From positions 3,658,001-3,722,000 of the forward strand of contig CM059453.1 of NCBI GenBank assembly GCA_030390025.1: DNA of 64,000 nt. Reading direction: 5' to 3'. The notes beneath the pieces are model-generated. The model saw only the letters and a list, made by a program, of their open reading frames with translations, was not told the origin of the DNA and did not search any database. Numbering within the stretch: position 1 is the stretch's first letter; each line of letters starts with the position of its first letter. The translations under genes and the position numbers were made by a program. This document shows, piece by piece, positions 1-64,000 of this stretch. This DNA comes from Squalus acanthias (taxonomy: Eukaryota).

Positions 1-1088
1 TTGTAAACCTCCTCAGCACTCCCTTCAAGGAATTGACATCCTTCCTAAATCAATGAACAATTCTAGATGCAAATGGAATAAGACAGCACAATCGATTTAC
101 AATGTAAGAATGTGCAACTTTCTTTAATATTCTCCTATTACTGTTCTTGCGTGGATTCTGTGCTTATCAAATTAAAAGCTGCCTTGATCATAAATTTTAT
201 TTTACGATAAAAGGGTGCAGTTGGAGTCCACCAAACATTGGGAGTAATTTTGAATGGGAGCGATGAAGTAAAATGAGTGAATGCCAGTCGGAAGCTCTTC
301 TTATATTTCTCCATATAAATCCAGATATCACCCCTTTTACGCTATGGCAGGAGGACAAACCTACCCCCAATACTTCATAATTTTAGGGTTAGTCGAGCTG
401 ATTGACATTAGAAATGGAGCACCCAATTTGTCAACAAAATAAATGTTTTAGCTTCACGAAAATTTTCATCTCCTTATCCATTGTGCCGCTCTGTAAAATT
501 ATATGAGCCCCTGAGCTGGTATAAGGAATATAAAAGTCTCTGCATGCTGAGACCGTGACATGGAAATGGAACCAGAAACAGAAATAGGATCTTAAATGAT
601 TTTCATTAAGATGAAATTGGCATATAGGTTTGTTTCCTGTCACCATTCGCATCGTAGTCGTGTGTTGAAAGAGTTATGTTAAACAGAACGTTGAGCTAAA
701 CACATGCTTATGTCATCTAAGGGGAAGTTAGATAAGCATATGAAGGAGAAGGACATACAGAGTTATGCTGTAATAGTTAGATGAGGAAGACTGGGAGGAA
801 GGTCGAGTGGAGCATAAACGCCAGCAAGGACTGGTTGGGCCGAATGGCCGTTTTCTGTTCTTGGATATTCTATGTAATCCTATGTCATTTTTTCCAAAGT
901 AGCATTAAGAATGCTATGCAATTACTTCATTTGCAAAGCACGCATCAGGGGTCGTTGCAGTAGCTTCTCTTCATTTAGGTTCAAACATAACGCTTCAAAA
1001 TCTTTATATGTGTTCAGTTAAATTACTTTGAAATTGAGAAGAACTGTTTGAACCAGCATTGGCATAGCAGGGTGGAAATTTCACTTAC

Positions 1089-1144
1089 CGTTTACCGTTG
1101 AATTAATGTTCGCATCATTTTGTCCCTGCATTCGATCATTCATC
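1089..1144 (-). CDS. Cytoplasmic exon 1, duplicate copy (MNDRMQGQNDANINSTVN)
   Basis: Acceptor catttatttag|G, donor AACG|gtaagt; 56 nt, phase 2 to 1; paralog of 4880-4935. Confidence 0.8.
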
Positions 1145-1810
1145 CTAAATAAATGTTGTGCAACAGATCAAAATGTGAACTTTCAGGAGGATATTTTATT
1201 TCAATGATTCATTCAATATGATCTGCAACAGAAATTCTAATTATTCAGGACCAATTATTAATGAAAACTGTTTTTCTGACCGGAAAACAGAAATGTTATG
1301 CTACAGGTCGATCTCCAAGTCAGGAGTCAAGACTTCAGGTGAAGCGGGGTAGAGCAAATAATTTGATCAGGACATGGAGATATTATTCAGGTTACCAGAA
1401 TAAAGTCTAACAGTGTGTCCTTATTTCTAACCTATCATGTATATTATTGTTTACAGTCAAATATTAAAACTTGGGGCTATATGGGAAGCCGATTGAAGTT
1501 GGTGGAAGCCCAGATGTTTCTCTGTACTGCAGCTTGAGGATTTGGGAGACGCAAAACTGAGGCACTGCAGCATCAACAGTGGAGGGAGGGTGTAATTACA
1601 GCATGAGGCGTTTGCAGAGGCAGATTCCAATCAATCCGAAAACAACATCAATTAATATTAAATGTGGAAACATGCCTTATCACTACATACATTTGAAGTG
1701 TGATATAGAAATATTTGGAAACAACTTTTTTCAAACCTAATTTAATTCAATCTACCGGGCTTTGGACAAAACTATTAAAGATGCAGTTAAAAGCTGAATA
1801 CTATATTTAC

Positions 1811-1934
1811 CCGGCTGCTTTCCTTTTGACCAACCATGCAGTGATCACGCTGATCAAACACACAATAAGAAGAGCAGAAATCACTATCCCTGCTATGGCG
1901 CCACTGCTTATGTTATTGTACTCACTTGTTCGAT
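1811..1934 (-). CDS. Transmembrane exon, duplicate copy (DRTSEYNNISSGAIAGIVISALLIVCLISVITAWLVKRKAA)
   Basis: Acceptor ttgcatttttcag|, donor GG|gtaaat; 124 nt; CEACAM1-like SxGAIAGIVI hydrophobic segment followed by a KRK stop-transfer. Confidence 0.88.
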
Positions 1935-2402
1935 CTGAAAAATGCAAACAGACAAAATAATGAACGCTATTATCACACGCCAAAGACAATTGCAATTCGG
2001 TAGCAATATATAAAAAAATGAAATCAGCATTCTCAGTTTTAATGGTATTTTGTTTGAAGTCTTTGGTGCCACGCAGCAACATTTATACAAATAAGCCAAA
2101 TATCGATATTCAGTGCACTCAAAATATACTCAATTATTATAGAATTTACTCTCAAATAGGGTACGTTATCCGAGAGGACTGGTTTCCCAGAAGATTAGAT
2201 TTCAAAGCTCACCATAGCTGTCCCTGGAATTGTACACAATATAACTGCTAATTTGTGAGCAAGCACCAGAAAAATGTTGTGTAATTGCATTTGTTGTTCA
2301 ACCCAACTGGTTGAGTAATGTTCTACCGGGAAAGAATCGTGTCACCCTATACAGTCTATATCTCTCAACAGTCCTGCACTACCTGGTGGACAGTTAATGC
2401 TG

Positions 2403-2457
2403 TTAGGGCACCTGGGGATCAGACATAAACATTGTCTTGACCCGTGAAACCCCTATC
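2403..2457 (-). CDS. Candidate terminal coding exon of the ITAM tail (R-IGVSRVKTMFMSDPQVP-stop)
   Basis: Acceptor cattttatttgttcccag| lies 79 nt after the phase-2 donor at 2537; in frame to TAA at 2405-2403. A second nearby AG (2412) is also possible. Confidence 0.3.
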
Positions 2458-2536
2458 CTGGGAACAAATAAAATGTCCATATTTCTTTATTTTCGCAACA
2501 TGGTGGAACAGTTGTAATTTTTTTCTACCCACTTAC

Positions 2537-2580
2537 CTCATCAGATCACTGTAAACTGCCTGATCTTGCAGCTGTAATCC
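2537..2580 (-). CDS. Cytoplasmic exon 4 (GLQLQDQAVYSDLMR), second half of the ITAM
   Basis: Acceptor ttcttcacttttcacag|, donor AG|gtaagt; 44 nt, phase 0 to 2. Confidence 0.85.
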
Positions 2581-2717
2581 CTGTGAAAAGTGAAGAAATC
2601 ATTCTGTTTAGCTGACAGATTGGCCGAGATATGGAGCGCAGCAAAAGAGAGCTGAAATTCCATTTTTAAAAACTGAAAATGAATAGTTTGAAGAAATAAA
2701 CAAAATAATGTCCTTAC

Positions 2718-2759
2718 CATGTAAGTGGAGTTTTCATCAAGTGGCTTCGGAGCTCCCTC
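2718..2759 (-). CDS. Cytoplasmic exon 3 (EGAPKPLDENSTYM), first ITAM tyrosine
   Basis: Acceptor ttgcttttgcacag|, donor ATG|gtaagg; 42 nt, phase 0 to 0. Confidence 0.85.
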
Positions 2760-2914
2760 CTGTGCAAAAGCAATTGGATGAACCAAATTGTAAACAGTTA
2801 TACAAAGAATCCCATCAAGTTGCTTCAGAATTAATGGTAAGCCCAACATCTTATATACTGACATAAAAGTTAGAAGAGTTTGCTTATATTATCCATCCCA
2901 CAAACGAAATTGCA

Positions 2915-3027
2915 GGATGTGAATTTTCACTTCTTCTGCCTGTTTGAACAAGGACAATAGTGCATCGAACGCACATTTTACGCTCCGCCCGATTTTCGTT
3001 CCGCATGTAAAAGTGAAAATTCATCCC
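2915..3027. mobile_element. Short MITE-like element with terminal inverted repeats
   Basis: ggatgtgaattttcactt ... aagtgaaaattcatcc inverted ends, non-coding. Confidence 0.55.
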
Positions 3028-3256
3028 AATATTCTATCCAACACCAGAAACATGTTTGGATTGTCGTAAAACCCCAACTGGTCCTCTAATGCACTGAGTC
3101 GAGATCGCCTGCCACTCCCTCCCTGGTCTGGTTATATGTGACACCAGTTTACTGCTAATACAGGAACCATGACTTCGATGGATATGAACAAGAATAGATT
3201 CCCTTTAGTTTACTGAGCTCACCAATATAGTAGAATATTAATAGAACTGTACCAAC

Positions 3257-3321
3257 CTTTTGCTTTCTCGGAATATTTTCATAGGTCCCTCCTGAGTTCC
3301 CACCGACTGTAGCGGAGATGT
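3257..3321 (-). CDS. Cytoplasmic exon 2 (DISATVGGNSGGTYENIPRKQK)
   Basis: Acceptor tgtttgatattcccccag|, donor AAG|gttggt; 65 nt, phase 1 to 0; contains TYENI. Confidence 0.85.
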
Positions 3322-3365
3322 CTGGGGGAATATCAAACATTTAATCAGCCTTGAAAATACATTAA

Positions 3366-3880
3366 TAGAATCATAGAATGAAACAGCACAGAAGGAAGCC
3401 AATCGGCCCATCCTGCATGTACCATTGGTTTGGACGTGTTATCTCATTATTCCCATTCCACCACCCTTTCCCTAGAGCCCTGTAATTTTTTCCCCGTCAA
3501 GTATTTATCCAATTCCCTTTCGAAAGTTACTGTTGAATCTGCTTCCACCGTCCTTTCAGGCAGTGCATTGCAGATCATAACTACTCACTGCATAAATAAA
3601 TCTCATCTGCCAGCTTTCTCATTCGACAATTTGCCTGAATCTGTGTCCTCTGGTTATTGACCCTTCTACCACTGGAACAGTTTCTCCATATTCACTCTAG
3701 CAAAATTCTTGATGATTTTGAACACCCATATTAAATCTCCCCTTAGCCTTCTCAGCTCTCAGAACAACAATCCCAGCTTCTCTAGCGTCTCCATGGAACC
3801 GAAGTCCCGAATCCTTGGTACCATTCTAGTAAACGTCATCAGCAACCTCTTCAAGGAATTGACATCCTTCCTAAAGCAAT
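3366..3880 (-). mobile_element. CR1 LINE 3' fragment
   Basis: (atagaatc)n tail and decayed similarity to the CR1 RT C-terminus seen elsewhere in the window. Confidence 0.75.
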
Positions 3881-4879
3881 GAACAATTCCAGATGCTAAT
3901 GGAATAAGACATTGTAAGAAATTGCATCGTTATCTAATATTATTCTATTATTGTTTATTGCGTGGATTCTGTGATAATCAAATTAAAGGCTGCTGGGACA
4001 TAAACTCTATTTTAGGATAAAAGGGTGCAGTTGGAGCCCACCAAACATTGGGAGTTATATTGACTTGGAGCGATGAAGTAAAATGAGTGAATGAAAGTCG
4101 GAAGCTCTTTTTACATTTCTCCATATAAATCCATATATCACCCCTTTTCCGCTAAGGCAGAAGGACAAACTTACCCCCAAAACTTCATAATTTTAGTGTT
4201 AGTCGAGCTGATTGACATTACAAATGGAGCACCCAATTTGTAAACAAAATAAATGTTTTAGCTTCACGAAAATTTTCATCTCTTTGTCCATTGTGTATCT
4301 CTGTAAAGTTATATCAGCTCCTGAGCTGGTATAAGGAACATACATGAAAATGGAGCCAGAAACAGTGATTGGATCTTAAAGGATTTTCATGAAGATGCAA
4401 TTTGCATATAGGTTTGTTTCCTTTCACCATTCGCATCCAAGTCTTGCGTTGAAAGACCAATGTAAACAGAACGTTGTGCGAACCACGTGCTTATGTCTTT
4501 AAGAGGATGCTGCAGAAGCATATGAGCGAGAAGGGAATAGAGAGTTATGCAGATAGAGTTAGATGAGGAAGGCTGGGAGGAAGCTCGAGAGGAACATAAA
4601 CGCTAGCACGGACTGGTTGGGCCGAATGGCCGGTTTCTGTCCTGTGTATTCTGTGTAATCCTATGTATTTATTTCCAAACTTGCATTGAGCATGCTATGC
4701 AATCATTTCATTTGCAAAGCACGTAACAGGGTTCGCTGCATCAGCTTCACTTCATTTGGGTTCAAGCATAACGCTTTAAAATCTTTATATGTGTTTAGTT
4801 AAATTACTTTGAAATCAAGAGGAACTGTTGAAACCTGCATTGGCACAGCAGCGTGAAAATGCTGAAATATTTCACTTAC

Positions 4880-4935
4880 CGTTTACCGTTGAATTAATGT
4901 TCGCAGTATTTTCCCCCTGCATTCGATCATTCGTC
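4880..4935 (-). CDS. Cytoplasmic exon 1 (R-TNDRMQGENTANINSTVN)
   Basis: Acceptor catttatttag|G, donor AACG|gtaagt; 56 nt, phase 2 to 1, compatible with the TM exon and exon 3257-3321. Confidence 0.85.
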
Positions 4936-5088
4936 CTAAATAAATGTTGTGCAACAGACCAAAATGTGAACTTTTATTGCAATGATTCATTAAATATGAT
5001 CTGCAATAGAAATTCTAATTATTCATGACCAATTATTAATGAAAACTGTTTCTCTGACGGGAAATAAGAAATTTTATACTACAAGTTA

Positions 5089-5380
5089 GAAACATAGAAA
5101 CTTAGAAACTAGGAGCAGGAGTAGGCCATTCGGCCCGTCGAGCCTGCTCCACCATTCAATACGATCATGGCTGATCATCCAAATCCAGTACCCTGTCCCT
5201 GCTTTCTCACACAGAATCCCCATCGAGCCTGCACCTATCCCACCCTATCCCCGTAACCCCACGTATTTAATTCCCCCTAACATATCCCATCCTATCCCCA
5301 TAACCCCACATATTTAATCCCCCCCTAACACTAAGGGTCAATTTATCATAGCCAAATCAACCTAACCCGCACATTTTTGG
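5089..5380 (-). mobile_element. SINE with CR1-type 3' tail, present in only one duplicate copy
   Basis: (agaaacat)n tail; flanked by acaagtta (5081-5088) and acaaatta (5381-5388); absent at the equivalent site (~1302) in the other copy. Confidence 0.8.
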
Positions 5381-5884
5381 ACAAATTAATCTCCATGTCA
5401 GGAGTCAAGACGTCAGGTGAAGCGGGGTAGAGCAAATAATTTGATCAGGACATGGAGATATTAGGTTACCAGTATAATGTCTAACAGTGTGACCTTATTT
5501 TTAACCTATCATGTATATTATTGTTTATAATCAAATATTAAAACTTGGGACTCTTTGGGAAGCAGATTTAAGTTTGTGGAAGCCGAGATGTTTCTCTGTC
5601 CTGCAGCTTGAGGATTTGGGAGACGCAAAACTGAGGCACTGCAGCATAAACAGTGGAGGGAGGGTGTAATTACAGCATGAGGCGTTTGCAGAGGCAGATG
5701 CCAATCAATCCGAAAACAACATCAATTAATATTAAATGTGGAAACATGCCTTATCACTACATACATTTGAAGTGTGATATAGAAATATTTGGAAAGAACT
5801 TTTTAGAAACCTACTTAAATTGAATCCACCAGGCTTTGGACAAAACTATTAAAGATGCAGGTAAAAGCTGTATACTATATTTAC

Positions 5885-6008
5885 CGGCCTCCTTTCCTTT
5901 TGACCAACCATGCAGTGATCCCGCTGATGAAACACACAATAAGAAGAGCAGCAATCACTATCCCTGCTATGGCGCCACTGCTTGTATTATTTTCACCATT
6001 GGTTTGAT
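5885..6008 (-). CDS. CEACAM-like transmembrane exon (DQTNGENNTSSGAIAGIVIAALLIVCFISGITAWLVKRKGG)
   Basis: Acceptor ttgcatttttcag|, donor CG|gtaaat; 124 nt, phase 1 to 2; GAIAGIVI motif as in the CEACAM1 TM; no charged TM residue. Confidence 0.9.
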
Positions 6009-7360
6009 CTGAAAAATGCAAACAGACAGAATAATGAACGCTTTTATCACACGCCAGAGACAATTGCAATTCGGCAGCAATGTGTATTTGGGAGAGAAAT
6101 ACAAATTTCAGATTTTAGTGGCATAGTGTTTGACTGGTTTCAAGTTTCAATTGCTGCAAAAAATAAAAGGGGCCAATGGTTGAAACCAACACAATTAATG
6201 TTCTCCCTTTCAAATACAACTCTGTGCAACTCCATGGTCGTCCAGCTGGTTCAGGTACTATGCCCTTGATCCCACCATACATTTCTAGTTACCCTGTACA
6301 GCTCTTGCTAATGCTAAAAACCGGCGATTGAGGAGCGACCGCCTGTTACACACCACTCCCGATTATTCGTTCCAATAATCGAATGGAAAATCGGAGATAA
6401 ATGGTAGATTCTTGATGGGATTCAGGAACTGAATGATTTGGGCTGCAGCTGCGCGATTCTTAAAAGCAGGATTACAACTGGAAACTCCGCAAAAAGAACA
6501 AATAGGATTCTGGCTTTTGTGTATACTAGTGTATTGAATACAAAAATCAAGGAGGTGGAGATGAGTCTGCACAATACATCCGTCAGGCTATATTTAGAGT
6601 ATTGTGTGTAGTTTTCGATTTCACTAGGATGCCAGCGATGAGAGGATATGAATGAGACGAGGGCTCAAAATCTAAATAGTTTTCACTGCAACAGCTAAGT
6701 TTTGGAGAAGGTACAATGGAAGTTCTCAAAATTGTGAAAGGAGTGTAACTAGGGAAAGACTGTTGTCACTGGTCTGTAAACCAGTTCAAGTTGCATAAAC
6801 CTTGGCTTCATGCTAGAAACACAAAAGGGGAGTTGATAACCTATTGTTCCTGCCAAGGATTGTTACAATATAGAAGATAAGTGGCTAACGGTTCCAATTC
6901 AATCATAACACCGAAGAGGGAGCTACATAAACAGTTCAAGAAACAGTTGAAAGGTATGGGGAAATAGCAAAGACATGAAGCACCAAAATGAGGCAGGTTG
7001 ATCATTTATGGTAATGATATACAAGCTATTTCCGGGGATAGAGTAGATAGCGCCATTGTGAAGTGAACAGTCATACAGGTCGAACAGCCATACTGAGCGT
7101 GCATGATTCTGATTACACGATCTAAGAATTATGCACATTACACGTCACGTTACATTATGTATGAGACCATTTGTTTATTCCGTCTGGGACAGTATGCATA
7201 CCCTTGGATCATACACCCAAATCAAAATTTTTATAAATAACATCCTTACCTCCAACACAGCTCGAACAGAACATAGGAATACTACTGATGAAGTAAATGC
7301 ATTCAGGGTTACAAGTCTGGCCAAAGTTCGTATTTAACGCACAGTGAAACATGTACTTAC

Positions 7361-8986
7361 CGTTTACAGTTACCTGTATGGAAGCCTTACTGCCCTTTTT
7401 AAGAACATAAGAAATAGGAGCAGGAGTAGGCCATTTGGCCCTTCGAGCCTGCTCCACCATTGAATAAGATCATGGCTGATCTGATCTTCGCCTCAACTCC
7501 ACTTTCCCGCCTGCTCCCCATAACCCTTTACTCCCCTGTAGCTCAAATATCTGTCTATCTCTGCCTTGAATATATTCAATTACTCAGTCTCCACAGCTGT
7601 CTGGGGCAGAGAATTCCAAAGTTTCACGAATCTTTGAGAGAAGAAATTACTCATCTCCGCTTTAAATGGACGACCCCCCACTCTGAAACTATGCCCCCTA
7701 GTTCTAGATTCCCCCACGAGGGGAAACATCATTCCTGCATCTACCCTCTCAAGCCCACTCAGAATATTACATGTTTCAATAAGATTGTTTTTTTAATTCA
7801 TTTATTGTACGTGGGCGTCGCTGGCAAAGCCACCATTTATTGTCCATCCCTAATTGCCCTTGAGAAGGTGGTGGTGAGCTGCCTTCTTGAACCGCTGCAC
7901 TCCGTCCGGTGAAGGTACTCCCACAGTGCTGTTAGGTAGGGAGTCCCAGGATTTTGACCCAGCGACGATGAAGGATCAGCGATATAATTCTAAGTCAGGA
8001 TGGTGTATGACTTAGAGGGGAACTTGGAGGTGGTGGTGTTCCCATACACCTGATGCCCTTGTCCTTCTAGGTGGAAGAGGTCGCGGGTTTGGGAGTTACT
8101 ACCGAAGAAGGCTTGGCGAGTTGCTGCAGGGCATGTTGTAGGTGGTAGACACTGCAGCAATGGTGTGCCGGTGTTGGAGTGATGAATGCATAAGTTGTTT
8201 GATGGGGTGCCAATCAAGCGGGCTGCTTAAAGATCCCCTCTCATTCCTCTAAACTCCAATGAGTATAGGCCCAAGCTGCTCAAACTTTCCTCATATGACT
8301 ACCCCTTCATCTCAGGAATCAACCTAGTGAACCTTCTCTGGACTGCCTCAAATGCAAGTATATCCTTCCTTAAATAAGGAGTCCAAAACTCTACGCAGTA
8401 CTCCAGGTGTGGTCTCACCAACGCCCTGTACATTTGTAGGAAGACTTCCCCACTTTTATACTCCACCCCCCTCGCAATAAGGGCCAAAATACCATGTTCC
8501 TTCCTAATTAATTGCTGTTCCTGCATGGTAACTTTTTGTGTTTCATGTACGAGGATCCCCAGATCCCTCTGTACCGCAGTATTTTGTAGTCACCCTCCAT
8601 TTAAATAATAATTTGCTTTTTAATATTTCCTACCAAAGTGGATAACCTCACAATTTCCCACATTATATTGCAGCTGCCAAATTTTTGCCCACTCACTTAA
8701 CCGATCTTTATCTCTTTGCAGACTCTTTATGTTCTCCTCACAACTTGCTTTGTATCGTCAGCAAATTTGCCTACAATTTGTTGAAGATGTTATTAACCTG
8801 ACAATATATTTCTCACCATGATTCGATCTTATTCAGTCAATGTTGTAAATTGGTCCTTTCTTTAAGAGACTGGTCCCATTCTCTCCTTCATATAGACCAG
8901 CTGGGACTGATAGGGCAGAAAAATAAAATGTAAGAGCTTTCCCTATTTCTACCCAAACTGGGTAATAATGACCTTTTCTGGTCCAC
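7361..8986 (-). pseudogene. Decayed CEACAM B-type IgC exon split by a CR1 insertion
   Basis: Acceptor tgcatttcttgcag| then GPEKVIIT / frameshift / PVWVEIGKALTFYFSALSVPAGLYEGENGTSLL...NID-stop...CQVNNIFNK. After the CR1 (7400-8774) the exon resumes as KGSKASIQVTVN, donor G|gtaagt at 7360. Confidence 0.85.
7400..8774 (-). mobile_element. CR1 LINE 3' fragment with a nested LINE-tail insertion (~7785-8228)
   Basis: RT peptides KFADDT and RPHLEYCVEFW plus (aagaacat) tail; the nested element resembles the 3' end of the LINE at 14295-15752. Confidence 0.88.
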
Positions 8987-9080
8987 CTGCAAGAAATGCA
9001 AGAGCATGTGGCTTTTGGACAACTAAAATAATTACTAATATGCAATACTAACTAATCTTTTTGGCACCCAGCAAACTTGC

Positions 9081-9356
9081 AATTAATTTGCAGGATGGTA
9101 TATCCAGAATCGCTGCTGTAATTATTACTTGCATTGCATTTATATGTTCCTGAATCGCTTCTGTTAACTCTGATTATAGTCAGAGTAAAATTGTCCGGAG
9201 ACATTATTATTCTTCCATTATCCTGGACAGCTTGATTAGTCTTAAACCAAATCCGTGACTGTACAAAGACCGAAGCGTGAAAAGTCAGTAAAATGGTATC
9301 GATGTTTTCTACTGGGTTTGAGTTGTTGACCGATACAGTGACTTTAGAAATTGGTT
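9081..9356 (-). pseudogene. CEACAM A-type IgC exon, open but damaged (EPISKVTVSVNNSNPVENIDTILLTFHASVFVQSRIWFK...DSGTYKCNASNNYSSDSGYTILQIN)
   Basis: Acceptor ttttaattgtatttacag|; 276 nt, open phase 1 to 1. The B-strand Cys position is Phe (TTT at 9282-9280) and the donor is T|gcaagt (GC). Not in the ORF track. Confidence 0.85.
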
Positions 9357-9875
9357 CTGTAAATACAATTAAAAGGGAAATGCGGTTACATCATTTTCTA
9401 CAAAAGCTGTTAAAAGCGCTAATTAAGTAATTTCACATGAAAACATCAAGAGGGTGAAATTCAAATTGGGTGGGGATGCCCAACGGGCGGTGTCACATCT
9501 GTCGCCAGCTCCCCGTCCGACATTGAAGCCAATAGAACTGATTATTGGAAGGGACAGAGAACAGACGCTAGGTGCAATACCGCCTATTTTGCTTCCCCGT
9601 CCAATTACTTTTGAAAATTCCTACTGAACCTGCTTTCACCAATCTTTAAGGCAGTGCATTCCAAATCATATAAACTCTCTGTTTAAAAATAATTTTCATC
9701 TCCGTCGGTTCATTCGCCAATTATCTTAATCTGTGCCCTTTGGTTACCGACTCACCTGCCATTTGAAGCAGTTTCTCCCCATCTACAGTATCAAAGCCCC
9801 TCATAATTTTGAAACCTCTGTTAAACTTCCCCTTAACCTGCTGTGCCCTAAGGAGAACAATCCCAACTTCTCTAG

Positions 9876-10716
9876 TGTAGAATAGAGCTTATCTGTATGA
9901 TTTGATAATGTTTCAAATGTAATGCTTTTCCTAAAATTACTATGATATATAATAATGTATTTGAGAAGCAGAAAACCTCTGTTACAATATGTATAACCTT
10001 AGTTAAAAAGAGAAAAGGCTGAGAAGAAAAGCATGATGGTAAAATTAAGCCAACATTATGTTAACAGAGCGAAGAATGTTAAAGCAGATAGATTTCTGTT
10101 AAGTTAAAAGCAAGAAGCCAGTGAAGGTCAAACATTAATTAAGTTTCAAAGAAAGATAGTGGGTTTTCAACACCTAACATCCCTTATCTCTGAAGATACA
10201 GACCAGGCTAGATAATGGGGTATGAGAAAGGCAAAAGACATCTGTCGTAATTCGTGGGAAGTTTGTTTGTGTAAAATTTCTCAGAGAAAAGCTCATTCAG
10301 AAAAAGGAAGGGAATCAGAGACCGTACAAGTGAGGGTCAGGTATTAGCAACAAGAATGGTGAGATAACCAAAGCAGCAGCAGGTTGCTAAGTATTTTGAG
10401 GGGAGAAAAAGGTATAAAGGAACAGTTATTAATCTTTGGAGGCCGCGCGAAATCAGAGGAAGAGAAACTTCAGTCAACAGAACACAGCAAGCCTGAGAAA
10501 AGAGAGCGTGCCGCAGTCACCCAGTGGGCTATCTACTGGGGTTCCAAGGAACGGATTACGACTATCATCTTGTTAAGTATTACTTCTTTGTACTGGATGT
10601 AAAGTGCTTAATGCATCTGTTATATTTAACACAATATACCTGTACCAGGAGTGGTCTGTTATAACAGGGACAAGTTAAATATAAATTACGGATCTTACAG
10701 ACCTCACGATCTTACA
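9876..10716 (+). mobile_element. Solo LTR with 4-bp TSD, inserted into a CR1 fragment
   Basis: Starts TGTAGAAT, ends GATCTTACA; CTAG on both sides (9872-9875, 10717-10720); CR1 sequence reads through across the site; TATA-like ggtataaag near 10411. Orientation tentative. Confidence 0.85.
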
Positions 10717-11544
10717 CTAGTTTCTCCCCATAAGTGAAGTCTCTGATCACTGGTATAAATCTGGTTAATCTCCTCTGCAACTTCTGCAAGGCCTTGACAT
10801 CCTTCTCAAAGTGGGGTGCATTTAATAGCGATATAAATGCTAGTTTAAAGTACTGAACGTAGGTAGGCATCGAATGGTTCATATATGTACTGCATGAATG
10901 CTGATGGAAATGGATAAGGATGTATTTAAAACAGATCTAGGGATCCTAGTAGACTTGAAGCTCTAATCATTGAAGATCACCAAACACAATGCGAAGGGAA
11001 TGCTGACTCTTAGTCAAAACAATGCAGTACAATCAGAAAAAGATATGCCCACATGGTACATTGCTCTGGTAAGAGCACACCTAGATTACTGTGTGCAGTT
11101 CCGGAAACTTGAGACAAGGGACGCATTCAACTATGAGAGGCAGGGCAGAGATAAGCAATGAGTGTTATGTGGCTGAGTCATGGCAGAAACAATGAAGAAA
11201 CTTAAACTTTCCGCCTTAAAAGAATGAATCTAAAAGGTGATCTTATTGGGTATAGAAAATAATAAATTGTATGGAAAAGATAAATCTAGAAAGTACTTGA
11301 AAGTAAATTGAGAGTAGGACAACAGGTCACAGGTTCGAAGGGTTACAGGCAAATTAAGAACCAAATTCAGGAATTTCTTCATTCCATGAACTGTGAAGGA
11401 GTCCCGCATAAAGTAGTAGGGGACCAAACCTGGATCAGTCAATGAATTCTGATATTCTGAAATAATATCTCTCACACAACTGTTTATTAGTTGTCAGATC
11501 ATGTTCGTGATGGATAAGGAGAGAGAGAAAGAGAGCAAGAGAAA

Positions 11545-14290
11545 GAGAGGGACAGGAATGGCTGTTGGAAGTTCCGGGGTATAGATGTTTCAGTAAGAGT
11601 AGGGAAGTTGGTAAGAAAGGTGGAGGAGTAGCATTGTTAATCAAGGATAGTTTAACAGCGGCAGAAAGGCAGTTCGAGGGGGATCTGCCGTCTGAGGTAA
11701 TATGGGCTGAAGTTAGAAACAGGAAAGGAGCGGTCACGTTGTTAGGAGTTTTCTACAGGCCCCCAAATAGTAATAAAGATGTGGAGGAAGAAATTGCAAA
11801 GCAGATTATGAATAGGTGTGGGGGTCACAGAGTAGTTGTCATGGGTGACTTCAACTTTCCAAATATTGATTGGAACCTTTATAGGTCAAACAGTTCGGAT
11901 GGGATAGTTTTTGCACAGTGTGTGCAGGAGGGTTTCCTGACACAATATGTGGATAGGCCGACAAGAGGTGGGGCCACGTTGGATTTGGTACTGGGTAATG
12001 AACCGGGCCAAGTGTTTGATTTGTATGTGGGAGAGCACTTTGGAGATAGTGACCACAATTCGGTAACTTTCACTATTGCAATGGAGAGGGATAGGGCCAT
12101 ACGGCAGGGCAGGGTTTATAATTGGGGGAGGGGTAATTATGATGCGATTAGGCAAGAATTAGGGAGTATAAGATGGGAACAGAAACTATCAGGGAAAGGC
12201 ACAAACGAAAAGTGGAGCTTTTTCATGGAGCAATTACTGCGTGTCCTTGATAGGTATGTCCCTGTCAGGCAGGGAGGAAATGGCCGAGTGAGAGAACCAT
12301 GGTTCACAAAAGAGGTTGAATGTCTAGTCAAGAGGAAAAAGGAAGCGTATGTAAGGATGAGAAAACAAGGTTCAGTTGGGTCGATTGAGGGGTACAAGGT
12401 AGCAAGGAATGAGCTAAAAAAAAGAGCTTAGGAGAGCTAGGAGGGGGCATGAGAAGTCCTTGGCGGGTCGGATCAAGAAAAACCCCAAGGCTTTTTACTC
12501 TTATGTGAGAAATAAAAGAATGACCAGGGTGAGGGTAGGGCCGGTCAAGGACAGTAGTGGGAACTTGTGCATGGAGTCAGAAGAGATAGGAGAGGTGATG
12601 AATGAATACTTTTCGTCAGTGTTCACCGAGGAGAGGGGCCATGTTCTTGAGGATGAGAGTGTGATAAAGGTGGATAGGCTGGAGGTGGTAGATGTTCTGA
12701 GGGAAGATGTTTTAGCAATTTTGAAGAACCTGAGGGTCGATAAGTCCCCTGGGCCAGATGGGATATATCCTAGGATTCTTTGGGAGGCAAGGGAGGAGAT
12801 TGCAGAGCCTCTGGCTTTGATCTTTGGGTCCTCACTGTCCACGGGTATGGTGCCAGAGGACTGGAGAGTGGCGAATGTTGTTCCTCTCTTCAAGAAAGGA
12901 AATAGGAATGACCCTGGTAATTATAGGCCGGTTAGTCTTACTTCGGTGGTTGGTAAGATAATGGAAAAGGTCCTGAGGGATAGGATTTATGACCATTTGG
13001 AAAGGGGCAACTTAATCAGGGATAGTCAACACGGATTCGTGAAGGGTAAGTCTTGCCTAACAAATTTGATTGAATTCTTTGAGGAGGTAACTAAGTGTGT
13101 AGATGAAGGTAGAGCAGTTGATGTCGTATACATGGATTTTAGTAAGGCGTTTGATAAGGTTCCCCATGGTCGTCTCATGAAGAAAGTAAGGAGTTGTGGG
13201 ATAGAGGGAAATTTGGCCGATTGGATAAGTAACTGGCTATCTCATAGAAGGCAGAGGGTGGTGGTGGATGGAACATTTTCGGACTGGAGACCAGTTACCA
13301 GCGGTGTGCCACAGGGGTCGGTGCTGGGTCCTTTGCTGTTTGTGATTTTTATCAATGACTTGGAGGAGGGGACTGAAGGGTGGATCAGTAAATTTGCTGA
13401 TGACATCAAGATTGGTGGAGCAGTGGATGAGGTGGAGGGCAGTTGTAGGCTGCAAAGAGACATTGATAGGATGGAAAGCTGGGCCGAAAAATGGCAGATG
13501 GAATTTAACCCTGATAAGTGCGAGGTGATTCATTTTGGTAGGGCAAATTTGAATAAGGATTACAGGGTCAACGGCAGGGTTCTGAGGAACGTGGAGGAGC
13601 AGAGGGATCTGGGGGTTCATATCCACAGATCTCTGAAGGTTGCCACTCAAGTGGATAGAGCAGTAAAGAAGGCCTATGGTGTGTTGGCGTTTATTAACAG
13701 AGGGTTTGAGTTTAAGAACCGTGAGGTTATGCTGCAACTGTACAGGACCTTGGTGAGACCACATTTGGAATATTGTGTGCAGTTCTGGTCACCTCACTAT
13801 AGGAAGGACGTGGAAGCATTGGAAAGAGTGCAAAGGAGATTTACCAGGATCCTGCCTGGTTTGGGGGGGAGGTCTTATGAGGAAAGATTGAGGGAGTTGG
13901 GGCTTTTCTCTTTAGAGCGGAGGAGGATGAGAGGCGACTTAATAGAGGTTTATAAGATGATGAGGGGGATAGATAGAGTGGATGTTCAGAGACTATTTCC
14001 TCGGGTAGAGGCAGCTGTTACAAGGGGGCATAACTATAAGGTGCATGGGGCGAGATATAGAAGGGATGTCCGAGGTAGATTCTTTACTCAGAGAGTGGTT
14101 GGTGTGTGGAATGGACTGCCTGCTGTGATAGTGGAGTCGGACACTTTAGGAACTTTCAAGCGGTTATTGGATAAGCACATGGAGCACACCAGAGTGATAG
14201 GGAGTGTGATAGCTTGATCTTGGTCTCGGACAATGCTCGGCACAACATCGAGGGCCGAAGGGCCTGTACTGTGCTGTACTGTTCTATAGA
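11545..14290 (+). mobile_element. 5'-truncated young CR1 LINE: ORF2 endonuclease (11565-12431) and reverse transcriptase (12460-14217)
   Basis: APE motifs YRPP, GDFNFP, LDLVL, SDHN; RT motifs [15 protein letters not shown]; one frameshift at the A8 run 12416-12423; CR1-type 3' tail. Confidence 0.97.
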
Positions 14291-15752
14291 TAGACAATTA
14301 GTGATATCAAGAAACGACTGAATGCACTGGATACAGCTAAGTCTATGGGCACCAAAAACATCCCGGCTTCAGTGCTGAAGACTTGTGCTCCAGAAGTAGC
14401 TGCGCCTCTAGCCAAGCGATACCTTTACAGCTACCACACTGGCACCAATCTGACAAAATGGAACATTGACCAGCTATGTGCTGTCCACAAAAAGCAGGAC
14501 AAATCCAATCCAGCCAACAATGCTATCAAGCGGCACTTATTCACCAATTACCTGCTCACCCATGCTCAGTTTGTATTCCGCAAGTACCACTTAGCTCCAG
14601 ACCTCTGCACAGTCTTGGTCTAAACACGGTCAAAGGAGTTGACATCCAGAGGTGAGGTGAGAGTGACTGCCCTTGACATAAAGGCACTATTTGACCGAGT
14701 GTGGCATCTTTGAACCCAAGTAAAATTGAATTCAATGGTAATCGGGGGAATATCTGCATTGGCTCGAGTCATACCTCGCACGATGGAAGAAGTTTGTGGT
14801 TGTTGGAGGCCAATAATCTTAGCCCCAGGAAATTGCTGCAGGAGTTACTCAGGGCAGTGTCCGACGCCCAAGCATCTTCAGCTGCTTCATCAATGACCTT
14901 CTCTCCTTCATAAGGTCAGAAGTGGGGATGTCCGCTGATGATTTTGCAGTTTTCAGTTCCATCCCCAACTCCTCAGATAATGAAGCAATCCGTCACCAGG
15001 CCTGGCCTGATAAGTCTCAATTAATATTCACGCCACCTAAGTGCCAGACAATGACCAACTCCAACAATAAAAAATCTAAACACCTCCACTTAACATTCAA
15101 CCTCACTACCATCGCACAATCACCCACCATCAACATGCTTGGGTCACAATTTACCAGAATCTTAACTGGAACAGCCACATAAATATAGTGGCTACAAGAG
15201 CAGTTCAGAGCCTGGGTATTCTGCAGCAAGTGACTCACCTGCTGCCTGCCCAAATCCTTCCGACCATCTTCAAGGCACAACTCAGGAGTGTGATGGAATA
15301 CTCTCCACTTGCTTGCATGAGTGCAGCTCCAACAACATTCAAGAAACTCGACATCATCCAGGACAATGCAGCTGCTTGATTGGCACCCCATCCACCACCT
15401 TAAATATTCACTCTTTCCACCACTGGCGCAACGTAGCTGCATGTATAACATTTAAAAGATGCACTGAAGCAACTCGCCAAGGCTTCCTCGACTTCACCTC
15501 CCAAATCCGCGACCTCTACCACCCAGAGGAACAAGGGAGCAGGCGCATATGAACACCACCAACCCCAAATTTCCCTCGAAGTTACACACCATCCTGACTT
15601 GGAAATATGTCGTCGTTCCTTCATCGTCGCTTGGTCAAAATGCTGGAACTCCCTCCCTAACAGAACTGTGGGATTACCTTCAGCACACGGATTGCAGCTG
15701 TTCAGGAAGATGGCCCACCGCCACCTTCTCAAGAGCAATTAGGGATGGGCAA

Positions 15753-17901
15753 CTCTCCGATACCTCTTCCTACCTCCACCTGGACCATGACCCCACTACC
15801 GAACATCAAGCCACTGTGTCCAAGACTGTCACTGACCTCATCTCCTCTGGAGATCTTCCCCCCACGGCCGCCAACCTCATAGTTCCCCAACCCCGCACAG
15901 CCCGCTTCTACCTCCTTCGCAAGATCCACAAACAGGACTGCCCCGGTAGACCCATCGTTTCAGCCTGTTCTTGCCCCACGGAACTTATCTCTTCCTATCT
16001 CGACTCTATTTTTTCTCCCCATGTCCAGTCTCTTCCCACCGACATCCGCGACTCTTCTGATGCCCTCCGGCATTTTAACAGTTTCCAGTTTCCCGGCCCC
16101 AACCGTCTCCTCTTCACGATGGACGTACAATCCCTCTACACCTCCATTCCCCACCAGGATGGCCTGAGGGCGCTCCGCTTCTTCCTTGAACAGAGGCCCA
16201 ACCAGTCCCCATCCACCACCACCCTCCTCCGCCTGGCTGAACTTGTTCTCACTTTGAACAACCTCTCCTTTGACTCTACCCATTTCCTCCAAATTAAAGG
16301 TGTTGCTATGGGTACCCGCATGGGTCCTAGCTATGCCTGCCTTTTCGTGCGATATGTGGAACACTCTTTGTTCCAGTCCTACTCGGGTCCCCTCCCTCAC
16401 CTCTTTTTCCGGTACATTGATGACTGTATCGGTGCCGTCTCCTGCTCTCGCCCTGAACTAGAACATTTCATTCACTATGCTTCCAATTTCCACCCTTCCC
16501 TCACCTTCACATGGTCCATCTCCAACTCTTCCCTTCCCTTCCTCGACTTCTCCATCTCCATCTCTGGGGATAGGTTATTGACTAACATTCACTACAAGCC
16601 CACTGACTCCCACAGCTAACTGGACTACACTTCCTCCCACCCCGACTCCTGTAAGGACTCTATTCCATTCTCCCAGTTTCTCCGTCTCCGCCGCATCTGC
16701 TCTGATGATGCCACCTTCCATACCAGTGCTTCCGACATGTCTTCCTTTTTCCTCAACCGAGGATTCCCCTCTACCGTGGTCGACACGGCCCTCGACCGTG
16801 TCCGTTCTATCTCCTGCACTTCTGCCCTCACCCCTGCCCCTCCCTCCCGGAACCACGATAGGGTTCCCCTTGTCCTCACCTTTCACCCAACCAGCCTCCA
16901 CATTCACGGATCATCCTCCGCCATTTCCGCCACCTCCAGCGTGATCCCACCACCAAATGCATCTTCCCCTCACCTCCACTTTCAGCATTCCGCAGGGACC
17001 GCTCCCTCCGCGACACCCTAGTCCACTCCTTTACCACCCCCAGCACCCCTTCCCCTCCGCCCGGCACCTTCCCGTGCACGCGCAGGAGATGCAACACATG
17101 CCCTTATACCTCCCCTCTTCCCACTGTCCGGGGCTCCAAACACCCCTTCCAGGTGAAACAGCGATTTACTTGTACTTCCTGCAATTTAGTATACTGTATT
17201 CGCTGCTCACGATGTGGTCTCCTCTACATTGGGGAGACCAAACGCAGATTTGGTGACCGCTTTGCGCAACATCTCCGTTCAGTCCGTAAGGGGGACCCCG
17301 AGCTCCCGGTCGCCTGTCACTTTAATTCACCGCTTCACTCCCACTCTGACCTCACCGTCCTCGGCCTATTACACTGTTCCACGGAAGCGCAGCGTAAGCT
17401 CGAGGAACAGCACCTCATCTTTCGTTTAGGCACGCTACAGCCCTCTGGAATCAACATCGAGTTCAACAATTTTAGATCATAACCTCAGCTCCAATCACAT
17501 TTATACTTTATTTTTTCATTCACCCTTTTATTTGCCCCCCCCCCCAACTTTTTTTTTCCTCCTAGAAGCTGGCAGCTGTCCTTCATTCTGCCAGTGGATT
17601 TCACACTTCTTTCAGCCTTAACCTGTCACATTAACACCACCTCTTGCCTCGCATATCTCTTAATGTCTCTTAATGTCTCTTTATCTCCCCCTTTGTTCCT
17701 TTATCCCCTCCCCCTTTTCCCAGCTTTATCCTGGCCTTGAATCTATTTGATTTCCGGCTCTTTCCAGTTCTGACAAAAGGTCATCGACCTGAAACGTTAA
17801 CTCTCTTTCTCGCTCCACGGATGTGGTCTGGCCTAATGAGTTTTTCCAGCGTTTTCTGTTGTTATTTCGGATTTCCAGCATTCGCAGTATTTTGCTATCG
17901 T
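15753..17901 (+). mobile_element. Penelope-like element: RT plus GIY-YIG endonuclease, 5' truncated, 8-bp TSD
   Basis: RT motifs PGRPIVS, MDVQSLYTSIP, GVAMGTRMGPSYA, RYIDD; endonuclease NLVYCIRCSRCGLLYIGETKR (17153-17482); stop at 16617-16619 and a frameshift near 16905; ATGGGCAA at 15745-15752 and 17902-17909. Confidence 0.95.
17766..17802 (+). ncRNA. Minimal hammerhead-ribozyme-like motif in the Penelope terminal repeat (core variant CUGACAA)
   Basis: AGTT-CTGACAA-A-AGGTC-ATC-GACCT-GAAAC-GTT-AACT: stem I AGTT/AACT, stem II AGGTC/GACCT, palindromic AACGTT stem III. Confidence 0.6.
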
Positions 17902-18974
17902 ATGGGCAATAAATGCTGGCCTTGCAAATGAAGCCCAATTCCCGTCAAGGAAAAAAATAAGGTAGATAGTTAGACATGTAGGCAGATAGGCAAATTGATA
18001 GTTAGGCAGTCAGATAGACAGACAACATTCTCGACATAATGTTTATCAGCCATAAATAAACTTTTCAAAGTCTCAAAGTATACATAAAGAGAAAAAGACA
18101 GGTAATCATTTAATACCGGATTCTTGTGACCTGGACTGGGAGATTCACAACCACGCACCCATCTGCAAACTTGCTTCCCTCACCAACAACAATTAATTTT
18201 ACTTTAATCTTTGGATCGCCAATCCATAGCAACTAACCTTTCTAGGCTTAAAGGCACAGGCCTGGTTCAACATAGCTTCACCCTAGTACAGGTAAAATAC
18301 ATTGTCTATTTTATTTTGTAATGCATCTGTTATTCAAAAGAAAGATATTGACCTGGAGTTTTTGGTGGGTTATGATGGTGAACTTTCATCTTTCGTCATC
18401 ATTACCCCTCTGAATCTGACTGCAAGTTCAGGATATAGCACATGCGCATCTAAACGCGGAAATCCTGAAGTTGCGGTCCGTCATCCACTGTCGGACACTG
18501 GCTACACTTTGGAAAGCCCACCCCCCATATCCATCAATCAGTGTATTATGCTTTTCCACGCTAATATCGCTGTTAAGTACCCCATTAAATCTACAGCGTT
18601 GTTAGAATAGATGCAATTGTGGTTTTAACAGCATATTGATGGCTAAACAACCGTTCTGTCCCTGAAAACTAAGTTTTTCATTTGTATACTTTCAAAATTG
18701 TCCATTAGGATAAAAATTAAATTTTTTTCAAACTATATATATTTTTAAGTTAATTCATGATATTTCAGCTTCTACCTTATCCCCATGTGAAAGTCCCACC
18801 TTTTATGTCGCTCTCTGTAAACTGTTTTAAATGTGCAGATAAAAGTTGCTTTTCATTTCCTGGTTTGCTGTCTGTGAGTATTCTTCAATGCGATTGACGG
18901 TTTAGAAAGCTTGTTGAAGTCACAGCAGCACTGCGATAGGGATTCCCATTACACAGCGCTACAATGAATTACAT

Positions 18975-19528
18975 AACATAAGAACATAAGAAATAGGTGC
19001 CGGAATAGGCCATTTGGCCCGTCGAGCCTGCTCCGCCATTCAATAAGATCATGGCTGCTCTTCGACCTCATCTTCACTTTCTTGCACTATCCCCATATCC
19101 CTTGATTCCCTTAATATTCAAAAATCTGTCAATCTCTGTCTTGACTATACTCAACGACTGAGCTTCCACAGCCCTCTCAGGTAGAGAATTCCAAAGATTC
19201 AGCACTCTCTGAGTGAAGAAATGTCTCCTCATCTCAGTCCTAAATGGCCGACCCCTTATTCTGAGACTGTTACCCTTGGTATTAGACTCCCCAGCCAGGG
19301 GACACATCCTTCCTTATTCTACCCTGTCTTGCGCTATAAGAATTTTGTATGTTTCAATGAGATCACCTCTCATTCCTCTAAACTCCAGAGAATATAGGCC
19401 TAGTCTAGTCAATCTCTCCTCAAAGGACAGCCCCCCATCCCAGGAACCAGTCTGGTGAACCTTCGTTGCACACCCTGTATTGCAAGTATATCCTTCCTTA
19501 AGTGAGGAGACCAAAACTGTACACAATT
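18975..19528 (-). mobile_element. CR1 LINE 3' fragment
   Basis: CVQFWSPHLRKDIL and LGLYSLEFRGMRGDLIE peptides; (aacataag) tail. Confidence 0.88.
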
Positions 19529-19901
19529 GCACGTCGAGAATGGCAAACACCTCCACACAGACATCTCCAGATCTCTGTGGGAAGTTTCATCGGGCCCAGC
19601 TGCAAGCGCCTTTGCTTCGCCTCTGACCGCAAATTGCGTGCCATTGCATATTTCAAACAAAGAAGAAAGACGAAGGTGCAGCGCCATGTCAACTCAAGAT
19701 TCACACATTGTACAATAGGAAAATGTCCAGCAAATCGGATGCAAACAAAAGAAAATTAAATATCACTAAGCACTATACTGTTGCGTGCAAGAACAGATTT
19801 TGTTTGGCAATACTGTGGGATGACAGAGATTTCATTTCATACTTGGTAAAGAAACATTGCAGGATAAGAATCCTCGTGACTCGTCTATATTAATCAGCAT
19901 T

Positions 19902-22900
19902 TAGAATCATAGAATCATAGAAGATAGGAGCAGGAGTAGGCCATTCGGCCCCTCGAGCCTGTTCCGCCATTCAAAGCGATCATGGCTGAGCTTACACATT
20001 CAGTACCCTGTACCTGCTTTCTCCCCATACCCCTTGATCCCTTTAGCCTTAAGAAATATATCCAACTCCTTCTAGAATCTATTTAATGAACTGGCCTCTA
20101 CTTCCTTCTGTGGCAAAGAATTCCACAGGTTCACCATTCTCTGGGTGAAGAAATTCCTCCACAGTTCTGTCCCAAATGGCTTACCCATTATCCTTAGACT
20201 GTGACCCCTGGTTCTGGACTCCCCGACCATCGGGAACATCCTTCCTGCATCTAGTTTGTCCTGTCCTGTCAGAATTTTATAAGTTTCAATGAGATCCCCT
20301 CTCATTCTTCTAAACTCCAGCGAGTATAATCCCAATCGATCCAATCTCTCTTCATACGCCATTCCTGCCATCCCAGGTATCAGCCTTGTGAATCTTCGCT
20401 GCACTCCTTCCATGGCAAGAACATCCTTCCTCAGATAAGGCGACCAAAACTGCACACAGTACTCAAGGTGTGGTCTCACCAAGACCCTGTACAACTGCAG
20501 CAAGACATCCTTGTTCCTGTACTCAAACCCTCTCGCTATGAAGGCCTACATACCATTTGCCTTCTTAACCGCCTGCTGCACCTGCATGCTTACCTTCAGC
20601 GACTGGTGCACAAGGATACCCAGGTCTCGTTGCACTTCCCCTTCTCCCAATCTATTGCCATTCAGATAAAAATCTGCCTTCCTGTTTTTGACACCAAAGT
20701 GGATAACCTCGCATTGATCCACGTTATATTGCATCTGCCACCCTTTTGCCCATTCACCCAACCTGTCCAAATCATCCTGGAGTTTCTCGGCATCCTCATC
20801 GCAGCACACACGCCCACCCAGTATTGTGTCGTCTGGAACCTTGGAGATCATTAATATATATTGTGAATAGCTGGGGTCCAAGGACCGACCCCTGCGGTAG
20901 CCCACTAGTAACTGCCTGCCACTCGGAAAAAGACCCGTTTATTCCAACTCTTTGCTTTCTGTCTGCCAAACAGTTCTCTATCACAAGTCAATACCTTGCC
21001 CCCAATCCCATGTGCCTTAACTTTACACGCTAATCTCTTATGCGGGACCTTATCAAAAGCCTTTTGGAAGTCCAAATACACCACATCCACTGGTTCTCCC
21101 TTATCTATTTTACCAGTTACATCCTCAAAAAATTCAAATAGATTAGTCAAGCATGATTTACCTTTTGTAAATCCATGTTGACTTTGTCCGATCCTGTCAC
21201 TGTTTTACAAGTGCTCAGCTATTACATCTTTTATAATGGACTCTAGTATTTTCCCCACTACCGATGTGTGTAATTCCCCGTTTTCTCTCTACCACCCTTC
21301 TTGAATAGTGGGGTAACATTAGCTACCATCCAATCCATGGGTACTGTTCCAGATTCCATCGAATGTTGGAAGATGATCAGCAATGCATCTACTATTTCTA
21401 GGTCCACTTCCTTAAGTACCCTAGGATGTAGATTATCAGGCCCTGGGGGTTTAACTGCCTTCAATCCCTTCAATTTCCCGAACACCATTTCCCTACAAAT
21501 ACTGATTTATTTTAGTTCCTCCCTTTCATCAGACGCTATGTTCCCCAATATCTCTGGGAGGTTATTTGTGTCCTCCTTTATGAAGACAGAACTAAAATAT
21601 GTATTTAATTAGTCTGACATTTCTTTGTTCCCCATTATAAGTTCCCCTGATTCTGACTGCAAGGGACTTATGCTTGATTTCACTAATCTTTTTCTCTTCA
21701 CATATCTATAAAAGCTTTTACAGTCAGTTTTTTATGTTCCCTGCAAGCTTACTCTCATATTCTATTTCCCCCTTCTTAATTAATCCCTTTGTCCTCCTTT
21801 GTTGAATCTTAAACTGCTCCCAATCCTCAGGGTTCCTGCTTTTTCTGGCCAATTGATATGCCCTCTCCTTGGATCTTATGCTATCCCTAATTTCCCGTGT
21901 TAGCCACGGTTGAGTCACCCTTTTTGTTTTATTCTTGTGCCAAACTGGGATGAACATATTCTGTAGTTCGTCCATGTGGTCTTTGAATGTTTGCCATTGC
22001 CTATCTACCGTCAACCTTTTGAGTGGCAGTCCCCAATCAATCCTACCCAACTTGCACCTCATACCATCGTAGTTTCCTTTATTTAAATTCAGGACCCTAG
22101 TCTCTGAGTCAACTACTTCACTCTCCATCCTAATGAAGAATTCTATCATATTATGATCGCTCCGACCCAAGGGGCCTCGCACAACATGATTGCTAATTAA
22201 TCCTTTCTCATTGCATAATGCCCAGTCTAAGATGGCCTGATCTCTGGTTGATTCCACGACATATTGGTCCAGGAAACCATCCCATAAACACTCCAGGAAT
22301 TCCTCCTCCATAGTGTTGTTACTAATTTGGTTAGCCCAATCTATATGTAGATTTAAGAAAACCATGATGACTGCTGTGTCCTTATTGCACGCTTCTCTAA
22401 TTTCCCTTTTAATGCCATCCCCAACCTCCGCATTACTGTTTGGTGGTCTATATATCACTCCGACTAAAGTTTTCTGCCCCTTGTTATTTCTCAGTTCAAC
22501 CCATACAGATTCCACATCATCAGAGCTAATATCATTCCTTTCAATTGTGTTAATCCCCTCTTTAACCAGAAATGCTACCCCAACTCCATTTCCTTTTTGC
22601 CTATCTTTCCTGAATATTCAGTACCCCTGGATGTTGAGCTCCCAGCCTTGGACAACCTGGAGCCATGTTTCGGTAATCCCAATCAAATCATATTTGTTTA
22701 CCTCTATTTGCGCAGCTAATTCATCCACCTTGTTCCGAATGCTCATTGCTTTAAGACACAAAGCCTTCAGGTTTGTTTTATTAACGCTCTTAGACATATT
22801 AGAATCAGGATTTACTGTGGCCATGTTTGATTTAAACCGTTGTTTTCTCTGACTGCGATTTCTGTTTTTCTCCTTCCTATCTTTTGCTTTTATCCTTGTT

Positions 22901-22935
22901 TCCCTTTCCTCTGTCTCCCTGCTCAGGTTCCCAAA
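19902..22935 (-). mobile_element. CR1 LINE ORF2 (EN plus RT, frameshifted)
   Basis: ORF fragments 22618-23124, 21724-22515, 21258-21488, 20905-21150, 20546-20905 and 20072-20503 with APE/RT motifs; (agaatcat) tail. Confidence 0.93.
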
Positions 22936-22939
22936 AATC

Positions 22940-24510
22940 GACAGCAGGAGTAGACCAATCGGCCCCTCGAGCCTGCTTCGCCATTCAATGAGATCATGGC
23001 TGATCTGATCAAACCTCAACTCTAAAGAACACAAGAAGTAGGAGCAGGACCAGGCCACTCGGACCCTGGGCCCGCTCCGCCACCCACAGGGCCTTGACCG
23101 ATCCGAACTCAAACTCATGTCCAATTTCCAGCCCGCTCCCCGTAACCCCTGATTCCCTTTACTTCTAGGAAACGGTCTATTTCTGTTTTAAATTTATTTA
23201 ATGAAGTAGCTTCCACAGCTTCCTGGGGTAGCAAATTCCACAGACCCACTACCCTCTGAGTGAAAAAGTTTCCCCTCATCTCAATTTTGAAAGAGCAGCC
23301 CCTTATTCTAAGATTCTGTCCCCTAGTTCTAGTTTCACCCATCATTGAGAACATCCTCACCGCGTCCACCCGATCAAGCCCCTTCACAATCTTATATGTT
23401 TCAATAAGATCGCCTCTCATTCTTCTGAACTCCAATGAGTAGAGTCCCACTCTACTCAACCTCTCCTCGTATGTCCACCCCCTCATCCCCGGAATTAACC
23501 GAGTGAACCTTCTTTGTACTGCCTCGAGAGCAAGTATGTCTTTTCTTAAGTATGGACACCAAAACTGTATGCAGTACTCCAGGTGCGGTCTCACCAATAC
23601 CCTATACAACTGCAGCAATGCCTCCCTGTTTTTATATTCTATCCCCCTAGCAATAAAAGCCAACATTCCATTGGCTTTCTTGATCAGCTGCTGCACCTGC
23701 ATACTAACTTTTTGATTTTCTTGCACCAAGACCCCCAGATCCCTTTGTAATGCAGTACTTTCCAGTTTCTCGCCATTAAGATAATAACTTGCTCTCTGAT
23801 ATTTCCTGCCAAAGTGCATAACTTCACATTTTCCAATATTGTATTGCATCTGCCAAATCTCTGCCCACTCACCCAGCCTGTCTATATCCCCTTGTAGGTT
23901 TTTTATGTCCTCCTCACTCTCTACTTTCCCTCCCTTCTTTGTATCATCTGCAAACTTTGATATGTTACACTCGGTCCCCTCCTCCAAATCGTTAATATAG
24001 ATTGTAAAGAGTTGGGGACCCAGCACCGACCCCTGCGGAACATCACTGGCTACTGGTTGCCAGTCCAAGAATGAACCATTTATCCCAACTCTCTGCTTCC
24101 TGTTAGATAACCAATCCTCCACCCATGCCAGAATATTATCCCCAATCCAGTGATTTTTTATCTTGAGTAATAATCTTTTATGTGGCAACTTGTCGAATGC
24201 CTTCCGGAAGTCTAAATACACTACATCCACTTGTTCCCCTTTATCCACCCTGTACGTTACGTCCTCAAAGAACTCGAGCAAATTTGTCAGACATGACTTC
24301 CCCTTCATAAAGCCATGCTGACTTTGTTCTATTAAATTATGTTTATCTAAATGTTCCGTTACTGTCTCCTTAATAATAGACTCCAAAATTTCACCCACCA
24401 CAGATGTTAGGCTCAGTGGTCTATAATTTCCAGCCTTCTGCCTACAACCCTTTTTAAATAAGGGTGTTACATTAGCAGTTTTCCAATCTGCTGGGACCTT
24501 TGCTGAGTTC
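22940..24510 (-). mobile_element. Young CR1 LINE, 3' part of RT (open 428 aa)
   Basis: ORF 23115-24401 with PQGSVLGP and KFADDTK; extended 3' tail shared with 53247-54632. Confidence 0.95.
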
Positions 24511-25206
24511 AGGGAGTTTTGCTTTTCTTAATCCCCATCCCGCACCTCCCACCACCCACACAGACACATACATACAACTTTCCCCTTTCTCCAGAATAGA
24601 CCTCACATTTTCTTATTAAGAACTCCCAGACTTCGGCATAGAAATCAGTCTTGGCGGTAACGCTCAACCTGCAGTATCCCGTCAGCTGCCTGTTACACCC
24701 CTCCCTCCCCCGCCCCCCCTCCCACACACACACATATGATATTCCGTTTTATTGAAGTCAAAGGAACTGATATTTTAAAATTCATTCATGGGTTATTGGC
24801 ATCGCTGGCAAGGCCGGCATTTATTGCCCATCCGCAAATTGCCCTTGGTGGTGGTGAGCCGCCTTCTTGAACTGCTGCAGTCCGTGTGGTGACGGTACTC
24901 CCACAGTGCTGTTAGCGAGCGAGTTCCAGGGTGTTGACCCAACGAGGATGAAGGAACGGCGATACATTTCCAAGTCAGGATGGTGTGTGACTTGGAGGGG
25001 ACCTTGGAGGTGGTGGTGTTCCCATGCGCCTGCTGCCCTAGGTTGTAGAGGTAACGGTTTGGGCAGGAAGTAAAAAGGGCTGCCAATTCGCTTTGAGACC
25101 ATTTCTATCTGATGGTGTGGACCAATTTCACCCCATTACATTAAGGAGAGCTACACAGCACGCAGGTAGGATGCTGATATTGCCACTTTTGGCTCCAGTG
25201 TCTCAC

Positions 25207-25521
25207 CTTGCCCTTCCAAATACACTTCAAATTCAAAGGCTTTCTCTCCAATTGCATTTCTCGCAAGGCAGGAGTATTTCCCTCCATCCGCCATTTCAAA
25301 ACTCTTGATGGCTAATTGAGAGAAGGTGCGGTTTGAAGTGATGGTGAACTTGGTGTCGGACGCCGTGATCGATGAGTTCCCTTTCGACCAGGCGAAGGTC
25401 GCCGGTAATAGTTCGGTAGCTGAGACTCGCACCCGCTTGGTTAACGACACGTCTAAGGCAATGTCGGCATTCAGAGCCACGTTCAAATGCGGCCCGGAGG
25501 GTGAAGAGAGCTGGGGTTCAT
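25207..25521 (-). CDS. Ig exon 8 of the ectodomain gene, last ectodomain exon found (DEPQLSS...LPATFAW...DGGKYSCLARNAIGEKAFEFEVYLEGQ)
   Basis: Acceptor ccttgtgatttacttag|, donor CAAG|gtgaga; 315 nt, phase 1-1; I-set-like F strand, B-strand Cys absent. Confidence 0.88.
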
Positions 25522-26093
25522 CTAAGTAAATCACAAGGGTATAAGCAGATTGAAATGTCATTGGTCTCCTGAGCAAAATGCGAAAGGATAGTTACAGGTC
25601 ATCACACGCAGGAACATCAGCAAAGAAAGACAGGTAATTAATACTGAAGTAATTAGGGGAGAGGGGTGATGATTTGAGCTTGTTGGAGCAGTTGGCCATT
25701 GCCTGAAAGCCCTTAGGTATATGTTGGTACCTGGTTCTGATTGGCGTATCTGGTTTAGCTTGGCAACAGCATGGCCATTCAGGTTGTCTAGTGCCTGATA
25801 ATCCTGTTATAACTATTTACAGGCGAATTATACTCGCAGCACATGTGGAGATTGGATCCCCACACGTTTCTTTTCTGACGAACTAGATTTCATTCTAAAC
25901 ATACCACAGGCTCCATCCGACAACCCAACAAAGAAAAAGTATTTATGAGAATGAGTTGATTTAACTAGCATATGTAACAGCATTGTACACACACGTGTGA
26001 ATATATACACATATATATATAGGTGTGTGCGCGCGCGCCATCATAATGCACAAATTCATATAATAACAAAAAACAGAATTTTGTTTTACTCAC

Positions 26094-26333
26094 CCAAAGC
26101 CAATCTACAAGTCCCTGCGGAGATTACGTGCTGTCCGGTGCACAGTAGTTCCATTGGTGTGTTGAGATATTTCTTTCCAATGGTGTAACGTTGTTCGTTT
26201 GATCCAGTTAGAGTGACCGAGTCAACCGTGAGCGCAATGGTAGTGTTCGGTACCCCACCCGCCCAGGAGCAGCACAAGTCCAATTGGTCTCCTCTGTCTG
26301 TGGCATCACACGTGATCTGTTCTGAAGGTTGCT
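26094..26333 (-). CDS. Ig exon 7, VSIG10/VSIG10L-type Cys-rich domain (QPSEQITC...LDLCCSWAGGVP...LLCTGQHVISAGTCRLAL)
   Basis: Acceptor ttttttgtcctgcgcacag|, donor TTGG|gtgagt; 240 nt, phase 1-1; C..LxCxWxGGxP..CxxxH..C pattern of VSIG10-family domains. Confidence 0.88.
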
Positions 26334-26577
26334 CTGTGCGCAGGACAAAAAATAATCTTCGTTCATTGATCATGCTTTTTGCTTCCTTTAATTTAAAGAA
26401 ATGTGACTTTTGATGGGACCGAATACAGGTTTCCACAGTTGCGTGCAGTCGTTTGTCTCAATGCCTCAGACTCTGCGCTGAAGATGAACTCGGAGCACAT
26501 CAAGCTGAAATGAAAAGGGTAAGAGGAGATCTGGAGGAGGAGTTCACAATAATGAATCGTTCTGATAATTTAACTGT

Positions 26578-27392
26578 TGCAAGAATCTCTTTGTGAGATC
26601 TTTGATGCCAAATGGCTCGACATTGACCCATATTGGTGGCAATGGTTAATAGTTTACTGAGCACAAGCAAGAATCAATGTAATTACTGTATCGTAAGCAG
26701 AATTTACAAGGTAAAATTACGAGTTAAAGTACCCCGTTTATTCCTTGGGTAAAAGTCACGGTAAGAATTGTCTGCAACCATCTGGCCGTGCCTCGGGCCC
26801 GTATTCGCCTCTGAGTGTCTCCGAGATTTACTTGAATCCTCCTCAGTCTTCTTCTACACTTAAACCCTACTGGTGTCCCTTTCTTATACCATTTCTTTCA
26901 ATTCAAATCTATGGAGCTTGACCCGAATCTGTCACTCAACTTCTCATCCTCCCCTGATAGGCCCTCTCACTGCTCCTCTGATCTCACACCGTCCCTCACC
27001 TTCTGTTACTTTCCACTGAAGAATACCTATTTCCAGAGATGTTATTTGTGGCTCACGCTCCCCTTCTTATCTATTCAGTGAAACTCCCTCATCAGTCTGG
27101 TTCCTATGGTTGCATAGATTCCCTCCCCAGCTACGGCTTGTTTTACTCAACTTATTAAACTCCTCTCTGTTCAAGGTATGTGACTTCATGCCTTTTCACT
27201 GTGTTTTGTTCAGCTACAGTCTACTCTGATAAAAATGTCAAGCTCATCATTCTTTTTCCCATCACTCTTTTCGCTAAGCTGGTTACTTTGCCATGTAAGC
27301 TAATTCTAATGGCATCTATATATATATATATGTGTGTGTGTGTGTGCGTGTGTGTGTAAGTGTTAATAAACAAGTTAGTAACTGCATGTATA

Positions 27393-27429
<37 letters not shown>

Positions 27430-27486
27430 ATAAAGCAAATAAATGTTAATAGACAAATTATTAAGTAAATTGACTATAATCTTACA
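26578..27486 (-). mobile_element. Solo LTR, same family as 57367-58298, with an internal (TA)n/(TG)n microsatellite
   Basis: Reverse complement matches the 57367 copy from tgtaagattatagtcaattt to cacaaagagattcttgca; no clean TSD. Confidence 0.85.
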
Positions 27487-27529
27487 CAAGGGGGGAAACT
27501 ATTTCCTCCGGCTGGCCTCCGACATTCTA

Positions 27530-28095
27530 CCCTACGTTAACTTGAGGTCATCTGTAACTCTGCCGCCCGTGTTCGAACTCGCACCAAGTCCCGTTCACCC
27601 ATCACACCTCTGCTCGCTGACCTTCAATGGCTGCCGGTTAAGCAACGCCTCGATTTTAAAATTCAGATCCTTCTTTTCAAATTCCTCCATGGTTTAGCCT
27701 CTCCCCATCTATGTCATCTCCTCCAACCCCACAACCGCCCCCCCCCCCCCCCCCCCACCCCACCCCGAGATATCTGCGCGCCTCTAATTCTGGCCTGTTT
27801 GAGCATTCCTGATTATAATCGCTCAACCATTGACGGTCGTGCCTTCAGCTGCCTGGGGCCGAAACTCCGGAGTTCCCGCCCTACACCTCTCCGCCTCGCT
27901 ACCGTTCTTTCCTCCCTTAAGACGCACCTTAAAACCTACCTCTTTGACCAAGCTTTTGGTCACCTGCCATAATATCTCCTTATGTGGCTCGGTGTCAAAT
28001 TTTGTTATATAACGCTCCTGTGAAGCGCCTTGGGGTATTTTACTATGTTAAAGGTGCTAAATAAATATAAATACAAGTTGTTATTGGTGTTGTTG
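27530..28095 (+). mobile_element. L2-type LINE 3' fragment
   Basis: Decayed LxWLP / FKI / AFSCLG-type RT tail ending cgctcctgtgaagcgccttggg...(gttgtt)n; related copies at ~49150-49535 (+) and ~61178-61575 (-). Confidence 0.7.
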
Positions 28096-28711
28096 TGATG
28101 AAGAAGTCGTCCATCAGAGGCCGTTAGCTTAAAGGTGTTTCCAAATTGGGAAGTTGGATTATTTTTGTGTTACATGGAGCGTTGTTGTGCCATGCAATGC
28201 CAGAAACAGTAGTGGAAGCAAATCCACAGTAACTGTTAAAAAGAGAGAGACTGAATATATGATAAAGAAAAAAAGTATCACTGGGAACGAGGAGGGCTTT
28301 GGGACAGAGAACAAGCAAAGCGCCCTGGTGCGAGTGGGCCCCCTTTTGTGCTGAAAACTCACTGATTCCATGAAAATACACAGGCAATCCAGCTCACTAA
28401 CCTAACATTAAAACATAAGCTGGGAGCATTCTGGATATAGGAGAGACCACAAGCTACACATGACTTCATAAAGGGGAAAGTGAAGCAAAGAAAGGCAAAA
28501 GAGGCGGGTCAGACAAGCGTCTTGTCGTAATTGAAGATGTAAGAACTATTATGCTGAGTCTTAAATACCGGAAACCCTTAAGGTTTATTACTTTGGGTGA
28601 GGAACTGGTGAGTTAAGTTCAATGTTCTCCTTTGCCTCCGAAGGACAGATTATTATACATCAAAACCATTCAAAGTTAGTGCACTCGATCCTCCAGATCA
28701 CAGCCTACTGA

Positions 28712-28787
28712 TAGAGGGAGAGTGACAGAGAGACACAGAGAGGGAGAGAGAGGGAGATAGAGAGAAGCAGAGAGCGAGAGAGAGAGT
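28712..28787. repeat. (GA)n-rich microsatellite
   Basis: Imperfect GA dinucleotide run. Confidence 0.8.
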
Positions 28788-28862
28788 GTGTTAGATACAC
28801 AAAACCTCCCAACGTAACATGCAACTACGAGGAAGAAGCATTGTCCTTGTCAACTAACTTAC

Positions 28863-29147
28863 TGTATACAAGGATTGAAACGTCTGAATCGTTGCTTTTC
28901 TTGGTATAACTGTTCTCTGCAAAGCAGGTATAATTCCCAGTGTTGTTGAACTCCGCGCTTTGTATCACATGGGTGGGTTTATTGCCCGTTGTGTCTCCAT
29001 TGTGCAGCCAGGTGTAGTTACAGTCTGGGACAGACTGAGTCTGACAGAGCAGAGTCACTGCAGCCCCTTCCTTCACACAATACTGTCCCGGGTATTTGCT
29101 ACCGCACCGCTCGGCAGTGGTACTTGTCTGGGCAGAGTCGGGTCCAT
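28863..29147 (-). CDS. Ig exon 6, CEACAM B-like IgC (YGPDSAQTSTTAERCGSKYPGQYCVKEGAAVTLLCQTQSVPDCNYTW...NTGNYTCFAENSYTKK...ILVY)
   Basis: Acceptor ctatttccaatttag|AT GGA CCC, donor TACA|gtaagt; 285 nt; forms the YYGPD junction with the preceding exon. Confidence 0.92.
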
Positions 29148-29965
29148 CTAAATTGGAAATAGCGATGGGATTAGTGCAGATAGATAGATAACAGGCAGAT
29201 GAAAATCGGTGAGGAACGTAAATAGGTAGAAATTTGTCCTGGGCCGTAGTGGAAAGCGGGCGATGGCAAATCGGTGGCCCGTGTTATACTCTGGTGGATT
29301 GAATGGAAAAGAAATTTGGGCGGAGTGTAAGGCACATGGGCCGCCCCTTACACTACAATTCCCCTCAATGGAACTGAAGATCAGGCGTGGCGCACCCACC
29401 CAAAGCCAATTTCTAAAATTACCCAGATTAACATTGCTAACATTTCTTCAACCCATAATAGAACCGACACAACAAAACATTCAAACAGCTCTTCATTCAC
29501 ATTCGCTTAAGATAAATTTAAGCACTGCTGGTCGAGCAACAGGACAGCGGAGAACTTTTTTCACCCAGAGGGTGGTGGGGGATCTGGAACTCACTGACTG
29601 AAAGGGTGGTAGAGGCAGAAACCCTCATCACATTTAAAACGTACTTGCATATGCACTTGAAGTGCCCTAGCCTACAGGGATACGGACCAAGAGCTGGAAA
29701 GTGGGATTAGGCTCGATAGCTCTTTTTCGGCCGGCACAGACACGATGGGCCGAATGGCCTCCTTCTGTGCCGTAAATGTCTATGATTCTGTGATCAAAAG
29801 AAGTATTCAGTTGCCACCAACTTGTGTTCTTCCTATCTTCCAGTCGGAAGGTAATCTAAATAAATGGTGCAGTTTCTACAGTATGTGAATTAAATGTTTT
29901 GTTTTATTTCCGATTTTTTAATATAGTTTCATCGACTTTTAATGGCATTATTTGAATTTACTCAC

Positions 29966-30250
29966 AGTAAATCGTTAAATTGACTGCCGTGCTGCGATCA
30001 CTGCTCACGGCATTCGTGGCTATGCAGATTAACCCCTCACTGTCGGATCTGAGCACGGGTTTGATTGTCAGGCCGCTGTGATCTGCAGAATGTGTATATC
30101 GTGGGTTTTCTGGTAAAGGTTTTTCAGCAGCGCTCCAGGAGTAGGTTGGGGAGGTTCCCCCGGCTGCACACTTCAGGGTCACAGTATCTTTTTCCTCCAC
30201 AGATCCAACTGACGTTGGACTTATACTGACACTCACATTGGATATCCGAG
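29966..30250 (-). CDS. Ig exon 5, CEACAM A-like IgC (ARISNVSVSISP...VTLKC...SW...ICIATNAVS...LTIY)
   Basis: Acceptor attcattttttttttacag|, donor TACT|gtgagt; 285 nt, phase 1-1. Confidence 0.92.
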
Positions 30251-30299
30251 CTGTAAAAAAAAATGAATACAGGAAAATGTCATGGGGAGCTTTGACATT

Positions 30300-31710
30300 T
30301 ACATCACATTGAGCTTTGCTTTTGATGTAACTACAATAGACGGATAGGGAACGAAAAAGGAGAGGGGGTTATCAGTACTGATCGAAGATACAGTTACAGC
30401 ACTGGAAAGGGGTGATGACGGCTCTGGGGCAGAATCTATTTGGGTAGCGTTAGAAGCAAAAGAGGAGCTGTTGTGCTGCTGGGTGTGTACTTTCGACCTC
30501 AAAGAGTGGGAAGGAGATGGAGGAGCAAAACTGCAAGCAAATTTCGGAAAGATGTGAGAACAATTGAGTCGTGGTAATGGGGAACTTCAATTATCCTGAC
30601 ACATACTGCAGTACAAAGACAGTGCAAAGGGCAAGGGTGTGCGTGTGTGGGAGTGTGTGGCAGGGTGGACAATGCTGAAATGTGTACAGGAGAACTTTCT
30701 TAATCAGTGTGTTTCCCACCCAACGAGGAAGGAAGCGGTACTGTATCTAGTCCTAGGAAATGAAGTGCAGCAGTTGGAGGCCTACAAGGAGGAGATAGTT
30801 CGGGTGCAGACTAAACAAATTCCTACGAGGGTGGAAGCAACGGCGTCCAAAGGTCGGGCTCCCTGTGTGACGAAAGAAACTGAGATTAAAATTACAGGAA
30901 AAAGAGGTTATGATAAACTTCAGGTCCATATTGCAGAAAAGAATCAAGCCGAATGCAAAAAGTGCAGAGGAGAACTGAGAAAGGAACTAAGAGGGGCTGA
31001 GTTTACATTTTTCTCATTAGCAAACGTAGCATAAAGAGAACGTTAAAGTCTTTCATAAACATGTAAAGAGTAATAAAGCCTTTCCACCATCTACAAGGCA
31101 CAAGTCAGGAGTGTGATGGAATACTCTCCACTTGCCTGGATGAGTGCAGCTCCAACAACACTCAAGAAGCTCGACACCATCCAGGACAAAGCAACCAGTT
31201 TGATTGGCACCCCATCCACCATCTTAAACATTCACTCCCGCCACCACCGGCGTACCGTGGCTGCAGTGTGTACCATCTACAAGATGCACTGCAGCAACTC
31301 GCCAAGTCTTCTTCGGCAGCACCTGCCAAACCCACGACCTCTTCCACCTAGAAGGACAAGGGCAGCAGGCGCATGGGAACACCACCACCTCCAAGTTCCC
31401 CTCCAAGCCACACACCATCCTGATTTAGAAGTATATGGCCGATCCTTCATCGTCGCCGGGTCAAAATCCTGGAACTCCCTACCTAACAGCACTGTGGGCG
31501 CACCTTCACCACATGGACTGCAGCGGTTCAAGAAGGCGGCTCACCTCCACCTTCTCAAGGGCAACTAGGGATGGGCAATAAATACTGGCCTTACCAGCGA
31601 CGCCCAGATTGCATAAGCGAATAAGACAAAAGTAAAAGGTTAGTCAAAGAAAGGTTGGGCCGATTAGAGACCAAAATGGGAATGTTCGTGTGCAGGCAGA
31701 GGACACTACA
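30300..31710 (+). mobile_element. Old CR1 endonuclease fragment interrupted by a second-family LINE 3' fragment (~31075-31628)
   Basis: Decayed GxFNYP and LVLGNE peptides; insert encodes MMEYSPLAWMSAAPTTLKKLD and ends in the gggatgggcaataaat tail. Confidence 0.75.
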
Positions 31711-32711
31711 TGATTAGTGTTCCTGGCTGCCTGTCTTTTCTGATCGTTAAGTATCTTGGAATACTTAGTTACCAACTTTGATCACCTTGCAACCACGTCA
31801 CTGTAATGGCTATTAGATCAAAGCCATTTATCTCTATTTGTTTCTTTAACTCGGCTATCTCGTTATGACTGCTTCGTGCATTCAGATAAAGAGCCTTCAA
31901 TTTTGACTTTTTACCATTATTTCTTGCTTTCGCCTTATTCACTGATTCACTTTTACCGTTAAACTCTCTGGGTGAGAAATTCATGTACTTACCCCCACTC
32001 CGTAGCGCCATGAAATGACAATAAAATGGTGGCCGCCACGCTTTCGCCAGCTGAAGGCAGTTCCAGCGGCAGCCACCATATACCTCTTCCCCTTTACGCT
32101 GCCAGCGCCCTGCAATGAAATAGTGGCTTGGTGACATCAATCAGCGTGCAACGCCGACTTAACGTCACCAACTCGAACTTTGGCCCAAGCTCTGAATTCA
32201 GCGCTTGGGGCCGAAGCACACCAGGTGACCTAATGTGCAAGCAGACTGACAGTGGCTGACAGTGGTGATTTCTGCAGCTCTTAATGGTACACACACTTCA
32301 TTGAGGTTAGTTTGAATTTAAGGTTTTGCACTGTTTTTTTCTTTTATTGAAGTGTTGGCTTGCTGCAATAGATGTGAATTTTTTTTAAGTCTGTCGGCAG
32401 TGCTGCTGGGCACTTGCAATGGCTCGGATGGTAAATGAAGGCCTTGAGAAGACAAAACATGCTGCGAATACTCAGCAGGTCGCACAACATCTGTGGAGAA
32501 AGAAACAGAATTCACGTCTCAGGTCAACATGCTGCCTGACCAAATGAGTATTTGCAGCATTTTATACTCTAATTGCAAATTTACAGCATCCGCTTGCAGA
32601 GGGAAGAGGATGACGTGGAAGAGGAGGAAGCTGAAGAGGAGGAATCAGGCAGAAGGATGCATCCCAGACAGCCCCTTTGTGGCCGGGATATCCGGGTTGG
32701 AATTATAGTGT

Positions 32712-35700
32712 CATAAAGTCATAGAGTTATACAGCACAGAAAGAGGCCCTTCAGCCCATTGTGTCTGCGCCCGCCATCAAGCCCTGTCTATTCTAATCCC
32801 ATTTTTCAGCACTTGGTCCGTAGCCTTGAATGCTATGGCGTTTCAAGTGCTCATCTAAATGCTTCTTGAATTTTGTGAATGTTCCTGCGTCTACCACCCT
32901 TTCAGGCAGTGAGTTCCAGATTCCAACCACCCTCTGGGTGAAAAAGTTTGTCCTCAAATCCCCTCTAAACCTCCTGCCCCTTACCTTGAAACTATGCCCC
33001 CTGGTTATTGACCCCTCCACAAAGGGGAAAAGTTCCTTCTTATCGACCCTATCTATGCCCCTCATAATTTTGTACACCTTAATCAGTTCCCCCTCAGCCT
33101 TCTCTGCTCTAAGGAAAACAACCCCAGCCTGTCCAGTCTCTCTTCATATCTGAAGCGCTCCAGCCCAGATAACATCCTGGTGAATCTTCTCTGCAACCTC
33201 TCCAATGCCGTCACATCCTTCCTATAGTGTGGCGACCAGAACTGCACACAGTATTCCAGCTGCGGCCTAACTAGCGTTTTGTGCAGCTCCATCATAACCT
33301 GCCTGCTCTTATATTCTATGCCTCGGCTAATGAAGGCAAGTATCCCATATGCCGTTTTAACCACCTTATCTAGCTGTCCTGCTGCCTTCAGGGATCTGTG
33401 TACAAGCACAACAGGGTCCCCCTGATCCTCTGTCCTTCCTAGGGTCCTACCATTCATTGTGTATTCCCTTGCCTTGTTAGTCCTCCCAAAATTCATCACC
33501 TAACATTTTTCAGGGTTAAGTTCCATTTGCCACTGTTCTGCCCATCTAACCATCCCGTCTATATCGTCCTGTAGTCTGAGGCTTTCCTCCTCACTATTTA
33601 CCACTCTACCAATTTTCGTGTCATCTGTGAATTTACTGATCATACCTCCTACATTCATATCTAAATCATTAATGTACACTACAAACAGCAAAGGAACCAG
33701 CACCGATCCCTGCGGAACACCACTGGACACAGGCTTCCAGTCACAAAAACAACCTTCGGCCATCAGTCTCTGCCTCCTGCTACTAAGCCAATTTTGGATC
33801 CAATGTGCAAACTTGCCCTGGATCCCATGGGCTCTTACCTTCTTGACCAGTCTCCCATGCGGGACTTTGTCAAAAGCCTTACTGACGTCCATGTAGACTA
33901 CATCAACTGCACTACCCTCATCCACACACCTAGTCACCCCCTCGAAAAATTCAATAAAATTGGTCAGACATGATCTCCCCCTGACAAAGCCACGCTGACT
34001 ATCCGTGATTAATTCATGCCTCTCCAAGTGGAGTCTAATTCTGTCCCTAAGAATTGTTTCCAATAATTTCCCTATCACTGATGTTAGTCTCACTGGCCTG
34101 TAATTCCCTGGTTTATCCCTACTGCCTTTCTTGAATACTGGTACTACGTTAGCTGTCCTCCAGTCCTCTGGCACCTCCCCTGTGGCCAGAGAGATTCTGA
34201 AAATTTGTGTCAGAGCCCCTGCAATCTCCTCCCTTGCCTCACACAGCAGCCTGGGATACATCTCATCAGGGTCTGGGGATTTATCCTGTTTTAAGCCCGC
34301 TAAAACCGCTAGTACCTCCTCCCTCTCAATACTGATTTGTTCAAGTATATCACAATCCCCCTGCCTGATTTCTGTGCCTACATCGTCCTTCACCATAGTG
34401 AACACAGATGCAAAATATTCATTTAATACCTCACCTACATCTTTCGGCTCTGCACACAGATTGCCACTTTGGTCCCTAATGAGACCTACTCTTTCCTTGG
34501 TTATCCTCTTGTCCTTAATATACTTATAAAACACCTTGGGACTTTCCTTTTTTTACCCACCACTGTTTTTTCATGCCCCCTCTTCGCGCCCCCAATTTCT
34601 TTTTTAAGTTCCCCCTGCACTTCCTGTACTCCTCTAGGACTTTCACTGTTTTTAGTCCTTTGTATCTGCCAAAAGCCTCCCTTTTTTTATTAAGCCATTC
34701 TTGTATATCCCTTGACATCCAGGGTTCCCTGGGTTTGTTGGTCCCAACCCTTGACCTTTACGGGAACATGTTGGCGTTCTACTCTCTCTATTTCCTTTCT
34801 GAAAGACTCCCACTGCTCTGATGTGGATTTTCCTACAAGTAGCTGATCCCAGTTCACTTTGGCCAGACCCTGCCTTATCATATTAAAATCGGCCTTCCCC
34901 CAATTTAGAGCCTTTATTTCCGGTCCATCTTTGTCCCTTTCCATGACTACCTTAAATCGCACCGAATTATGATCACTGTCACCAAAATGCTCTCCTACTG
35001 ACACTTCTACCACTTGCCCGGCTACATTACCAAGAATTAGGTCCAGTACCGCCCCCTCCCTTGTAGGACTTTCTACATGCTGGCTCAAAAAGCTCTGCTG
35101 GATGCACTTTAAGAATTCTGCACCCTCTAAGCCTTTCAGACTCTGACTATCCCAGTTAATATTGGGGAAGTTGAAATCCCCAACTATTATTACCCTATTA
35201 TTTCTACAATTCTCTGAGATTTGCCTATATATATGTTCCTCTATCTTCCCCTGACACTTTGGGGGCCTATAGTACGCTCCCAGCAAAGTGCTTGCCCCCT
35301 TTTTGTTTTTAAGTTCTACCCATATGGCCTCATTAGAGGAACCTGCTAAGATATCATCCCTCCTTACAGCAGTAATTGACTCCTTGATTAATATTGCGAC
35401 ACCCCCTTCTCTTTTACACCCCCTCTGCATCGCCTGAATATTCTATACCATGGAATATTGAGCTGCCAGTCCTGCCCCTCCCTGAACCATGTCTCTGTGA
35501 TAGCAACAATATCATACTCCCATGTGTTCAGCAATACCTTCATCTGCCTTACTCGCAAGACTCCTTGCATTAAAATAAATGCCATCCAGCCTTGCCATAC
35601 TCCCTTGTGCCGTTACATATTTGCTCTGCCTTCCAGGCAGACTTGTTTTCTCCTCTATATTGGCTGTGCATCACCCCTACTATAGCTCCACTCCGTATCC

Positions 35701-37375
35701 CATCCCCCTGCCAAGTTAGTTTAACACCCCCTCCCCCCCACCCCGCAACAGTACTAGCAAACTTCCCCGCAAGGATGTTCTTGGTCCCATTCCGGTTCAG
35801 GTGCAACTCGTTCGACTTGTACAGGTCCCACCTTCCCCAGAAGCAGACCCAGTGATCCAGGAAACTAAAGCCCTCCCTCCTGCACCAACTTTTTTAGTCA
35901 CGCATTCATCTGCTCTATCCTCCTATTCCTATACTCACTAGCACGTGGCACCAGGAGTAATCCAGAGATTACAACCTTTGAGGTACTGCTTTTTAATCTG
36001 CTACCTAGCTCCCTAAATTCTTGTTGCAGGGACTCATCCCTCTTGCTACCCATGTCGTTAGTACCAATGTGAACCACGAGATCTGACTGTTCACCCTCCC
36101 CCTTCAGAATTCCCTGCAGCCGTTCAGTGACATCCTTGACCCTGGCACCAGGGAGGCAACATACCATCCTTGAGTCGCGTCTGCGGCCACAGAAACGTCT
36201 ATCTGTTCCCCTTACGATAGAATCCACTATCACTATTGCTCTCCCACTCTTTTTCCTCCCCTCCTGTGCAGCTGAGCCATTCGTCGTGCCACGCACTTGG
36301 CACTTGCTGCATTCCCCTGAGAAACCATCTCCCCCATCAGTATCCAAAATTGAAAATCTGTTGGAGAGGGAGATGGACCCAGGGGCCCCCTGCACTACCT
36401 TCCTAGTTCTTTTACTCTGTCTGGCGGTCACCCATTTCCTGTCTGCCTGTGCACTCTTTACCTGTGGTGTTACCACCTCGTTAAACGTGCTTTCCACGAA
36501 GATCTCAGCTTCGCGGATGCTCCACAGTGACTCCAGCCGCAGCTCCAGCTCCGAAACGCGGATTTTGAGTAACTGCAGCCGGAGACACTTCCTGTACCTG
36601 TGTTCGCCCTGGACACCTAAAGTGTCCCTGACTTCCCACATCACACAGGAGGAGCACTCCACGCAGCCGAGCTGCCCTGCCATGTCCTACACTTTATTTA
36701 CTCACTTTACTTCCTTTAAATTAAAGAATATTAAATACACTAGAGACTTTACTTCCCTTTAAACACTACTTACTCTAAACTAGAGACCTTACTATGACTT
36801 TAACGACTGGACTCTAGAAATACTCACCAGGTCCTACTTACCAATCAGCTCCTTCCCTGGTTGTGAAGTCACTTTAGCGGTTTTGCAGTTGTTGTTGTTT
36901 GACTGCTCTCGGACTCTTTCCTTCGTGTAAAGTAAGAACCAATTCCTACAGGGTGAAATGTTAGGAAAAACAAAGGCGAAGCAAGGGTGCTCCTCCATCC
37001 ACTCCTCACCTAACTCCCTGACTCATCCAACACGCAGCACTCTGTTTAAACCGCACTCAGGGCAAAATCGCCCTTCAAAGCCTGTTTTTATAGGCCCTGA
37101 AACAAAGAAGATTGCTGGATTCTGCTACAGGAGAACCAGTTTAATCTAGTTTCCCTAATTAACTGCCTTCAGCTGCTCTGAATTGTAGGCCTTGTATGTC
37201 CCTTTATGACCGTGCTTAAAGCTGCCCAAATTAGATTTTAAACAGTAAACAGTAACAGTAAATGTGAAACAAACAAAAGTTTGATTTTAGCAAAGTTAAG
37301 ACTCCCTGACTCACCCAACTCACAGCACTCTGTTTAAACCGCACTCAGTACAAAATCGCACTTCAAAGCCTGCGG
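32712..37375 (-). mobile_element. Full-length CR1 LINE: 5'UTR, ORF1 (Zn finger/leucine zipper plus SGNH-esterase-like), ORF2 EN-RT with frameshifts
   Basis: ORF1 36683-35898 (CSSCVMW...KCLRLQLL, IVDSIVR, VHIGTND); ORF2 fragments 35585-32793; 3' tail at ~32712-32790; ~70-bp direct repeat in the 5'UTR (37013-37084, 37301-37372). Confidence 0.95.
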
Positions 37376-37379
37376 TCCC

Positions 37380-38500
37380 ACTAGCTGGACAGGTTGCCTC
37401 TTCTTATTGACCCATTGGCTGGGAAGGCTGCATTTCTTGGGTGTGTGAAATGAGGAAGGCAAAATAGTGGAGTTGTGCTGACGGGAGGGCGGGAAAGCAA
37501 GAGGTGCATGCCAGAAGGAGGATAACTTATGAGGATATCGGGATCTTGTGCCTTTTCAGCCCCACCGCTGGCCAAGGGCTCAACCATGCCCCTGCCAAGA
37601 ATGGCCTGCTCCGTCTCCTCCAAGAGGGTGAGGTGAGGCCAGGAATGGGAGATGGCCTACTCCTACTCCTATCTTCTATGTTTCTATGTTTCTTTGTGTC
37701 TCGTGATTGTTGCATACTGTTATTAAGTGATTGATTGGGGGCGGGGGCGGTGCAGTTGTGCATAGAGCAGTGTGTGAGACTAATTGTACAGTTGGTAGGT
37801 GATGGCTTTTGAAGATGCATTCATTGACCTTAACCATTGTCTGAGGTGATGAAACTTCTCTGGGCACAAGAGCCAGGTGGTGGGGGCGACACTGCTGGCA
37901 GTGATGACCTCGGCGATGTGGTCGCACATCATTCTTTCTGGAGGGCCTCCTGGCTCCTGTGGGTAGAGGACCACTTTTGCAGTGTTGACACCCCTGCACA
38001 AAGCTGGAGTGCTGCATGTGAGAACCTCGGGACTCCTTCCTTGGCCTGCTGAGATATTTGTGTTAGTGCTGAGGCAATTTTGAGGTTAGGAAGCTGAATA
38101 TTCACATTTGGAACTTCTTTTAAATATTGAATATTTCTTAAAAGGCAAAAAAGGCTAAAAAATGTATTGATTCACTACATTTTTTGTGTGTTGGTTCAGA
38201 GTGCGTGGCCCCTTTTAATTCGCAGACCTCTTCATTACCCACAATCCACTGCGAGCTCCACAACTTCGCTCAGAAGCTGTGGGAAGCTGCAACTCCGCAC
38301 CTGGACAGGAACTTCGTCCTGGATCCCTCCAGCTACGTCACCAGGACAGCGTGGCATGACAGGTAAGCACTGCGCCACCTATCTCCATGCCCCCCAGGCA
38401 CATTTCTCGCGGTTAGCACTGTGGCCATTTCTGTCAACCGTTAACTGCAGTTGCCGGTGAACCTTGCTGGCGTCACCGGTTACTTTGCTGGGGAACACGA
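37380..38500 (-). mobile_element. Degenerate PIF/Harbinger transposon remnant (Myb/SANT-like ORF)
   Basis: Frameshifted peptide VPRFSHAALQL..VQG..VLYPQ..IAEVITASSVAPTTWLLCPEKFHHL resembles the Harbinger Myb/SANT protein pattern PRFS...W..IA..V.A.S...RTW.QC.KKF.DL. Confidence 0.55.
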
Positions 38501-39259
38501 TTTTTCCCCCTCTCTCACTTCCTGTCACACTCTGGTAATCTTTACCCAAATCGCTACCCTGCTCCATTGCCTTGAATTTTCTCTTTAAATTTCTAAATTT
38601 CTCCTCACCTGACCCTTCCCCCTCCCCCCCTCGCCCACTTTTTAGATTAAAGCCCAATCTACAGCCCCATTTATTCGATTCGCCAGAACACTGGTGCCAG
38701 CCCGGTTTAAGTGGAGACTGTCCCGACGGAACAGCTCCCTCTTTCCCCAGTACTGGTGCCAGTGCCCCATGAATCAAAACAATCAGAAATTGTCCTTCCG
38801 CCTTCAAACCTGGGCAGAACACAGCGAAAGGTAAAAAACACAAACAGTACTTAACATATTGACATCCTAAAGAGGCAGATTCCCAGGACTCTGTGTCTGT
38901 CAATGAATCTCCTCCTAACAAAGAGGTGGATAGCTACACATTGATATTCTTACAAAGGAAAAGGATGACGAGGTGTGACCACATGCTACTGGTATTAAAA
39001 TTGTCTTCTGCCTATTCTCTACAGTTACATTAACTTAAAAGAACTTTGAAAGCCTTTGAGAAAAAGCGACTTGAGTATAGTTCACATTATTACAATAAAT
39101 TAAATATGGAAATGGTTAAATGGATGTTGCTCACAAATGTGACTGTAACTGTTTCCCCCCTAAAATTAGGTTCTATATTTTAATGGGCAGTTTAAATATA
39201 GAATATTGAAGTAAATCTAAAAGAAACAGCATTATTACACTGCTGGATTTACTCAGGGC

Positions 39260-39740
39260 GGAAGATTCACTCGATCTCTGGGGTGAGAGGGCTATCCTAT
39301 CAGGAGAGATTGGGTCGATTGGGCCTATACACTCTGGAGTTTAGAAGAATGAGAAGTGATCTCATTGAAACATATAAGATTCGGAGGGGGATTGACAGCG
39401 TAGATGCTGAGAAGTTGTTTCCCCTGGCTAGAGAGTCTAGAACTAGGGGGCACAGTCTCAGAATAACGGGTCGGCCATTTAAGACTGAGATGAGGAGGAA
39501 TTTCTTCACTCAGAGGGTTGCGATTCTTTGCAATTCTCTACCCCAGCGGGCTGCGGATGTTGAATCTTAGATTACATTCAAGGCTGAGATAGATAGATTT
39601 TTGGTCTCTAGGGGAATCGAGGTATATGGGGATCGGGCGGGAAAGTGGAGTTGAGGTCGAAGATCAGCCATGATCTTATTGAATGGCGGAGCAGGCCCGA
39701 GGGGCCGAATGGCCGACTCCTGCTCCTAATTCTTATGCTT
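39260..39740 (+). mobile_element. CR1 LINE 3' fragment
   Basis: ORF 39283-39570 LGLYTLEFRRMRSDLIETYK plus CR1 tail. Confidence 0.9.
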
Positions 39741-39791
39741 TTAAAAGGCCGCTTTGAATCAATTGCCAAAGTCTAATATTTCCCCACTTAC

Positions 39792-40076
39792 CAAAAATCT
39801 TTAAAGTGACCGCTTTGCCTTGAGCGCTATTCACAGCGTTGCTTGCTGTGCAGACAAACTCTTTGCTGTCAGTTGTTTTCACTGGTCTGATTGACAGGCT
39901 GCTGTTATCTGCAGAAAGTGTGTACCGCGGATTCTTCGATAAAGGCTTCCATTCGAAGCTCCAGGAATAGGTGGGATCAGTTCCCTTTGCAGAACATTTC
40001 AGAGTCACGTCATCTACATTTTCAGTATATATGTCCTTCGCTGGACTGACACTGATTCCCACGTTCGATACTCGGG
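39792..40076 (-). CDS. Ig exon 4, CEACAM A-like IgC (ARVSNVGISVSPAKD...VTLKC...FVCTASNAV...LKIF)
   Basis: Acceptor aatatttattttgcag|, donor TTTG|gtaagt; 285 nt, phase 1-1. Confidence 0.92.
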
Positions 40077-40811
40077 CTGCAAAATAAATATTTGTGAAAA
40101 ATATGTTCCTGCTGCATTAATATTAACCTCAGTACTTCTTTCTGGTGGACAGGCGTGTTGTTGGAAAGCTTTGTTTTAAAGGATAATGTACATGATTATA
40201 GTTTGGAACAGAAATTATATAACGGTATAATTCTTCCAATAGGGACCTGACTAAGGAGCGGGTCCAGATGTTGTATTTGTTTGGGAAAAGTTGATGAAAT
40301 ATTCTTTGCACCGTGATGGTCTTGAGGATGGGTCCAGAGGAATGTGATTATTAAGAAGCAGTTTTAAAGCTGGGTTGTGGGAGACATTGAAAGATGTCCA
40401 CTTGAATATTATTGGGGTTAGGAAGTAAAAGATCGCGATCTCTCTCGCGGCTCAATAATTGGGACAGAACACTCGATGGTTTGAATTGAGTCTGAAACTT
40501 GATGGGCGTTCAAAGGAAAACTGGATTTCAGAGCTCAACATTGTAGGAAACGCGGCAGCCACTTTGCGCAAGAACCGCAATGAGATAATGGGCCGGAATT
40601 CCGATCTCTACTGGTGTGTACGCGCTGTGTACCCATCGAAAATGTCGGTTTCAGGCATGCACTGCCCATGACAGATCCTCCGGCTGCCCTGGAGAAGGGC
40701 CTCTGCAGGCGGATAGTTCCGCTTTCTAAAGACCCTCCGCCCGCAGAAAACCCTTACAATTCTTACGCCCGGGAGCAGTCCTGAATTAAAGCAGCGGCAG
40801 TGCGAGGCTCC

Positions 40812-43800
40812 GATTCAAAAAGTGCATCAAAGAGTGGCGTCACAGGAGAGCAGCTAGGTGATTGGTTGATTAGTATTGCAGCCCTTTGTTGCTCTCTAAT
40901 TTAGGGAAGGGGGTTAATTAAGATTTGAGAATCTTTAACTTGCTAGTACTTATTAAATTAATAATTTGAACTAAATACAATAATCAAAGAATAAGCCTGA
41001 AAATATCGATTGAATAAAATCTTGAACGAATTAATTAATAAATAAATAAAACAAGTTTAGAGATGACAGGGCAGGTGTTGTGTCATAACTGCAGCATGTG
41101 AGAGTATGTGGAGAGCATCGCGATCCCGAGCAACCACATCTGCAGTAAGTGTCTGCAACTCGAGGAACTTCGGCACAGAATTGTTGAGCTGGAGTACGTT
41201 CTGCAGACATTTCGATGCATCAGGGAGGGGGAGAGTTGCCTGGACACTTTGTTCCAGGAGGCAGTCACACCCTTTAGGTTAAGTAGTACTTTAGATTCCG
41301 TCAGGGACAGGAGGGTGTGACTGCGAGTCAGGAAGGTATGGGGACCCAGGATGTAGTGATGGAGGAGCCTTAGCCCTGGACCTTGTCCAAAAGGTACGAG
41401 GTACTTCCTACCTGTATTGATGAGGAAAAGGACTGCAGGGACGATGGGCAAACTGACTATGGCACTGTGGTACAGGGGGCCATCCAAGTGGGGGGAGAAG
41501 GAAGGAATGTGGCAATAGTAGGGAACAGTATAGTCAGGGGGATAGATGCTGTTACCTGCAGCTGTGAAAGAGAGTCCCGAAGGCTGTGTTGCCTGCCCGG
41601 TGTCAGGGTTAAGGATATCTCCTCACGGCTGGAGAATAACTTGGAGTGGGAGGGGGAGGATCCAGTTGTCGTGGTCCATGAAGGAAACAACGATATAGTT
41701 AAAACTAACAATGAGGTTCTGCTGAGGGAGTTTGAGGAGCTAGGATCTAAATTAATAAGTAGAACAACAAGGGTAAAATCTCTGGATTACTATCTGAGCC
41801 AGGCGCAAATTGGCATACGGTCAAGCAGATCAGAGAGTTAAATGCGTGGCTCAAAGAGTGGTGTGGGAAAAGGGGGTTTCAATTCATGGGGCACTGGCAG
41901 CAGTATTGGGGAAAGTGGGAGCTGTTCCGTCGGGACGGGCTCCACTTAAACTGGGCTGGGACTAGCATCCTGGCGAATTGAATAACTAGGGCTGCAGATA
42001 GGGCTTTAAACTAAAAAAAGGGGGGGAGGGGTCAGGTAAGGAGAAATTTAGAAATTTAAAGAGGAAGGTCAGGGCAACAGAGCCGTGTAGCGTTTTGGGT
42101 AAAAATAAGCAGAGTGTTACAGGAAGGGACAGAGAGTTTAATGGTAGCAGTGCAGCAGAGAATAAGGTCAAAGCAGGGAATAATGGTAAAATTTTAAATT
42201 AAAGCACTTTATCTGAATGCACGAAGCTTTCGTAACAAGATAGATGAACTAATGGCACAAATAGAGATAAATGGGTTTGATCTAATAGACATTACAGAGA
42301 CATGGTTGCAAGGTGGCCAAGGTTGGGAACTTAATGTTCCAGGGTACTGGACGTTTCAAAAAGTCAGGCAGAATGGAAAAGGAGGGGAGTAGCTCTGATA
42401 ATAAAGGATGACCCAAGGACAGTAGTGAGAAAGGATCTCGGCTCAGAAGATCAGGAAGTAAAATCAGTATGGGTGGAGATAAGGAATAACAAGGGGCAGA
42501 AAATATTGGTAGGAGTAGTATATAGCCCCCCTAACAGTAGCTGTACTTTAGGGACAGAATATTAATCAAGAAATAGTAGAGCAAGTAACAAGGTAATGCA
42601 ATCGTCTTTGGGGACTTTAAACTTCATATTGACTGGATAAATCAAATTGGCAAAGCTAGTCTGTAGGATGAGTTCATGGAATGCATTCGGGACAGTTTCC
42701 TCGAACAATATGTCATGGAACCAAACAGGGAACAGGCTATTTTAGATCTTGTACTTTGTAATGAGCCAGGGTTAATTTGCAATCTCATAGTAAAGAACCC
42801 TCTGGGGCAGTGTGATCATGATATGACAAGATTTCACGTTAATTTTGAGAGCGACTTTCTTAAGTCCGAAACTAGAGTCTTAAACTTAAATAAAGGCAAT
42901 TACAGAGGTACGAAGGGCGAGTTGGATAAGGTATATTGGAAAAGTAGATTAACAGGTATGGCGGTAGATAAGCTGTGGCTAGCATTTAAAGAAATATTTC
43001 ATAATTCTCAACAAAAATACATTCCATTGAGAAACAAAAACTCCACGGGAAAAGTGATCCAACCATGGCTAACTAAAGAAGTTAAGAATAGTATTAGATT
43101 GAAAGAAGAGACTCATAATGTTGCAAAGAATAATAGTAAGCCTGAGGATTGGGAGAGTTTCAGAAACCAAAAACCTTGACCAAAAACTTAATAAAAGGGA
43201 AAAAATAGAATATGAGAGAAAACTAGCAAGAAATATAAAAGCAGATTGTAAGAGCTTCTATAAGTATGTAAAAAGGAAGAGAGTGGCAAAAGTAAACGTT
43301 GGTCCCTTAGAGGCGGAGACAGGAGAAATTATTATGGGGAATAAGGGAATGGCAGAAACGATAAACAAATATTTTGTATCTGTCTTCACAGTAGAAGACA
43401 CAAAAAGCATACCAAAAATGGTGGGGAACCAAGGGTCCAATGAGGGTGAGCAACTTAACGTAATTAATATAAGTAGCAAAAAAGTACTAGAGAAACTAAT
43501 GAGACTAAAAGCAAACAAATCCCCTGGACCTGACGGCTAAAGGGTTCCAAAAGAGGTGATTGAAGAGATAGTGGATGCATTGGTTTTGATCTTCCAAAAT
43601 TCCCCAGATTCTAGAATGGTCGCAGTGGATTCGAAGGTCACAAATGTAACACTACTATTCAAGAAAGAAGGGAGAGAAAAAAGAGGAACTACAGGCCAGT
43701 TAGCCTGATATCAGTCGTCGGGAAAATGCTGGAATCCGTTGTTAAGGAAGTGGTATCAGGGCACTTAGAAAATCATAACATGATTAGGCAGAGTCAAAAT

Positions 43801-45066
43801 GGTTTTATGAAAGGGAAATCGTGTTTGAAAAAATTATTAGAGTTTTTTGAGGATGTAACTAGAAGGGTAGATAAAGGGGAAACAGTGAATGTAGTATATT
43901 TGGATTTCCAAATGGCATTCGATAAGATGCCACCTAAAAGGTAATTACACAAGATTAGGGCTCATAGTGTTCGGGGTAATATAATAGCATGGATAGAGGA
44001 TTGGTTAACGGACAGAAAACAGAGAGTAGCGATAAACGGATCTTTTTCAGGTTGGCAGGCTGTAACTACTGGGGTGTCACAACGATCAGTGTTGGGGCCT
44101 TATTTATTTACAATCTATATTAATGATCTAGATGAAGGGACCGAGTGTAATGTATCCAAGTTTGCTGATGATACAAAGCTAGGTTGGACAGTAATCTGTG
44201 AGGAGAACACAAAGAGTCTGAAAAGGGATACAGATAGACTAAGTGAGTGGGAGTAAGTGGCAGATGGAGTACAATGTAGGGAAATGTGAGGTTATTCACT
44301 TTGGTAGGAAGAATAGAAAAACAGAATATTTTTTAGAAGGTGAGAAACTTTCAAATGTTGGTGTTCAGAGAGATTTGGGTGTCCTCGTGCAAGAAACACA
44401 GAAAGCTAGCATGCAGGTACAGCAAGCAATAAGGAAGGCAAACGGCATGTTGGCCTTTATTGCAAGAGGGTTGGAGTATCAGAGTAAGGAAGTCTTGCTA
44501 CAATTTTACAGGGCCTTGGTGAGACCACAGTTTTGGTCTTCTTATTTAAGGAAGGATATACTTGCCTTGGAGGCGCTGCAACTAGATTGATTCCTGGGAT
44601 GAGAGGGCTGTCCTATGATGAGAGATTGTGTAGAATGGGCCTATACACGCTGCAGTTTAGAAGAATGAGATGTGATCTCATTGAAACATACACGATTCTG
44701 AAGGGAATTGACAGGGTAGATGCTGAGAGGTTGTTTCCTCTGGCTGGCGTGCATAGAACTAGAGGGCATCGTCTCAGGATAAGGGGTAGGCCATTTAAGA
44801 CTGAGATGAGGAGGAATTTCTGCACTCAGAGGGTTGTGAAAATTTGGAATTCTCTGCTCCAGAGGGCTGTGAATGCTGATTCTTTTAATATATTCAAGGC
44901 TGAGATAGATAGATTTTTGGACTCTCGGGGAATCAAGGTATATGGAGATCGCGCGGGAAAGTGGAGTTGAGGTCGATGATTAGCCATGATCTTATTGAAT
45001 GGTGGAGCAGGATCGAGGGGCCGTATGGCCTACTTCTGCTCTTATTTGTTATGTTCTTATGTTCTT
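40812..45066 (+). mobile_element. Full-length decayed CR1 LINE (ORF1 ~41063-42000, ORF2 ~42190-44970)
   Basis: ORF1 CHNC..HICSKC and VGNSIVR..GNND; ORF2 LDLVLCNE, KFADDTK, with many stops and frameshifts; (ttatgttc)n tail. Confidence 0.93.
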
Positions 45067-45069
45067 AAT

Positions 45070-45290
45070 TTGAAATGGTGCTTTCGGATCTTTTACGTCC
45101 ACCTGAGAGAGCAGACGGGGTTTAACATCTCATCCGAAAGACGGCACCTCCTACAGTGCAGCACTACCTCAGTACTGCACTGGAAGTGTCAGCCGAGCTT
45201 GATGTGCTCAAGCCTCTGGAGTTGGGATTTCAACCCACAACCTTATGGCTCAGAGGGGAGAGTGCTGCCAACTGAGCCACAGCTAGCCCT
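45070..45290 (-). mobile_element. tRNA-headed Deu-type SINE, 5' part
   Basis: Head gtggctcagttggcagcac...ggttgtgggttgaaatccc and body ggacgtaaaagatcc; truncated at the adjacent CR1 tail. Confidence 0.7.
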
Positions 45291-45342
45291 GTTAAATTAC
45301 CGCTTTGCAACAATTGCCAATGTCTATCATTTCCACACTCAC

Positions 45343-45627
45343 CGAAAATCTTTAAATTCACCGCTTTGCCTTGATCGCTACTCACAGCGTTGCTTGCTGT
45401 GCAGACAAACGCTTTGCTGTCACTTGTGTGCACGGGTTTGATTGACAGGCTGCTTTTATCTGCAGAAAGTGTGTACCGCGGATTCTCCGGTAAAGGTTTC
45501 CCATCGAATTTCCAGGAATAGATGGGATCAGTTCCCGTCGCTGAACAATTCAGAGTCACGTTATCTACATTTTCAGTAAAGACGTCTTTCTCTGGAGTGA
45601 CACTGATTCTCACATTCGATACTCGCA
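45343..45627 (-). CDS. Ig exon 3, CEACAM A-like IgC (VRVSNVRISVTPEKD...VTLNC...FVCTASNAV...LKIF)
   Basis: Acceptor tttttctttctttacag|, donor TTCG|gtgagt; 285 nt, phase 1-1. Confidence 0.92.
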
Positions 45628-45631
45628 CTGT

Positions 45632-45925
45632 AAAGAAAGAAAAACATGCTTTTGTATAGCGCCTTTCAGGACGTCCCAAAGCGCTTTACAGCGAATGAAG
45701 TACTTTTGAAGTGTCGTTACTGTGGTAATGTAGGAAACATGGCAGCCAAAATGGCCACAGTACCCTCCCACAAACAGCAATGGGAGAATGACCAGATAAT
45801 CTGATGTGGTGATGTCGGTTCAAGGATAAATATTGGCTCAGGACACCGGGGAGAACTCTCCTGCTGGTCTTCGAAATAGTGCCATGGGATCGTTTACATC
45901 CACCCGAGAGGGCAGAGGTTTAACA
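45632..45925 (-). mobile_element. Deu-type SINE 3' part, tail abutting the exon-3 acceptor
   Basis: Deu-domain-like gatcccatggcactatttcgaag...gagttctccccggtgtcctg and tail aaaggcgctata...tctttcttt; related copies at ~54815-55220 (-) and ~59235-59465 (+). Confidence 0.75.
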
Positions 45926-47637
45926 TGTTTTCATTTTGATAGTTTTTGTCGAGCAAACAGAAAGAGCTGGCATTCCATTGATCTTAAGTCAGTGCATAAC
46001 AATAGCTTTTCTCACTCACAGAAGTGTGAGAAAGAAACGCAGGTTATCGGTACCCAACCACTGGATATAAAGCCTCTGCAAAATTCTCTCCATCCGTTTT
46101 CTAACGCACATGCTCGATCATAGAATCACCCGGTCATAGAATTCACACCATAGGAGGAGGCCATTCAGCCCATTGCACCAGCGCCTCGCTATTCCTGCCT
46201 GTTTCTGTGTAATCACCTCTTGTAATGTGCTTTCGGGACCCTCTCTTCTTGTTGCTCTGTATTTCTCATGCTCAGTACTGTTGAGCTGAAGCAAGTCCAG
46301 TTGGGCACATTTCCCGCAACTGTGGTTGTCTCGGACACTGATAGGTGGGTAAAATTCAACTTTGACGGAGGCGCAAAATGGGCGCCAGCGCACCGGCCGC
46401 TGGTTATACAAACCGACCGATTATCTTACACGTTTATTTCCAAGGGCGGGGTGCATAATCTGCTGTAGATCCGCAAGCGCGAATTGAAATTGATCACCAC
46501 AACTCCCACATCATTTATGTTCCACACAACACCGGTTGTCACTGTGCTGCCGCACTGAATGGCCTCAAGTCGGCTCCGGAAGTAATAAATAAACTGAAAG
46601 TAGCTTCGAACCAACTATTTTTCAGTTTCACACTCCACATCAGGATAAATACGAGTCACTGACTTGTTATCCAGTAATATTTTAACAGCTATTCAATGAA
46701 TGAATAAATAAAACGTAATACTTAACCAGCCGCTCTAGTTCACTGCAAACTCTCCTCTGCTACCTACTCACTAGGTTCATCTCTGGAAAATTACATTGAC
46801 TATTCAATTATTAAATCGTAACAACATTTATAATAATCTGTCCATCACTGCAAGCTCTCTCTACGGCTGCAGTTTGACTTTCTCATCAGTCTCAGACTAG
46901 TAGAGGTTGAATTCAGAGTGCAGCCGACAGCCCTGCACCTCTCCCGTTTCTTTTTATACTTTTAGAGATGTGTGAGCAGCACTGACATCGTTCACAACAC
47001 GAAGAAGTCACAATGACACGATTGTTAAGGTACCAAGATTATCACCAGGCCAACTGACCACTTTTGCAAAACACGGTTTCAAACATAGCTGGAATTATTC
47101 ATACCCTGGAATAAAACATGACGTCACAGAATGATGCAGCTCAGAAGGAGGCCATTCAGCCCATCGTGTCTCAACTTAGTCCCACTCCCCTACCCGTTCC
47201 CCATAACGTTGGAATTGTTTACTTTTCAAGTTAATATACCATTCACTTTTGAAATTTACCGCCCTTTTAGGCAGCGCATTCTAGATAACTACAATATGCT
47301 GCATAAAGAAAGCTCCTCACCTGGTTATTTTGCCAATTATTTAAAATCAGTGTCTTCTGGTGCCAGTGAAAATAGTTTCTCTATATTTACTCGATCTAAA
47401 CCCTTTATAATTTTGAACAGCGCTATTAAATCTCTGCTCAACCTTAAAGCCAAGCTCTGGCACAATGTCTCCCAGAGGTGGTTAAAGACCCCTTTACTAT
47501 CTACTGAAGTGTCAGATCAGGACTGGATAGCTAAGCTATGCTACCACTTCCTGTCAGTGCACACCCAACCAGCTTCATATCAATGAGATGATGGCAGTAT
47601 TGCGTCTTCCTACAGCTCCCTGTTCTAATGCAGTTCC

Positions 47638-48234
47638 ACTCATGGTCTACTCACCCTTTTCAACCCATGTGCAATAATTTAACATTTATCATTGCCAAAC
47701 TGCATTGCAATGTTACCTCTCAATTGAATACCAGGTACAACTAATTTCAAACACCGCTGGTTTATCCTGTCTCTTTTACTCTCCCTGATTAATGCCCTCA
47801 GAATGTTTAATAAATATAGACAGTTTCTGTTCCAGTACATTCATGCAGATTGAAAGCATCGTATTCAAGCATTTCGATGGACTACAAAAGTAAGAATAAG
47901 ACTTTGCCACATTCGAATTATATGTTCCTGGACAAAAAAATCGACTCATGGTCTAATCACCCTTTTCAACCCATGTGCAATAATTTAACATTTATCATTT
48001 CCAAACTGCATTTCCATTTTACATCTCAATTGATTACCAGATACATCTTAATTAAAACACCGTCGGTTTATCCTGTCTCTGTTTAATGCCCTCAGTCTGT
48101 TTGATAAATATGCACAGTTTCTGTTCCAGTACATTCATGCAGATTGAAAGCAGTATCCAAGCATTTCGATGAACTACAGAAGTAAGATTAAGAATTTGCC
48201 ACATTCGAATTATATGTCCCTGGACAAAATTTCG
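47638..48234. repeat. Two-unit tandem repeat (~306 and ~291 bp)
   Basis: Units begin actcatggtcta at 47638 and 47944; the inverted partner has one unit. Confidence 0.9.
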
Positions 48235-48442
48235 ATTTGGGTTGGATGCAGAACAGGCGGTAACGCTTCAATATGACTTCAATAGAACCGGATATCTGGC
48301 GGGGTATATAACAGGCGGCCAATGCGATACCGCCCGTTTTGCATCCCGCCCCAGTCGAATTTCGCTCCTTAGATTCAGTTGACGGTTTGAGAACTATTAT
48401 ATTGTATAGTTGGTATTTATCAATAGAAATTAGTTTACTCAC

Positions 48443-48727
48443 CGAAGATCTTTAACTTGACTGCTGGGCTCTCAACAGTGTTCACGATGCTCGTTACGTT
48501 ACAGATGAAGTCTCCGTTATCGGTTGTTTTCAAGGGATGGATTAATAGGCTGCTGTTTTCGGCAGTAAGTGTATACCGTGGGTTTTCCGGTAAAGGTTTC
48601 CCGCCAAAGCTCCAGGCGTAGGTGGGAAAAGATCCCTTCACCGAACACTTCATGGTCACCTTGTCCTCATCTTGTATAAATATGTCTTTCACTGGGCTGA
48701 TACTGATACGTGCGTTTGACAAGGGGA
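48443..48727 (-). CDS. Ig exon 2, CEACAM A-like IgC (VPLSNARISISPVKD...VTMKC...DNGDFICNVTSIV...LKIF)
   Basis: Acceptor gctttgtttcacag|, donor TTCG|gtgagt; 285 nt, phase 1-1. Confidence 0.92.
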
Positions 48728-51672
48728 CTGTGAAACAAAGCATCGGTTCAGAAACTGGTTCTCCGCGCATCGACGCTCATCTTAGACTTTAGTGGCAATT
48801 TTAACTCACACAGCCCGGCGGAAACCGAAAGGAACGGGAGTTAAAATCGAGCGACTCTCTCTGCTTCCAATTCCACCCCGAAACAGATTTACCCCCCTTG
48901 CTTTTTGCAGGAGCTCAGGCGGACATTGACTCGGGTAGGGGCCTCATTAATATGCTAATCTGGGTCCTATGTGGTGCATGGACCCATTTAGTAAAATCTA
49001 TCAGGAAAGGAACGAAAAGAAAAAAATATAACTTATTTGGCCACCTGGAGGAGTGGGAGTATTTCCATTGGCCCAAAAATGACAATCGCACCTCTGATGC
49101 CCCGGTACTACCCAAACCCCCACCTCCACCCCAGTTTCCTGCGCTTGCCAGCAGTCGGCCAGTTCCCTTTTCTCATCCTTGTGTTGAAATTCCTCCGTGG
49201 CCTCGCCACTCCCTATCTCACTAACCTCCACCAGCCCGACAAACCTCCGAGATCTCTACGCTCCGCCAATTTTAGCCTCTTGTGCACCTCAAATTTCCTT
49301 CGCTCCGCCATTGGCGACTGTGCCTTCAGCCGCCTAGGCCCTAATACTGAAATGCCGTCTCTATCCGCTTCTCTACCTCTCTCTCCTCATTTAAGACGCT
49401 CCTTATAATCGATTTTGATCAAGCTTTTGTTTATCTGCCTAATATCTCCTTAAGAGGCTCGGTATCAAATTGTATTTGATAACGCTCCTGGGACGTTTTA
49501 CTACGTCAGATGCGCTATATAAATGCAATGTTATTGTATTTTATTGCCTGCAGTTAGCCGCAGGATGTAAATGAGACCTGGCCGGTATTCCCACTGAGAT
49601 CCACGGGTGGGCTGATGCAATTTGGGAAGCTGGTGAGTTTAATTTCCCCCTTTTATTTCTGATCATTTGATGTTGCAGGCACTTCACTGAAGGAACGTCA
49701 CCTCACAGTTTGGAAATGTTTGAGGTGCAACGGGTGGGTGTGTATCTTTCACCGCTCTGACACTTACGGCAGCGCGGCAAGACTTCACTTACGTGGCGAG
49801 AATAGAGAAGCTGGGGTTGTTCTCCTTAGAGCAGAGAAGGTTGAGGGGAGATTTGATAGATTTGTTCAAAATAATGAAGTGCTTCGATAGAGTAAATAAG
49901 GAGAAACTGTTTTCAGTGATATAAGGGTCAGTAACCAGAGGAAATAGATTTAATGTGATTTGCAAAAGAATCAGAGATGACATGAGAAATAAAATGTGCA
50001 GTTGTTATGACCTGGAATGCGCGGCCTGAAAGGATGGTGAAAACAGATTCAATAATAACTTTCAAAAAGGAATTGGGTATATACTTGCAGCGGGGAAATC
50101 TTAGACTTAGATCACCTTAGACTTTAATGGGAATTTTAACTCCCTCCACCCCACGGAAATTGAGCGAAATGAGAGTTAAAATCGATCAACTCTATTTGGT
50201 TCCATTCTTGCCCCGAAACAGATTTAACCCCTTTACTTTTGCTCGGGCTTAGGTGGCCCTTGACTTGGGCAACGGCTTCAGTAACACGCTAATTTGAGTT
50301 CTTTGACGTACATGTCCCACTCAGTAAAACTTATCAGGAAAGAAACTAAATGCAAGTTTGGAACTTAACTTTGACGCCTGGAGGAGAAGGAACAATCTAG
50401 GCCCCAACAGGAATGTATGCACCTCTACTGTCCCGGTACTCAGTCCACCTCACCCAACTTTCCTGACTACCTGCCCAGGCCGCCCAATCTTCGCTTGCCA
50501 GTTCAGAAGAAACGTCTTCACCCACAGAGTGGTTAGAATGCGGAACTAGCTACAGCAAGTAGTTGAGGTCAATACATAGATTCGTTAAAGAGGCAGCTAG
50601 ATAAACACACGAGGGAGAAAGGAATAGAAATGTTAGATGAAGACGGGTGGGAGGAGGTTTGTGTGGAGAATAAACACCTACAAACACCAGTTGGGCAAAA
50701 TGGTTGTTTCTGTGCTGTACAATTCTATGTGATAAGTCCTGGTTCCTTGGGCATTCGCTGAGGCTGCTCATATTCCTCATAGAGGGGCACCAGCTCAGGC
50801 CGTCCCTGATTCATTCACGGGATGTGGACGTAGCTCGCAAGGCCAACATTTATTGCCCATCCTTAATTGCACTTGAGAAGTTGGTGGTGAGCCGCCTTCT
50901 TGAACCGCTGCAGTCCGTGTGGTGAAGGTCCTCCCATAGTGCTGTTAGGGAGGGAGTTCTAAGTGTACTTCTTTGCAGTTTTTTTTTACAACTGAGTGGC
51001 TTGCTCGGCCAATGATGAGGGGTAGTTAAGAGTCAACCACATTGATATGGGCCTGGAGTCTCATATAGGCCAGACCGGGTAAGGGCGGCAGATTTCCTTC
51101 CCTAAAAGACATTAGTGAACCAGATGGGATTTTGCAACAATCCGATAGTTTCATGGCCACCATTACTGATACTAGCTTTTTATTGCAGAATTATTTTATT
51201 GAATTTAAATTCTCCAGCTGCCCTGGTGGGTTTTGAACTCATGTCTCGGGATTAGTAGTAACAGAACCACTATGTTACCGTCCCCGTGAACCCAGGGACA
51301 AGTTGTATTCTGCATCACAAGCGATATCTGACCTTTTGCCCGCACGCATTGTTTCGACGAACATCTTGCTTCGTTATCATTTTCCCCACCAAATATTAAC
51401 TCAACCAAATTCAAGATGCTGAAGGAACGATTATTCGGGTTTGAGCGGTTGGTGTCGGTCTAAGTATGGGCTAGATCGGTGGGTTATCAAAATAATTTCA
51501 CGTAGCTTTGCGCACCGAAGATTATTGAGGCTTCCCACGTCGAGATGGCCAATAGCACCGTGGGATATCGCGGGTTTTTAATATGAGTCGTCCTAATACT
51601 TGCGCTAATCGTTTAAATAGGAAATAAACTAGGTTGTGGTCTGTGGCCGGTGTGAATGAATGCTGTACTCAC

Positions 51673-52738
51673 CATGTACTCGCAGTGTGATTTCCGCTGA
51701 TGATGTATATCCGATGGTTAAGTCGATCACCACTACTTGATACAAACCCGAGTCTTTAAGTGTAACATCATCCAGACGTAAAGTCGCATTGTTGGTGAAA
51801 AGCTCAGCTCTGTCTTTATATGCCGGTGAATACTGTGCACTCGATCCCTGTCCTGTCGCTATTAAATTGTTGGTATTGAATTTCCAACTTGTATAAAAAC
51901 GACCCGAGACTGCGGGTTTGACCAAAAAATACACAGAGTTTCCGGGAGTGCTGTCAATGGGGTTCTCAGAAACAATGGCCCAGAAATTAAACACTGAGCG
52001 TTCCTGCGGGGGTAAGGCTTCCCCGCGAAATCACACTGCGCGCCTACCTTTTCCCTCCTGGCCCACACGAACTTTAGTTTCAAGGCTGCAGCTGTGCTGG
52101 GCTTGCGTGACTCACAGACGCAGTTATTTCCTGCGAGCTCTGGGATCACGTGATTCAGTTAGAGCCAATGGCAGCACACCATCTTTCATTCATAGTTTTG
52201 ACAGGAGAACTGTCAAAGCTATGAATACAACTTACCCCCAAAAGAACAGCTAAACCTCAATTAAATTTAAAAAAAACCATCACATTAATAAAATAACTAT
52301 AGTTAAATAAATTAACCACTTTAAACAAAAATTTAAATTTTTGAAAACATTTAAAATCTTTTTAAAAGTTATAAAAATAAACTTACCTTACTTTAAAGTC
52401 TCTAAAAAAGATAAACCTGTTGAAAAAATTTTAAAATAATACTTAATTAATTACTTACCTTGTTAAAAGAGGGGCTTACGCCTCCTTTCTTTATGTGTAA
52501 AATCTTCCATGCTTACCTGCCTGTTCAAAGCACTAAGTGCACTGCGTGCGCACAGCCTGTAGCGCGCACGCGGTTCACTTAGGAACCGCCCCCTTTTGAG
52601 TTCACGAAGTGCCGGTGTCCCGCGCATGCGCAGTGCATGCTGGAAACCGGCAATTAGAGACCTAAAACGCGAGAGGACATAGTGCGTACTCTCGCGTATT
52701 AGGTCTAATTTTCGGGCCAATAAGAGTTGAAGCGAGTT
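51673..52738 (-). pseudogene. Cys-less IgV (CEACAM N-type) exon interrupted by a MITE (ELASTLI | VSENPIDSTPGNSVYF...SWKF...YKDRAELFTNNATLRLDDVTLKDSGLYQV...LRVH)
   Basis: Native acceptor actgac...cctctctgttgtttattccttacag| at 52739, donor CATG|gtgagt at 51672. Removing 51977-52718 plus one AAT restores an open phase 1-1 exon. Confidence 0.9.
51977..52718. mobile_element. 742-bp non-autonomous DNA transposon (Harbinger-like MITE) with 3-bp TSD
   Basis: Ends GGCCCAGAAATT and AATTTTCGGGCC (imperfect TIR); AAT duplicated at 51974-51976 and 52719-52721; AT-rich core. Confidence 0.85.
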
Positions 52739-52950
52739 CTGTAAGGAATAAACAACAGAGAGGATCGTCAGTTACTAGTGCTTACATGTGTAACATATTC
52801 ACGATTATCCTTGTAACCAATGCGGGGATCCACCCCGTGTGTAAGAACTGACCACGGGAGGAATCAACCCGAGTAACTGCGAAACGGTCGACAGTTTGCG
52901 CATGCGATGCTTTTCCTGTGATGAGGAATGTGATGAACTGTAGAACTCAG

Positions 52951-52996
52951 CCAGGTTAGCGAACAGCAGAAATAAAACGGACAGCAACCTCGCCAT
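52951..52996 (-). CDS. Leader (signal peptide) exon MARLLSVLFLLFANL with a mutated donor
   Basis: ATG in context gatATGG, hydrophobic 15 codons + 1 nt (46 nt, phase 1), followed by ctgagt where gtgagt is expected. Confidence 0.8.
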
Positions 52997-53246
52997 ATCT
53001 GATCACAGCCACAATCTCACACTAACAGGCAAAGGACGATCTGAATGCCGGGCCTCCTCTATCGAAAGTGTCAAAGTCTAGAGTCAGTGCCCTTATGTCA
53101 TAGTGATAAGGTGATGTTCTGTAGATAGCAGGTAATAAACTCGCTGTTTATCATCACTTTTTGTTGATGATTTTATGCTCTTCCTTATTCCGCAGAACAC
53201 TCCGGATTAAGAAGGGAAAACAAAATTACTGATTAAGGGGGAAGAA

Positions 53247-54632
53247 TTGTTCTTGGATAAAGGGGAACCAGTGGACGTAGTGTATTTAGACTTCCAAAAG
53301 GCATTTGACAAGGTGCCACACAAAAGATTATTGCTTAAGGTAAAAAATCACGGGATTGGGGGTAATATTCTGGCATGGATAGAGGATTGGCTATCTAACA
53401 GAAAGCAAAGAGTTGGGATAAATGGTTCATTCTCAGACTGGCAATCAGTAACTAGTGGTGTTCCACAGGGGTCAGTGCTGGGTCCCCAACTCTTCACAAT
53501 CTATATTAACGATTTGGAGGAAGGGACCAAGTGTAACATATCAAAATTTGCAGATGATACAAAGATGGGAGGGAAAGTAGTGAGTGAGGAGGACATAAAA
53601 AACCTGCAAGGGGACATAGACAGGCTAAGTAAGTGGGCAGAGATTTGGCAGATGGAATACAACACTGGAAAGTGTGAGGTGATGCACTTTGGCAGGAAAA
53701 ATCCTAGAGCAATTTATTATCTTAATGGCAAGAAACTGGAGAGTACTGAAGTGCAAAGGGATCTGGGGGTCCTGGTGCACGAAACTCAAAAGGTTAGTAT
53801 GCAGGTGCAGCAAGTGATTAAGAAGGCAAATGGAATGTTGGCTTTCATTGCTAGGGGGATAGAATATAAAAATAGGGAGGTATTGCTTCAGTTGTACAAG
53901 GTATTGGTGAGACCGCACCTGGAATACTGCATACAGTTTTGGTGTCCTTACTTAAGGAAAGACATCCTTGCTCTCGAGGCAGTGCAAAAAAGGTTCACTC
54001 GGTTAATCCCGGGGATGAGGGGGTGGTCATATGAGGAGAGGTTGGGTAGATTGGGACTCTACTCATTGGAGTTCAGAAGAATGAGAGGCGATCTTATTGA
54101 AACATATAAGATTGTGAAGGGGTTGGATCGGGTGGATGCGGGGAGGATGTTCCCGATGACGGGTGAGACGAGAACTAGGGGACATAGTCTTAGAATAAGG
54201 GGCTGCTCTTTCAAAACTGAGATGAGGAGGAACTACTTCACTCAGAGGGTGGTAGGTCCATGGAATATGCTGCCACAAAAAGCTGTAGAAGCTACAACAT
54301 TAATTAAATTTAAAACAGAAATAGACAGTTTCCTAGAAGTAAAGGGCATTAAGGGTTACGGGGAGCGGGCAGGAATTTGGACATGAGTCTAGGTTCGGAT
54401 CGGTCATGGCCCTGTGGGTAGTGGAGCGGGCCCAGGGACTGTGTAGCCTGATTCTGCTCCTATTTCGTGTGTGCAATTCTGTTAGATGCAGGAGATGGTT
54501 CTGTGATAGATAGTAGATTGGCGGTTAGGATCAGATCAGCCATGATCTTATTGAATGGCGGAGCAGGCTCGAGGGGCCGATTGGCCTACTCCTGCTCCTA
54601 TTTCTTATGTTCTTATGTTCTTATGTTCTTAT
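53247..54632 (+). mobile_element. Young CR1 LINE, 3' part of RT (open 379 aa)
   Basis: ORF 53247-54386 with [10 protein letters not shown] and KFADDTK; (ttatgttc)n tail; same subfamily as 22940-24510. Confidence 0.95.
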
Positions 54633-55509
54633 GGTCTCTGTAGGCAGAGTCAAACTATATGTACCAGGAAGATTTCCTATAATCGCTTTTGATAGCGAAA
54701 TCACAGACTCCACTTTTTTGATTCCTTGCTCGAATTTGCTAGAAATACTGACCACAAGAAATCTTCATGATGCATTTACAATATCATCTACAGAGCTGCA
54801 CACATCCATCATTACTTTTTGAAGAGCAGTCACTGTTGAAATGTAGGAAACGCGGCAGCACACAGCAAGATCCTACAAACAGCAATGAGATGATGGCCAG
54901 ATAATCTGTTTTGATGATGTTGGTTGAGGGATAATTATTGGTCAGGACACTGTGGAGAACTCCCGTGCCCTTGATCAAAAGAGTGCTAATGGATCTATTT
55001 GGGGGTGGGGGGGGGGGAATTCGGTTGCTTTGTGCCTTCCGTTAGGGCCCCAAAGGGTGCGCCACCGAATTGTTCACCCAATAGGGCATACAGAGCCTCT
55101 GTTTCAGGTCTAGCCTGAAAAAAAGCACTTCGGACATTTCAGCACTCCGTCAGTACTTGCTCAAATCTCTGAACAGGGACTTAAGCCTGCAACCTCCTGC
55201 CTCAGAGGCAAGTTTGCGTCCAACTGCCACACATGACCACAGACCCCCAGGAATTCAGTACTTGTTTTTAGAAGAAGCCTGAATCATTCTGCAGTCTATG
55301 CGTCTTTTTATTTGTGAGATTAAAGTGTTTTCGTAGCAATGGAGTAAAAAAAAACACTGGTATGTTTAAATCATAGTGTCATGGATGAATTATTTTTTGT
55401 TAGTGGTGATCTTTTTGCTAGAAACACGATATCACAAATGTTCACACTGTGAAGGTCTGTGAGTTTGTTTGAGAAGTTGAAAGGCGGGGAAGAGACCCAC
55501 TCTCATTCT

Positions 55510-56225
55510 TACATAGTAACAGGAGTCGCTCGTTCAGCCCCTCGAGCCTGTTCCCCCATTCACTGAGATCCTGGCTGATCTATATCCTAACTCCATCCAC
55601 CCGCCTTGGCTCCATATCCCTTAATAACCTTCGCGAGCAAAAATCTATTGATCTTAGATTTAACATTATTAATTGAGCTGGCATCTACTGCTTTTTGTTG
55701 GTCAGATGTCCACACTTCTACTACCTTTTGTGTGAAGAAATATGTCTTAACTTCTCTCCAGATGACCTGGCTCTGATTGTAATGTTATGCCTCCTTGTCC
55801 TAGACTTCTCCACCAGTGGAAAAAGTTTCTCTCCATCTACCCTATCAATTCATTTCAAAATCATAAAAACCTTAATCAAATCAGCCCTTAACCATGTATA
55901 TTCCAGGGAACACAAGACTAGTTTATGTAATCTCTCCTCATAATCAGCGCTGGTGACATTCTAGTGAATCTACGCTGCATTCCTTCTAAGGCCAACATAT
56001 CTTTTCTAAGGTGTGGTGCCCAGTTCTGTACACAGTAGTCCAGATGTGGCCTAACTATGGCTTTGTATAGCGGCAGCAAAACTTCCACCCCTTTATATTC
56101 TAGCCCTCTAGTTATAAAGGCTAACGTTCCGTTAGTCCTTTTGATTATTTCTTGTACCTGACCACCACATTTTAGTGATCTGTCACCATGGACCCCTGAA
56201 TCTCTTTGGACTACACAGTTCCTAA
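55510..56225 (-). mobile_element. Decayed CR1 3' fragment
   Basis: Similarity to CR1 RT C-terminus and tail on the minus strand. Confidence 0.75.
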
Positions 56226-57366
56226 GGTAAGCAGAATAGAAATGTATTTGCTTATAAAGATCATTCTAAATATCTGTGAGTGAAGAGTTGTTCGTTCATG
56301 GAATGTGGGCGTCGCTGGCAAGGCCAGCATTTATTGCCCATCCCTAATTGCCCTTGAGAAGGTGGTGGTGAGCCCCCTTCTTGAACCGCTGCAGTCCGTG
56401 TGGTGAAAGTACTCCCACAGTGCTGTTACGGAGGGAGTTCCAGGATTTAACCCAGCGACGATGAAGGATCGGCGATATATTTCCAAATCAGGATGGTGCG
56501 TAACTTGGAATGGTTCGTCCAGGTGATGGTGTTTCCATGTGCCTGCTGCCCATGTCCTTCTAGGTGGTAGAGGTCGCGGGTTCTTTAATTACATATGAAA
56601 CCAGCAGGAACCACAACAAGCAGTAACATCTCAATTTATTACAAAAGCAAAATACTGTGGATGCTGGAAAGCTGAAATAAAAACAGAAAATGCTGGAAAC
56701 ACTCAGCAGGTCAGGCAGCATCTGTGGAGAGAGCAGCAGAGTTAACGTTTCAGATCGATGACCTTTCATGAAAGGTAATTTTAATGGTATTCTGTACATT
56801 ATGGAAGTAAATTGGATTCATATCACATCTGTGAGGCTTAACTGCGTAATTTGTGCATGCATGTTTATGTTCATTTTGCAGGTATTTAATATATAGACCT
56901 ATATTGTACAGGACAGCAACTATAGGGTTATATCAATGTAACTGAACTGTTGTTTAGCAATCGAGGCAGCCAAGTTACATGTAGCAAAGTCGCATAAACA
57001 GAAAATAGACTGTGTACCTCTACCTCCTGGAACACGCAACCTCTACCACCTAGCATGACAAGGGCAGCAGGCGCATGGGAGCACTAATATAAACAACATA
57101 CACGGACTTGGGTATTCAGGCCACAATTTCCAAGTTTGCGGATGACTCGAAACTCGGAAATGTATTAAACAGTATGGAGGGTAGTAAAACATTTTAGGAC
57201 AATTTAGGCAGGCTAGTGAAATGGGCGGACACATGACAGATGAAATTCAGCACAGAGAAGTGTGATGTGATGCATTTTGGAAGGAAGATTGCGGAGAGGC
57301 AGTGTAATCTAAATGGTACAATTTTAAACAGGGTGCAGGAATAGAGAGACCTGGGGATGTAGGTAC

Positions 57367-58298
57367 TGTAAGATTATAGTCAATTTACTTATTCATTTGT
57401 CCAACAACACTTGTTTTTTTATACACATTTATATGCATGCAGTTACTNNNNNNNNNNNNNNNNNNNNNNNNNNNNNNNNNNNNNNNNNNNNNNNNNNNNN
57501 NNNNNNNNNNNNNNNNNNNNNNNNNNNNNNNNNNNNNNNNNNNNNNNNNNNNNNNNNNNNNNNNNNNNNNNNNNNNNNNNNNNGGCAAATTAAACAGTTT
57601 AGTGAAAAGACTGATGGTCAAAACACTGATCAGTTTGGCTTTTTTATCAGAGTAGATTATAACTGAACAAAACACAGGGAAAAGGCATGCAGCCTTGAAC
57701 CTTGAACAGACAGTAGTTTAATAACCTGAGAAAAACAAGGCGTAGGTGGGGCTGGAACCAGAGCAACCATAGCAACTAGACTGATAAGGGAGTTTCACTG
57801 GACAGATAAGAAGGGGCCTGCGTGCTAGAAATAACATCTCTTGAAGTAGGTGTTTTTCAGTGGTATGTAACAGAAGGAGTGGGACCGTGTGAGATCAGAG
57901 GAGAAGAGAGAGGACCTATTAGGGGAGAAAGGGACGCTGAGTGACAGATCCGAGGGAAATTATATAGGATAGAATTGAAAGAAATGTTATAAGAAAGGGA
58001 CACCAGCAGAGGTTAAGTGTAGCAGGAGGCTGAGGAGGATTTGTGCAATTCTCCGAGACACTCAGAGGCGAATACGGGCTGAGGCAGGGCCAGATTGGTG
58101 CAGACAACTTTTACCGTGACTTTTACCCGAGGCATAAACGGGGCCGTATAACTCGTAATTATACCTTGTAAACTGCTGCTTAAGATGCAGTGATTGCACT
58201 GATTTTTGCTTATGCTGAATAAACTATTAACCACTGCCACCAATACAGGTTAATGTCGAATCATTTGGAATCAAAGGTCTCACAAAGAGATTCTTGCA
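57367..58298 (+). mobile_element. Solo LTR (contains the assembly gap), TSD GTAC/CTAC
   Basis: Starts TGTAAGAT, ends ATTCTTGCA; TATA-like ttataag ~57987; AATAAA 58218-58223; second copy at 26578-27486. Confidence 0.85.
57448..57583. other. Assembly gap (136 N)
   Basis: Run of N. Confidence 1.
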
Positions 58299-59464
58299 CT
58301 ACACAAGTCTTTGAAGGTGGCACGACAAGTTGAGAAGACTGTTAAAAAGTCATACAGAATACTTGGCTTTATCAATAGAGGCAGAGAGTGCAAAAGCAAG
58401 GAAGTCATGCCAAACGTTTATAAAACAGTGATTAGAGCGCAGCTGGAGTATTGTGGGCAATACTGGGCACCACACTTTAAGAAGGATGTCTATGACTTAG
58501 AGAGGTTGCAGTGCAGATTTACAAGAATGATACCAGGGATGGGGGACTTCAGTTACGTGGAGAGACTGGAGAAGCTGGGGTTGTTCTTCTTCAAGCAGAG
58601 AAGTTTAATGGGTATTTGATAGAGGTGTTCAAAACAATAAGGGTTTTGATAGAATAAATTTGGATAAACTGCTTTCAGTGACTGATGTGTCGCGAATCAG
58701 AGTTTTAAGGTAATTGGCAAAAGAACCATAGTTGTTCTGAATAACTTTCAAAAGAAATTGCTATATAGTTGCAGGGGGAAATTTGCAGGGCTATGGTTAA
58801 TGTGCAGGGGAGTGGGCAACGAGCCGGCATGGACACGTTGGGCCGAATGGCCTCCACCTGTGCTGTATTATTGTATGATTCTATGAAAAGCAAAATACTG
58901 GGCATCTGAAATAAAAACAGAACTAGCTGGAAAACTCCGGCAACATCTGTGGAGAGAGAGAAACACATTTAACGTTTCAAGGTAATCTGTTCTGCTAGTT
59001 TTCCCTCAGTACCGCACTGACCAATGAGCCCAGGTTGTGTGCTAAAGTCCTGGAGTGACAAACCGCTGCCTCAGAGGCGAGTCCTTTTAACTAGTTAATT
59101 CCCGATCATTGCTTCTCAGTGGCCAATGAGAAAACCCCATAGTCGGCAGTTTGGGAAGCTGAGTCATGGACTTTTATCACGAAGGCTGTGTCACATTGGG
59201 TTAGAAATCCGGATTTGTTGGTAGTGCACCACAGGTGGTATCAGCAATGGCACAGTTGGTAGCACCATCGCCTCTGATTCAGAAGATTGTGTGGTTCAAT
59301 TTCCACTCCAGAGACTTGGGCACAAAATCTAGGCAGCTCCTGTGCAATACTGAGCAAGTGCTGCACTGTTTGAGGTGTCGTCTTTCGGATGTGACCTTAA
59401 AACGAACAGCTATCTTCCCTCGCAGATGGACGTAAAAGATTCTATGGCACTGTTTCAAAGAAGA

Positions 59465-60862
59465 GGGCGAAAGGGATAGACCGAGTAATTACAGACCAGT
59501 CAGCCTAACCTCGGTGGTGGGAAAATTATTGGAAAAATTCTGAGGGACAGGTTACATTTTCATTTAGAAAGACACGGATTAATCAGGGACAGTCAGCGTG
59601 GATTGTTAAGGGAAGGCCGTGTCTGACTAACTTGATTGAATTTTTTGTGGAGGCAACAATGAGGGTCAATGAGGGTATTGCGTTTGATGTAGTCTATATG
59701 GATTTCAGCAAGGCTTTTGTTAAGGTCCCGCATGGCAGACTGGTCACGAAAGTAAAAGCCAATGGGATCCAAGGCAAAGTGGCAAGTGGGATCCGAATTG
59801 GCTCAGAGGCAGGAAACAAAGAGTAATGGTCGAAGGGTGTTTTTGTGACTGGAATGCTGTTTCCAGTGGGGTTCTGGAGGGCTCAGTACTGGGTCCTCTG
59901 CTTTTTGTGGTATATGTCAATGACTTACACTTGAATGTAGGAAGTAAGATTAAGAAGTTTCAGATGATACAAACATTGGCTGTGTGGTTGATAATGAAGA
60001 AGAAAACTGCAGACTGCAGGAAGATATCAATGGACTAGTCAGGTGGGCAGAACAGTGGCAAATGGAATTCAATCTGGAGAAGTGTGAGGTAATGCAGTTG
60101 GGGAGGGCTAACAAGGCAAGGGAATACAATATAAATGGTAGGATACTGAGAAGTACAGAAGATCAGAGGGAACTTGGAGTGCATGTCCACAGATCCCTGA
60201 AGGTAGCAGGACAGGTCGATAAGCTGGTTAAGAAGGCATACGGGATACTTGCTTTTATTAGCCGAGGCATAGAATATAAGAGCACGGGGTTATGCTTGAA
60301 CTGTATAAAATACTATTGAGGCCGCAGCTAGAATACTGCGTGCAGTTCTGGTCACCACGTTACAGGAAGAATGTGATTGCACTAGAAGGGGTGCAGACGA
60401 GATTTACGAGGATGTTGCCTGGGCTGGGAAATTTTAGGTATGAGGAAAGATTGGATAGGCTGGGGTTGTTTTCTTTGGAACAGAGGAGGCTGAGGGGAGA
60501 TCTAATTGAGGTGTATAAAATTGTGACAGACCTGGATAGAGTGGATAGGAATGACCTCTTTCTCTTAGCACAAGGGTCCATAGATTTAAAGTAATTGTTC
60601 GGAAGTTTAGAGGGATTTGAGAAGAAATGTTTTCACCCAGAGGTTGGTGGGGGTCTGGAACTCACTGCCTGAAAGGGTGGTAGAGGCAGAAAACCTCATC
60701 ACATTTCAAATTAACTTGGATATGCACCTGAACTGCCATAACTAACATGGCTACGGACCAAGTGCTGGAAAGTGGCTTTAGGGTGGATAGCTCTTTGTCG
60801 GCCGGCACGGAGAAGATGGGCCGAATGGCTTCCTTCTGTGCTGTAAATTTCTATGTTTCCAT
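59465..60862 (+). mobile_element. Decayed CR1 RT 3' part
   Basis: ORF fragments 59632-60594 (YMDFSKAF, GSVLGP, RPQLEYCVQFW) plus tail. Confidence 0.9.
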
Positions 60863-63855
60863 GAAATCTCCACTTACCCTTCTCTGCTCTACGGAGAACA
60901 AACCCTGCTTCTCTCTACTCGCCACGTAACTGAAGTCTTGCATCGCTGCCGAAAGACTCAGAGCAGTGAAAGAAACACACCTACCCTTTGCACCTCAAAT
61001 ATGTCCAAACTGTGAGGTGACGTTCCTTCAGTGAAGTGCCTATAACCTCACTTGCTCATGAATAAAAGGGGGAAAGTAAACTCACTGGCTTCCCGATTTG
61101 CACCAGCCCGCCCGTGGGTCTCAGATGGAATACCGGCCAGGTCCCATTTACATCCTGCGGATAACTGCTGGCTACAAAAAACAACAACTTGCATTAATGT
61201 AGCGCCTCAAACGTAGTAAAACGTCACGGAAGCGTTATCAAATATAATTTGACACCGAGCCACTTAAGGAGATATTTGGGCAGATGTCCAAAGGCTTGGT
61301 CAAAGTAAATGTTAAGGAGCGTCTTAAATGAGGAGAGAGAGGTGGAGAAGCGGATAGGGAGGGCATTTCAGAAATAGGGCCGAGGCAGCTGAAAGTACGG
61401 TCGCCAATGGTGGAGCGAAGGGGATTGGAGATGCACAAGAGGTTAAAATTGGAGGAGCGCAGAGATCTCGGAGGTTTGTAGGGCTGGAGGAGGTTAGTGA
61501 GATAGGGAGTGGCGAGGCTACGGAGGGGTTTCAACAGAAGGATGAGAAAAGGCAGCTGGCCGACTGCTGTCAAGCGCAGAACGCGTGGCTTGGGCAGCAA
61601 TCAGGAAAGTGGGGTGGGGGTTGGGGAAGGGGAGAAGTACTGGGGCATTCGAGGTTTGATTTTCGTTTTGGGGCCAATGGAAACACTCCTAATCCAGATG
61701 GTCAGATAAGTTCAAAACTTTTCTTTTCGTTCCTTTCCTGATACATTTTACTAAATGGGTCCATACACCTCGTAGTACCCAGATTAGCATATTAATGAGG
61801 TGACTACCCGAGTCAATGTCCGCCTGAGCGCCTGCAAAATGCAAGGGGGGTGGGGGGCATCTGCTTCGGGGCGGAATTTGAAGCAGAGAGAGTCGCTCGA
61901 TTTTAACTCCTGTTCCTTTCGGTTTCCGCCCGGCGGAGTGAGCTAAAATTCCCACTAAATCTAAGATGAGCGTCGACGCGTGGAGAACCAGTTTCTAAAC
62001 CGATGCTCTGTTTCACATTCCCCTTGGCAAACGCACGTATCTGTATCAGTCCAGATAAACACATATTTAAACAAGATGAGGACAAGGTGACCCTGAAGTG
62101 TTCGGTGATGGGATCTTATCCCACCTACTCCTGGAGCTATGGCGGGAAGCCTTTACCGGAAAACACACGGTATACACTTTCTGCCGAAAAAAGCAACCAA
62201 ACAATCAATCCCTTGAAAACAACCGATAACGGAGACTTCGTCTGTAACGGAACGAACATCGTGAACACTGTTGAGAGCCCAGCAGTCAAGTTAATGATCT
62301 ACGGTGAGAAAACTCATTTCTATTGTTAAATACTAACTATACATTATAATAGTTCTCAAACTGTCAACTGAATCTCCGGGAGCGAAATTCGACTGTGGTG
62401 GGATGTAAAACGGGCGGTATCGCATTGGCCGCCTGTTATGTGCTCCGCCAGATATCCGGTTCTATTGAAGCCATATTGAAGTGATACCGCCTGTTCTGCA
62501 TCCATGCCCAAATCTATTTTTTGTCCAGGGACATATCATTGAATGTGGCAAATTCTTATTCTTACTTCTGTAGTCCATCGAAATGTTTGGATACTATGAT
62601 TTCAATCTGCATGAATGTACTAGAACCGAAACTGCATATTTATCAAAGCGGCTAAGGGCATTAAACAGGGAGCGCAACAGAGACTGGATAAACTGACGGT
62701 GTTTGAAATAAGATGTATCTGGTATTCAATTGAGAGGTAAAATTGCAATGCAGTTTGGCAATGATAACTGTTAAATTATTGCACATGGGTTGAAAAGGGC
62801 GAGTAGACCTTGATCGGAATTGCTTTAGATCATTGAGCTGTAGGAAGACGCAGTACTGCCATCATCTCATTGATATGAAGCTGATTGGGGTGTGCACTGA
62901 TAGGAAGTGGTAGCACAACTTAGCCAACCAGTCCTGATTTGACACTTCAGTAGATATTGAAGGGGTCGGGGACCCCCTCTGGGAGACATTGTGCCAGAGC
63001 TTGGCTTCAAGGTTCAATAGAGATTTAATAGCGCTGTACAAAATTATGAAGAGTTTAGATCGAGTAAATATAGAGAAACTGTTTCTACTGGTAGCAGCGT
63101 GGGTAACCAGAGGTCACTGATTTAAAATAATTGGGAAATAACCAGATGAGGAGCTTTCTTTATGCAGCGTGTTGTAGTTATCTAGAATGCGCTGCCTGAA
63201 AGGGCGGTGGAAGCAGGTTCAATAATAACTTTCAAAAGGGAATTGGATATTAACTTGAAAAGGAAACAATTGCTGGGTTATGGGGAACGGGTAGGGGAGT
63301 GGGACTGAGTTCAAAGAGCCGGTACAGACACGATGGGCTGGATGGCCTCCTTCTGTGCTGTATCATTCAAAGACGTTATGTTTTATTCCAGGGTATATAT
63401 AACTCCAGCTATGTTTGAAACCAGATTTTACAAAACTGGTCAGCTGGTCTGGTGAAAATCTTGGTACCTTAACCATCGTGTCATTGAGGCTTCTTCGTCT
63501 TGTGAACGATGTCACTGCTGCTCACACTTCTCTAAAAGTATAAAGAGAAACGAGAGATGTGCGGGGCTGTCGGCTGCACTCTGAATTCTGCATCTACTGG
63601 TCTGAGACTGATGATCAAGTCAAACTGCAGCCTTAGAAAGAGCTCGCAGTGATGGACAGATTACTATAAATGTTGTGACGATTAAATAATTTGAATGGAT
63701 GCGATTTGCCAGAGGTGAGCATAGTGAGTATGTAGCAGAGTAGAGTTTGCAGTGAACTAGAGCGGCTGGTTAAGTATTAAGTTTTATTTATTGATTCATT
63801 GATTAGCTGTTAAAATATTACTGGATAACAAATCAGTGACTGGTGATGTGGAGTG
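60863..63855. repeat. Inverted segmental duplication, right arm
   Basis: Reverse complement of ~46631-49855. Confidence 0.93.
62019..62303 (+). pseudogene. Orphan paralog of Ig exon 2 with a destroyed acceptor
   Basis: Open 285 nt PLANARICISPDK...DNGDFVC...LMIY, donor TACG|gtgaga; acceptor reads tttcacAT where the paralog has tttcacAG. Confidence 0.88.
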
Positions 63856-64000
63856 CGGCTGCAGAGAACAGTATCTATCCCCCTGACTATATTGTCCCCT
63901 ACTACTGCCATATTCCTTCCTTCTCCCCCCAGTTGGATGGCCCCCTGTACCACAGTGCCGTGGTCAGTTTTCCCATTCTCCCTGCAGTCCTTTTCCTCAT

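Follow-up and report, generated by a model that had tools for sequence, protein, structure and literature searches.

A doubled transmembrane–cytoplasmic cassette in a headless, probably non-functional CEACAM-like ITAM receptor fragment of Squalus acanthias

Does a receptor locus whose transmembrane (TM) and cytoplasmic exons occur twice encode alternative tails, a single tail with two ITAMs, or no working receptor at all? The question is raised by a 64,000-nucleotide stretch of Squalus acanthias DNA (hereafter the window), at and beyond whose left edge five minus-strand exons (TM and C1–C4) of a shark CEACAM-like ITAM receptor are present twice, head-to-tail (copies A and B). Our analysis indicates that the locus holds a headless fragment of such a receptor with TM–C4 doubled, probably a functionless side product of complex segmental duplication. 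The front end is lost and the fragment lies inside a damaged gene, and therefore the doubling is likely a rearrangement leftover rather than a working double-signal receptor.

Structure of the doubled cassette

Self-BLAST pairs window positions 3–2007 with 3829–6081 at 83%–93% identity and, together with exon mapping (Table 1), confirms the duplication of TM and cytoplasmic exons reported in a preliminary description of this DNA; as also stated there, no Ig exon lies between C4-A and TM-B. The breakpoint had rightly been placed just upstream of the TM exon, but its figures (~2055 and ~6140) were off by ~45–55 bases. The junction joins a point ~525 bases past the C4-A donor to a point ~75 bases before TM-B and has its counterpart at ~6081–6085; the shared sequence is 1 base, or as many as 5 when copy B's form of the intron is compared.

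Looking left of the window for copies of the TYENI and ITAM exons, as had been proposed, yielded C2-B to C4-B, which with the terminal exon C5 span G000:C30:3657.5–3655.5 kb. Cassette B, which might have proved truncated or stop-containing there, is complete, and both cassettes are free of stops, frameshifts and broken GT/AG sites, so that the open frames and GT-AG sites first claimed for both copies extend to the B exons outside the window. The YENI, YMGL and YSDL tyrosines are identical in A and B. The exon ending in phase 2 at 2537 had been described as the ITAM exon; the phase is correct, but the exon holds only the second ITAM half, and a phase-0 intron divides the first YxxL between C3 and C4 (YM|GL-x7-YSDL).

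Copy A has no terminal exon, and a single C5, which the preliminary description had missed, comes after copy B. All 18 of the 18 other cassettes in the DNA examined are single, each with its own C5. Five of six putative RNA runs (X1–X4 and X6) were examined, with joint sets drawn from X1–X4 and from X1, X3, X4 and X6. The phase-2 donor of C4 is the true donor in the family, spliced to C5 in two of four runs among the contigs listed, and the phase-0 C3/C4 junction that splits the first YxxL is spliced in 4/4 runs. Read-through of C4 as a terminal exon (AGG TAA) was rejected, because the GT persists where the stop is absent and spliced contigs continue to C5. A possible last exon only 80 bases past C4 was likewise dropped, C5 lying ~1.2 kb away.

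Table 1. Features of the locus (window coordinates unless indicated; exon phases as entry>exit)
Feature	Position	Strand	Remarks
TM-A, first transmembrane exon	6008-5885	-	124 nt; phase 1 in, 2 out
C1-A	4935-4880	-	phase 2>1
C2-A	3321-3257	-	phase 1>0; TYENI (YxN motif)
C3-A	2759-2718	-	phase 0>0; ends in STYM
C4-A	2580-2537	-	phase 0>2; second half of ITAM (GLQLQDQAVYSDLM)
Duplication junction	2007-2013	.	C4-C5 intron of cassette A joined to intron before TM-B
TM-B, second transmembrane exon	1934-1811	-	acceptor and donor intact; join from C4-A out of frame
C1-B, first cytoplasmic exon of second cassette	1144-1089	-	phase 2 in, 1 out
C2-B, C3-B, C4-B	~481, ~1048, ~1223 bases left of window base 1	-	open; GT/AG intact
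C5, sole terminal exon	~2490 bases left of window		Arg-Arg-stop
Broken B-type IgC exon	7340..8990	-	stop codon; Cys>Phe; split by ~1.4 kb retroelement
A-type IgC exon	9080..9360	-	open; first Cys is Phe; donor reads GC
LINE-like element	22943..24520	.	3' end split by ~67-kb block
Host gene U ectodomain	25205..52996	-	leader, N and seven Ig exons; relative of P0010

Origin and history of the two cassettes

Copies A and B differ at 30/331 exon positions (9.1%) and 240/2502 intron positions (9.6%; p = 0.84), and such divergence of exons at the intronic rate had been named beforehand as counting against functional tails. The A–B pN/pS is 0.87, although this rate test is weak, given that values of 0.56–0.86 are also obtained for g4418, the gene with alleles matching those of the commonest spliced contigs. 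Changes private to B number 9/331 in exons and 74/2502 in introns; values from x4476 and x4571 (C3), g4661 (TM) and h238 (C3 start), which insertions misalign locally, were left out of the rate comparison. No exon indels separate the copies (1.47 expected), and the neutral probability of both cassettes staying intact is ~0.10 on a single branch and 0.01 along the entire A–B path. The cassettes are open beyond neutral expectation and free of exon indels, so both were constrained for most of their history.

Cassette B looks like a patch from another paralogue, because it lies ~10% from A and from all paralogues whereas both flanks are 4%–6% from one single-tailed paralogue. Compared with that paralogue (g4454), divergence is 4.1% and 3.6% upstream, 4.1% in cassette A, 10.5% in cassette B, and 4.9% and 5.9% downstream; from six of seven paralogues B is 10.1%–10.5% distant, and from the seventh 18.7%. 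The tree unites A with single-tailed g4454/h238 (100/100) and places B outside A's 7-row clade (98/98). A basal B equally far from all paralogues would also be expected if the cassette had been duplicated in tandem, in place, when the radiation began (~10% divergence) and every other paralogue had since reverted to a single cassette, and this history would suit the head-to-tail layout. Tandem copies collapse easily, and no donor paralogue emerged, as a 2-kb piece of B had no genome match above 90% among the 40 scored of 8593 candidates. An old duplication is nevertheless unlikely, since it requires at least three separate losses (g4392; g4594/g4715; g4454/h238), none of which left a clear A/B hybrid. 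It is also at odds with g4454 being nearer A than B in every 250-base bin, with a near-even mix only in the last ~200 bases, as homologous B-to-A return predicts.

For a patch from another paralogue, the mechanism would probably be repair synthesis with template switches among paralogues, entering cassette B by microhomology and leaving it by long homology. Cassette B would have been picked up from a paralogue that was then working and is now absent from the assembly, which would explain why it is open yet ~10% from everything. Two other derivations failed: a deletion fusing in a neighbouring gene's complete 3' end does not account for B, because the flank past B is A-type, and g4693, which lacks TM–C4, is not the reciprocal product, as its breakpoints differ. 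Birth and death are common in the family: g4392 has a stop in its tail, g4594 a frameshift and g4661 a TM insertion, while g4693 has lost the cassette.

The insertion, its host gene and possible transcripts

The fragment belongs to a ~67-kb block that matches an ITAM-CEACAM cluster 0.8 Mb away. It is inserted into the 3' end of a LINE, which in turn lies in the last ectodomain intron of a CEACAM-like host gene, U; the insert and U have the same orientation. The block starts at 22946, ~175 bases past the N-exon end in the closest paralogue, g4454, whose homology stops there, and ends at C30:3613635 beside the LINE tail repeat; internal junctions lie at 2010 and ~9.2 kb left of the window. In both other U copies examined (2/2), the two ends of the insert map to one empty-site position, with the LINE 3' end split between them. 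An assembly artefact in this repeat-rich cluster might be suspected, as the junction sequence occurs once in the assembly (29/29 candidates scored) and the neighbourhood contains 97%–99.8% duplicates, but is scarcely credible: B is 9%–10% diverged and unique, unlike a false duplication, a split LINE with a precise empty site is hard to get by misjoining, and the block contains no N (unresolved base).

An intact gene had been assumed upstream of the cassettes. The fragment instead has no leader or IgV-like N exon of its own, none occurring between 9.4 and 24.5 kb, whereas eight of nine other C30 cassettes have an N exon upstream. Its A- and B-type IgC exons, mapped with phase-1 borders, relate it to CEACAMs, and their best matches are CEACAM-like by name (E down to 6e-61). 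Two supposed hinge micro-exons at 7245–7390 were discarded, one being the end of the split B-type exon and the other having no counterpart in shark proteins.

Any transcript would presumably start at the U promoter. U's leader donor is CT instead of GT (~52950) and a ~740-base inverted-repeat element (~51977–52718) breaks up its N exon, leaving the ectodomain donor without an intact leader or ligand-binding exon, and therefore no normal surface receptor is expected. The U copies are 1.4%–3.4% apart, and either the insertion or the lesions may have come first. Beyond the insert, at C30:3612.6 kb, lies the TM exon that belongs to U itself; a search for U's tail exons by tyrosine motifs found none. 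Within the block, the nearest acceptor for C4-A is the intact one of TM-B, and exon-by-exon splicing would read 4 codons before reaching a stop; with five junctions still to follow, such a transcript would probably be subject to nonsense-mediated decay.

The mutually exclusive tails first proposed hold up only insofar as both cassettes are open; copy A has no terminal exon, so a single-tail form with either tail needs a five-exon skip. As to cis features that might bar joint inclusion, all sites are GT-AG and the introns are long enough; judged by site type, intron length and reading frame, the frameshift is the only coupling of the two TMs. A working one-tail chimeric activating receptor, FCGR2C-like and with alternative tails, would splice the U ectodomain to TM-A/tail A or TM-B/tail B and on to C5, in competition with U's own TM and tail. 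The insert's orientation and its position between U's last Ig exon and TM fit this proposal, with a phase-1 U7 donor and TM-A acceptor permitting an in-frame fusion of ectodomain and foreign TM, as do the seven open U Ig exons and the intactness of both cassettes beyond neutral expectation. A single spliced TM>C1 contig, present in one of four runs (X1, at depth 8.7), also favours it, with 0 mismatches to TM-B over 68 bases and B the only fit among 20 TM copies; because all X1 depth at 1878 is of the non-B base, this contig may stem from a B-lineage gene elsewhere. We regard the chimera as quite unlikely, given the damaged U leader and N exon and the skip of five exons with no cis change favouring it.

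The alternative first proposed, a 2537>1144 join concatenating two signalling cassettes, stands in that the phases match, the join is in frame and open, and B is complete, but no cis feature favours skipping of TM-B, whose acceptor is intact. With C1–C4 amounting to 207 nt, skipping TM-B from C4-A to C1-B would lengthen the tail by 69 residues, adding a second YENI and a second ITAM with every tyrosine kept. Such a double-ITAM receptor is highly improbable: TM-B retains an open frame and family-typical acceptor and donor, which selection for a double tail should have silenced, the sole B-type contig includes TM-B, a working leader and N exon are both missing from the locus, and 7/7 shark and ray proteins retrieved by tail query have single tails. 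Neither a 2537>1144 nor a 2537>1934 joint occurs among the 10 joints from X1, X3, X4 and X6 or the 15 of 123 listed from X1–X4, which is no evidence, as rare forms are lost from contigs and the insert may be absent in the animals. Very unlikely, too, is the wider proposal that the 67-kb insertion gave U a doubled foreign activating tail, so that splicing could provide one ectodomain with U's own tyrosine-motif tail, with one ITAM or, with TM-B skipped, with two YENI and two ITAM motifs. This would be a paired receptor within a single gene, alive on haplotypes in which an intact 5' end precedes the insert, or here via cryptic splicing.

Relation to known CEACAM and ITAM receptors

In TM, YENI and YMGL-x7-YSDL, the fragment resembles the shark and ray CEACAM-like ITAM receptors P0007, P0008, P0011 (Pristiophorus), P0003, P0005, P0012 and P0013. 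P0007, P0008 and P0011 end in LMRR, as C4 and C5 do here, and the A-type IgC exon is 64%–76% identical to five named shark proteins retrieved by Ig query. The shark and ray ITAM proteins have one tail, a leader and an N domain, whereas the window locus has two TM–C4 blocks and neither leader nor N.

The locus carries a YxxL-x6–8-YxxL ITAM with its first YxxL split in phase 0, an intron position that the available sections of PMC2110893 and PMC5112662 give as the hallmark of ITAM-type CEACAMs. According to the available sections of PMC2110893, PMC2832619 and PMC5112662, the split YxxL, the YxN motif and decayed A/B exons are common to the ITAM CEACAM1 paralogues of mammals and Xenopus (human CEACAM3, dog CEACAM28), among which pseudogenes have arisen by exon loss and ITAM tails by exon replacement; those sections include no member with a duplicated TM plus tail. 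Tail exons number five here, compared with four in mammals and three in reptiles in the accessible part of PMC13278318. A reading of dog CEACAM28 as carrying two ITAMs was unsupported, as "two ITAM" has 0 matches in the accessible text of PMC2110893 and means two genes in that of PMC7042247.

Human FCGR2C, as covered in the available portion of PMC6563257, similarly places one gene's ectodomain ahead of another's ITAM tail via segmental duplication. FCGR2C is the product of an unequal crossover that involved two similar genes, whereas here a 67-kb block was inserted in an intron, with the host's TM retained downstream, a doubled tail block and damage to the host 5' end.

As most likely read, the locus is a snapshot of CEACAM clusters shuffling TM-and-tail blocks among paralogues and placing them behind foreign ectodomains. 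Such blocks would be raw material for paired receptors, although the product here is probably dead. Within the portions of literature text searched, no natural double-ITAM or switchable-tail CEACAM was found; if alive, this locus would be one and would allow ITAM copy number to be tested directly in a decoy receptor of a jawed vertebrate.

The source names of P0003, P0005, P0007, P0008 and P0011–P0013 are CEACAM5-, CEACAM6-, CEACAM1- or HEPACAM-like. P0010, the relative of U, carries repeated D-x-Y-x-x-V motifs, which are non-canonical as ITIMs.

The doubled cassette and its splicing

The doubled structure is real in this 3.7-Gb genome (see the table, where C30 is contig CM059453.1). As the preliminary description had proposed, both copies are open with GT-AG sites; the second, cassette B, is complete left of the window, its tyrosines unchanged. 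The breakpoint does lie in the intron before TM, although at 2007-2013, matching ~6081-6085, rather than at ~2055/~6140. There the C4-C5 intron is fused to the intron preceding TM, with 1 shared base, or as many as 5 when compared with the intron as it stands in B. The terminal exon, C5, is a single copy ~2490 bases left of the window, downstream of B, and the remaining cassettes in the DNA retrieved (9 on C30, 8 on C3362 and 1 on C392) are single in 18 of 18 cases, each with its own C5.

The IgC exon at 9080-9360 retrieves 9 shark or ray proteins out of 90 candidates; their names are CEACAM5/6-like or PSG-like, and protein matches assign the gene family to sharks. Three proteins (P0007, P0008 and P0011) share the C-terminal end YMGLQLQDQSVYSDLMRR. 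A phase-0 intron interrupts the first YxxL of the ITAM, the same feature that excerpts of two papers give as typical of ITAM CEACAMs (PMC2110893, PMC5112662). A skate CEACAM is reported in part of PMC3628338, and none of the CEACAMs in excerpts of seven papers (PMC13278318, PMC3628338, PMC2110893, PMC2832619, PMC6563257, PMC5112662, PMC7042247) has its TM-plus-tail block duplicated.

Features on C30 and two unplaced contigs
Feature	Position	Strand	Remarks
Repeated unit (TM, C1, C2 with TYENI, C3, C4)		minus	
Self-BLAST match in window	3-2007 and 3829-6081		
Inserted block	C30:3613635-3680946		~67 kb; long unique pieces match cluster part 4.41-4.57 Mb at 92-96%
Orphan C4-like exon, same insert	C30:3631.6 kb		inverted
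Orphan x-type C3-C4-C5, same insert	C30:3647.2-3647.9 kb (L012)		past junction ~9.2 kb left of window
U tandem array	window 25205-52996; C30:3.50-3.77 Mb		relative of P0010
Possible second chimera	C30:3501-3514 kb	plus	ITAM-cluster-type leader and N exon ahead of U-type Ig exons
U3	3767 kb		leader donor and N exon intact
ITAM-CEACAM cluster	C30:4.38-4.74 Mb (L021-L064)		CEACAM3-like design in shark; two subclusters in opposite orientation
Three extra C5 copies	C30:4617-4653 kb (L048-L052)		~12-kb spacing; no TM-C4 upstream; identical across 430 bases compared
g4693	C30:4691-4701 kb (L027-L028)		leader, N, intact A and B exons, C5; without TM-C4
Larger CEACAM-like gene	C30:4763-4810 kb (L106-L110)		adjoins cluster; N exon plus numerous A/B exons in alternation
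Unplaced contigs	C3362:30-270 kb; C392:58-75 kb		repeat 4.36-4.49 Mb and 4.57 Mb regions

Spliced RNA contigs carry the C2-C3 and C3-C4 joints in all four runs and the direct TM-C1 joint in two; loose contig ends at 2537 lead to the terminal exon in 2/4 runs among the matches listed. Mismatches to paralogues (4, 2 and 2 in C2-C4 against g4418; 2 in TM against g4715) are so few that at least organism A of the runs is S. acanthias or a very close species. One X1 contig, at a depth of 8.7, spans the TM-C1 splice and shows 0 mismatches to TM-B across its 68 TM bases, and only B of the 20 copies fits it; position 1878 has a non-B base in all X1 depth. Its source may be this locus, an allele or B's donor gene.

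Joining C4-A to TM-B gives a stop after 4 codons, and such a transcript would be a likely target of nonsense-mediated decay; joining it to C5 gives Arg-Arg-stop. The proposed concatenation of tails (2537 to 1144) is open as a C4-A to C1-B join, but the B-type X1 contig includes TM-B instead of skipping it, and a double ITAM receptor is very improbable.

Origin and constraint of cassette B

Cassette A differs by 3.9% from the single-tailed paralogue g4454 and by 9.4% from B, which falls outside A's clade with 98/98 support in a tree of 14 of the 20 cassettes (five C3362 copies and the C392 copy, near-copies of C30 rows, were left out). Against g4454, divergence is 4.1% and 3.6% upstream, 4.1% in A, 10.5% in B, and 4.9% and 5.9% downstream; B is therefore an odd patch between A-type flanks. 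Along the unit g4454 is closer to A, the affinity being near-evenly mixed in the last ~200 bases only. No relative of B closer than 90% was found in the genome (40 of 8593 candidates scored). Microhomology-mediated template switching is a known process, and we infer that B was acquired when synthesis switched template to a paralogue that this assembly no longer contains; another possible source is a tandem duplication of old date followed by repeated loss.

The preliminary description had taken exon divergence at the intronic rate as a sign against the second cassette. The A-B rates are indeed equal (exons 30/331, introns 240/2502, p=0.84), but 0 exon indels against 1.47 expected speak against plain neutrality. 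B-private changes number 9/331 in exons and 74/2502 in introns. The A-B pN/pS of 0.87 is a weak test, because other family pairs reach 0.56-0.86 or more. The chance of remaining fully intact is 0.24, 0.10 and 0.01 at 3%, 4.75% and 9.5% divergence; given this and the lack of exon indels, each cassette was probably part of a working gene through most of its divergence, which is no proof of selection for the doubled arrangement.

An insert in a host gene

The block lies in the intron between U7, the last Ig exon of the host CEACAM-like gene U, and U's TM. Its ends map to one position in 2/2 other U copies examined and split the 3' end of a presumed LINE (this label and "inverted-repeat element" are given on the basis of the sequence and of background knowledge rather than a library search). 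No leader or N exon of the fragment's own was found; an N exon lies upstream in 8 of the 9 other C30 cassettes. Homology to g4454 stops at 22946, ~175 bases past that gene's N exon. The fragment's A-type IgC exon has a Cys-to-Phe change and a GC donor, and its B-type IgC exon is broken.

With phase 1 at U7 as well as at TM-A, a fusion of the two would be in frame. Such a possible fusion is comparable to that of FCGR2C in part of PMC6563257 and resembles tail exchanges described in an excerpt of PMC2832619. A working single-tail chimera is nevertheless unlikely, as in the window copy of U the leader donor reads CT and a ~740-base inverted-repeat element interrupts the N exon; both lesions are common to it and copy U1 and absent from U3. 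We consider the whole probably a dead product of segmental duplication.

The neighbouring ITAM-CEACAM cluster

Within the cluster, N exons vary most, by eye, in the C-C' region, and stop codons occur in the B-type IgC exon of 6 of the 9 copies observed, the window counted. Paralogues x4476 and x4571 have neither A nor B exon, and in run X4 one loose contig end has an N exon spliced directly to TM, like P0011. These features suggest that cartilaginous fish have decoy receptors of N-TM-ITAM design. The larger adjoining gene is a candidate CEACAM1-like inhibitory partner, and g4693 could encode a secreted form. The extra C5 copies reflect either tandem repetition of very recent date or expansion in the assembly. 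Four g4418-like copies lie on C3362 against one on C30; this copy number differs between haplotypes.

Follow-up and report, generated by a model that had tools for sequence, protein, structure and literature searches.

The three micro-exons of 65, 42 and 44 nt on the minus strand of the window (the whole 64,000-nt stretch of Squalus acanthias DNA that was analysed) encode a motif that is real and of a known kind, the activating tail of a CEACAM. They are probably the exons Cyt2 to Cyt4 of the tail of a shark CEACAM-family receptor, likely an activating one; the window copy lacks both a leader and an N exon of its own. It belongs to a 69-kb insert that occupies the final intron of an eight-Ig gene, itself damaged, and is probably a pseudogene fragment. 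The exon plan, the splice joints in relatives, the conservation among sharks and rays, the insert with both of its junctions, and the lesions were directly observed. What is unusual is that tail exons, bounded by LINE sequence, have been captured within a different receptor gene; most likely they are debris.

An earlier note had proposed that the micro-exons join in frame to give YENI followed by YMGL-x7-YSDL. This held: all three have AG/GT ends, and both introns were bridged in contigs from public runs, which carried paralog alleles. The transmembrane (TM) exon and Cyt1 to Cyt4 (Table 1) formed a single reading frame with AG/GT ends throughout, and the phase-0 intron between Cyt3 and Cyt4 interrupted the first YxxL of the ITAM after its second residue. 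The same note had described the membrane span as lacking charged residues, and the TM exon agreed with this. At its own cut-offs, Pfam assigned the TM frame and the tails to no family.

The splice evidence came from contigs of four out of eight public runs (two studies), presumed to be RNA, which were aligned to positions 1–9600 at a likeness of 90. Both the Cyt2/Cyt3 and the Cyt3/Cyt4 joints were present in 4/4 of these runs with GT-AG ends; for Cyt3/Cyt4, at least 31 letters lay on both sides in 2/4, one run per study. Among the joints listed, TM/Cyt1 was found in one of the four runs, as was Cyt1/Cyt2, the latter with one short side. Since all four runs had the allele of other cassettes at position 3291, the joints are established for the family and none is attributable to the window copy. 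Skipping of Cyt1 was considered from a 5887-to-3322 joint in one run and rejected, the letters between being unresolved.

Table 1. Positions of receptor exons, insert components and mobile elements in the window
Feature	Position	Strand	Details
Second cassette, TM exon	1811..1934	-	its Cyt1 at 1144-1089; its Cyt2-5 just beyond the window
4.07-kb tandem duplication of TM-Cyt4, first unit	2010..6081	-	no Cyt5 of its own
Cyt4 exon	2537..2580	-	44 nt; remainder of the ITAM; phase-2 donor towards the fifth mini-exon
Cyt3 exon	2718..2759	-	42 nt; phase 0 to 0; last two residues open the first YxxL
Cyt2 exon	3257..3321	-	65 nt; phase 1 to 0; YENI (YxN)
Cyt1 exon	4880..4935	-	56 nt; TM/Cyt1 joint in 1/4 runs
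Transmembrane exon	5885..6008	-	124 nt; membrane span uncharged
Second IgC (B) exon, decayed	8776..8986	-	stop after 11 codons
CEACAM-type IgC (A) exon	9081..9356	-	first Cys replaced by Phe, GC donor; the closest paralog has both
Window part of the 67-kb CEACAM-cluster copy	1..22946	-	best donor C30:4442200-4508732, 92-96% identical
5'-truncated LINE piece (~1.58 kb)	22943..24519	-	5' end of the insert
Host last Ig exon C7	25207..25521	-	phase-1 donor
Host Ig exons C1-C6	48727-48443, 45627-45343, 40076-39792, 30250-29966, 29147-28863, 26333-26094	-	open; AG/GT ends
Host V exon	51673..52738	-	broken 20 nt in by the MITE-like element
MITE-like element, non-autonomous	52718-51977		742 nt; short inverted termini; target duplication of 3 nt; numerous copies in the cluster
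Host leader exon	52951..52996	-	donor GT changed to CT
Young LINE piece	53254..54629	.	1.38 kb; 257 nt ahead of the host ATG; missing in the closest sister gene

The earlier note had also taken the exons to form the tail of a functional gene, and this was not borne out: the copy is part of inserted DNA within a different gene that is itself damaged, and it lacks its own leader and N exon. From 9356 to the 22946 junction, neither a leader nor an N exon of the family was found, and the rest of the window upstream is likewise free of N exons of the family; in most paralog cassettes the N exon lies 7–10 kb upstream of the IgC exon. The window copy is therefore a fragment of an activating CEACAM, and not a complete member. 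IgC domains with both cysteines, intact in several paralogs, are missing from it. The final residues and the stop are encoded by a fifth mini-exon (Cyt5) outside the window, at C30:3655509, which was present in 11 of 11 aligned downstream regions, with the stop intact in 10, and yields a short basic end as in homologs. The first cassette, which is the copy with YMGL-x7-YSDL, reaches Cyt5 only by skipping the second cassette; when it reads through or is spliced to the next TM exon, a stop follows within four codons and the ITAM is retained. Elsewhere in the insert, on the opposite strand, C30:3618577-3631677 (+) holds a second captured fragment, which consists of TM and cytoplasmic exons from a different ITAM-type subfamily of CEACAMs and lacks N exons. 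The captured intron itself contains reverse-transcriptase insertions at window positions 11548-14287 and 15750-17893, one of LINE type and one presumably Penelope-like; the first is 98–99% identical to other copies.

The host gene, which has a sawshark homolog labelled CEACAM5-like, has three lesions at its 5' end: the CT leader donor, the disruption of V by an element that we take to be a MITE, and the LINE piece before the ATG. Its own TM exon survives past the insert at C30:3612609, where the unspliced reading hits a stop almost at once. Nonetheless, what remains of V can be joined through C1–C7, TM and Cyt1–4 as an open frame (963 codons if IgC is included, 871 if it is left out), all sites being canonical except one GC donor, and the pN/pS of the host ectodomain against three sisters was 0.61–0.74. 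An in-frame cryptic donor at 52852 (found in 2/6 copies, the host and one sister) is matched by an acceptor at 52003 inside the MITE-like element. The host V shows no divergence from that of one sister. Selection was considered as the reason and discarded: the near-identical tract continues past the exon into introns and DNA further upstream, which points to gene conversion instead.

The window copy is probably a pseudogene; the open frame, the cryptic donor and acceptor, and the host pN/pS would also fit a living hybrid. Such a hybrid, in which the eight-Ig host would be spliced onto the captured TM-ITAM cassette, possibly in alternation with its own near-tailless TM, and the cryptic sites would bypass the 5' lesions, is unlikely. 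Host and cassette do lie on the same strand with compatible phase-1 junctions and 871–963 open codons, the insert holds two intact cassettes plus Cyt5, and a relative of the host at C30:3832-3901 kb, with a DxYAxVxK tail, would form a pair of opposite sign with it. However, the leader donor is gone, the V exon holds the element and the LINE piece stands 257 nt upstream of the ATG; the sister that carries the same leader and V lesions shows a 1-nt gap within C4 as well; the near-identity of V with a sister points to gene conversion; Cyt5 can be reached only past the second cassette, the joint to the next TM exon stopping after four codons; and the relative, as assembled here, is itself affected by a 1-nt indel where its V ends. 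When four of the eight presumed-RNA runs were aligned to 5850–25800 at a likeness of 97, host C7 was uncovered and there was no C7-to-cassette joint among the joints listed, a result that is uninformative on expression. It is correspondingly doubtful that an activating receptor has been caught at birth here, such that a LINE-bounded 69-kb insertion put ITAM exons into the last intron of an eight-Ig receptor whose relative bears DxYAxVxK repeats of inhibitory type, giving a tailless or an ITAM form, with the signal peptide rescued by cryptic sites, one of them donated by the MITE. Expression of the hybrid would make it a case in which the birth of a paired receptor could be tested; without expression, it would be ordinary birth-and-death debris.

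The eight-Ig-type relative just mentioned (C30:3832470-3900672, +) has duplicated C1–C2 exons and several short DxYAxVxK tail exons, and its C1–C5 domains are 85–97% identical to those of the host. Its DxYAxVxK repeats presumably resemble Csk-binding motifs of EPIYA type. Tail exons resembling the DxYAxV repeats were looked for in the DNA covered downstream of the host and sister TM exons, and none was found.

The earlier note had likened the split ITAM to exons of FcRγ/DAP12 type; the closest match proved instead to be the CEACAM activating tail, for which the phase-0 split and the YxN are published hallmarks. In the 3.7-Gb assembly, 10 complete TM-Cyt4 cassettes were examined, a count that excludes one with its TM exon split by an insertion and one with Cyt3-4 alone. 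YENI was present in all 10 and the ITAM was intact in eight, the other two having an internal stop and a frameshift respectively. The exons were less divergent than their flanks in 9/9 comparisons with the window copy. Among paralog tails, pN exceeded pS in 5/7 TM-Cyt4 comparisons, so that there is no clear sign of the tail sequence having been under purifying selection recently. Broken copies are common across the CEACAM cluster. One ITAM paralog, at C30:4414732-4423500 (+), appears intact, with GC donors at its IgC exon and at Cyt2.

A search with a paralog N exon returned 15 longer named proteins among 383 candidates. Six of the 15, from five genera, had a tail with YEN and ITAM as in the window copy: P0013 and P0004 (Carcharodon), P0010 (Scyliorhinus), P0012 (Pristis), P0008 (Heterodontus) and P0003 (Cetorhinus); inhibitory tails of TxYAEL type occurred in 3/15. 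The names of these six elasmobranch homologs are automatic pipeline labels rather than the outcome of functional studies. All six keep the leader and N domains that are absent from the window copy, and the short basic terminus was seen in five of them. The top PDB match of the paralog N domain was CEACAM1 (E = 2.7e-6), and Cys was absent from 22 of 23 N-exon matches, so that the family has the Cys-free IgV N domain. With regard to the genomic surroundings, LIPE and XRCC1 domains mapped to other high-numbered contigs, and the LIPE, XRCC1, TMEM145 and TOMM40 families had no match on C30.

As to the ITAM consensus invoked in the earlier note, YxxL/I-x6-8-YxxL/I was present, while the Asp or Glu expected three residues before the first Tyr was not: the window copy has Asn at -3, with acids at -4 and -5. 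Under the strict consensus the Asn makes the motif ITAM-like. It is also quite improbable, as a statement about the family rather than the window copy, that the tail is not a classical Syk/ZAP70 ITAM but an endocytic or ITAM-like motif, or a recruiter of phosphatase. The missing Asp/Glu at -3 in the window copy is in keeping with this; STYMGL also matches the ITIM consensus quoted in an excerpt of PMC5112662, and the mammalian equivalents are termed ITAM-like in passages of PMC2832619. Against it, the two YxxL motifs were seven residues apart in 6/6 homolog ITAMs, Asp is found at -3 in the white-shark homolog P0013 and in two paralogs, and a distinct inhibitory gene with a different terminal exon is present.

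This CEACAM1-like inhibitory gene, at C30:4245173-4139686 (-), carries VVYAQP and TDYAEL. Its terminal exon was located by pattern, a reversed control also matching once genome-wide, and then confirmed by tblastn (E = 2e-21). Its N domain is 63–91% identical to other N exons of the main cluster, including 90% against C30:4267843 and 85% against 4407686. It stands head-to-head with a likely long ITAM gene, C30:4267843-4366300 (+), the two N domains being the 90% identical ones. This pair is the best candidate for a paired receptor in this genome; that the N exon at 4267843 belongs with the tail at 4358941 is presumed.

By analogy with human CEACAM3 and the Xenopus ceacams, a microbial ligand on the Cys-free N domain of intact paralogs would cluster the receptor, and Src-family kinases would then phosphorylate the ITAM tyrosines. 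The phosphorylated ITAM may recruit the tandem-SH2 kinases Syk/ZAP70, Grb2 may dock at YEN, and the activating tail would counteract the CEACAM1-like inhibitory partner. Signalling by the tail, like its binding of Syk/ZAP70 and Grb2, is inferred from these analogies.

The closest published parallels include those of passages in PMC2832619, which describe marsupial ITAM-bearing, CEACAM1-related genes with four cytoplasmic exons, YxN in Cyt2, the phase-0 split, and an inhibitory partner with a similar N domain. The shark family has the same exon plan and likewise an inhibitory partner with a similar N domain; it differs from the four cytoplasmic exons of that description by its fifth mini-exon, and the window copy further by the want of an acid at -3 and the loss of its N exon. 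The excerpt of PMC5112662 concerns Xenopus group 1 Ceacams with ITAM or ITAM-like tails, for which the caption of a supplement gives the split and the YxN; these paired receptors share all three traits with the shark family, and their N domains are said there to be closest to N domains from cartilaginous and bony fish. A cassette lodged within a different gene is peculiar to the shark window copy in this comparison, none being found reported for Xenopus in that excerpt. Passages of PMC2110893, on dog CEACAM28 and human CEACAM3/CEACAM4, call the phase-0 split typical, propose tail exchange by unequal crossing-over, and describe broken members. In these dog and human receptors, as in the shark tail, the ITAM is in the receptor's own tail and not supplied via DAP12; in the same passages the dog and human tail swaps stay within one family, whereas the shark tail exons entered a distinct eight-Ig gene via a LINE. 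The abstract of PMC3628338 claims the CEACAM architecture from cartilaginous fish onward, and the part of that paper drawn upon places the ITAM evidence in teleosts; a single skate EST is reported in the portion of PMC4079198 used here, and reptiles are covered in that of PMC13278318. A literature search, mostly outside subscription journals, found no study of shark paired CEACAMs or of such an insertion, and nothing on LINE exon shuffling with paired receptors. The exon plan of activating CEACAMs and their inhibitory partner were already present in sharks, and the insert is a base-resolved example of signalling tails moving between receptor families, a step that has been proposed in the paired-receptor literature.

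The insert measures 68.9 kb, and its two ends meet at the same base of an empty site that was seen in three sister genes. Similarity to the donor starts at 22946, approximately 180 nt past the donor's N exon, and continues for 67 kb with internal rearrangements. The body of the LINE at the 5' end of the insert ends just short of the usual microsatellite tail, and the matching 3' tail closes the far end at C30:3613613-3613634, 67 kb away; four bases are shared at the left joint. The right junction occurred in one of 10 matches in the assembly, and the left-junction search was dominated by LINE copies (40 of 433 candidates scored). A plausible origin is that the LINE would first have entered the host intron, and that a break at its 3' end may then have been mended with a 67-kb copy of CEACAM-cluster DNA from about 0.8 Mb away. 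An assembly error in a repetitive cluster might mimic the nesting; the region is rich in 97–99% identical duplicates and the cluster is repeated on unplaced contigs. Yet the insert is only 92–96% identical to both candidate donors, and the same-base junctions together with the split LINE end flanking the insert make a mis-join unlikely, to the point that this explanation deserves very little weight.

FcRγ and DAP12 are adaptors with a tiny ectodomain, an acidic TM residue and no Ig ectodomain, and their genes, FCER1G and TYROBP, split the first YxxL in the same way. Their YxxL-x7-YxxL spacing is also that of the shark tail, which differs from them in its upstream Ig exon and its uncharged TM. 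With regard to chance, an ITAM arose from 1/14 candidate micro-exon pairs on the minus strand, this being the window motif, and from 0/24 on the plus strand, compared with 4/1339 pairs over 40 shuffles; taken alone, this test gives the motif modest support. That the motif is a chance product of the chosen splice sites, as the four ITAMs among shuffled pairs might suggest, or part of an adaptor gene of FcRγ/DAP12 type, can be dismissed as next to impossible given the joints in public contigs, the conservation in five genera, the Ig exons and the uncharged TM.

Several other rearranged loci of the two receptor types were observed. At C30:3501373-3514525 (+) and C30:3437624-3404554 (-), a CEACAM-type leader and N exon stand ahead of eight-Ig-type C exons, the reverse of the arrangement in the window, and both hybrids have stops or a frameshift. 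Neighbours similar to these reverse hybrids occur on C29 near 19.62 Mb, on C1010 and on C3351. Within the window, a solitary inverted Ig exon of the eight-Ig family lies at 61970-62329 (+), and occupies the same position in two sister units.
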